A stretch of DNA of 51,703 nucleotides, counting the filler, from Catajapyx aquilonaris (taxonomy: Eukaryota): the NCBI GenBank assembly GCA_000934665.2. It is 2 parts of 2 records of this genome, joined end to end, with 100 filler letters (N's around TTAATTAATTAA, not from the genome) between each part and the next. Parts side by side here need not be neighbours in the genome. Positions count along the whole stretch, not along the records: positions 25,623 to 51,703 come from JYFJ02005356.1; 1 more part is not named here. One strand, given 5' to 3'. The notes under the pieces are model-generated. The model made no database searches. It saw only the letters and a program-made list of their open reading frames with translations, and was not told the origin of the DNA. Position 1 is the first letter of the stretch. Each line of letters starts with the position of its first letter. The translations under genes and the position numbers were made by a program. Positions 1 through 51,703 of this stretch are shown here, one piece after another.

Positions 1-132
1 TTTGGAGAAGTTGCCACGAAGATGGACAAAGTGTATTGACCAGTGTGGGGACTATGTTGAGAAATAAAATTGTTTCTTTGTCATGTCTCGCGTATGTCTA
101 CTTGAAACCACGAACTTATATAACACCCCTCG
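1..132 (+). mobile_element. 3' end of a mariner transposon (transposase C-terminus plus right TIR)
   Basis: 2..67 translates LEKLPRRWTKCIDQCGDYVEK*, the typical mariner C-terminus. It is followed by ...TAACACCCCTCG|TA, a mariner-type end with a TA target. Confidence 0.85.
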
Positions 133-929
133 TAAGTTAGGTCAATGAATGGTTACATAAAAGTCCCCGGTAGGCATATCATGCAGCATCCTATTGTTAA
201 TATAACATGAACTGCCTGCTTAAAAAAGTTAGTGTTAGTTGAATAGGAGATCAAGGAATTCTGGCACCTCGAGGGGCCTATCACCACTGAACCAGCAATT
301 AATGTTTGTTCATTTTTTTTAAACACCACCATAATTATAGGGTGTAGGTACTGTAGGATAAGGGTAGAATGAAATAGGTGTAGCCCTTCCAAAATGGACA
401 TCATCCCAGAATTGTCTTAGAAAACTGCAATCATGACAGTCAGCACCAGGGATCATTCTGCGACCTCCACATTGTCAGCCTGAATGACTAACGACTAACC
501 ACTATGCTAATCACCTCACTACTTGAATGAAAAAATGACTGACACTGCAAGAGCATTTTTGTGTGTCATTGTGAATGTGCTACACTGTATCCATCTATTC
601 TGGTGTCCAGACTCTAGCGATAACTTAGGTGGAGATTGCAGAGCTTATTCTATAAACAAGAAAAGGAACTTGTAAGGGGTTTCTGTCACTCTTTGAGGCT
701 GACCATTTAGTCATTTACAAACAAATGCAATTCCCCCCAAAAATTTTATATTTTAGTTTGCCTATCACAGTACCATGAAGAATTTCCATCTGCTAACGAA
801 ACAGTATTCACATAAAAGTAGAGGTGAGGATGTTTCTGTATAGCCTACAGTCAATTACATTAGTAATCACGCATCACTATTTGAGTTGCACTCTACAATC
901 TACATAGCTCTGATATACTGTTGAGAATG

Positions 930-1216
930 GAGGGCGTGTCGTCCTCCATTCTCAACAGTAGCTATATCAGAGAGTGGCGGAGTGGTTAGCGCCGCAGCCT
1001 TCCACCTCTAAGGTCCCGAGTTGGATCCCCGGGTCGAACGGAGGATACTTGTGTGGATAGAGTTTCGATGGGTTCTCTTCGTATTCGCGTGGGTTTTCGC
1101 GGGGTTCTCCCGTTTCCTCCCGCAATCAAAATCCATCACAGCAAAGGCAATGGTTAAAGACGGTTATTCAAAAGATGATCCCCTAAGAGGCCCAAGGAGG
1201 CCTATCACGGGGTATC

Positions 1217-1261
<45 letters not shown>
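930..1261 (+). mobile_element. tRNA-derived SINE (family A) with (TTA)n tail and 14-bp TSD
   Basis: A-box-like GTGGCGGAGTGG and B-box-like GAGTTGGATCC. TSD TACTGTTGAGAATG at 916-929 and 1262-1275. Homologous to copies at ~23155, ~40090 and ~40936. Confidence 0.9.
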
Positions 1262-1264
<3 letters not shown>

Positions 1265-4200
1265 TGTTGAGAATGAAGTGTTGAGTGGAAGTAGCCAGAA
1301 CCAAATTGGTTTTCCTGCCAGGATGTGGCAATTTCCTGCTATCCGTTCTTGCAAACATATCTACCGGCTAACAATCTCAATGCCGGTTCCACTAAAGCAC
1401 ACATGGAGTGTGATGCTCAAGTGAAGGAAAATATTTCAGGCATGTTACTGGACAGCATCACGCCCACACAGTGCAGTAAGTGTTTTATTTGGTTTATTGT
1501 GATAGCCAATGCAAAATAGGCCACAAGGCATCTTACGGTATAACAGGCAAGTATAGCACAACATATTAACCTAATCCAATACCAAATTACTCTGCATTAT
1601 TTTTCAATTGGGAAGTTATTGCAGCATGTGATAGCAATTCAGTTTATTGACATTTGCATGAGTTACAGTGCTGTCATACTGGTCAGATTACTTGGTTACT
1701 ATGGTTGGTGTAAAAAAAATAGACTAAAATGGGGATATCACTAAAAATTTATTACAATGGTACACCTTGATGATACCCCCAGCCAAAAATTATGAAAATT
1801 TAGGTGTTTTTTGTTCTTAGTAGGTAAACCCAACATGCACATTTTGTGAGAAATTGGTCACCTTGTAGATGCCTCATTAGTATTAAGCTTTCAGTCCATA
1901 ATAAGTTAGTGTTAAATTTTGCTTTGATGTTGCGAAGATTGCAAGAGGAAATAAGTTCAGGAGGGAGATTGCTAAACTAACTTGTAGATCAATAATAATA
2001 ATCAATATATTGAAGGCCCTTATGACATAACTTTGAAATTCACATGATATAAATCAGCCAAAGAGGAGCAGAAATGCTAGTGAAGCCACCAAGATTGCCT
2101 GATTGGAATAACGCAAGGGGTTAACAACTTCGGTACTCCGGTGTACACCTGCAGTGGTACTCCTTGGTACTCCTTATTTGGTAGTGTACTCCAGTGTACA
2201 CACTACAGTCGAGTGGTTAACCCTGGGAATAACGTGACCAGTAGGGCCTAAAGGAGCTAGTGGTGTTACTTGAAGGCAAAGGAACACACATGTTGCATAG
2301 CTATTTCCTTCGTGGACCACATTTTTATCATTTTATGCATCCTCTATCGACTGATAGCAGCAATGGGCTTCATCATTTCCAGTTGGATTCTGCTTCTATA
2401 TATGCTTCTAATTTTCTGAAACACACAATCTACCACATTTAGAATTATTGCACTGCACATGACAATTTGACGACAGGGAATTGAGCATACTCTTCGACAA
2501 TTTTGATAAATCAATACTGCAGTGGTCAACACAGTCAGGAAACATCCTAATAGAATGCAAACAACCAGGAATTGCTGAATCATGTTCTGTACTACCTTAG
2601 TTAGCTAAACCAGTCCAATGGGTAAAAAACAAACATTACAGCTGAATGTGGCACAATATGAATAACCACCTTATATTGGAACCTGCCCAGTTAATCAAAC
2701 TTAACTCTTGTTCAGTGACACTTTCTTGTTTTCCTTTCTCAAGTATGATAATAATGGCTTAAGAGTTTTAGGTGGCATATATTTTCAATAGCCTATAACA
2801 ATGCTCTTGCAATGATGTGTCAATACCTCTTGCATGATTTTTGGACACAAGAAACTACTGGATGTTTCCTGACAACAAAGTATCTCTAAAACTTTGGAAA
2901 GCGTGCATAACTTATGAATGTTTTTCTTCTTCTTATTTTGATCAACATTTCCATTGGCCCCAGTGTTGTATAATATTGAACCTAGACCCATTAATCCTAA
3001 TAATTTCCTTTCCTACTCTGTCCCTTCTATAGGGAATCAGATTTAGACGCGTGCTCCACACCTAGACCTTACCCAGCAGACGTAGGCCTACCCATCCCGG
3101 CCTCCCCTATTACATCAGCAATAAAACCCAGAAGTCAGCACCACGTTGTCTTATTGAGCACCGCCAACCATAGCACCCAGTATGTTGGTTCAAAAAGGAT
3201 CTGAAACCTGGTTTTTCTTTTCCATTTAATGCAAAATTATTTCAATGAAATGTTCCAGCTTCTTTCGCAATGGCATTGCCAATTTTGTAAATCTGTTGGT
3301 ACATTTTTGACACTGTTAAAAATCTATGTTGGACGATATTGACAGCTTGCAAATGATCCCTCCCGACCACTATGTCAAGGGCGTGCTAATCTAATTCCAT
3401 GCATCCTTATCATGTTGCCCTGATGGCCCTGACCCACCTCTCACTCCAGAATTTCCCCCCAACTTTTCAAGCTTTTTCTCCTACATCTGCTCAGGTCGCT
3501 CAGTGAATTCAGATCACCAGTAAAGAGATGAGGGAAACTAGTGACAATGTCCAATAAAACGTCAGCAAGTAGTAGTTTCCTCTATAGGAAGAATTCTCCA
3601 AATAACTCGACCATTTATTGTAAGATCGTCCATTCATTAGGATCCTTATTATAATAAAATAGGAACAGTTTTTATGAAGCTTACTAATCAATGTCAAGGT
3701 ATCATTGGCATGGAAATTACACGTCCTGCATTCCAGGAAGACAGGAAGGATTAGATGACTAATAGTGACTGCGTAGATCGGTCGGGAGCATGGTCAGGAG
3801 AACGCCTTTCTATAGGGAAGTCACACTTCTCTCCAGCTTCAGCTTTGTTGCTGTATTGCAGCAAAATTTTACTGATTTCCTTTTTGTTCATTATGCCAAT
3901 TACTAAAATGGGGGGGGGGGGGATAAAGTTAGAATAAAAATTATATTTGACAGGAGCATAATATTTTCAGCCAGTTTTGAACATTTTTACTGCCTTTCAA
4001 ACTCCACCATAGGGCCTTTCTGGTTCGCTGACCAACCCCTGCAACAACTAGGAGCTAAGTGAACACTCATCTTAGAATCCTGTACACATTATGCATGTTT
4101 TGAGTAACCAAATGAGAACACTGTTTCACCAGTGACTGTGACGAATTCCTCCTGAAAATAAATTACAAGAAGAATCAATTCACTATATTAATTTAGCGAA

Positions 4201-4736
4201 TTTTCCTGCGTGAGACATCCAACCCCATCATCAATGAAGCAAAGCATCTGGGAATCTCTAGCTGTGAACCTAATCGGTCTAAACACGTAAAGTGTTTAGT
4301 AACCTACCGGTACTACATCCTCTTGAATTTTGATTTCAGGAGCACACTCATGAAATTGGTGGTTACGTAACACTTTGCCCGAACCATTTTCGTCCGAAGT
4401 CATTTCGTTCAATGGAATTCTCGTCCAAAAATTTTCGTCCTATACAATTTTCTTACCCGTGCCTGGTACCAACTAGTCACTTTGGCAAAGAGAATATTAT
4501 GCAAATATTGCAATGTCTCAAGGTGAAATTTCATCATACGAGATGTGTTCAGGCGAAAATGGTTCCGTAGAAGAAGTATGGTATCGGATTAGCCTTGAGA
4601 TGTCATTTGCTAACTTCAATTTGCTTTCGAATTCGATAACTATATATTCTAAGTTTTCTTGCAAATGTTCTTCAAAACAGATATGGAAATATTAGATATC
4701 GTACACCACTGACTTCATCCAGATCATTGTTCTTAA

Positions 4737-5610
4737 CCCTGTAGCGCGCATTGTTGCCTGAGGGCAACAATTAATTTGCGCAGGCGCCATAAGCTTCAAC
4801 ACTGGTCCTGGAAACCACAGTGTGGCTTGATGTCACAGTTAGTTTGTTAGCTTCCGCTAGATGACAAGCAATGTCGACAATGATACGATCGGGATATGGT
4901 ATGAAGCGGAGAGAAGCCAAGGTCGTTGAAAATGGCGCGAAATTTGAATTTGCTGAAGCAGCAATTGTTTCTGGAGCTGATCAGATATAGGTGCAGATAT
5001 TAAATATCCAATTACATGTGTAACACTGCAAGAGTAGCTCTCTCGTCGCCATTTGAGGCCATTCTAATTTTGCCAGCACAATTTCATCACAATTTTTTGG
5101 CGGCGCAGGCACAATATTGCTTGAGGTTTGAGTCCTAAGTCATTGTACTATTTTTATTCAAAAACGGAAACATGTACAGATATGACCATTACTACGTTTT
5201 TAAGGCCCGGCGATTACAATTTAGACTGGAATATAGATGGCCCCGAGATCTCAAGGGGAGCCGGTAAACGAAAGGGGATCGTGACCCCCCCACCCCGAGC
5301 TGCATGAGACGGTGGAAGGGTGGGGGTTATGATCGCCTTTAGTTTTCTGGTCCCCTATGCGATATGGATGCCATCTATTTATCAGATGAAATTGTAATCA
5401 CCGGACCTTCAAAACAGGTCATCTCTGTATGTATTACCATTTTTGAATTAAAAAAATACTCGCCATGACCTTTGACTCACCCGGTGTAACTTCAAAGTCA
5501 TTGGGTCAGAGATGACCAAAACATAATAAAAACCAGCCTTACGTCGCATATGATGAGAAAAAGGCGTTAGAATTTTTCTTCCCACAATCCTAAATGTGTG
5601 CAGTGCAGGG
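4737..5610. mobile_element. piggyBac-like non-autonomous element containing a nested MITE
   Basis: TTAA|CCCTG...CAGGG|TTAA ends (4733-36, 5611-14), with imperfect TIRs. Confidence 0.55.
5122..5486. mobile_element. Tc1/mariner-type MITE
   Basis: Long imperfect inverted arms. The right arm is homologous to 47510-47636, which ends CCCTCG|TA. Confidence 0.65.
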
Positions 5611-5976
5611 TTAATTTAATAATTTTGTAATAAACGAAATATTTCTGTAGAACTGGATGCAGTGAGATTCACCATCTGATTATTATTGACAATGCCATAT
5701 GGCTGTTACTAATGAAGAGCTGAGATATGTACAAACAGATAATACCACAAGGTTTGTGGTTGTCAATCATTCTAGATAAGGCCACCAACTGCATAGGGTT
5801 ATATAACCTGCAATGTTTCTCATTCTAGGGTAACCTGCAACTCTGCAAGCACATTGGCGCTTCCTCAGTAGAGCCGATACTACGACTCTGCAGAAGAAAA
5901 TATGCCATATTAGAATGTGCGTCACTTATAGGATGAAGGCTGTTTGGAACGCAGAATTTCAGCTTGCTTGAGAAAC

Positions 5977-6138
5977 ATGGAACGGATGCTTTTTCGTACT
6001 CCTACATGCCTGTCCATCAGACCCAACTCCACGGAAGCAGGAACATCTCGTGGTTCTTTCACGAATTTGGTACAGGCTCTTAGAAAAAGGAACATAGAAG
6101 CTTTCGTTCATGCAATAGAGAGAGTGCCACAAAAAGAG
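5977..6138 (+). CDS. pain: TRPA channel painless-like, coding exon 1
   Basis: ATG 5977 (MERMLFRT...VPQKE). Donor GAG|GTAAAT is phase 0 and in frame with the next exon. The start codon is inferred. Confidence 0.7.
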
Positions 6139-6204
6139 GTAAATACAACATGAGCTACAAAATCTTACTACTGATTATGTCTAATGAAACGGTTTATATT
6201 TTAG

Positions 6205-6419
6205 CTCAGTTTCCGTTCAGAGTCAATCAATTCATTCACCTGTTTGGAATATGCATGCGACGAGGGTCTGGTAGAATTTGTACAGGTGCTATTGTCCAAA
6301 AATAGTAATGTAGAGAAGCGAGGCAGGTATGGATTGACACCGCTGCATTTAGCTGCAAGAAATGGGCATGCTAATGTAGTCAGGATTCTTCTCGAGTCAG
6401 GTGCGCATGTCAATGCAAG
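6205..6419 (+). CDS. pain: TRPA channel painless-like, coding exon 2 (ankyrin repeats)
   Basis: Acceptor TTTTAG|CTC. Translates ...GLTPLHLAARNGHANVVRILLESGAHVNA. Donor AG|GTAAGC, phase 2. Confidence 0.92.
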
Positions 6420-6935
6420 GTAAGCATCAGCAAACTTTTTAAAACTAATTCCCATGCATGTAATGTTCGGAAATGTATACGAAATTATGAGTTGTAAATT
6501 AACTATAGAATTATTGGAATTGCATGTCTCAGAGAGGGGAGGGGGGTATAGTATCTACAAGGTTATTTCATTATGACAAGGCATATGACAATAATACAGT
6601 GTGACACTGTCCAAGACACTTCCGACAAGATGGTGAGATCATTGATAATGTTGGGTATGTGGGTATATGCCATATCCTAAACTGAGGTGTAGTCCTACAT
6701 TTAAATATCACACCCAAATGATAATATGATATTTATAGAGACATTGAGAGAGAGAGTGTGCTAAGAGCTGACCCAGCCAATGAGGCCCTACAGCCCATAA
6801 TCTCCGCTATTTATTAATTACAGAATTTACAACAGTGATATTTAGAGACACGATGGCTTTTAAAATTGCAGCTGTTGCAATTTTACTATACGCCACTGTA
6901 ATTTGAGACCAACATGGGGTGTCATATAGCATTAA

Positions 6936-8062
6936 CCCTTTGATGACGGAGTTTTTGAAGGATTGCATTACCCCAGGGCCTGAGTTTTTTTCCCCCCTTT
7001 TCCGGAAATTTTATGACCTCGCCGATTTTCTTGAAATTCGGTGCATTGGTAGCCCACCCCAAGGGATGAAAAACGCACCTATAGTTACCTGATAAAAATG
7101 ACCTCGTGACCCAATTTTGAGGGGGGCAGAGGTCAAATCATAAAATTTCGACCTCACTGATTTTCTTGAGATTCGGTGCATTGGTAGCCCACCCCAAGGG
7201 ATGAAAAATGCACCTACAGTTACCTGATCAAAATGACCTCGTGACCCAATTCTGATGAGGGCAGAGGTCAAATTCCAACCTCACCGATTTTCTTGAAATT
7301 CGGGGGTTATACCAAGGTTATACACACTTACATTTTTTGCGTACACGCGTACTACCCGCCTTAGTGAATCACAAGGGAGACTTTGCAAGTGCCAGTCACA
7401 AATTTTCCTGAAATTCGGCGCATTGACATAGGTCCCCTCCAATATGGATCACAGGGTCATGTCGAGCAGGGAACTATAGGTGGGTTTGTCATCCCTTGGT
7501 GTGGGCTACTAATGCACCGAATTTGAAGATAATCGGCGAGGTCGGAATTTTATGATTTGACCTCTGCCCCACTCAAAATTGGGTCACGGGGTCACTTTCA
7601 TCAGGTCACTATAGGTGCGTTTTTCATCCCTTGGGGTGGGCTACCAATGCACCGAATTTCAAGAAAATCGGTGAGGTCGAAATTTGACCTGTGCCCCCCT
7701 CCAATATGGTCACAGGGTCATTTCGAGCAGGGAACTATAGTGCGTTTGTCATACCTTGGTGTGGGCTACCAATGGCCCGAATTTGAAGAAAATCGGCGAG
7801 GTCGGAATTTTATGATTTAACCTCTGCCCCCCTCAAAATTGGGTCACGAGGTCATTTTGATCAGGTCACTATAGGTGCGTTTTTCATCCCTTGGGGTGGG
7901 ATACCAATGCACCGAATTTGAAGAAAATCGGCGAGGTTGAAATTTATTGCGTTGAAAAATGACCCAAGTTGGCAGGGCAAATCTTCGGACATCATATGAT
8001 GTCCGTAGGCCCTCCAGCAATGCAAGCTCGGAAATCATATGATGGCCGTAGGCAGCAAAGGG
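6936..8062. mobile_element. piggyBac-like non-autonomous element with inverted arrays of a ~125-135-bp repeat
   Basis: TTAA|CCCTTTG...CAAAGGG|TTAA. About 2 units at 7010-7300 and about 4 inverted units at 7430-7945. Confidence 0.8.
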
Positions 8063-8190
8063 TTAATTACCCCCCGCACATACGAACACCCACATCATAG
8101 ATATTAAACTACGCGTATTACGAGGCCACCTTTAATATCTGTGACCCCCATAAATACGTATACAAATACGAATAGGTATACTCGTATGTA

Positions 8191-8894
8191 TGCAAGGGCA
8201 TTCGGAAAGTAATGAGTGTGTCCATGAAGGAAAATAGGTAGGCCGTCGGAAATATCTTATATTTCACCCCAGTAAGTACCTGTGCATGTTACACTTTGTC
8301 CAACGTTTCTCTTATTTTTCTAGCCCGTCCCAAAAATATTGTTTCTGGAACCCCACCCACGCGTAGCATTCACTTCAGAGTCAGATCCGTGGACCCTTCC
8401 ACAATGTGTGTGTGTGTTTTTTTTATATTGGGAAATAAGAAAAGTCTGACAGTTTTGTCTTCTATTACTAACCTTGCCAAAAGGTCATCCTTGTCGCGGA
8501 GGAAAAATTCCAAGTTGGCATGTGACAGCTCCACTATACAGCTGCCAACTGTGAGATTCAACAGGCTGAAACGAAGGTGTTGATCTGGTGTTGATGAAGG
8601 ATGGTATTCACCACTGCCAAACTGATGCTCAGGACCTCCGCTATACTGTATGTAAGGCACTGTCAACAATCTGTCGCCCGTCCCTTGCCATGGTCTCCAC
8701 TGCATACGCGTTTCCATCCGTCACAGCAGTTTCAGACCTTCCAGGGCAGGGGTCACCTTCCAGGCCCCCTTCCTCACACCTTGCCTCACACTTCAAGCGT
8801 GCAATGCTTCATACGTGGATGAATGGTGACCATTTTCATGTCTAAATAGAAACCACCTGCATGAAAATGTTCATTACTTTCCGAACACCCCTCG
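8191..8894 (-). mobile_element. Internally deleted, decayed mariner
   Basis: TIR cores TTCGGAAAGTAATGA at both ends, right end CCCCTCG|TA. Minus-strand remnants LEGDPCPGRSETAVT (cf. LEDDPRSGRP) and DDLLARLVIEDKT (cf. FL.RIVTGDETW). Confidence 0.8.
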
Positions 8895-9012
8895 TATACA
8901 TTGTAGATTAGTATATTGAGCACTCATCCGTATTAGTGGAAATTTCGAATACTTGCCTGCATCAATGTGGTATACCTGTGGACGAGTGTAGGCTACTGTA
9001 CAGTGCTATATA

Positions 9013-11483
9013 CAGGGTGTATCTGAACTCAGTGCCCCGACGTATATGACTGCCTTCCTAGCCACCAGAGGATCGATTTAAGTATATAGGAGTCATATGT
9101 CTGGGCAGCCTCATTACTGACAAGGGAACGGTACTTGCTGTAAGTTGAGTTGCCCTATGACACTTGGCATAGGGCAAGAAACCATATGGTTGATGCGAAA
9201 AGTGAAGTCCGTTGCGGCTGACATACAAGAGTTTACGAGATAATGGCTTTTAAAGTTTCCTATAGCAGCTGAGGTGGTGGTGGTATTTCTCAGGATAACA
9301 AGTTATGGTATAGAAAATAGCATATCTATCATCTATTTATTTACAGTTTTTACAACCTTTATGATAAGCAATTGTGAACATTAATGATATCATGCTCAAA
9401 GCAATAATAATTTGATTCTAGATACAATATTGTTCCGTGCTTTGAACTTGATCACCCATGATGGTGATGCTTTGAAAAATGTGTTTGGATTAACAGCTCT
9501 TTTGTGTTCCAAGGCAACTGCAGTAATGTAATGTCATGAATGGTGGCATATGAGGGCCTACAAGTCTCTTAAAATCTGCCAAAGTGCGTCTGTTGATTTC
9601 TCGGTACGTGCTTCCTGTGCTATTGGCTATTCCAAACGGACCTACCCGCCGACGTAAGGCATATCGGGTTAGACTGTTCATTTGATGTCCTTTCAACTGT
9701 TTAAAACGATTGGCAACTGAAGTCCATGATCGACGATCCCCCTTTTCAAATCTTGTGCCATCATATGTGGAGCGACCAATCAAAACGCAACAAACGCCGA
9801 AATTTCAAAATCGAGTTATAGGTGGTAGCCCGTCCTTGAGGCTCGGGTCTACGTATGTGTTAGATTGTGGCATTTCTAAATGCAATATCTACTGTGTTAT
9901 AAGGGCTGGAAAATGGAGTGTTGCTTCAAAACGCAATATGTGACCCATACCGGCTACTTCATAACGCAACATGTGCCAAGCAGCCAATGAGAGAGTGCGA
10001 TGCGCAACTGTTACAAATGGACGCCGATATCTTACCAACCCCATAGAGTAAGCTAACCAACCCACACAGTACTACAGTAGTACGTATGTTGTTCTCATCG
10101 ACTCGCTCCAACCCCGAAGGGTGTATAAGTAATAAAATTTAAAAAAAATAGCTAATAATGTTCTCATGATTAGCACATTGTGTTTAGATAATAATTAGTG
10201 TCAAGGATATTATGGTATCATGGTTCCTGCTGATAGAAGAAACTAAGAATTTATCACAGTTTAATAATACGGCCAATGATAATAATAAATCAAAACGCAA
10301 CATCTGACACATGTGCCCATTCAAAACGAAATAAGTCAAATTTTGATTATTTTTTTCTCGTGACTAGACAATTCCTGATTTCATTAACATACACCATTAA
10401 CCACCTCTGCATATGGGCATAATGTACTGCACATTTTGTTTCTTGGTCACATTCCATTAGGGAGCTATCGGTTTTTGTTGAATATCTCGAAATGGCTTTG
10501 TTGGCGTTTGTTGCGTTTTGATTGGTCACTCCACATATGTCCAGTATAGCCACGCCTCTTTGAGATACGCATCTGTCAATGCTGGGTTGGCAGAGGTTGG
10601 TTTTCTTGCGGTTCTTCGCTAGAGTCGTCAGAATCCCGAAAATCATCCGGTTCATCTTCTTCATGAATATATAAAAGATATTCTATAATCATGAAGAAGA
10701 TGAACTGGATGATTTTCGGGATTCTGACGACTCTAGTGAAGAACCGCAAGAACCACCACCTGCCACAAAACCAACCTCTGCCAGCCCAGCATTGACTATG
10801 CGTATCTCGAAAAGGCGTGATATCATTGAACCCAAGTGTTCGGATTTCTTCAATGACTTCTTGGTTGTCAAGCGTATACTTGATTTGGTTGAACATTTCT
10901 GTGTATTGCTTATCATAAAGGTTGTAAACACTGTAAATAAATAGATGATACATATGCTATTTTCTATACCTTAACTAGTTATCCTGGGAAATACAACCAC
11001 CACATCAGCTGCTATAGGAAACTTTAGAAGCCATTATCTCGTAAACTCATGTATGTCAGCCACAACAGACTTCACTTTTCACATCAACCATATCGATTCT
11101 TGCCCTATGCCAAGTGTCAAAGGGCTACTCAACTTGCAGCAAGTACCGTTCCCTTGTGAGATACTCTCTTTAGCGATTTTTGCCTAATCGCTCCTTCTGA
11201 CTTTTAAATAGAATTTTCTGGTGTAACTAGCCAAAGAGGCCTTACCACCTGTGGGCAACAAACCAACAAAGTCCCGCCCCCAGACCTTCCAGAGCCTTCT
11301 GACTGGGGGAGGGTTCGATGGGTGGCCTAACCGACAGGATATTTTGTACTACATGTTTGCGGCCAATTATCTCCGTAATGAGGCTGCCCAGACATATGAC
11401 TCCTATACTTAAATCGATCCTCTGGTGGCTAGGAAGGCAGTCGTATACGTCGGGGCACTGACAGTGAGTTCAGATACACCCTG
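9013..11483 (-). mobile_element. pogo/Tc5-like DNA transposon derivative with long TIRs
   Basis: TA|CAGGGTGTATCTGAACTCA...TGAGTTCAGATACACCCTG|TA. Arms ~9013-9372 match ~10905-11483; the right arm carries ~220 extra bp. Confidence 0.85.
9410..9745 (-). pseudogene. Frameshifted CENP-B/Tc5-type HTH transposase fragment
   Basis: Minus-strand pieces RRSWTSVANRFKQL, ATIHDITL and FFKASPSWVIKFKARNNIVSR match the FKASxxWxxxFKxRxxI HTH motif. Confidence 0.7.
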
Positions 11484-11782
11484 TATAGTACCAAGAGCTA
11501 ATAGCTCTTGGTATAGTACAGTATACCTGCCAAGTTCGAGCCGGGCAGGAGTACCGAAGGCGCAGACCACCATGTGAACCTCATAACCTTTGCAGCAATC
11601 AGGGAGAGGAACGATGTGGCTTATAGCTTATTTTTATTACGAATACAGGCTCAATTCTCAAACATAATACCTGTATGTTATTAGACTGCATGAGTTATAG
11701 AAAGTAAAATCTCTATGGATACAGGCTATTAAGGTTAGAATGAACCCTTTCCAGTGAAATGTACACAACTGTGCAATTTTAG

Positions 11783-13843
11783 GTCAACATGGAGACGTAC
11801 CCCTATGGACCTGGTGGCCGGAGGTCGACGTGGAGCCGAAGGACAGCATACTAGTGAACACTTATATTGCCTTCAGGAGCTTCTTAGTGTACCTTGGGCA
11901 GACGTAAATTCCACGGAGTCAATCCCTACCCTGTACGAAGCAATTTCAAAAGATTGGGAAGAAGGAACTGAGTTACTCATTAAAGAGTTTGCTGACCCTA
12001 AGGTTGAACATGAAGGACATCCTATCATGCACATTCTCCAGAGGACCTTCCCGAATCTAGTGCCACTGCTACACGACGTGTCTTTGGGGACATTTGTGCG
12101 GAAGAATCCATACGATCTTAAAACAGCATTGTTTAAGTCATTGTATCGACACAGACCTGATCTATTTGTGAACATCTTTGCAGATGCGGCTAAATTTAAC
12201 GTAGATCTTAACGCAACAGCAGGATTGTACACTTTGTTACAGTTGGCTGTCAAAAAGGGATTTCATGAATGTGTCAAGCTAATTTTAGACCACGGAGCTG
12301 ACCCTAATAAAGTATCCAGCGAATGTCCCACATATCCGTTGCTCATAGCTGCGAGTGCAGGAAATCATCAGATCATGGCATTGCTGTGTCAAAGAACAAA
12401 CACAGATTTGAAAGTAACTGATTTTGAGGGTCGCACTGTACTACACAATCTGGTGGAATTAGGAAGTATCATGAAAATTACTAGAGATATATACCCGTTA
12501 CTTATTAGTGACACCGGCAAAGATCCGGAGAAATGCATGCAAAAACTTTTTGACACGGTAGAATATCCCGAGTTCCGCTTGAATGTTAATGCAAAAGACA
12601 ACAAAGGCGACACACCGTTGCATCTGGCGGCTAGAAACGGCTGTTCAAATATGATTAAGTTGTTGCTCAGCAAAGGGGCATATTCAGCTATCATGAATGA
12701 TAAAGATCAAGTTGCCATAACAAGTATAAATCCATCTGTCCTGGAAGAATGGCTAGATGAATGTGTTACACTAAATGACAAATGTGTCTCACTCAATTTC
12801 CAGCTATTGGCACCAGCTGAAGAACAGGATGATCGACGTCGGCAACTCAAGTTCACTTTTCGTTCCAAGAACTACAAGACATTGGACAGTTACCTCCCCG
12901 AGACAAAAGTTTTATGGCACTTATCTAAATCACTTCTACACAAACATCTCCTGAAGCATCCAGTCATCACCAGTTTCTTGTTTCTGAAGTGGCAATGTAT
13001 TAGACTCTATGTGTATGCAAATATGGCCATATATGTACTGTACGTGTGTGCTATCACTTACTATCTTCTTGGATCATTTGGTAAAGGCCAAGATAATGAA
13101 GACGCGACCATTTTCCCCGGCAATCCGCTGTCGAACCATGGGGCCATATTGCTGCTAATTATGACTATGTTGTCCGTCATTCACGAAATATTCACAATAG
13201 TTGTGTCAGTGAAGCGTTACATACTGAATTTTGAGAACTGGATGGCCATATCCACCATAACAATGACCCTCTTGATCCTGTTTGCTCCCCTGGACAAGAC
13301 GACTAAGTACCACTTCGCCGTATTTGTCATCTTTCTCAGCTGGACAGACCTCTCCTTTTTCATTGGTCGACATCCCTACATAGCTATTTATGTCCGAATG
13401 TTCACAACCGTCACTGTCAATTACATCACATTTCTGGGTGCCTTTGTGTTCATACTTGTTGCTTTTGCTCTTTGTTTTTATTTGCTGTTCCACACTTGCA
13501 CGTTGCCTGAGGGCTGTGAAGATAAATCATTCCAAACGCCTTATTCATCTCTGATGAGGACCATGGTCATGATGACTGGTGAGTTCGACATGGATCAACT
13601 TCCGATGGAAAGACTTCCAGGAACAAGTCACGTCATCCTGTTGCTCTTTGTGTTCCTCATGGTGGTTGTGTTGTTGAACTTGATGAATGGACTGGCAGTT
13701 AGTGATACACAAGCCATAAAAGATCAAGCGCAACTGGTCACCTTGATTTCCCAAATTGAACTTATCTTCTACGTGGAATTAATGCTGCTAGGAAATCCTT
13801 TTAGGTTCTTGCAGAAAGGGATGACTTCCACGTGTTTTGGCAG
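11783..13843 (+). CDS. pain: TRPA channel painless-like, coding exon 3 (ankyrins, six TM segments, pore)
   Basis: Acceptor TTTTAG|G completes Arg (phase 2). Contains ankyrins (GDTPLHLAARNG), KHPVITSFLFLKW, pore MVMMTGEFD and LLNLMNGLAVSDTQAIK. As I recall, NGLAVSDTQ is the painless-type motif, while pyrexia/wtrw have VGLAV.DIQ. Donor AG|GTATGA. Confidence 0.93.
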
Positions 13844-13924
13844 GTATGACTAGAATCTATGTACTTGTTACTTCCGCTTCTCTTTTCTATTGCTCAAGAG
13901 TAATTTTATTGCTATTGTTTACAG

Positions 13925-14083
13925 GAAGTGTGACCTCTGCAATAATATAGCTCAGCGGATATATCGATTGTTGTTGCTGCTCCGAGGGCCTTTCCTACGC
14001 AGGGCCCTCATATTTCCAGAACTGAAAGGCAATACCGGCATATCCATTCTCCGAGACAGCGGCTGGGAAGAGAGCGAAAAGAG
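13925..14083 (+). CDS. pain: TRPA channel painless-like, coding exon 4
   Basis: Acceptor TTTACAG|G and donor AG|GTAATA, both phase 2. Open frame KCDLCNN...EESEK. Confidence 0.85.
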
Positions 14084-15102
14084 GTAATAATTGAAGCAGC
14101 TGATCGTGATTATATATTTTCTCGTGTCATATAGTAATATATTTTACCTAGTTGCAATTACCATTAGCATCGCTATTGATCATAGAGCCCATCCAATCTG
14201 CCTATCCTATTGGCTTCTCAGCCTGTCGTTGGCTGATTAACAACACAGTTGTAAGTGGAAAGTGCTCCGGAAATGCAGTCGATCTAATGCTAATTGAGAT
14301 TAGGAAATAATTCAAGCAAGGTGCAAATGATAATATATTTCTCCGTCCATCCAGAAAGTATAAATGTTAACGGGACAGCTTCCTATTGGACGGAGAAAAT
14401 ATCCCTTCTGCCCATATTATAATTCTATTCTTTCCCTGTTCGTCTTGCAAGGATCATATGTCTAACAGGGATGCCATGGCTGCTGTCAAGGAGGGGTTAC
14501 TGACCTGTAACAAGCCTGCAAATCGAATACCACAAGTTAAGGCAGCAAATTAATTGGCAGAGACCTGAAATGAACTCCAATTCTGGCTGAAAATGTGTTT
14601 TAAAAATTATATTGATTACTCGGCGTAACATTATTATACTTTATGACTCAGACTAGCAGCTGTTAATATTTAATATTATTTATTTCATTACTGTAGCTAG
14701 TGACTCTGAAAAACGCTTTTTTGATCCTAGATAACTAGATCACTGACCTCATTACTTATTCATAGCCCAGTTTAAGATGCGTTGGTTAATTTTTAGGAAG
14801 GGCTTTCATATCGGCTGACCGATTTGGGAGGGGTAGGGGTACGCTGTACCAACATAACCCATGACCTAACATTCCTTCTCGGCGGATACACACCTAGTTT
14901 CAGAAGATACATGCCTATATTTCAGCAGCTACAAGCATATAGGAAAGTATAGGTAAAAGTGATTCGTCAGCAGATATGTCAGTGTAGCCAATTTTTATAG
15001 TTCAGTCACTGTTGAAACTGAGGTTACATTTGATTTAGGTCTGACCAGTGAACAAATTCGCAATATTATGGAGCTATCTGACAGTTAACACTTTCTTTGC
15101 AG

Positions 15103-15364
15103 CTTTCAGTTGAACCGTGATTTGGTCCAGGCTGTTATTGAATGCGTCGAAAATAGTAAAGCGAAACAAGATGCTAAGAATGACCAAGATCGCCAGTTCC
15201 AAGCTCAGAGACGATTGCGGAAGATTGAGGAGACTCTAGAAGACATGTCGCAGCAGCTGAAAAAAAATTTCAAAGAATTCGCTGAACTAGAAGCAAGACT
15301 TGCAAGTTTAGAAAGAATGATAGGCCGCGTTTTAATAAGGGCTGATATGAAGTCGAAGAAATAA
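15103..15364 (+). CDS. pain: TRPA channel painless-like, last coding exon (C-terminal coiled coil)
   Basis: Acceptor CTTTGCAG|C, phase 2. Heptad-rich RLRKIEETLEDMSQQL...LEARLASLERMI, then TAA stop. Total spliced CDS 2859 nt = 952 aa. Confidence 0.87.
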
Positions 15365-15480
15365 TCCATTATCTGACGCATTGTACAATGTGACTTGCCA
15401 CAATGAGGAATCAATGAGTAATGCCAACACTATATTGTTATATTTTAACGATCTGCTTTACACAAATGTAGACGAAAGTC

Positions 15481-15486
15481 AATAAA
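15481..15486 (+). promoter_or_regulatory. Putative polyadenylation signal of the painless-like gene
   Basis: AATAAA about 117 nt after the stop codon. Confidence 0.5.
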
Positions 15487-15699
15487 CCATCAACGTCGAC
15501 CAAATGTTATTTGATTTGGAGTAGTTGTAGAAACACTAAAACAGGGTAGGTAGCTAAATAAACGCACGCATAGATATCCAAGAGAGTGACCATCACTTGG
15601 AACATCTAGATAATGTCGACTCATTTTGCTCAGCTATTTTCACTACCAATCTTTGGCATTTGCTGACCCACATATATCAATGCAGGGCATGTTACCTAC

Positions 15700-15870
15700 G
15701 GTATGTCAGGGGGACCAAATCCGAGCACCGTACAGTAATTCACCATCAAATATTCAGATCTTTCCAAGGCACGCCAGATACAAGTATCATGCAGGACAAA
15801 GTCAAGTCGCTGAGAAGACAAAATAATTTACGCAACAGTCAGGACCTGAATTTCATAGGACTATAAGTGT
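15700..15870 (+). pseudogene. Possible, highly decayed Tc1 transposase remnant
   Basis: NSQDLNFIG resembles the Tc1 SPDLNPIE motif. No TIRs were identified. Confidence 0.3.
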
Positions 15871-18800
15871 CCAATAATTGCAGTACGACTGCATATTATT
15901 CCCATTACGTGGTCAAATAATACACAGTTTGGAGTGAAAGTGCTCGGAAAACTTATATTTCGAAAGAGCCAGAGTAATGTAGTTTTTTGACTTAGCAGCG
16001 ACTGATGTCACCTCTAGCCGCGAAGGGTACCCTCTCTGCTGGGAAGACAAAATCTTAAGTATACGACCACACTTCATACTCTATTAGAAATACTGCCAAT
16101 GAAGAGCAACATTGTACAGTCTACTAATAATAATCAATTCATACGACAGTTACGGGGATTTACTGACAGCTCTTTGTAGTTTGACTCATTTTTAAAATGC
16201 GTTACTGGCGCAATAATGACTAATTTATATAGATTTTTACCGAAGCAATGACCTACTGTACTGAAAGACCGAAACAATCCGAAGTTGGTAAGAATAATAA
16301 TTTCGACATCCTGAGCAAACTATAAGCGAACAAGTGGGCTATGAATCATTCATCTATAGCGACCCCTGAGCCCCTGATATATCACACTGTATTGCTGATT
16401 GTATCCATCTGGTCTGTCCATATATCAGCTTTGAGAAGAGGAAAGCGCATAATGGTTAGATTTATCACCTCTCCACGATCAGTCTAGCTGCTTTACAAAC
16501 AATTTGAATTTTCGTTCCCTTCTCTCATCTCATGCTTTCTCTATTTTAATTCCAGAAAACTACGTATGATCCGAAATCTGTACAGTTTTGAAACTGCAGG
16601 GATTAACATGTTTTAGCAAGCATTACTCTCTAACTCGTTCTGCCAGTAAGAAATTTACTGTATGTAGAATCCGACTCACGTCGTACTGTGTAATTGCATG
16701 GTACGACGTGTTTTATTCAATGTCACCCACAAACGACAAATTTATCAGCTGGTTTAATCAAATACTCTTCCCAATCTTCACGTATTTAAAAATAATGTCT
16801 TCAATGAGTTGGATTTATGTTAATATTGGTATATTATTTGAAAAGTTGGCCATGACCGTGTTTTATAATGCTGCTCGGTCGAGTAGTACTACATTATGTA
16901 TCGACAGGATGGTAGCTGCCTAAATTGACACCTCCAAGAATGGGTAGAGGTCAAACATGATTGATTACCCTCTCGAGTCTAGCTCATGCACATTTCCATT
17001 AGACTATCCGAGGTGTGCGCGGGACTGGAGCAAGTAATCCATAACATGACTGTGACCCCCATCCCACAGGATTTGCAAAATTTAGGCAGTGTACCACCCT
17101 GTATTATGCTTTATCCACGTTTTATACGGTATATGGTCACATACGATGTAAAAAAAACATCTGCATATGTGTATTATTTGGATTGACATTTACCAACCCC
17201 AGATATCCAACCTCCAAACTTTATTGTGCAAGAAAATTTACACAATCTTTTTGCCTTCCCAGTAGATGAGAGTGCCCCAACCATAGATTTTAGGAGTTAT
17301 CGGTGCAATTGGTTTACACCTTCCTTGACCGTGACAATTTCTGCATTCATTTCACTGACTGACATTCTTTCCATTCAGATGATTAACAGATGGGGAGTTG
17401 CAATTATATCAGTCTTGATCACAAAATGAAACTGGCTGAAGAAAAGTGGCACTATTGCCTATAACACTCGCTCTGTCATAGTCACCTTTGGTATTAATGC
17501 TATGCTCTAGAACACTTTAAAACGAAAATGCGGTGGTTCCTTCACAATAGTCTGAAATTGTCCTGCATCTTTTCCCCGTAATGATGTAAGTCCATGTGTT
17601 CTGGAAAGGTTCATAATAATGTTATTTATTGTAAAACTGACAAGAATGACCATGCAAAATTCAAAGCTTGCTATGCCATCCAACCATATAATTTCAGTTT
17701 TTTTCATGCCATGCAGTTGAATCAGTAGGTCTAAAATTATTATTTTCAGTAACATTATCCTAAAACTGAATTGTTGGTATAGATAATAATTTTCAATCCA
17801 GAAAGTGTTGCAGTATAAAATGACCACATTTTGGCACATTTAGTTGCCTTCTGCCTGGTGAAATAACGTACATTTTTGTTATCCTCTACTGCTGTTAACA
17901 TGATTCAATAAATATTGCGTTTGTGAGGAGAAAAATTATTAGCAAAATAAATACAAAATGTTCACTTACAAGTCGGATAATATCAGGCGGCAGTTTACAA
18001 GTTTCAATCCTTCCGCCCACTCCAAATCAATATTAAATATCGTTATGATGATAAATCATTTTAGTTTATAGCTAATGCATTTTATACAATAATATTCTTT
18101 GGAAATTATTATATATGCATCACATTACAACTCCACTAGGTTCTGATGGATTTATCATCCCTTTTGATTTGGGATGGAAATATAAGAGGCGGATCACAGA
18201 CAATACAATATGTATTGTCAGTGAGGTGAATTAAGACAAGGTGACTGCCGTTTGTTCTTGGCCTGATAATAAAACATTAAGGAAATGTAAATAATTTTCA
18301 CATAAAAGCCCCCCATGTTGCACAAGGGATTAGGGCCTATAGGAATGAATGTGGCAAAATACGCCAGCACTTTCTCGAATGAACTTCTTCATGCTGAATG
18401 AACGCACATGCAATATAATTTGTCAAATTATGACTATTAATCATGATGAAAATTAACCCATATAATTTAATGCATACCTCACCTAAATCCGGCTCAGGAG
18501 CATGCCAACATATGCTTCCACCTCACATTTAAAGTGAGAATAAGTAACAGGATCAGTTTCCAATCCAGGCAGTGAAACCGGTCAGTACCTGACAAATCAT
18601 TAAAAAATTATTTCAGAAATACAATAATGTGCTCATATATTCTTTATCTTTAAATTGAACTTTATTTACTTGAGCCCCCTTCCCATCCCCCCACCAGCAG
18701 CCCCGAATCCGGGGTGGAAATTGAGTGTCATCAATATGGGTCCCACGAAGATCATAATGCACCATGCTAAGTGCAGTATGGTTATGAAGGGTGTCGCAGT

Positions 18801-19678
18801 GTGCCGTTTCATTACTCTCGCCTTGCTTGTTTTGCATTCGCATCATTGCCTCTGGCCAGTTCATTACGTGCAAGTGTTCGCTGGGCTAATGGCAGCGGAG
18901 ACTATGAATAGAGCGCACCAGGACTATAACACCCGCAGATGGAGACTGGATCCTAGTTTGCCCGGATGCTATACCAAATAGTTGCGACTCACGTACACTC
19001 TGAAACCGCAGCCTCTTAATTTATTGTTGCTATAGGTTTGGATCAAATGTTATATTTGATGGCAATGGTTCCAATGAGGGGTGATTCTAGTTAAAATTGT
19101 TTGACCTATAAGCTTTGTTAAATTCATATGCTAGACTCTTATTTCATATGCGAAAATGCCTATAAAAACAAATACTTAACATGTAGTGCAGTTGAGTGAG
19201 AAGCATCTCACATCATCGGCAACCCAATGATCACCCAGGTTACATTTTACCAAAAGAAATAACAGTTTTCATCGCATTAGAGCACCGTTTATACATAAAA
19301 CGATGACAATGCTCTTCTAAAAAGCCTCTGAGACTGACAAGAACTCAAGTTGAAGACCTCCGAAATGAGAGAATCCAGAAAATTGCTGCGGGCGACCATA
19401 TCTCGCCGAGTTTAGTAAGAGTCGAGAAAAATACAGACGCCTTAGGCCAACTCGCTTAATTTGCCCGATTGCAACCCTTGCTGATTGGCGTGAGGATAAA
19501 ACTTTAGGGAGGGTTGATATCCCTGAGTTCCCAAAGAGGTAGAAACTTTGTGCGTACCCGCTATTAACTTTGCACATTTTCTACCAGCTGCACCAAATTG
19601 CTTCTAGTCTGCCACTGCTCGTGTGCAGTGACCAACTTTTTAATGGGACAAAAAAAAGTCGGCTGAAAAAATTCCTAC

Positions 19679-19848
19679 CTGAATAATACACCATGCTCCT
19701 TTTAACGTCGTACGTGGTTCCAGGTATGGACATCACGCACTCATACACGACCTCTTTTTGATGCGAGTCTTCAACTTCTGCGGACACAAGTGCTTCAAAC
19801 GCTCCATCGCATTTAGACGACTGTTGCCTCGCGCTGGCCACACGTACC
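19679..19848 (-). CDS. Two-Ig-domain beat-like surface protein, exon encoding the second half of Ig2
   Basis: Acceptor TTTTCAG|G (phase 2), translation VRVASA...VVYECVMSIPGTTYDVKRSMVYYS, donor G|GTAGGA (phase 1). Confidence 0.85.
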
Positions 19849-20058
19849 CTGAAAACAACTGCAGGTTAATAACTGCTAAAGCACTGACTAGTAGGTCACC
19901 TGCATTGCTCAAACTGTAAGTCCGGACTGACCTCTGTTCAACAGCTGACACTGTCCAAATGAGGCAAACGCCAAGGGTGTCTTTAAAAAAATTTGTGGGG
20001 TGTCCAAATACCTCAAGATATGTACCCAAAGTAGGATACGCAGCTTGTAGCAGCAGTA

Positions 20059-20343
20059 TAGTTGGACATTAATCGCGTCATACTGCTAGCGACATTTTCC
20101 GTTGCGGCAAGGAGCAAATCAAAGTAATGGAGTGCGAGCCATGTAAGAAATGGTAGGTCCTGGGTGACATCACTGGGTGTCGCGTCACTGTGCAATCGAG
20201 AAAAAGGCTTGCGCCCAGCCAGTGACGTCACCCAGGGCCTACCATTTCTTACTCACATGGCTCGCACTCCATCACTTTGATTTGCTCTTCTGCCGCAGCG
20301 GAAAATGTCTCTGGAAGTACGACGGAATTAATGTCCAGCACTG
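20059..20343. mobile_element. Tc1/mariner-type MITE (hairpin)
   Basis: ~120-bp inverted arms; the right end reads TA|CAGTGCTGGACATTAAT on the minus strand. Confidence 0.75.
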
Positions 20344-20380
20344 TACTGGTCCAGAAGTGTATTGGTTTTTAAACGTGCAT

Positions 20381-20419
20381 AATAATAATAATATTAATAA
20401 TATTAATACTAATAATAAT

Positions 20420-20452
<33 letters not shown>
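20381..20452. repeat. Imperfect (AAT)n microsatellite
   Basis: Seen directly. Confidence 0.9.
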
Positions 20453-20453
<1 letters not shown>

Positions 20454-20587
20454 TTACATTGTTGTTAAATTGATTGTTCCCATTGCTGTCAGTGCTACTC
20501 TAAAGCTGAGTGCATTTTAAAAGAAGTTAAGTCATGGAATTAATTACAGATCCGTTAATGGCGGCACTTGGTTGAAATTTCCATTAC

Positions 20588-20717
20588 CGTGGTCTTATGT
20601 TGTCGGTGTGAAAGAGTTGAAGTTGCGGTTCAGGGAAGACACCTTCCGCCTTGCATGAGATGTTCACATTCCCGTCCGTCGATTTGCTCTGGCTCAATTC
20701 CAAACGTTTCTCTGGAG
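20588..20717 (-). CDS. Two-Ig-domain beat-like surface protein, exon encoding the first half of Ig2
   Basis: Acceptor TCTTTCAG|CT (phase 1), translation APEKRLELSQ...VNISCKAEGVFPEPQLQLF..., donor CG|GTAATG (phase 2). Not in the ORF track. Confidence 0.85.
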
Positions 20718-21249
20718 CTGAAAGAAGGGTGGGGTTTTTATAAAAAAGGAGGGGGGGGGGNNNGGGGGGGGGGAAAAAAGAGCGTCGCAGTTAACACCCG
20801 CTTTCAAATCACATTTTGAGAGTGGCCATGCACTTTGTTTAATCAGGCTCTTCTCATTCACAAGTCCCATGGCCCTCGTTTTCTTTCTCCTACTAGCAGC
20901 GAATAGGGAGGTTGGGAGGAGGGTATGGGAAGGAGGTACCAGTTGGGTTGAGAGGGTAAGGAGGGGGGCTTGAATAGTCGCTCAGAGAGGATGTGTACGG
21001 AATTGACCTCGTCAAAGGCAAGATTCAAATGCCTGCTGATTTGGCGCCCCATATTCGGCGCCCGGGTAGAAAATCCCAGCCAATTCAGATGTTCATCATT
21101 TGAAAAACTTGGGTGTCGCGAGATTAGTTTCCAAGACGGCTTGGAGATGAGGCTGGCACGGATACTGGCCAATTATGCAAATCGCTAGAGCAGTCACCAG
21201 CTTAATTTAATGCGCGGCCTGCTTGTATTGTAGCTGGAAAAGAGGATTT

Positions 21250-21780
21250 GTTTCTGGATGCAAAGTGCTCTTGGGGCCCGTGTGTACCATGCTTCAATCG
21301 CAGGATTTGGAGTCAAGTGAAAGCGGGGGAGAGATAATGTTGTCATTCAGTCTCCGTTTTTGGACATTCCTGAAAGGGAGACGTCCTTTTCAATGGTGTT
21401 TGGAAAGAGCAGGGGAGATCACTGAGCTGTCGGTTAATGTGTATCAGCGGTTTCTTACTTGGTTTAATTTGCAGTCCACCTGCAGGAGAATTTCTGTTCG
21501 ACGACAAAGGGGAAGGAGGTTGGAACAATCGCACACGGAAATACAAATTTTCCTACCTGTCCCAACGAAGATGGATAGAGCATAGAGGTGACAGTCTTAG
21601 GAGCAGTTTTACAAACACAAATTAAGGATGAAATCTCCGATTGTGTCAGACATGCATTGTGAATGCCTATAGACACATGATCGGAGGGTTTTCCCTCGTT
21701 TGCTTTCACACCATGACACCATGCAACATGTTGGTATAAATTGAGGTGTCGGAGTACCTGTGGGGGCAATAGGTAGGAGG
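21250..21780 (-). pseudogene. Possible decayed non-LTR retrotransposon ORF2 3' part (RNase H and zinc knuckle)
   Basis: Minus-strand VAWCHGVKANE (cf. WxPxHxGxxGNE) and CPKTETE*QHYL (cf. CxxxETxxHxL), with frameshifts. Confidence 0.4.
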
Positions 21781-21940
21781 CATGTAGGTCATATAATGTG
21801 CAGGATAAAGCTAGAATATTTTTCTCCTATAAAAAGGGGATTATCTGTCTTGATTTGGAGTAGGCGGCCATTATGATCGGGATAAAAACTCGCGACAGGG
21901 ATTTTTAAAGATGATTCGTCAATGTTTCAAAGGTGTAAAC

Positions 21941-22307
21941 CAAAGATATCTGCTATATATACTGCTAGATGCATAACTCGCTATCCCTTTCCATACAAGC
22001 AAAGTGAAGCCAAATCACGCCCAAAGTATAGATGACGTCATCGTTACTTTGTGCGGAGCAGCAGAAGCGGCCTTAGGGGCGGCCCCTGTGCAGATAGGCC
22101 GGACAGCAGTGGGACGTTGCCAGGGGCGCGGGGCATACCTTGAAATGCCCAACTACGTACAGGCAACCACGGTAGATCGATCCAAGTCACCCAAAGCCGC
22201 CATCTTTGCTTTGGGCAACTGGCACAAACTCCATGTAAAAACTGGCTTCACTTTTTCTTGGAAATTATGCATCTAGTAGTATATTATAATTATAGCAGAT
22301 ATCTTTG
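21941..22307. mobile_element. P-element/hAT-like MITE with 8-bp TSD
   Basis: TIR CAAAGATATCTGCTATA / TATAGCAGATATCTTTG. Perfect TSD GTGTAAAC at 21933-40 and 22308-15. Confidence 0.85.
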
Positions 22308-23154
22308 GTGTAAACGCACTTTTTTCTACATTATTTTGTCTTTGTTCTTGTCACATGCAACAGGTTGAAACTCGCCGATGTTTAATATTCCCAAATTCAA
22401 CGCTTAATTTCTTCATCAGAGGAAGAAAATGCGTCCCATCAACTCTAATAATAACTACATAATTATTATATGATATAAGATTATCATGTCGTGAGAAGTG
22501 ACGGGGAAGGCAGAAGGAAGTGGGAGCGAGGTAGGGCATGAAGCTAGGAAACACAATCGCGAGTGCTTCAGAATTGGTCACAAATTGTTATGGGTAAAAA
22601 TGTCGCGGATATTCCATTTCCACTGTCGCGTAACTTGCAAAGTGCAACATTGAGATACATGGGGTGTTCCAATTGAAATGTCCGTTTTAGTTACCGTATC
22701 TATTTTGGCACTAAGCTTATTAGTTTTAAGCCGTCACTTTTGGATAGTAAGCTAAAGGTTAGCAAAAGTATTAAATCTATTACCGGAGCTACTAGGCTAA
22801 TATTAGGTTGTTATGACCCATCCTTTTAAAACCCCCTGCGAGGGGTTCTTGACATGCAAGAAATGTGTCCATCATTGATGTTCGATGTCCATTGTTCTAA
22901 TGGACAATTCCCAATCGCACATTCACTGCAACTCATAACTTGTATAGATGATTCCATTCGTCCTAATATTATCCGCTAATAATTTTAAGAACCAGTAAAG
23001 GTGTCTACTACAAAGTAAATGCTGATAAATAAGCAGCTTAGTGTCAAATATTCGCCTAATAAAACTCACCTTTCAATTGAAAAACTCTGGGCACACCATT
23101 GGACGATTCACAGATCTGAAAGATGATTTTTTTTTCCATGTACTGTACATAGGA

Positions 23155-23302
23155 TCCTTGGGTTCTCCCGCCATGCTATCTGGTGTTTTCTCGACTCTTC
23201 TGTTTCCTCCCACATTTAAAATCAGTGGGCTGAGAAGTGACTAAATAAAGACGGGAACTGAAAAGAATCCCGTAAGAGGCCACTGGTTCATCACGGGTAC
23301 CC

Positions 23303-23343
<41 letters not shown>
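23155..23343 (+). mobile_element. Diverged, 5'-truncated SINE family A relative with (TTA)n tail
   Basis: Core ...TGTTTCCTCCCACA and 3' end AAAAGAATCCCGTAAGAGGCC...ATCACGGGTACCC(TAT)n resemble 1100-1260. Confidence 0.65.
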
Positions 23344-23812
23344 GTGATGGTGGTACTTTCACTTTAGGTGAATCCATGAAATTAGCAAGTCAGCTGGCCA
23401 GCTCAATCCGAGCCATTCCCATACGCGAATAAAGCGCGCGAGTACAGTGTAAAGGAGGGGCAGTTGACTCTCCGTGGGGCACAATTATGCTGAGGAATGC
23501 CCTCGTGGTGAGCATTAAAGCTGGGCTTCTTGCTCGTCTCAAGGGGCCCTACTGCGGCTCTTATTAGCTCCTATATAGAGCCCAACTTCGGCAGCTCTCC
23601 CACCAAATTGCGTTCCGTCCTAGCATTCTCCTGCTCAAGTGCTTTGGTCCGCGGCCACTCCATAATGTTAATTAAAAGCCACGAGAGGAAATTTCATATC
23701 GGAAGGAATTGAACGGGAATGGGGAAAGGGGAGAAAGACCCCATGCTTTTCTTATCATCCCAAGGGAATCGGGGGGAAAAGAACATGGTACTTAGACTCC
23801 CAATCAACTTAC

Positions 23813-24172
23813 CGAACACGATCATGGTGGCCATCTTGCGATCCTCATCGTGAAAAGTGGCCACGTGGCATTGATACTCGCCACTCAAGAAGGTGGTGGG
23901 TTGGATGATGTTCAGGGAGCGATGCATTTGGTATTCGTCATCGGAGGCGAGGTATGTCAGGTTCAGCTTGCCCTGGAGCACGTCCGAGGTCTGGGGCTTG
24001 GTGGGTGGGATCCACTGGTAGATGACATGATCGTTCAGGAGCCATTGAAGGATTAGGCCTTTCTTTTCCTCTTCGTGCAAGGAGTAGACACAATCTAGCA
24101 CCACCAAGTCTTCTGTACCGTTTTTCACCACAGGTGGCACCAGAATGTCTTTGATCTGCACACTTGAAATTT
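23813..24172 (-). CDS. Two-Ig-domain beat-like surface protein, Ig1 (V-type) exon
   Basis: Acceptor TTTCCAG|AA, translation VQIKDILVP...VVLDCVY...LQW...YQWIP...LSGEYQCHV...MIVF, donor G|GTAAGT. Canonical Ig C/W/YxC pattern. Confidence 0.9.
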
Positions 24173-24311
24173 CTGGAAATCAAAGAAACAATCATTATTG
24201 TGGGTGTGGTATTTAGGATGATTGTTTCCATTTCATCGCGACTTGCTTATCAATGGTAGACACTAACAATGGTGACGCAAATCTGCATTATTAAAAATTG
24301 GAATAGACTTA

Positions 24312-24387
24312 GGGCCGTTTTCTCGAACAGTGGTTCAAATGTAAACCGGGCTCAAAACATTTGAACCACTGTTCGAGAAAACGGCCC
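24312..24387. mobile_element. 76-bp PIF/Harbinger (Tourist)-like mini-MITE
   Basis: 31-bp perfect TIR GGGCCGTTTTCTCGAACAGTGGTTCAAATGT, with a TTA TSD on both sides. Confidence 0.85.
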
Positions 24388-24473
24388 TTATAGTATATGC
24401 TAACCCCGATGCTGAACTAAAATAGAAGAGTAGTGTATAGGTATCGAAAATCAGTAATGGACCTCAGCCTATA

Positions 24474-25048
24474 CAGGGTGGTCGGTAAATGGCACACAAG
24501 CTTCAGGTAGCGAGATTCCTTGTGCAAAACCAGTATATGGAAGTGAAGGTCATATTGCTCTATGATGCCTGGTTAGTGCTCACGAGGCCTCCAAAGTTTG
24601 GGCCAAATCATGACGTCACATCCGCCCGCGAAATTCAAACACTACCGTATCGCTGCCGTACGCGGTGTGCTGCTAGGCGTTGCCATGTTCACCAAACAAT
24701 GGAACCGTATAAACTCGCAGGGACGTTGCCAGGCATTGCCATACCGTCGTATAAACTCGCGGGGACGACGGTATGGCAACGTCCCCACGAGTTTATACGG
24801 TTCCATTGTTTGGTGAACATGTGGGGAATGTCAACATGGCAACGCTTAGCAACACACCGCGTACGGCAGCGATACGGTAGTGTTTGAATTTCGCGGGCGG
24901 ATATGACGTCATGATTTGGCCCAAACTTTGGAGGTCTCGTGAGCACTAACCAGGCATCGTAGAGCAATATGACCTTCACTTCCATATACTGGTTTTGCGC
25001 AAGGAATCTCGCTACCTGAAGCTTGTGCGCCATTTACCGACCATCCTG
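24474..25048. mobile_element. Tc1/mariner-type MITE, near-perfect 575-bp palindrome
   Basis: TA|CAGGGTGGTCGGTAAATGG...CCATTTACCGACCATCCTG|TA. This explains the mirror ORFs 24489+ and 25033-. Confidence 0.9.
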
Positions 25049-25050
25049 TA

Positions 25051-25098
<48 letters not shown>

Positions 25099-25100
<2 letters not shown>

Positions 25101-25425
25101 TTTTTTTTGCATTACCCCATTGGGAGTTACATATCCTTTAGGGGGGTGGAATACCACCATCTGGGTGGAACTGGTATACTAAGATAGTATTTAGTGTGTT
25201 CCAAGGGTAGGTAGGAGGGGATGTGCAAAGTGCGTGTGCACAGACGTTGATGTGCCGTTTTGTGAACTCCCCCGGGTGGCATATGTGAAAGGATCGCCAC
25301 CCGAAACGAAGCCAGAGACGGTCTTACTCTGCGCGAGATGAAGGGGGGAACCCCGGGTTGGGATCGAACCCGGGACCTTAACATCCGCGGGCGCATACGT
25401 TACCGCAGCGCCACTTCGCCTCCCC
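25099..25425 (-). mobile_element. tRNA-derived SINE (family B) inside a (TTA)n microsatellite
   Basis: Minus strand GGGGAGGCGAAGTGGCGCTGCGG (A box), then GGTTCGATCC (B box), and a short poly-A tail. (TTA)n lies on both sides. Confidence 0.8.
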
Positions 25426-25482
<57 letters not shown>

Positions 25483-25522
25483 CATGGTTACGCCTGGGAC
25501 CTGCTGCGAGTGCCTGACCTTC

Positions 25523-25622
25523 NNNNNNNNNNNNNNNNNNNNNNNNNNNNNNNNNNNNNNNNNNNNTTAATTAATTAANNNNNNNNNNNNNNNNNNNNNN
25601 NNNNNNNNNNNNNNNNNNNNNN
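25523..25622. other. Assembly gap: 44 N + TTAATTAATTAA + 44 N
   Basis: Symmetric 100-bp spacer with a six-frame stop linker. Confidence 0.97.
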
Positions 25623-27048
25623 AGATAAACGCGTAATCATCCGAAAAAGGCCACCTCTAGCTCAAGGACACGCGCCAAGGCCCATATTGCTTGTTTAAAA
25701 GAGGGAGGAATGACCTTGCCTTGACAATTCTCAAAATGCAGCTACTAATAATCTCCCTTGCATTCACACGTGTTTATCTCTCTCTCTCCCCCCTCCCCGC
25801 TTACCACCACCCAAAAGACTCCCACCATCGCCCCTTCCTCGCCTAATCAGCACCCCCCCTCCCCCCCACCGATGAAAATTCGAGCACGTGTCATAAGGTC
25901 GCGGGAGGAAAGCTGTCGAAGGCACTCGCCCAAATCACCTGCACCTGGCACACTGATTGGCGGGAGAAAAAGTCGCGGACGATTCCATAACAGTCCGATA
26001 ATCTTTTTGACCGTGATAGTACACTGTATGGTTACGCCTGGAATCGTCTGCAAGCAACTGACCAGCGTTCCAGATATTTTTCTCTTTGGTCATAATGAGA
26101 TGTCCTGGAGAACCGCAAGTTGCACTAATTTTAGTTCAGTCTCTTTCCTAGGTTCTAAGAATGTTCGAAGTTAGGGGGCAGGTAGTAAGAGGAGGGTGAA
26201 AAAAATAATAATGAGGTTAAGTGGGCTCATACAGTCGATCCGACTCCGACGTCCACCGAATTCGACCATCGACCGGTCTGTGTAAATGGCATTCCGTGTC
26301 AGAGCCAGGCAGGCCAGCTCAAGTCACCCAGGCAGTGTCGGAGATGAGGCAAGACGTTGGATTGACTGTGTGAATGACTGTCCGACTCATCGCAGCTCTC
26401 TGATTAGCTACTGCGGTCTTCTAGTCGAACTCGACGCCCCCCCACACCACCTTCACCTCCACCTTTTTTTAGTAAACAAACTTTGCCCCCACCCTCAACC
26501 TCAAACAAGTCCGTTTTTCGTCTAATAATATACTACATTATTATCATATGGGGTGGTGATAATAAAATTGATCGTGTACTTACAGCTATCATAGAAACGC
26601 CAAATTTAGCATAAAAATAGGTTGCGGTCTGGGACACTAGTGAAAAGTCCGAAACAGGATGATTCTAGATGGTGGGCATTTCAAGACTTTAAAAATTCGT
26701 AAATCAGCCATTATTGATCGCAGAGACATAATGCAAACTGATCTGAAATCTTCAAAACACGGGGTACTAATTAATATATAAACATTAGGAATCGGACATC
26801 TTGATTCCAGATGGCAGCTTTTTAATAACTTTAAACAGCCATTATTAATTCCTTAGGTCACTCGGAACGCATAATGACCAATCATTTTGCATGAAATTTG
26901 TTTTTAACCTCGGGGCAGTCAAAAAAACCAAATTCCTCGAAATATAGGGGTCATTCCGAATCAAGTGGGCCTAAATGTTGCTCGGCCAACTCGGATTTTG
27001 CTTAAAATAATCACAGCTTACATACACAACTATGCCATAGCTCTGCAA

Positions 27049-27676
<628 letters not shown>

Positions 27677-28130
27677 GGAATGTGATGAACACCTGAAAAG
27701 GTAGCTAAGCTGTAAATTGCAGCAGTGCAAGGGGTTGGGTTTGGTAGGAGGGGAGCAGTGATGTATTTAGGTTTTTGCCGCCCCTATGCATAACCTTATC
27801 TGCCCCGTTTCATGGCTGATTTTTATTCCGAAATTTACCGATTTCAAGACCAAATATATCGGAAATTGTTATTTCAAAACATTTTGAATTTTGGTAATGA
27901 ATAGTCCTACTAGTACCAAAATCCAGGGAATTTCATATTGGGGTTTACACTTTTTAATGCAGATCCAAGTGAATCGGCCGATGCGCAGACCAGTAAGGGC
28001 GAAAGTCGCGTGTAGGTCCTGCACAGAGCCCCACGGAACATACCCTTTCTGTTGATCAATTTCCTTGAATTATTTATTGAACATCTGTTGAACAAACATT
28101 TCATCTGGCAAGACCTCTAGTCAGGAAGTA

Positions 28131-28291
28131 CATGTGAGCGATCTGATCGCCGGCGATAACAACTCTGAGTAACGCGAGTAACCAGTATTGTTTGAGGCGA
28201 AAATCGATATAGTTACTTGCACCTCAAACAATATTGGTTACGTTACTTGGCGATGACTTCTCTCCGCTTCGCTTGTCAAATCGCTCACATG
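28131..28291. mobile_element. Small hairpin MITE-like element
   Basis: CATGTGAGCGAT/ATCGCTCACATG ends and an inner TAACCAGTATTGTTTGAGG/CCTCAAACAATATTGGTTA pair. Confidence 0.55.
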
Positions 28292-29148
28292 GGTCATTCC
28301 ACGTCAGTTCGGCACGATATTAGCCCTTGGTATCTCGAATTTCGTTCAGACTTTTTTTAAATGGACGTACTCCACCCCAAACAAATGTGGCCTAGGCCAT
28401 TCATCCGAAGAAAAGAAAAAAATAACAACGGAACTACGGGCGACGAAAGATTATCGATTTTATCGTTTTTGGCGCTGTGCGGTATCCGAAAAGTGACGAT
28501 ATCTCCCTTAATATCCATCTTAGAGAGATGTACTGTACAGTACATAGGGACTTAAATTAATTGGAGATGTGCACGGAATATACTAAGGCCACCAAATATA
28601 TTTTTATGTAATATATTTAAAAATTTACGGTAAATTTTAAACTTTGAATTTACTTTTCCAAAAAGAATATTTTTATGTATTTTTTTATTTTTCCCTTACA
28701 TAAATATATAGTCCATTGTGTTAATTATCCCGTTAAAATGTCGATGGGCAATTCATAATTGGTCGAGATAAAAATTATCGAAATTGAAGGTACACCGCTC
28801 CTGCATATCTCGCTAGTGTCTTGAACGAACATTCATTGGGTATATTTTGGCCAGTAAACAGGTTTAACTCATGATGTATGTCTGGTGACTAATTTCTTTA
28901 AACATTACAGATTCTTAACCAATTAATACTTTAGTCATTCAATTATTTTTCAATGATTTTGTCAGTTATTATAATTACCATTAAGTAATGGTAAGGCTAC
29001 TCTTCAAATCCAGATATGGCGCTACGCCCGTTTTGGCCTTGGAGGCCCGTAATTGCGGGTTGGCTACCTTGAAGCGAGTGAAGTCTTTTCTGAGCGCGCG
29101 CACTATGCTTCTCAGGAGGATATGTGTCAAATATTAACTATGCGTATG

Positions 29149-29489
29149 TAGTGTTGCGCAAACATCACCTCTTCTGCTAATTTCCAGGTAAAAATACTAA
29201 CTAAATGCGACATTCCGAAGCCACAACACCTACCAGCCGGTCGAGGGTCGCAGAGATTGTATCGCGCTCTAGGGTGGCGCAAGTAGAATATGACGTCACA
29301 CGCTTCGAAATCGATTTTGGGGAGCAATTTATGAATCAAGCTTAATCAATCATTTATATATCACTGATCAGTCGCGACGACCCGCGACCGTATGCAGGAG
29401 TTGTGGCTTCGGAATATAGCTCTTTTGGCTTGTATTTTGACCCTGCTAATGTGAAAATTAGCAGCAGAGGTGATGTTTGCACAACACTA
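29149..29489. mobile_element. MITE-like inverted repeat element
   Basis: TAGTGTTGCGCAAACATCACCTCTTCTGCTAATTT pairs with AAATTAGCAGCAGAGGTGATGTTTGCACAACACTA. Confidence 0.6.
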
Positions 29490-30401
29490 TAGCTCAAGCA
29501 GAATTAGAAAATCTTTTTTCTTTCTTTCAATATTTAGGAGGGTAAGAAGAGTTACTTTGGTTGTCAGACATCACTCATGTAATTGGTCGCCACTATAACC
29601 TGAGAAGATAAGTCGGTAATATGTGTCCACACACATGGCTGTACAGTACATAGGTGATGACTTCCTCCTTCTGGGAGGGAATGGCCCTGTCATCATTGCC
29701 CATGGAGTTTGGTTTTCCTTTTCTCGTGGCTCTTCTTAAATCCATCTGGCTGACCAAAAAAGTCAAGAGCTCCTTGTATTGACAACTTCAACCTTGCTTT
29801 TTCAACCTGGGCCTCAAAAAAGACAAGCGTTTCTACCTACAAATGCTTTATTCAATATTACTATACCATACCAGCTACAATTATGTTAAACGAACAATAT
29901 TTGCCCAAGACTCTCCCCTAGCGTGATACTGAATTGCACAGATCAAATTGCACACCCTGGTCATTCAATCCTCACTCAGTTGCTACCCTCCTCTTTTCCT
30001 TTCCCCATATCCCCAATGCATACGTATATGACACACATCCATCAAAGATGCCCCCTGAACAGTTCAGAAAAAAAACTAACTACTGTAGTGAACAAGGTAT
30101 GTGTCAATGAGTTCTCATGCCTTCAATAGGTAGGTGATGGCCGTGGAGACGAGAGACAACTGATTGTAGGCCTAAGCACATTCCCACAGTGTCTGTTTAA
30201 CACATATCAGCACACGGTTACATTCTCCTTGCTGAGTACAAAGTTGGGGCCTATTCAACACTTGGTAGGATCACATGAAACCAATGATGGGATGACTGGT
30301 AACTCAGTTCACATCTCCTGTTTGGGATTCCTCACACCTCATGCAGTCTATAACTAATGCAACACATGTGTGAATGGGGCCTTGACGAAATATCACTTTT
30401 C

Positions 30402-31736
30402 TCATCTGTGCCTTCTAACAACATGAAGTTTCAAAGTACCTGACCGACTAAACTTTTTCTTGCAAACCTGACATCTGTATGGCTTCTCCCCTGTATGGGT
30501 TCTCATGTGAGTATTGAAATTTCCTGACGCACTAAACATTTTCTTGCACACCGGGCAACTGTATGGCTTCTCCCCCGTATGGGTTCTCATGTGAGTATTG
30601 AAATTTCCTGACGCACTAAACATTTTCTTGCACACCGGGCAACTGTATGGCTTCTCCCCCGTATGGGTTCTCATGTGTTTATTCAAATTTCCTGACATAG
30701 TAAACTTTTGTTTGCAAATTATGCAACTGAATGGCTTCTTACCTGTGTGAGTCCTCATGTGGTTATTGAAACTTCCTGACTGACTAAACCTTTTCTTGCA
30801 AACCTGGCAACTGAATGGCCTCTCCCCTGTGTGGGTTCTCTTGTGTTTATTCAAATCACCTGATCCACTAAACTTTTGTTTGCAAATTATGCAACTAAAT
30901 GGCTTCTCCCCTGTGTGGGTTCTCATGTGTAACTTTAAATTTCCTGAAGCACTGAACTTTTTCTCACAAACCTGGCAACTGAGTGACTTCTCCCCCTTGT
31001 GTACAAACCTCACATGCTTATTCAAATATTCTGTTAGACTAAACTTCTTCTTGCAAATCTGGCAACTGAATGGCTTCTCCCCCTTGTGAACAACCCTCAC
31101 ATGCTTATTCAAATTTCCTGCTAGACTAAACTTCTTCTTGCAAATCTGGCAACTGAATGGCTTCTCCCCTGTGTGGGTTCTCATGTGGTTATTCAAAGTT
31201 CCTGAGCGACTAAACGTTTGTTTGCAAATTATACAACTGAATGGCTTCTCCCCTGTGTGGGTTCTCATGTGTACCTTTAAATGTCCTGACTGACTCCACT
31301 TCTTCTTGCAAATCTGGCAACTGAATGGCTTCTCCCCCTTGTGAACAAACCTCATATGCTTATTCAAATATCCTGTTAGACTAAACTTTTTCTTGCAAAG
31401 CTGGCAACTGTATGGCTTCTTATCTGTGTGAAGCCTCTTGTGGTTTTTCAAAGTTCCTGACTCACTAAACTTTTTCTTGCAAAGCTGGCAACTGAATGGC
31501 TTCTCCCCAGTGTGCACCCGCATGTGGTTATTCAAATGTCCTGAAAGACTAAACTTTTTCTCACAAACCTTGCAACTGTATGGCTTCTCCCCAGTGTGAG
31601 TTCTCATGTGAGTTTGCAAATTACTCCAGTGACTAAACTCCCTCTTGCAAATATGACAAACCTGCCTCCCGAAGTGTCTCCCCTTGTGCATGTCTTGCTG
31701 GGTCCCGTTCTGGATGTTGTCTTCAGTACCCTTCCC
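30402..31736 (-). CDS. C2H2 zinc-finger gene A, last exon (15 tandem fingers)
   Basis: Acceptor TTTCAG|GGG, phase 0. Fifteen CxxC...HxxxH units with TGEKP-type linkers; TGA stop. Confidence 0.93.
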   Translation of the reverse strand, partial: GKGTEDNIQNGTQQDMHKGRHFGRQVCHICKREFSHWSNLQTHMRTHTGEKPYSCKVCEKKFSLSGHLNNHMRVHTGEKPFSCQLCKKKFSESGTLKNHKRLHTDKKPYSCQLCKKKFSLTGYLNKHMRFVHKGEKPFSCQICKKKWSQSGHLKVHMRTHTGEKPFSCIICKQTFSRSGTLNNHMRTHTGEKPFSCQICKKKFSLAGNLNKHVRVVHKGEKPFSCQICKKKFSLTEYLNKHVRFVHKGEKSLSCQVCEKKFSASGNLKLHMRTHTGEKPFSCIICKQKFSGSGDLNKHKRTHTGERPFSCQVCKKRFSQSGSFNNHMRTHTGKKPFSCIICKQKFTMSGNLNKHMRTHTGEKPYSCPVCKKMFSASGNFNTHMRTHTGEKPYSCPVCKKMFSASGNFNTHMRTHTGEKPYRCQVCKKKFSRSGTLKLHVVRRHR

Positions 31737-32395
31737 CTGAAATAAATGCAAGTGTACATGAAGGGAGATGTTGGGACATGGTTTTACAATCACACAAGAT
31801 AATTACTCAGGCATTTCATCTGCAATGGGCCACCTTTTCCTTTCATGCTAGCTAATTATCAATACAAGAATTCTAGCAGGATTACTTTTGCAGTGGTCCA
31901 CCATAATATTTAGTGTTGCTGGAAACAATTACCAGCATAACATGGGACTTCCTGAATGAAGATATCATAATTGTAGCAGTTATGTTAACTGCTATTTACT
32001 TGTACTAAGCCACTAAGGTTATTTTCTCCACCTACAGTTTTACGGCAGCAGCAAAAAGAAACACCGGAAAACAGTGCATAATAATAATTTGTGTATTTTA
32101 TTTCACCTTTTAATTGATCAATTTATTATTCAGTGTCTCAAGTAGGATTCAGTCTAGAGGATTGCAGTTATGTCACCTCCTCTGCCACTCAATATTTCAT
32201 TTGCTGTGCTCTTGCTCTGGGAATCAGTGTTTGTTTCCCCTCCACTGCAAATTATATGGCTACGTTATGACAGCATTTCGAAGTTGGACACAATATACTA
32301 GTACCTTTATAATCTCTACAACTTTGATGCATCATGCACAACTGTCTCTTGGATTGAATACATTGCATAATACATAATGTCATAATGATATACTG

Positions 32396-32740
32396 AAAAT
32401 ATGGGGCACATTGTGAGAGACTGCAGGGTAATGAGGGAGGAGAGGAGGAATGGATACCGGCAGTGGAAGGGATGGAGGATGAAGAGGTGTATGGGATTGT
32501 AAAGAATGTAAAAAAAAGGGGAGCTCTGTGTAAATATTTGTATGGTATGGTGAAAAAGAGGAGGGATGCAATTTTGGAAAGACAGGGGGAGGGGTTGAGT
32601 GAGAATGGAAGTATGTAAATGCAAATGTAAATGGAATTATGTAAATGTAAATATAATAAAGTGAAGGAGGAGGAGGGTCGCCCAAGCGGCATGTACTGCA
32701 GGCCGACAAAGGATAAATAAAGAAAAAACAAACAAACAAA
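32396..32740 (+). mobile_element. 5'-truncated non-LTR retroelement 3' end, in an intron of ZF gene A
   Basis: 15-bp TSD CATAAYGATATACTG (32381-95, 32741-55), AATAAA plus (AAAC)n tail, and ENMGHIVRDC zinc-knuckle-like remnant. Absent from copy B. Confidence 0.8.
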
Positions 32741-32967
32741 CATAACGATATACTGGCTGGCACACACCCTTATTCAGACCATAACAGGCCTTTCTCTGTG
32801 ACACAAGTTCCAAGCCATCACTTCGTCAGCACAGAGCATTTTCAGACTCTCTGCCTTAGCTCACTGATTACGGTTTACCCAGATTGAACAAATTCTACCA
32901 TTCATTCAAGTTATTAGCTCTTGATTCAATTCATTCTTCAATTAATAAATAGGTACAGTACCATACT

Positions 32968-33093
32968 CTGCCGTCCCGCGGAAAAAAGCAGTATCAGCAA
33001 AACCGTTAGTCGACTTTCCAGTGCTCTAGCACTCTAGCAGTAGTCACGGACTAACGGTTTTGCAGATACCGTTTTTTTTCTGCAGGACAGCAG
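32968..33093. mobile_element. Small hairpin MITE, specific to copy A
   Basis: CTGCCGTCC...GCAAAACCGTTAGTC pairs with GACTAACGGTTTTGC...GGACAGCAG. Confidence 0.65.
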
Positions 33094-33190
33094 TACTAGT
33101 GACTAATACAATAGACACTGGTTTGATTTGAACCTAACTAAAGTAACTTAACCTAACTAAAAGAACTAACACATTGATATATTGCTTTAC

Positions 33191-33313
33191 CTGAAGCTCT
33201 GGATAAATGTGCTTCTTCAACATGTGCAATTCCAGGCCCTTCTTTGTGGCAAATGCACCGTTGCAATGGGCACAGTAGAGAAGCTGGTACATCAAAATGA
33301 AGGGTTCCAATAT
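33191..33313 (-). CDS. C2H2 zinc-finger gene A, middle exon (single finger)
   Basis: Acceptor TTGCAG|ATA and donor CAG|GTAAAG, 123 nt, phase 0/0. Translates YCAHCNGAFATKKGLELHMLKKH. Conserved in copy B. Confidence 0.85.
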
Positions 33314-33552
33314 CTGCAATGAGAAGATGAAAAATTGACCTTACAGATTATAATTAACAATGAATGATCTAACGTGATGCCAAAACACTGCATATCAAGT
33401 TTCAGCCAAATTGCGAAATACCGTGGGGAGGAAAAATGACGCGAAATTTTGAAAATGGGGCCTTTTTCGGATAATTTGTTTCAATTATTGGATGGTCAGT
33501 TATCGGAAGTGGTCAAAACCCAATCAACATATACAGGGTTTGGACAAAATAA

Positions 33553-33757
33553 TCCTAACCATGGTTTTCTGTGGTTTCCCACGATCCCCCAAGGAGAATT
33601 CCGGAATTGCTTCCTAAATAATATCCCACAGCCGCTTCCTTCCATCCCTATCCCAAAAAGCATGGTAAAAATGGAAGCAAAGAGTTCCAGTCAACACTAA
33701 ATTGGGATGAACTCCCTCCCCCCCAAAGAGCCGCCGGCTGATAACGGGGTATGAATT
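33553..33757 (+). mobile_element. SINE body fragment (third family)
   Basis: GGTTTTCTGTGGTTTCCC...CCGCTTCCTTCC core resembles that of common insect SINEs; the 3' end TGATAACGGGGTAT resembles the family A tail. Confidence 0.5.
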
Positions 33758-33815
33758 ATATGAAAATAGTGTGATAAGATGACTCTGGATATAACAGCCT
33801 CAGCTTGAAAGGTTA

Positions 33816-35053
33816 GGCCGAGCGCAAATCATGCAATGAAGGTGCGACGTCGTCCCGATTTGTTGCATCAAGACAGGATGCGCGCACGCAGCTGGCAAGT
33901 GTATCTCTACCCACTTTCGAATGACGTCAGAGCGGGCAAACCACCCGCTTCAAGGCACTTGCAAGCGCACGTTTTGCTCCAACCCGCTGCTTTGAGAACG
34001 GACCTTTAGGCACATTGCACACCCGGCTCAAATCATGCAATTTCGATGCGATCTCAGGCACGGAATTCCAGTTCAGTACTCCATCATTTTAGCCACGTAA
34101 TAATGCTCACAGTTCATGAATGAGGTCATTCTTGATCACTGTTTGTGTACTATCCACGTTCCATGGGCAACCGGTACTGGTACGATGTCACCGGTACGTC
34201 ACATACTTTGGTACAGTATAGCCTAGTATTTACTCATTGCCAGCAAGTCACAACATTAGCACTGGGGCTCCCGAACACTCGTAAGGCCCCCAGGCAACTG
34301 GGCAGGTTGCTCTAAGTTAAGGGGGCGCATTAGCAAAAAAATACGGTAACAATCGGTAACAATGCGAGCCCTTGGCAACCACGTAAACAAACTCGTGTAT
34401 ATGCATGGGCAGCATATGGGGATTCGACATGTCTACGCTTCTGCGGCCGTACGGCTGCAAAAATGGGGCAATGGACACATAAATTACACCAAAAAATAGG
34501 ACATGATCTGGTTCAGGGCACCTTCGTCGTCATTTTACAATTTTCGGCCTAGAAGTGACCTTTTCATCTAGTTGAAGTGAAAGGAAAATGCCGTTCCCGA
34601 GAAGCCCATTTGAATAACATGGCGGCAGGAACGCGACAAAGTCGGGAACGCTTCTGCGCCCGTATGTCCACAATTTTAATGGAATCATATCGAGTATGGT
34701 ACCATAGTGAAGGCCAAACCTTTGCGCAGGGCACCTTCGTCGCGATTTTTTCGATTAACCGTGTGTTTCGCCACAAAAAATAAAATTCCCTCAAAAATGC
34801 GCCTACCGTATTTTTACTAATGCGCCCCCTTTAAGGCAGCCCTCCTTACAACAGTCTGTATCAAACATTCTCCGAGATTCACTCCGACCTGGGCGCCGCC
34901 ATGTTGAAAATTAAATGCGATGTGAGGGAGTTTTCAAGCAGTGCTGGAAACCTGCATCATCCCTGCGACTTTGCAGGTAAGCGGCGGGTGCATCCTTCGC
35001 ATGCAACCAGCTACTGCAACATAGCACCGAAATTGCATGATATGCGCTCAGCC
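33816..35053. mobile_element. PIF/Harbinger-like non-autonomous element
   Basis: TTA|GGCCGAGCGCAAATCATGCAAT...ATTGCATGATATGCGCTCAGCC|TTA. Confidence 0.8.
34321..34830. mobile_element. Kolobok-like MITE (TTAA TSD, purine-starting termini)
   Basis: TTAA|GGGGGCGCATTAGCAAAAAAATACGGTA...TACCGTATTTTTACTAATGCGCCCCCT|TTAA. Confidence 0.75.
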
Positions 35054-35245
35054 TTAGCCCCAGCTTACTCCCATAATATGGCCTGCGTATCTGGCCATAA
35101 AATTCCCAATCCCTTGAAGTCTGTTATATCCTGAGTCTTCCACTAAAAATGACCATGAAACAATGAAATTGATTCTTGAGTCCAGTCTTTCAGTCTGTTA
35201 CAACTGTTGGCACCCGAGTTCTCATCCCATCATGCCCAATCTCAC

Positions 35246-35569
35246 CTGGTCCTGTCTTCCTCCGTCTCCACCCCCTGACGTCTCCTCCTCCCTGTCTGGA
35301 TGAGCCTGTCCGCTGTTGCCCTCCTCCTCCTCCTTCCGTGGCTCCTCCTTGACCCTCACCGTAGTACCTCTTCCTGCCTCCCACCTTCTCTTGGCCTCCT
35401 CAGTGTTGAAGGTGATGGTGGCCGGCTCCACTGGCTCCTCCTGGACCTCCACCTTGACCCTGTCCCACCTGGAGTGAGTGAAGCTGTGCGCCATCAGGTC
35501 AATCTTCCTCTTGAACACCCTGTTGGGGCATTGGGTACAGGGGAACCTGCCCAGTTTAAGCATCTCCAT
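35246..35569 (-). CDS. C2H2 zinc-finger gene A, probable first coding exon
   Basis: GCCATGG start, finger-like FPCTQCPNRVFKRKIDLMAHSFTH, and VKVE/VKEEP motifs. Donor CAG|GTGAGA is phase 0. Predicted product ~593 aa; the frame stays open upstream, so the start is uncertain. Confidence 0.72.
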
Positions 35570-38500
35570 GGCTGATGGGACGGGGGATGGGTGTCTCCTC
35601 GGGGCACTCTCCTCTAACTCTGCCCCTTTGTCTGGAGACCAAGTCCCCCTCCTCCTGAGACCCCAGAGCAGGCAGCAACAATCCTCCTTCCAACCAGACC
35701 TCGACAACACGTCGTAACAATCAGCAGGCTTCCTTCCCAGTTTCTCACAAAGACCAAAAAGACAACCCGATCCAGAGAGTTCCCCTTCCCTCCGCCACGA
35801 AGGGTGGTTGTGGCGCCACTGGTTGGAATCCACTCCACCTTAAGACTCCACCACGCGTGACAGCTGAGGACATCTGACGGGGAAAAGACGCAACCATCCA
35901 CCAACGCCTCTTATTTAAAACAGGATACCCGGCTTTTCCATTGCATTGGAGCGCATTGGAGTGACTCATTGATTTGGTAGTTACCTTTGAAGTAATTAGG
36001 GCCATACAATATTGGCATACTTGTAACATGGAGCATATTGCATGTGCATGAAGTCCAATCAACAAACGGAACCACTCATTCCAAAAGCACCGATAAGGAC
36101 TCGGTTCAAGAATGTACCATGACACAGGTCTTGTCGTCCTGACCCATGCACTACACGTACGTACAGTCTACAGTGTGACAGTGTCAGGAGTCACACCGCA
36201 TCATGTGGGACAAAGCAGTTACATAATAGCAAGAACTGAAGAAATAGGTGCTGTAGGCCTAAATGTAACATTGTGGCAGTAGCTTCAAATACGATGCATT
36301 GCATCCTCTCGTAGTACTGGACAAACCCGAGAAATTGCAAGTCAAGGCTACACCCAATTCATCAGCCTATTTAAAATGGGATTTGACATCCTGATGAAGC
36401 ACCGAGATGAGTGTCACGGTACTGGGTGACAGTAGGGCGGTTCCATTTCAGATCAGCCGGTGAGTGAAAAAAGGTGTCAGGTCATAGTCATCGATTTTTT
36501 GGGGGGGGAAAAGTATATGTGAAACCCACATCCAATCGAAGTCTTATGGATCAATCAGTTTCACGAGATTAAATTTAGTTATCGAGATATTAATATTTCT
36601 TTCAAGGGGCACCAAAATCACAATCACCGGAAGATGCACTTTTTCCATTGCTTTCAATGAGTACATTTCGGGAACTGTTCTGAAAACCAACATGAAATTT
36701 TAAATTCACGATTTTGGAATAATGCACTGTTATGTAATCCATAAATGTGCCTTATTTAATGGTACAGTCACCTTCCAAAAAATCTCCAATCTTGCATATT
36801 TTGGGGAAAATGCGCATATTTCGCAATTTAATACACCGTCATGGTAAACGTGACGGTTGTGCTGATTATATTTTGTGATAATACTCGGTGACCCCTTACA
36901 GGTTATGAAATAAAACCTTCGTTAGCTCGGCGTGTAGTTGAGTGTGACCCGAGCGGTTGGATCACACGGAAGAATAACGCAGTGGGTATGTTCAAGTACA
37001 ATACTTATTTTATTTGGCTCGTGAGGCGATAGGTACGAAATGCAAAAGGTGAACGGTAGTAACGGAAAGAGAGTGAGGAATGTCCAGAGGAGCGGTCCGA
37101 CCAAGTGCCTGGATATTCTCCTGGGCAGTGCCGCAGTGGGCACTGGCCTCGAGGCTCGAGTAGTGGGCCATCATAGCTAGAGGGTGGCCAACTTGGAGGA
37201 TGTTTTTTTATTGGCTACGGCCGTCACGTGGGTTATGGACGCCATGTTTTGTCGTCTCGGACCGCGGGAATAGGCGGCCCCAAATCCCAAATCCCAGACC
37301 AAGGCTAGTTCCCCATTCCTGTCCGTCGTTTACGCTACTAAAATCAAACAATGCATTGTATGTGGCACATTCTACAATCACACTGCTGTGAACAAACTGG
37401 CATTATGGGGCATATTCATAACATAGTGTTGTTCTGAAGATACAACACAAAATGTTGTAACCGAGGTTGTAACATTGGTGGTAACACTGGCCGTCTTTAA
37501 TGCATTTGATTTCTGCTGACCTATTAACTTATGTTTTTTGAAAACAGTCACATATTTGTATAATTGAAGGGGTCGGTGCAATACCGCCCTAACCCACCAA
37601 ATGACACATATTGAGTTAAGCACACTTCCATGTACTACACTCATGTATCTAATATAAGCCATTGAAATTGTGCAGTTTCTGCCATCGGTCACTGAGAAAT
37701 AAAATGAAATAAGTCACATGGTATATGGGATGTATATGGCCTCTCAAACTTTCAACTGCAGTTTTCTCAAAATCAGGTTTGGGAGGGTTAGGGCAGGATT
37801 GCACCGACCCCTTCAATGGGGAAGTAGCCTTCATTTTAGAAACTACATAATAAATTCGCCCATATTTTTTTGATTTTTTTGGCGTATTCCGTTTTAAGAT
37901 ATCAGTTTCAGTTCCGGAGTAATTGGCGTTTTTTCGTAGGCAAATGGTGACGTCACTGTTTGCCTGGAAAATGTTGACGTCACGCGAAGTGAAATGAACG
38001 CAAAAATGATGTTATGGAACGCGCCCCGTCATTGTTGTAAAATGCTTCGCTGTTGTCAGCAACCAGCTCACGGACACTTATACTACGTTCTGGCGTTATC
38101 ACCTGCCGAGGGATTACGCACCGGGTGCCCACTTGAGATCGCTACGAGACATTTCCCAAGGCTATCATGTGGCGACCCTACCGGACTAAGGCTGAACTTT
38201 ACAGGTACGAAGGGGAGGGCTACATTGGGGGGCCCAACATGTTGGGCCAGCATGTAGGCGAGTTTGCATCGGACTTTTCGTCGGACACGTAATCAGTTAG
38301 TGACCCATTGCCAATGAGGGGTAAAAGTTTCGTTGCTTTTATTGGGGGGGGGGGGAGACAGAGCNGGGGGGGGAGACAGAGCGTGAAGTAATTTATGATG
38401 GGGGTCCTCTCCCAGTTTCTTTATCCGGTACGGCGCGGCGCGGCGCAGCCAAAATTGTCTGGTTGATGCACTTTATGGACGATCTGAACCTTGTAGTAGA

Positions 38501-38694
38501 AACTGTGGTCCAAAAGGACCCCACTTCACGGTTCTCGGAACACGCGAAAGAAAACTCCATTACAAAAATGAAATGTTGCCATTTAAAAAAATATATATAT
38601 AACAGGAAGTGCATATTTATTTTGAATTAGCGATCATTTTAGCCATTGTTCAAAGAATGATTGCATATAGTCAGTACATTGAAAAGTATTATAA

Positions 38695-39357
38695 GAGCAA
38701 AAACATTCCCTGCAGTGAAGAAAAGGGTAGGAAGACCTCCGTGGCGGAATGAAGGTACTGAAACAAGGCAGGCGCACGTAAGACCTTCACCAATTGATTT
38801 CAGCTGTACCACAGGTCTTACTCAAGCAATTTCCAATTTACTGCTCATGAAGTCTCCTGTCTGAAAACATTAATTTCCCCTGAGCCACTACATATCAGTG
38901 TGTTTTCTGAAATGAGGAACTTCAATATTAAGGATATTGAATTTCTATGCCATTTGTGCGAATTTATTTCCATGAAACATTTATGCAGAATCGTCACCTC
39001 ATTTAGATACCGATTCAAGCGAATTTGTAATTTTTCAAATGTAAATTGGTGAAATTGAGAGGGTCTTTTAATGATTGGATTCTGTATTTTCAGGACGAAA
39101 ATTTCCAAGTCTGTGAGTATGCGTTACTAAGTTTTGATTAATTGTTTCCCCTACTCACTGCTCGCGCCGAGTAGTTTGCATCAGTAATTTTTACCAGCCG
39201 TTCCATACAGTACTTCAGAATAATTGCTTGAGTAAGACCTATGGCACAGCTTAAATGAATTGGTGAAGGTCTTACGTGCGCCTGCCTTGTTTCAGTACTT
39301 TCATTCCGCCACGGAGGTCTTACTACCCTTTTTTCACTGAAGGGAATGTTTTTCCTC
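38695..39357. mobile_element. MITE with ~140-bp TIRs and GAG...CTC termini (possibly Sola2/3-type)
   Basis: 38695-38832 is the reverse complement of ~39221-39357. Flanks are ATAA and TTAT. Confidence 0.7.
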
Positions 39358-39644
39358 TTATTTCAGTTCTTTTTTTAAACCCATTCGCAATACCAGATAT
39401 ACCGCCATCGCCTAGGTTGTCGCCGAGGTTGTCGCTGACACGTACTCTGAAGACAAGGACAAGATATTTTACAAATAATAACAGCTACAGTGATATACGT
39501 ATCATATCATACTAACACGTTTATGCTCTCCAGTCTACACTATACCGTCTGCGCTATGAATGTATTGGAGACGTTTTTCGTCGCTTAGAAATCCCTAAAA
39601 TGATTTTCACAGAGATAGCTGTAAAAAACGAAATTATGAGTCCT

Positions 39645-39932
39645 ACCGGCCAACAGTCTGATTTAATTATGAAATAGCCTATTATTTATGTTAAAATATA
39701 CGGAATATCTACATTGAGAACCGTACCAGGCAAATTTGCTGAAATCGCGGTATTTTGCGAGAATTAAATCAATACTTTAGTATCTGCAGCTTGCCTCCGT
39801 CACGTCTGAAAACTCCCAAACTCATTAAATTTCAGCAAATTCGTCTGGCACGTTTCTCGAGGTAGATATTCCGCATATACTGTAGCATAATTTCATAATA
39901 AATCATATTAAATCAGCTTAAAAGTTGACCAG
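39645..39932. mobile_element. Decayed MITE-like inverted repeat
   Basis: CGGAATATCTAC...AATTTGCTGAAAT pairs with ATTTCAGCAAATT...GTAGATATTCCG. Confidence 0.55.
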
Positions 39933-40089
39933 TAATACCTGGCGATGGCAATATAGCAGGCATAGCCGGATAAAACGAAGTTCAAGAAACCGCAGAAAAA
40001 GTGTTTTAACCTAGGTCTGCTAAAGCCAAATCGTCACTTTTGCAACGACGGAGATTTCTGCTTTCCATACAGCTGTAATATGCACTACT

Positions 40090-40129
40090 ACTATTGATGA
40101 TGATGATGATCATGATCATGATCATGATC

Positions 40130-40180
<51 letters not shown>

Positions 40181-40484
40181 CTGCTGATGATGCTGCTGAT
40201 GCTGCTGCTGATGATGATGATGATGATGAATACCCCGTGATAAGCCTCCTTGGGCTTTTTAGGGGATCATCTTTTAATAGACCGACTTTAATCATTTCCC
40301 TGTAATGTGATGGATTTTGATAGTGGGAGGAAACGGGAGAACCCCGAGAAAATCCACGCGAACACGGAGAGAACCCATCGAAACTCTATCCACATAAGTA
40401 TCCTCTGTCCGGTCCGGGGATCGAACCCGGGACCTTAGAGGAGGAAGGCTGCGGCGCTAACCACTCGGCCACCGTGTCGCCCTC
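40090..40484 (-). mobile_element. Full-length SINE family A with an expanded (TCA)n/(GCA) tail
   Basis: Minus strand GAGGGCGACACGGTGGCCGAGTGG (A box), then GGTTCGATCC (B box). TSD ATATGCACTACT at 40078-89 and 40485-96. Confidence 0.92.
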
Positions 40485-40935
40485 ATATGCACTACTTCTT
40501 GACTAAATCTATCAAAAATGCAATATTAGCTCACCCGGAAATAGATTATCCAAGACCAAAATATCCAAAAATTTCTTCTGCCTTCTCCTTTTTGCAACTT
40601 TTATACCTGGAAAACTCAATTTTCCTACCGAGGGGCCAATAAATGGTCTGTTATACCCGAGGTGAGGTGAAAATGAGTGTTATATCAGGAGTAAACACAG
40701 GGCCTTATGAAAGTATGCCGGGACTGGCCTTTATAACCAAAAGTCGGATATAGCCGATGTCGTTATATGCGGATTCAACTGTAATAACACCAATCCTGTA
40801 GCAGGCAGTGAAAGGAACCAAGGACATTAGGTAAGGATAGGAATTTTCGGATAGGGGACACGGATGCAGGTGCAATGTCTCAAGCTATGTGCTGTCCCCC
40901 AGACACCTCCAAGGTGCGGGTCAGAGACCCTCCCG

Positions 40936-41204
40936 ATGACGATGATGGATACATCGTGATAGGTCCTCTTGGGCCCTTAGGGGATCATCTTTTATTTATA
41001 CAACTTTAATTATTGCCTGTCCTGTGATGGGTGTTGATTGTGCCATTGTGGGAGGAAACTCGAGAGCACAAAGAAAACTCACGCGAACACGGAGAGAACC
41101 CATCGAAACTCCATCCACATAAAGTATATCCTCAGCCTGATCCAGGGATCGAACTCGGGACCTCAGAGATGGAAGGCTGTGGTGATAGCCATTAGACCAC
41201 CGCG
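40936..41204 (-). mobile_element. Older SINE family A copy
   Basis: Colinear homology to 40225-40475. Confidence 0.8.
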
Positions 41205-41659
41205 AAGAGGCTCCTTGACAACTTCAACCTGAGCCTCAAAAAAGACAAGCGTTTCTACCTACAAATTCTTTATTCAATATTACTATACCATACCAGGGAC
41301 AAATATTATGTTAAACGAACAATAATTACCCAAGACTCTCCCCTGGCGTGATACTGAATTGTACAGATCAAATTGCACACCCTGGTCATTCCGTCCTCAC
41401 TCAGTTCCTGCCCTCCTCTTTTCCTTTCCCCATATCCCCCAATGCATACATGCCACATATCCATCGAAGATGCCCCCTGAACGCTTCAGAAAAAAACTAA
41501 CTACTGTAGTGAACAAGGTATGTGTCAATGAGTTCTTATGTCTTCCATACTAGGTAGGTGATGGCTGTGGAAACGAGAGACACAACTGACAAGGATTCTT
41601 TCATTCATTGTAGGCCTGATCACATGCCCACACAGTCTGATTCACACAGATCAGCATAT

Positions 41660-43142
41660 GGGTCAATAGTGAAATAACGTACAATTTCAGTTCCAAAATT
41701 TAAATACAAAAATATCCTCAGAAAAATGCAGATTTTTTTTTTTTTGAATGAATGACTTACCTCTGGCGTTCACGCACAAACAGCGGCCGAGATCGTAGAC
41801 TTAAATAGTACATATTTTGTTAATTCTAACAATGCTGTAACCACAGCTGTAAACACACAGTTAAGAGTACATAGTCTACTTGACCTTAAAGAACTCAGTG
41901 TGGCGCAGGGTGTAGAACCATGGCTAGCTCAATCCCTAATATAAATGTAAGAAATACTTCAAATGAAATGAAACAAAAAATGTGGAAATTCAGAGTACTC
42001 GAGACTTATCGTACATATGGTTACATCTGACAATAAGTGGTGCACATCTAAGAGTGCATTAGAAACATGGTACAGATGGTCCAACACATTCAAATAGGTT
42101 ATTAAAATCATGTCCTTGAACATCTGACCCCGCCTAGGGGCGCCTGTGGATGGGTAGTGAGGACGTGAGGAATTACCTGTTTACTCCATGTAAAACATGG
42201 TAGGTTCAGGTTACAAACTTGTCATTTGAAAGAATAAGCTCCTTGTACCTCATAACCCATGTAATTAAGAAAAAAACATGTACTTGAACTGCTTAGTTAC
42301 ATTTACCAGGTGCCACAGATGTGATGCACTGATCTTGACACTTCAATTAATCTGAAGTTTAGAGCAGAATGACACGCCTTCAAGCAACCAAACCAACAGG
42401 TTTTTGATTCAGCTTCTCAATATGGCTGCACCAGCAAGCAAAAAGACAAAAATCCTGCACATTGCTGCTTACTGGATGATTGTAAACAGTTTTTGTTTAT
42501 GTCCACGCACATGACTAGAAACCTTGGCACAAAATTCCAGTTGCAATAAAATCAATGCAATTTGGAACTTCATGACAAAGAATGCATCCTTCAGTATTCC
42601 TTTCTCCATTATTCTAATGTAAAAATTGAAAGAGAATCTTATGCCTGGCATAAAAATTGACAAATCTACGAAAGTGAAGGTTGGGACACATGTGATTTTT
42701 CACGATCTGTGGCCTAAAGAAAAATATTTAGTAATTTTCACATTACATATTGCCTATGTGCCCCGTATTCCGCAAGTGGCACTCTTATATCATTTTATGT
42801 TATCTGCTTTTCCAATGTTATTTGATTTTTTGTTCAGTTGCTCTATATTTATTTTTGTTTATACTGTTATTAACTTTTTACATTGTATGTTTATGTATTT
42901 GTATGTATGTGTCCATATCACCGATTTCATCATCACCAAATTCATTATATCTTCTGCGTGGCCTGACCAGTCACCAGAAGATCCATCGTAATGGTCATAC
43001 GAGACGGCTAGGCAAAAACTAGTCGTCGCTGGATACCCCATCTCTGGGATTATGCCGTGATGTTATGAGCGAATGAATTAATGAATTTTAAGTCCAGAAA
43101 TTAGCTGGGACAAGAATTGCACGTTTTTTTCACTATTTACCC
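41660..43142. mobile_element. Non-autonomous TIR element with ATAT TSD (Sola1-like target), in the presumed 3' UTR of ZF gene B
   Basis: ATAT|GGGTCAATAGTGAAATAACGTACAATT...AATTGCACGTTTTTTTCACTATTTACCC|ATAT. Copy A has the empty site at ~30211. Confidence 0.8.
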
Positions 43143-43320
43143 ATATGCTTACATTCTCATTGCTGAGTACAAAGTTGGGGTCTATTCTACACTTGGTAGG
43201 TTCACATGAAGCCAATGGGATTACAGATAACTCAGTTCACATCTCCTGTTTGGGATTCCTCACACCTCATGTAGTCTATAACTAATGCAGCACGTGTGTG
43301 AATGGGGCCTTGACGAAAAA

Positions 43321-44403
43321 TCACTTTTCTCCTTTGTGCATTCTAACAACATGATCTTTCAAATGTCCTGACTTACTATACTTCTTCTTGCAAACCTGCC
43401 AACTGAATGGCTTCTCCCCCGTATGGGTTCTCATGTGCTTATTCAAATTTCCTGACTCACTAAACTTCTTCTTGCAAATCTGGCAACTGAATGGCTTCTC
43501 CCCAGTGTGGGTCCTCATGTGGACATTCAAACTTACTGAATGACTAAACTTTCTCTCACAAACGTCGCAACTGAATGGCTTCTCCCCTGTGTGCACCTTC
43601 ATGTGTATATTCAAATGTCCTGACTGGCTAAACTTTTTCTTGCAAACCTTGCAACTGAATGGTTTCTCCCCTGTGTGGGTTCTCGTGTGTTTTTTCAGAT
43701 CACCTGATGCAATAAACTTCTTCTCGCAGACCTGACAACTGAATGGCTTTTCCCCTGTGTGGGTTCTCATGTGCTTACTCAAATGTCCTGACTGACTAAA
43801 CTTTCTCTCACAAACCTCACAACTGAATGGCTTCTCCCCTGTGTGGGTTCTCATGTGTCTATTCAAATGTACTGTTAGACGAAACTTTTGTTTGCAAATT
43901 ATGCAACGGAATGGCTTCTCCCCCGTGTGAACCCTCATGTGGTCATTCAAACTTCCTGAAATACTAAACTTTTTCTCGCAAATCTGGCAACTGAATGGTT
44001 TCTCCCCAGTGTGGGATCTCATGTGTATATTCAAATGTCCTGACTCGCTAAACTTTCTCTCACAAACCTGGCAACTGTATGGCTTCTCCCCAGTGTGAAC
44101 CCTCATGTGTGTATTCAAACGTGATGACCCCCTAAACTTTCTCTCACAAACCCTGCAGCTGTATGGCTTCTCCCCTGTGTGGGTTCTCATGTGTGAATTC
44201 AAATGTCCTGACGTTCTAAACTTTTTCTCATAAACCTGGCAACTGAATGGCTTCTCCCCAGTGTGGGTTCTCATGTGAATTTGCAAATTACTCCAGCAAC
44301 TACACTCCCTCTTGCAAATATGACAAACCTGCCTCCCGAAGTGTCTCCCTTTGTGCTTGTCTTGCCTGGTCCCATTCTGCATGTTGTCTTCAGCACCGTT
44401 TCC
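43321..44403 (-). CDS. C2H2 zinc-finger gene B, last exon (12 fingers, two with a lost Cys)
   Basis: Acceptor TTTCAG|GGA, phase 0. Finger 2 reads CQVY and finger 12 reads WQVC. Paralogue of gene A. Confidence 0.92.
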   Translation of the reverse strand, partial: GNGAEDNMQNGTRQDKHKGRHFGRQVCHICKRECSCWSNLQIHMRTHTGEKPFSCQVYEKKFRTSGHLNSHMRTHTGEKPYSCRVCERKFRGSSRLNTHMRVHTGEKPYSCQVCERKFSESGHLNIHMRSHTGEKPFSCQICEKKFSISGSLNDHMRVHTGEKPFRCIICKQKFRLTVHLNRHMRTHTGEKPFSCEVCERKFSQSGHLSKHMRTHTGEKPFSCQVCEKKFIASGDLKKHTRTHTGEKPFSCKVCKKKFSQSGHLNIHMKVHTGEKPFSCDVCERKFSHSVSLNVHMRTHTGEKPFSCQICKKKFSESGNLNKHMRTHTGEKPFSWQVCKKKYSKSGHLKDHVVRMHKGEK

Positions 44404-44604
44404 CTGAAAGAAATGCAAGTGTACATGAAGGGAGATGTTGGGACATAGTTTTCCAATCACACAAGATAATTGCTGGGGCATTTCATGTGCCATGGACCAC
44501 CTTTTCCCTTCATCCTCGCTAATTTTTATTAAAAGAATTCTTGCAGGATTACTTTTGCAGTGGTCCACCATAATATTTAGTGTAAGTTATTTCTAATAAT
44601 ATTA

Positions 44605-44747
44605 CGGTATTGTATAAAAAATAGAAACTCATACAGTATTTTGCCTAATTGTACTGTATTCCCCGTTTGTTTCCCCACCCGCCTCGCGATATGGGCGACA
44701 TCTATATGCCAGATAAAATTGTAATCGCCGGATCTTCAAAATTCAGC
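44605..44747 (+). repeat. 143-bp direct repeat, left copy (right copy 47421-47563)
   Basis: The two copies read identically and flank the Sola1 element. Confidence 0.95.
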
Positions 44748-45103
44748 GGTCAAAGCAGTAACCAGACATGTCACATTTTTACAACTTTTCAGGAGGAACA
44801 AAAAACTGTATAAAAATTTGGTGTTAAATAATATGAAAATTCCAATGTGGCAAAAGCAAGATTATACCCTAACAAACATTTTAGTGTCGTATTTAAAAAT
44901 ATTGCTTTGTTAATATAGGAGATATGGCGGTTTTGTTTTGGACATGTCTTTTTTCTTCACTGACTGAAGTTTCAGTCTTAGAGATAATAAATTTTATTGT
45001 CTCTTATTTGAAACATGTGAGGGAAAAGAAGTAGAAAATAGACTCCCTTGCTATTATTTAATGAATTTCTGAATAATAATACATAAAAATGCGCACAGGA
45101 AAA

Positions 45104-46546
45104 TCACGCTTTCAAATTTTGATACACATTCTGGTGGATGAGAGGTACATATCTTCGAACCAGGTTCTGCACATCTTTCAATTTGTCTCCCTTGATTGGC
45201 AGGTCCTCTGAATACATGGGCTTGTTAGGGAAAGACACCGTCACACGCGGTTTTTCAATAGCAAACCTGGACATCAGGGCATCATGGTCCACGTATGTCT
45301 TCCCAACTGACACTTCTGTGGGATGTGCAAAGCTGTAGTGCAGCATTTTAACAGACATAAGTTTAAGTTTTTCTTTGACCTTGTTAGCGACTTGTTTTTT
45401 CATGATTGTTAGAAAATGAGCTTGGAAGTCAAAAATCATATCCTGATCTACCTGTACCACGTGAAAGTGGTTCTTGCGGCGAGCGCTTCGTATGATGTTT
45501 ATGTATTCGGCGGGTGTGTAGATTCGTTCCTGTCGGGACACAGCCCTCTCTATGGCCGCGAAATCAGCATCGCAGGGCATAAAAGAGTGTCCACGCACAG
45601 GGAAAAAATGTTTCACTATTTTAAAACGGCCAAGCTTCACCAGAGAATAAAAATATGCCATAACTGTTCTGTTCCTGTTCTGGCCTGTGCATGCGTCAGA
45701 AAAGACATAGATAGTTTCAACCGATTTTGAAATGACATGTTCGAAGAAATGGTGCAGACACGACACTACCTCATTAGCCCCGTGCTTTGCGATATTTTCT
45801 GTCCAGCAATACATATATCCCTTCTTTTCGTGGCAAACATGTATGTTAAAGTTGTAAAACCACAGCTGTCGCGAGTAAAATACCTCATTAACTGGTAATT
45901 TGGGTAGCGGCAGGTTCTTCTCAAAGTCGAAAACAATCGTAGCGACTTTACTATCCTGTCGTGCCAATTCTGTACAATTTTTCATAATCTCGTGAAACTT
46001 TTCGGCCTGACGTAGGTGCAACTCTTTTTTCTTAGCGATCTTTCCCTTACCCTCCTCAGTGTCTGCTTCATCTAGCAACTTTACGTATTGGTCACACTGA
46101 GAGCAAGTGTCTGTGTGTGGTCTGCCAAAGTAGTATTGAAAGTGGGTGTTGAAATACTGGAGGAAATACTTGTACTTGACAATAGGATTACACTCGCGGC
46201 CGGATGTTTGCAACAGGTACATATCTGGCTCATACTTGTGAAGATACAAATCATACATCTTACGGACGTTGAGATCCGATGCCAAATAGTACTTCTTATT
46301 TTTCTGATTTCCTCGAGTGTAATGTGACACCTGGCGTGGAAACGACCTTATGTGGATGTCCATTTGCCGAAGAATGTCGTCGGCGATTGCGTTGGCCCTT
46401 TGCCGGTGTTTCCCACGGTTATCAGATGGGAAAGTTATGTGATCCATGGAATATTTGGCCAGCCTCTCCGTACGGGATTTGTTAATCCCGTGAAGGCTAC
46501 AAAATGCTGTCTTGCAGACGATGGTCTCCGTATTGCCAATGCGAAT
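45104..46546 (-). CDS. Sola1-type transposase, exon 2 (catalytic domain)
   Basis: Acceptor TTCTTAG|ATT, phase 0. Motifs VCKTAFCSLHGI, DNRGKH, SHY, DTCSQCD, FDFEKNLPLP, FSDACTGQNRN and GHSFMPCDADF (candidate DDD triad). Spliced product 632 aa. Confidence 0.9.
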   Translation of the reverse strand: MRIGNTETIVCKTAFCSLHGINKSRTERLAKYSMDHITFPSDNRGKHRQRANAIADDILRQMDIHIRSFPRQVSHYTRGNQKNKKYYLASDLNVRKMYDLYLHKYEPDMYLLQTSGRECNPIVKYKYFLQYFNTHFQYYFGRPHTDTCSQCDQYVKLLDEADTEEGKGKIAKKKELHLRQAEKFHEIMKNCTELARQDSKVATIVFDFEKNLPLPKLPVNEVFYSRQLWFYNFNIHVCHEKKGYMYCWTENIAKHGANEVVSCLHHFFEHVISKSVETIYVFSDACTGQNRNRTVMAYFYSLVKLGRFKIVKHFFPVRGHSFMPCDADFAAIERAVSRQERIYTPAEYINIIRSARRKNHFHVVQVDQDMIFDFQAHFLTIMKKQVANKVKEKLKLMSVKMLHYSFAHPTEVSVGKTYVDHDALMSRFAIEKPRVTVSFPNKPMYSEDLPIKGDKLKDVQNLVRRYVPLIHQNVYQNLKA

Positions 46547-46665
46547 CTAAGAAACGTCATGAAAAAGAACTCAGATATAATATTTATTTACTATAGTTAC
46601 AATGTAGGGCCATAAAATATTATGGTAGAAGTGGTAAGGTAAAATATAAAAATTGAAAAATGTAC

Positions 46666-47121
46666 CTTGTAGTGGAAAGTTGCTGACTTGTCCTTGCGTC
46701 CTTCATCTTCGTTCAATCGGGGCCGCTTCCTTACCACAGGTGACGGGCGTATGAGTCCGGTGAGGTGAGCATCTTGTTTTTCTTTGTCACCAATGCGCAA
46801 GAATGTCTGCAGAATAGCAGTTCTATCCTCTGCCGAGACTCGTGTCCAACACTGTCGCCTACATTTGCACGGCGGGCCTGTCACCACAGCAGGAACACTT
46901 TTTCCACTCCAGTTCAGGTATTCTTCCCCCGATGCACGCTTTTTCTTGATAACATTACGCCTCCAGCTCGATGGATTTCTTGCCCTCTTCCTTCCTTTGG
47001 TCACCTGAGTCTCTGGTTCAGAATCAGAAGTGCTACTTCGTGTGGCAGGAGGCACGTAATCACTTCCTTCACCATCTTCAGAACCGGAGGATATATCACT
47101 CACGTCCTCGGCGGCAGCCAT
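46666..47121 (-). CDS. Sola1-type transposase, exon 1
   Basis: ATG 47121, basic NLS-like KGRKRARNP, CKCRRQC. Donor AAG|GTACAT, 456 nt, phase 0. Confidence 0.85.
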
Positions 47122-47420
47122 TTTCTTAGCGAGAGTGTCACGCGGTGGTGGCGTCCTGAACTACATACTACGAACATGTCCACTACATCCAAATTTGATT
47201 CAGTGCAGTAAGAAGGTAAGTCCAGTTTATATCTGGTTACTGCACTGAATGAGCTACTCTGTGGCCATTTCTTAGCGTTAGGTATCTGATTTTTGCCCAG
47301 AACGGTGGGGGATTTTTTTTTTCCAGTAGTTTGGGATAAAAAAGTCAATTTTGACGAATTTGGACATGTCTGGTTACTGCTTTGACCGTATGTATTGACC
47401 GGTATTGACCGGTATTTGAC

Positions 47421-47563
47421 CGGTATTGTATAAAAAATAGAAACTCATACAGTATTTTGCCTAATTGTACTGTATTCCCCGTTTGTTTCCCCACCCGCCT
47501 CGCGATATGGGCGACATCTATATGCCAGATAAAATTGTAATCGCCGGATCTTCAAAATTCAGC
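47421..47563 (+). repeat. 143-bp direct repeat, right copy
   Basis: Identical to 44605-44747. Confidence 0.95.
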
Positions 47564-48941
47564 AAAGGTCATCTCTGCAAGTGTTACCGTCTTTGAATTA
47601 AAAAAATATGCGCCATGACTTTTGACTCAACCCTCGTATTTACTTGTCCTGAGGACATTTTCTCCACCTACAGTTTTACGGCTGCAGCAAAAAGAAACAC
47701 TGGAAAACAGTGCGTAGCTAATAATAGTTTGTGCATTTTATTTCACCTTTTAATTGATCAATTTATTATTCAGTGTCTCAAATAGGATTCAGTCTACAGC
47801 AGTGGTTCCTAACCTTTTCGTCATGAAGCCCCCCTTTTCGTTTTCACCAAACACTCAAGCCCCTCCCCCCTCCCCCCCCCCGGTCCCAATAAATTTCAGC
47901 AAGTTTCTAGAAAGATATTTTTATAACTGAGGAATGAAAACATATCGAAATAGGGGGAACAACAGAAGGGCTGAGAATTTTTTGGGGGGTTCTAGGTCAC
48001 ACAAGTTTAGGTGAATGTAGCTGACAAAGTACAGTGGAATCCTCCTATACTGTAAGCACATCGGATACATGCAAGTACAAAAGTCGGTCCCCTCATATTT
48101 CCAGCAGCGCCAAGCAGAAGCATGTTACATTCTTTTACTTATTTCATTTGCTGTGCTCGTGCTTTGGAAACCAGGGTTTGTTTCCCTTCCACTGAAAATT
48201 ATTTGTCTAAGTTATGACCGCATCTCAAAATTGGACACAATACTATACCTTTATAATCTCTACAACTTTGATGCATCATGCACAACTGCCTGTTGGATTT
48301 AATTTCAATACATTGCATAATGAGTAACGCTGTGAAATACTGGTTGGCACACACCCTTATTCAGACCGTAGCAAGCCTTTCTCTGTGATACAAGTTCCAA
48401 GCCATCGTTCCTACGAGCACAGAGCATTTTCAGACCCTCTGATTATGGTTCACTCACATTGAACAAACTTCTACCATTCATGCAATTCATTCTTATTCCA
48501 CTCATCCACTGCAATAAATGGGTACCCTACTTCCTACTATAACTCTATAAGCGACCAATACAATAGACACTGGTTTGATTATACCTAATTGGACATAAAA
48601 TGGCAAATGTAACAATTTCTTGGGAGCAAATGCAACTCAATCTTATAAAAGCACCGGATCTGTTGAAACTTCGGTCACCGTAGGGTTTGTTGACCCAGCT
48701 CAAAGTCCAAATACTATTTCGTAGCGTTGGTCTCGATACTTATCGTGAAATAATGACGCAACCCCCCAATCCCCATTCAAATACATGGGGTTGGATCGGG
48801 TGGATAGTGGCACCTCCAAGTGGAGAGGTGGTGAAACTATAGTGTGTATAACTATTGTGACTTTGGAACTTTCTACTAATCATCTGAGTCTTAAATGTAG
48901 ACGATAAATCTGGAACAATTATTATACTGTATTGTTATTAA

Positions 48942-49224
48942 CCCTGGAACCATGCCGTGGGGTCTTTTTGGACCCCAAGGAATTAAAATGCATTAAAATG
49001 ATAATTACAATGAACTTTTGCCAATTTTTTTACAGTATATAATAGGAAGTGCATGTTTATTTTCAATTAGCCATCATTTTAGGCATTGTTCAAAGAATGC
49101 TTGTTTATAGTCAATACATTGAAAAGTATTATATAAAAATCAATACAAATTAATAAATGGATGGGGTCCGCAAAGACCCCATGGCACGGTTGCCGTAACT
49201 TTCAGGCACGGCACGGTTCCAGGG
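48942..49224. mobile_element. piggyBac-like MITE
   Basis: TTAA|CCCTGGAACCATGCCGTG...CACGGCACGGTTCCAGGG. The interior is homologous to ~38600-38693. Confidence 0.75.
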
Positions 49225-49683
49225 TTCCAATAAAGAAAATATGAAGAACCACGCAAGAAAACATAGAAAAGCATAATTCAGCTTGATCTCTGTTCGGACA
49301 TGTTCGAATTCCCACGTGATGTGGACAGGTCTGGCTCCCTGATTCATGCCGCCATTTTGAATCAAATGCTGGCTCGGAAGGATGAAAACTGACCCGCAGC
49401 ATCAGGTACTTGCTACCAATGGAGGTCAAAACACTGGCTGCGAACACAAGAACAGGCTTGCATGAACCACCGTGGTCTTTCCTGCTCGGTACGCTCAATT
49501 ATTAAGATCCCACTATTGGATACAAGATGGCTGCCAGATAGGGGGCTCCTCAAACATGATATCAGTCGTAATGATCCTATCACTTGTGACCCAACGGCAA
49601 AGTTTCACTCCATCCTTTGACTGTCTTCGAAGGAACTCTTTAAACCTAACTAAAATAATTAACACATTGATATATTGCTTTAC

Positions 49684-49806
49684 CTGAAGCTCTGGGTTTA
49701 TGTGCTTCTTTAACATGTGCCATTCCAGTCCTTTCTTTGTGGAAAATGCACCGTTGCAATGGTCACAGTAGAGAAGCTGGTACATCAAAATGAAGGGTTC
49801 CAATAT
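49684..49806 (-). CDS. C2H2 zinc-finger gene B, middle exon (single finger); first exon probably beyond the window
   Basis: 123-nt phase 0/0 exon, YCDHCNGAFSTKKGLEWHMLKKH, with the same splice sites as 33191-33313. Confidence 0.85.
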
Positions 49807-50425
49807 CTGCAATGAGAAGATGAAAAATTGACCTTACAGATTATAATAATTATTAACAATGAATTATCTAACATGATGCCAACTCCAGTGGAACAGAATC
49901 ACAAGGCATAATTGACTCGGTGAAATCTAACCAAACCATCCAGCAGGAAAATTAAGCATGTTCCTGTGCTAGTGTCAATTTTGACACCACCACTCTAGTC
50001 TAGATACACAGACCGGCGTGGCTGATTATTATCTGGTCTAACGAATTAACGGGTGTTCTTGGATAATCGGACATCACGGACAATCCGAAAATGGTCCTTG
50101 AGATCCTGAAAATGAGCTCTTTAAAAAATCTTAATGAACTACTGTACATTCTGTATGGGACTGTATGCTAAGGATTAATCAAAATAACAAAACTTCCCAT
50201 AGATTTTCCATATCTTGTAGAAAAAATCCGTTAGATTTCTTTACTTGCAAGACATTGAATTTTTTTCAGACTTGGATTTATGTTCTTTCGTTTTGGCGGT
50301 GCACGGATAATCCACACCCGAATAATCGGGAATACAGTACATGTCACTTATTGGAGCTGACGCTATTTCCTGCAATCAATCTAGTATAAATTAAGGTGTT
50401 GGCATATTGCATTCATTCCCTATAG

Positions 50426-50650
50426 CAGTGGTTCCCACCCTGGGGGTCGCGAAGCCTTTTCAGGGGGGGTCGCACGTGGCTGCGGTTATTTTTATAAATT
50501 TAAAAATGACTAATATTTAAAAATTAACAACATAAATTTTATAGGAAATTTCATTACGAACTTTTCAACACCTACTAACGCTCGGGGGGTGGGGGTGGGG
50601 GGGTGGGGTCGCAGGTTACTTGACTCATAAAAGGGGGCCGTGACCCAAAG
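50426..50650. mobile_element. hAT-like MITE remnant
   Basis: Starts CAGTGGTTCCCA with GGGGTCGC subterminal repeats. A similar CAGTGGTTCCTAACC start lies at ~47800. Confidence 0.55.
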
Positions 50651-50885
50651 CAGCACTCCGCCTCCCCTATTCCACAGTAGTTATATTGGTTACATCACAC
50701 ATACTAGTTATAACCAATATTACTATCATACTACCATAGTTACATTGGTTATATCAGACATACTGGTTACATTGGTTACATCACACAAGTTATAACCAAT
50801 GTGCGTAACATATAACTACCGGTACCGTAATAACCATATAACCAATATAACTCAGTTATATTGTCATACAGGTTTATTGGTTACA

Positions 50886-51101
50886 CAGGGTGTTCGAAAT
50901 TCGTGGGTAGGTTTTTATAACTGATATCGCCCGATAGTAGTTATTTTTGTGGCTTGTTGTGCTCCATTTTACTCCCAGGGGGTCAAATAAAGCAATTGCT
51001 ATAGAATGGGTCACCTGGTTAGCGGCAGAACAAGCTACAAATAACAACTAATATCTGGCGATATCAGTTATAAAAACGAGCCACGAATTTCGAACACCCT
51101 G
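50886..51101. mobile_element. Tc1/mariner-type MITE
   Basis: CAGGGTGTTCGAAATTCGTGG pairs with CCACGAATTTCGAACACCCTG. Confidence 0.8.
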
Positions 51102-51192
51102 TGTATCCATCATACTGGCTATAACCAATTTAGCAATCATACTAGCTATATTGGTTATATTAGCCATACTATTACATTACATTAGCTATATA

Positions 51193-51703
51193 CAGGGTGT
51201 TGCAAGTTCGTGGGTCACTTTTCTTATGACCAAATTTGGTATATCGTCGTAATAAAGGTGCCCCCCGACGAAGAAACTGCGTGGGGCGTTCGAAGACACT
51301 TCCGTGGTAGCTCCCGCCGAAAATGTACCCGGACCAAAAGTGATCAGTATAGTGTCCAAGTGAAGATTTCCCCACTACAAAACCGACTGCAAGTCACTTG
51401 CGGGACCCCTCAACCTGCCTGCAACTTGTGGCTGCAAGTCTGCAATCTGCAGGCCGACTTGCAACCTGCAAGGGTGTTCGTTTTCGCTCCCTCCCGCAAA
51501 CCGCAGGTAACCCAGGTAACGTAAACACTTCGGCGGCTGCAACTTTCCAGGCGGGCGTTCATTTTGCAGCCCTAGGGGCGGATTCTCGTGGACTTTACGG
51601 GAGGCTCGCAAGTCGCAAACGCCCGTATCGCCCCGGCAACTAAAAAAAACTCCCGAAGTGGAATTATCGTGTCGCGCTCCCGCAAGGGTTGCGGGAAGGA
51701 AAG
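51193..51703. mobile_element. Left part of another CAGGGTGT-ended element, running off the window
   Basis: TA|CAGGGTGTTGCAAGTTCGTGGGT, similar to the 50886 terminus, with internal TGCAAG/TGCAAC repeats. Confidence 0.55.

Follow-up and report, generated by a model that had tools for sequence, protein, structure and literature searches.

The last intron of a zinc finger gene of Catajapyx aquilonaris, here called gene B, hosts an apparently autonomous DDD transposon in sense orientation, and this arrangement is probably an ordinary and recent insertion of a genomic parasite, not an evolved host-transposase fusion. At most, the locus may act as a partial gene trap. We analyzed a window of 51,703 nucleotides, filler included, from the genome assembly GCA_000934665.2; all positions refer to this whole stretch, and both gene B and the transposase gene lie on the minus strand. 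A first-pass annotation of the same DNA had proposed that the transposase and gene B could be joined in frame through splice sites that already exist, as a fusion at its earliest stage or as a gene trap. Judging from the sequence, the layout would allow both. The indirect evidence leans against an evolved fusion, because the element looks mobile, the match between the frames is what chance would give, the acceptor interrupts a predicted strand halfway and the start exon of the host gene is not seen in the window.

The small exon of gene B (49806..49684) is 123 nt long, corresponds to 41 codons with one C2H2 finger and is phase 0 at both ends, where it is delimited by the acceptor ttgcag|AT and the donor CAG|gtaaag. 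With 23.8 bits (E-value 5.6e-5), its match to the Pfam domain zf-C2H2 narrowly misses the curated cut-off of 25.2 bits. The following intron (49683..44404; 5,280 nt, GT...AG, phase 0) contains the transposon together with other repeats, and ends at the acceptor tttcag|GG of the last exon (44403..43321), which is composed of 360 codons and a stop (43323-43321). The frame of this exon is open and encodes C2H2 fingers that are arrayed in tandem and joined by TGEKP linkers (E-value 6.7e-88 for zf-H2C2_2 and 6.4e-55 for zf-C2H2). The 12-finger array that had been annotated here is present as far as the number of fingers and the open frame are concerned, but one cysteine ligand is missing from finger 2 (C to Y) and one from finger 12 (C to W). 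When the finger exon was used as a query, the protein database returned no product from the same species and a best match of ~61% identity. The host part upstream of the transposon is an acidic C2H2 leader and not a KRAB domain.

The window also contains a paralog, gene A (30402..35569, minus strand), with exon 1 at 35569..35246 (108 codons), exon 2 at 33313..33191 and the finger exon at 31736..30402. Both introns of gene A are phase 0, and its exon at 33313..33191 is 92% identical to the small exon of gene B. Gene A and gene B are a pair of C2H2 zinc finger genes, of which gene B is an old tandem duplicate. The paralogous intron of gene A measures ~1.45 kb: the stretch matching ~47649 to 44583 is missing there, and no copy of the transposon (44747..47388) is found.

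We considered that gene B may be a promoter-less or decaying partial duplicate, in which case the DNA around the element would be transcriptionally dead and chimeras could not form. The similarity to gene A begins at gene B only at 49882, a search for the counterpart of gene A exon 1 in 49883-51703, both at the DNA level and after translation, did not find it, and the zinc ligands lost in 2 of the 12 fingers go in the same direction. Nevertheless, we regard the death of gene B as unlikely. The first intron of gene A is about 1.9 kb, and the first exon of gene B may therefore simply sit past the end of the window. Moreover, when the last exon of gene B is compared to gene A, its 360-codon frame is still open at a dS of 0.52 and a dN/dS of 0.33, and 10% random substitution leaves this frame open in just 9 of 2000 simulations.

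The transposon (44747..47388, minus strand and thus sense to gene B) is a DUF7869 / Sola1-like DNA element of 2,642 bp with perfect inverted ends of 26 bp. Its 5' terminal inverted repeat (47363..47388) is 100% complementary to the 3' terminal inverted repeat (44747..44772), and the two are the only matches of this sequence in the window, where 0 are expected. Outside of the inverted ends we detected two copies of a 143-bp direct repeat, 100% identical to each other and with a spacing of exactly one unit (2,816 bp). The downstream copy (44605..44747) adjoins the 3' inverted repeat, while the upstream copy (47421..47563) is separated from the 5' inverted end by 32 bases and lies within a MITE-like arm (about 47635-47476) that is similar to an inverted pair at 5123-5278 / 5359-5482. 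Between the upstream copy and the 5' inverted repeat, the terminal heptamer CGGTCAA occurs in three additional direct copies with a period of 10 bp (47392..47428, minus strand). The insertion appears to be young because both the 26-bp inverted ends and the flanking 143-bp repeat are perfect; by comparison with these perfect repeats, the host paralogs have diverged to a dS of 0.52.

No 4-bp target duplication is present at the ends of the transposon: the flanks, cata and ctga, differ and cannot be brought to match by shifting the ends. Ordinary transposition is thus only the presumed route by which the element arrived. The 143-bp repeats may have originated as a simple, long duplication of the target, although 32 extra bases intervene between the upstream copy and the inverted end. 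In principle, the element and its direct repeats could be an assembly artefact or a rearrangement of a single haplotype instead of a normal insertion, as would be suggested by the identity and one-unit spacing of the two copies, by the missing 4-bp duplication and by the short letters that the 3' junction shares with the upstream context of the repeat. However, both junctions read through cleanly and the upstream repeat is found in its natural context, inside the MITE-like arm, and we consider an artefact or a rearrangement distinctly improbable.

The transposase is encoded by two exons with a frame of 632 amino acids that is open throughout. Exon 1 (47121..46666) starts with an ATG, spans 152 codons up to the donor AAG|gtacat and encodes a basic stretch and a conserved C-x-C-x3-C motif. 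Exon 2 (46546..45104) adds 480 codons (to 45107), followed by TGA, and harbors the catalytic core. The intron between them (46665..46547; 119 nt, GT...AG, phase 0) is real, to judge by the colinearity of the spliced protein with its homologs: the junction is spanned by 81 of 120 homolog HSPs, and the alignment is ungapped at FHYK|IRIGN. The coordinates and the phases previously assigned to this intron and to the intron of gene B hold in every respect, both being phase 0 and on the same strand.

Residues D359, D436 and D478 (numbered on the spliced protein) do not vary in either of two alignments, with 27 and 50 sequences, and C85, C87 and C91 are shared by at least 90% of the sequences in the former. 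Overall, three of the conserved cysteines are encoded by exon 1 and one by exon 2. The transposase keeps all 26 invariant columns of the 50-sequence alignment, including the three catalytic aspartates. Together with the perfect inverted ends and the 632-codon open frame, this fits the description of the transposase as intact and suggests that the transposon is apparently still autonomous and mobile. Full activity is less secure because, of the 120 columns with a conservation of at least 90% among 26 more distant homologs, 24 have a different residue in this protein, although none of the 24 is a catalytic aspartate. The structure model of a homolog (mean pLDDT 83) weakly matches the RNase H-like cores of integrase, IstA and TnsB. 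The Foldseek E-values are about 1e-3 to 1e-2 against the cores of integrase and IstA, and the match to the foamy virus integrase core has a probability of 1.00 and an rmsd of 4.9 Å over 157 columns. A search of the PDB by sequence returned 0 matches, and the protein database queried with exon 2 returned no product from the same species and a best match of 45% identity.

To assign the element to a family, we relied on the match of its transposase to Pfam DUF7869 (E-value 5e-15), a domain that is present in all 50 aligned relatives. The transposon is a DDD-type DNA transposon with DUF7869 and most likely a Sola1 element; the Sola1 label derives from its features as set against the published description. 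Sola1 DNA transposons were reportedly described by Bao et al. in 2009. In the accessible portions of PMC10741241 / PMC3845634, Sola1 elements measure 2-9 kb, encode a DDD transposase, carry terminal inverted repeats (11-1124 bp reported) and have as their hallmark a 4-bp target duplication with a preference for AWWT; 'DDD-TPase' is given as the Sola enzyme class in the accessible portion of PMC10741241. As compared to these descriptions, the element in the window is like Sola1 in its DDD transposase, its terminal inverted repeats, its size within 2-9 kb and its named relatives, which are insects. With 632 amino acids and 2,642 bp, it also resembles the Sola1 of Megachile rotundata, which in the same portions is 2,778 bp long with a 630-aa ORF described as one open frame. 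Unlike the Megachile element, the window copy has an intron; its inverted ends do not resemble those of the published Sola1_NA; and unlike Sola1 in general, it lacks the AWWT target duplication. The Sola1 assignment of the first-pass annotation fits as regards the DDD transposase, the inverted repeats, the size and the length of ~630 aa, but not as regards the 4-bp duplication. A literature search for DUF7869/PF25273 found no mention of it. Kinship of DUF7869 with the bacterial ISAzo13 was hinted at by one Atlas cluster (11% of members with PF07592); we rejected it as unsupported by the Pfam scans of the 50 relatives with E-values up to 1, and a literature search for ISAzo13 together with Sola found nothing.

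Two in-frame chimeras can be computed from the existing splice sites, as had been proposed. The join between the host finger exon (donor 49684) and transposase exon 2 (acceptor 46546) reads open over 521 codons, and the join between transposase exon 1 (donor 46666) and the finger array of gene B (acceptor 44403) over 512 codons, in agreement with the ~512 previously given. Element and host do not differ in the pyrimidine content of their acceptor tracts (14 out of 18 each). However, the four introns examined (two in gene A, one in gene B and one in the transposon) are all phase 0. The frames match because every intron seen in the family of gene A and gene B is in the same phase as the intron of the transposon, so that an in-frame layout results from any same-strand insertion of the element in one of the family's introns, with a probability of about 0.5. 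The frame match is therefore unremarkable and no more than chance, and the earlier caution that it might be fortuitous is justified, since it is expected about half the time. In the homolog model, the counterpart of the junction between the transposase exons is at residues 125/126, in the middle of strand 120-128 of the N-terminal module (predicted β-strand, pLDDT about 93). Because the junction is inside this strand, either chimera would probably split the N-terminal module, whose contacts are derived from the secondary structure of the homolog model alone. Two more phase-0 AGs, with exon starts at 47160 and 47124, would instead bring all 632 residues of the transposase into frame.

Zinc finger genes are known to capture transposases in vertebrates, and the precedent is as stated in the first-pass annotation. 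According to the consulted text of the preprint of Cosby et al. (10.1101/2020.05.07.082677), KRAB zinc finger genes are the commonest captors in tetrapods, and in the fusion genes all junctions are supported by RNA and the transposase part evolves under purifying selection. In the same text, 8 of 9 cases have their acceptor immediately before the transposase frame, and DNA-binding domains are captured in 76.5% of cases, with capture of the whole domain being typical but not strictly defining. 'Sola' has 0 occurrences in the main text of this preprint, and the accessible portion of PMC9783078 names no Sola-derived host gene. Within what these sources report, the window locus is like KRABINER (ZNF112 + mariner) in that a same-strand DNA transposon lies in a zinc finger intron and brings an acceptor usable in frame. 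Unlike KRABINER-type genes, which are RNA-supported and under purifying selection, it is known from sequence alone. In contrast to 8 of the 9 cases of Cosby et al., its acceptor is inside the transposase frame and removes 152 residues, and the acidic C2H2 leader in the host part of gene B sets it apart from the KRAB captors.

A nascent host-transposase fusion would require that the finger exon of gene B is spliced alternatively to transposase exon 2, or to a cryptic phase-0 AG just 5' of the ATG, and that selection is starting on a stable chimera. This is very unlikely, even if the joins are compatible in frame, the acceptor is good and followed by poly(A) signals, and the AGs at 47160 / 47124 would give the layout of 8 of the 9 cases in the consulted text of the Cosby preprint (10.1101/2020.05.07.082677). 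Indeed, the ends of the element are perfect and it looks mobile, the main acceptor cuts a β-strand predicted in the N-terminal module and the frame match is expected by chance. In addition, a search among longer proteins for fusions between DUF7869 and zinc fingers returned 2 matches, neither of them with fingers, although this is weak evidence. If chimeric transcripts existed, they would represent the first step of transposase capture seen while the element is mobile, a step that has been inferred but rarely observed, and the case would be outside vertebrates and in a superfamily for which the searched texts report no fusion. That we are looking at a fusion caught at birth in an arthropod, with a still-mobile Sola1-type element already spliced in frame to zinc finger leader exons as the first Sola-derived case, at a polymorphic 'before selection' stage, is highly improbable. 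There is hardly any chance of a transposon-driven chimera, in which transcripts from the promoter of the element skip exon 2 and join donor 46666 to acceptor 44403 into a 512-aa protein: despite the open frame of 512 codons and the basic stretch and conserved C-x-C-x3-C of exon 1, the donor must bypass its own acceptor 119 nt off for one 2.1 kb beyond, two poly(A) signals must be read through, AAG|gtacat is further than the host CAG|gtaaag from what is commonly given as the usual consensus, and exon 1 terminates halfway through a predicted strand.

We favor the ordinary insertion, in which a recent copy of the transposon would have entered the last intron of gene B in sense orientation. Provided that gene B is transcribed, the element would be lost from most transcripts along with the intron. 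Some may be trapped through splicing from the host donor 49684 to the element acceptor 46546 and would end at the poly(A) signals in the 3' UTR of the transposon (44993..45062, minus strand), namely ATTAAA at 45062 and AATAAA at 44998, which are 42 and 106 nt past the stop. The trapped product would be a truncated host protein followed by a transposase without its first 152 residues. For now, the locus provides a clean case of a DUF7869 / Sola1-like element that is likely active and has an intron supported by homolog colinearity; where a 4-bp duplication would be expected, the element is flanked by two 143-bp repeats that are still unexplained. A trap of this kind operates in PGBD3-CSB, where a piggyBac element in an intron of ERCC6 traps the upstream exons and produces an early-ending chimera beside the normal mRNA. 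The PGBD3-CSB element is old, fixed, immobile and conserved. Like PGBD3-CSB, which is named in the accessible portion of PMC9783078, the locus in the window has, within an intron, a transposon in sense orientation whose acceptor and poly(A) signal could end the host transcript early; unlike it, the element looks freshly inserted and mobile.

The locus is most likely an ordinary case of a Sola1-like DNA transposon, probably autonomous, that recently inserted into an intron, giving at most gene-trap transcripts as by-products. The host, gene B, is a C2H2 zinc-finger gene on the minus strand. Its small exon (49806..49684; 123 nt, 41 codons, one C2H2 finger; acceptor ttgcag|AT, donor CAG|gtaaag) is separated by a 5,280-nt GT...AG intron in phase 0 (49683..44404) from the last exon, which runs from 44403 to the stop codon at 43323-43321 and encodes 360 codons with 12 C2H2 fingers, fingers 2 and 12 each missing one cysteine ligand. 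The tandem paralog, gene A, lies on the same strand and comprises exon 1 (35569..35246), exon 2 (33313..33191) and a finger exon (31736..30402), with the same splice sites as gene B and with two introns, both in phase 0. Between the finger exons of the two genes, dS is 0.52 and dN/dS 0.33, values subject to the uncertain alignment of repeated fingers, and the 360-codon frame of gene B was still open in just 9 of 2000 simulations of 10% random substitution. These figures indicate that selection preserved the open frame of gene B through most of its history. The similarity between the paralogs first appears at 49882, and we found no counterpart of the gene A start exon in the 1.8 kb that lie between this position and the end of the window. 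The promoter and first exon of gene B are therefore unseen in the window, and gene B may be incomplete. In the first coding exon of gene A, a single C2H2-like finger precedes a strongly acidic stretch; G+C in this region is about 50%, and the larger open frame of 205 aa that contains the exon (35222-35839) had no Pfam match.

The element (47388..44747, minus strand) spans 2,642 bp of the gene B intron and ends in perfect 26-bp inverted repeats, which match the whole window twice, both times at the element ends, with no matches expected. The last intron of gene A (about 1.45 kb) has no counterpart of roughly positions 47649 to 44583 in gene B. The insertion postdates by far the duplication that produced the two genes. 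The transposase gene, also on the minus strand, consists of exon 1 (47121..46666; 152 codons, starting with ATG), a 119-nt GT...AG intron in phase 0 (46665..46547) and exon 2 (46546..45107; 480 codons, then a TGA stop). We used a script to assemble the spliced transposase from the window, and a protein search supplied 120 relatives for comparison. One continuous stretch spans the exon junction in 81 of the 120 best alignments, and the junction (FHYK|IRIGN) is gap-free in a 27-sequence alignment; judged by these comparisons, the intron is genuine.

Exon 2 has a match to Pfam DUF7869 (E 5e-15), a domain also found in all 50 of 50 aligned relatives. Identity to the closest relatives is just 45%, and the named relatives in the protein search are insects; protein searches returned no products from the same species. 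The first-pass annotation had described the transposase as intact. This description holds for the invariant columns of a 50-sequence alignment, all 26 of which are kept, including the three aspartates D359, D436 and D478 (spliced numbering). What speaks against full intactness is that, of the 120 columns with at least 90% conservation in 26 more distant homologs, 24 differ in the window copy, none of them a catalytic aspartate. The predicted structure of the homolog P0019 (mean pLDDT 83.2) weakly matches the cores of retroviral integrase, IstA, TnsB and Mu (Foldseek E about 1e-3 to 1e-2), which is consistent with an RNase H-like transposase.

Sola elements are described as having a DDD transposase, 4-bp target duplications, lengths of 2-9 kb and inverted ends of 11-1124 bp (PMC10741241). 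The element in the window, with 2,642 bp and 632 aa, is similar in size to a Sola1 element of Megachile rotundata, which has 2,778 bp and a 630-aa frame (PMC3845634). However, the AWWT target duplication described as the hallmark of Sola1 (PMC3845634) is missing from the window copy, whose flanks read cata and ctga. The Sola1 label is putative but plausible, and published descriptions make it the probable assignment.

Where the 4-bp duplication of Sola1 would be expected, the element instead has one copy of a perfect direct repeat of 143 bp on either side (47563-47421 and 44747-44605), at a spacing of exactly 2,816 bp. The upstream copy lies within a MITE-like repeat arm (about 47635-47476) that resembles the inverted pair 5123-5278 / 5359-5482. 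This pair forms the arms, of about 130-155 bp, of a MITE-like element at 5123-5482. The downstream copy directly adjoins the 3' inverted end, and 32 bases separate the upstream copy from the 5' inverted end. Within these 32 bases, the element's terminal heptamer CGGTCAA recurs in three additional direct copies, which with the element terminus make four copies with a 10-bp period (47382-47428); nothing comparable occurs at the 3' end. Such an arrangement is not the footprint of an ordinary cut-and-paste insertion. The repeats possibly derive from an excised fragment captured at a staggered break, from faulty gap repair or from an assembly error.

Given that the transposase sits in the host intron on the same strand and in the same splice phase, a host-transposase fusion or a gene trap had been proposed. 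When spliced together, the gene B small exon and transposase exon 2 (junction 49684^46546) give 521 open codons, while transposase exon 1 and the gene B finger exon (46666^44403) give 512. The first-pass annotation is right in its coordinates, its phase-0 calls and its arithmetic (about 512 aa). Its caveat that the phase match might be accidental was also borne out. Since all four introns examined (two in gene A, one in gene B and one in the element) are in phase 0, any same-strand insertion of this element into the introns of this gene family matches, with a probability of about one half, and the agreement is no more than chance.

The classic layout of a gene trap combines a sense-oriented acceptor with a poly(A) signal downstream of it. 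The pyrimidine tracts of the element acceptor (ttctttttcatgacgtttcttag|A) and of the host acceptor are equal (14/18 each), and the poly(A) signals ATTAAA (45062) and AATAAA (44998) lie downstream of the transposase stop. Given this layout, transcription of gene B, if it occurs, would plausibly yield some 49684^46546 product. The 46666^44403 chimera is much less likely, because the element donor would have to bypass the element's own acceptor at a distance of 119 nt and transcription would have to continue past both poly(A) signals. Two more phase-0 AGs occur within the 13 open codons 5' of the transposase ATG (exon starts 47160 and 47124), either of which could in principle place the whole 632-aa transposase in frame with the host exons; the pyrimidine tract of the AG for 47160 is poor.

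In the homolog model, the transposase exon junction corresponds to residues 125/126, within a confidently predicted strand (120-128; pLDDT about 93) that belongs to an N-terminal module spanning approximately residues 57-160. Exon 1 encodes three conserved cysteines and exon 2 a fourth. Because the junction falls inside this strand, each chimera would have just part of the module, as judged from predicted secondary structure.

A preprint on host-transposase fusion genes in tetrapods (Cosby preprint, 10.1101/2020.05.07.082677), in which each junction had to have RNA support, reports 94 independent fusion events. The commonest host domain was KRAB (32 events), 76.5% of the captured parts were DNA-binding domains, and in 8 of the 9 cases traced the acceptor was located immediately 5' of the transposase frame. 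The word 'Sola' is absent from its main text. The literature searched contained no Sola-derived fusion or domesticated gene, which is weak evidence of absence. Among the longer proteins searched, no fusion of DUF7869 with zinc fingers was found, and neither of the 2 matches had fingers.

Elsewhere in the window, positions 11739-13853 (plus strand) hold a 704-codon single open frame encoding ankyrin repeats and an ion-transport domain, resembling a TRP-type channel and apparently intronless. A near-perfect foldback at 24470-25052 has 223-nt arms that are 96% complementary, near-identical open frames in both arms and a second, inner inverted pair. About 650 uninterrupted A (T on the other strand) at 27041-27700 form a giant mononucleotide tract, unless they reflect an oddity of the assembly.
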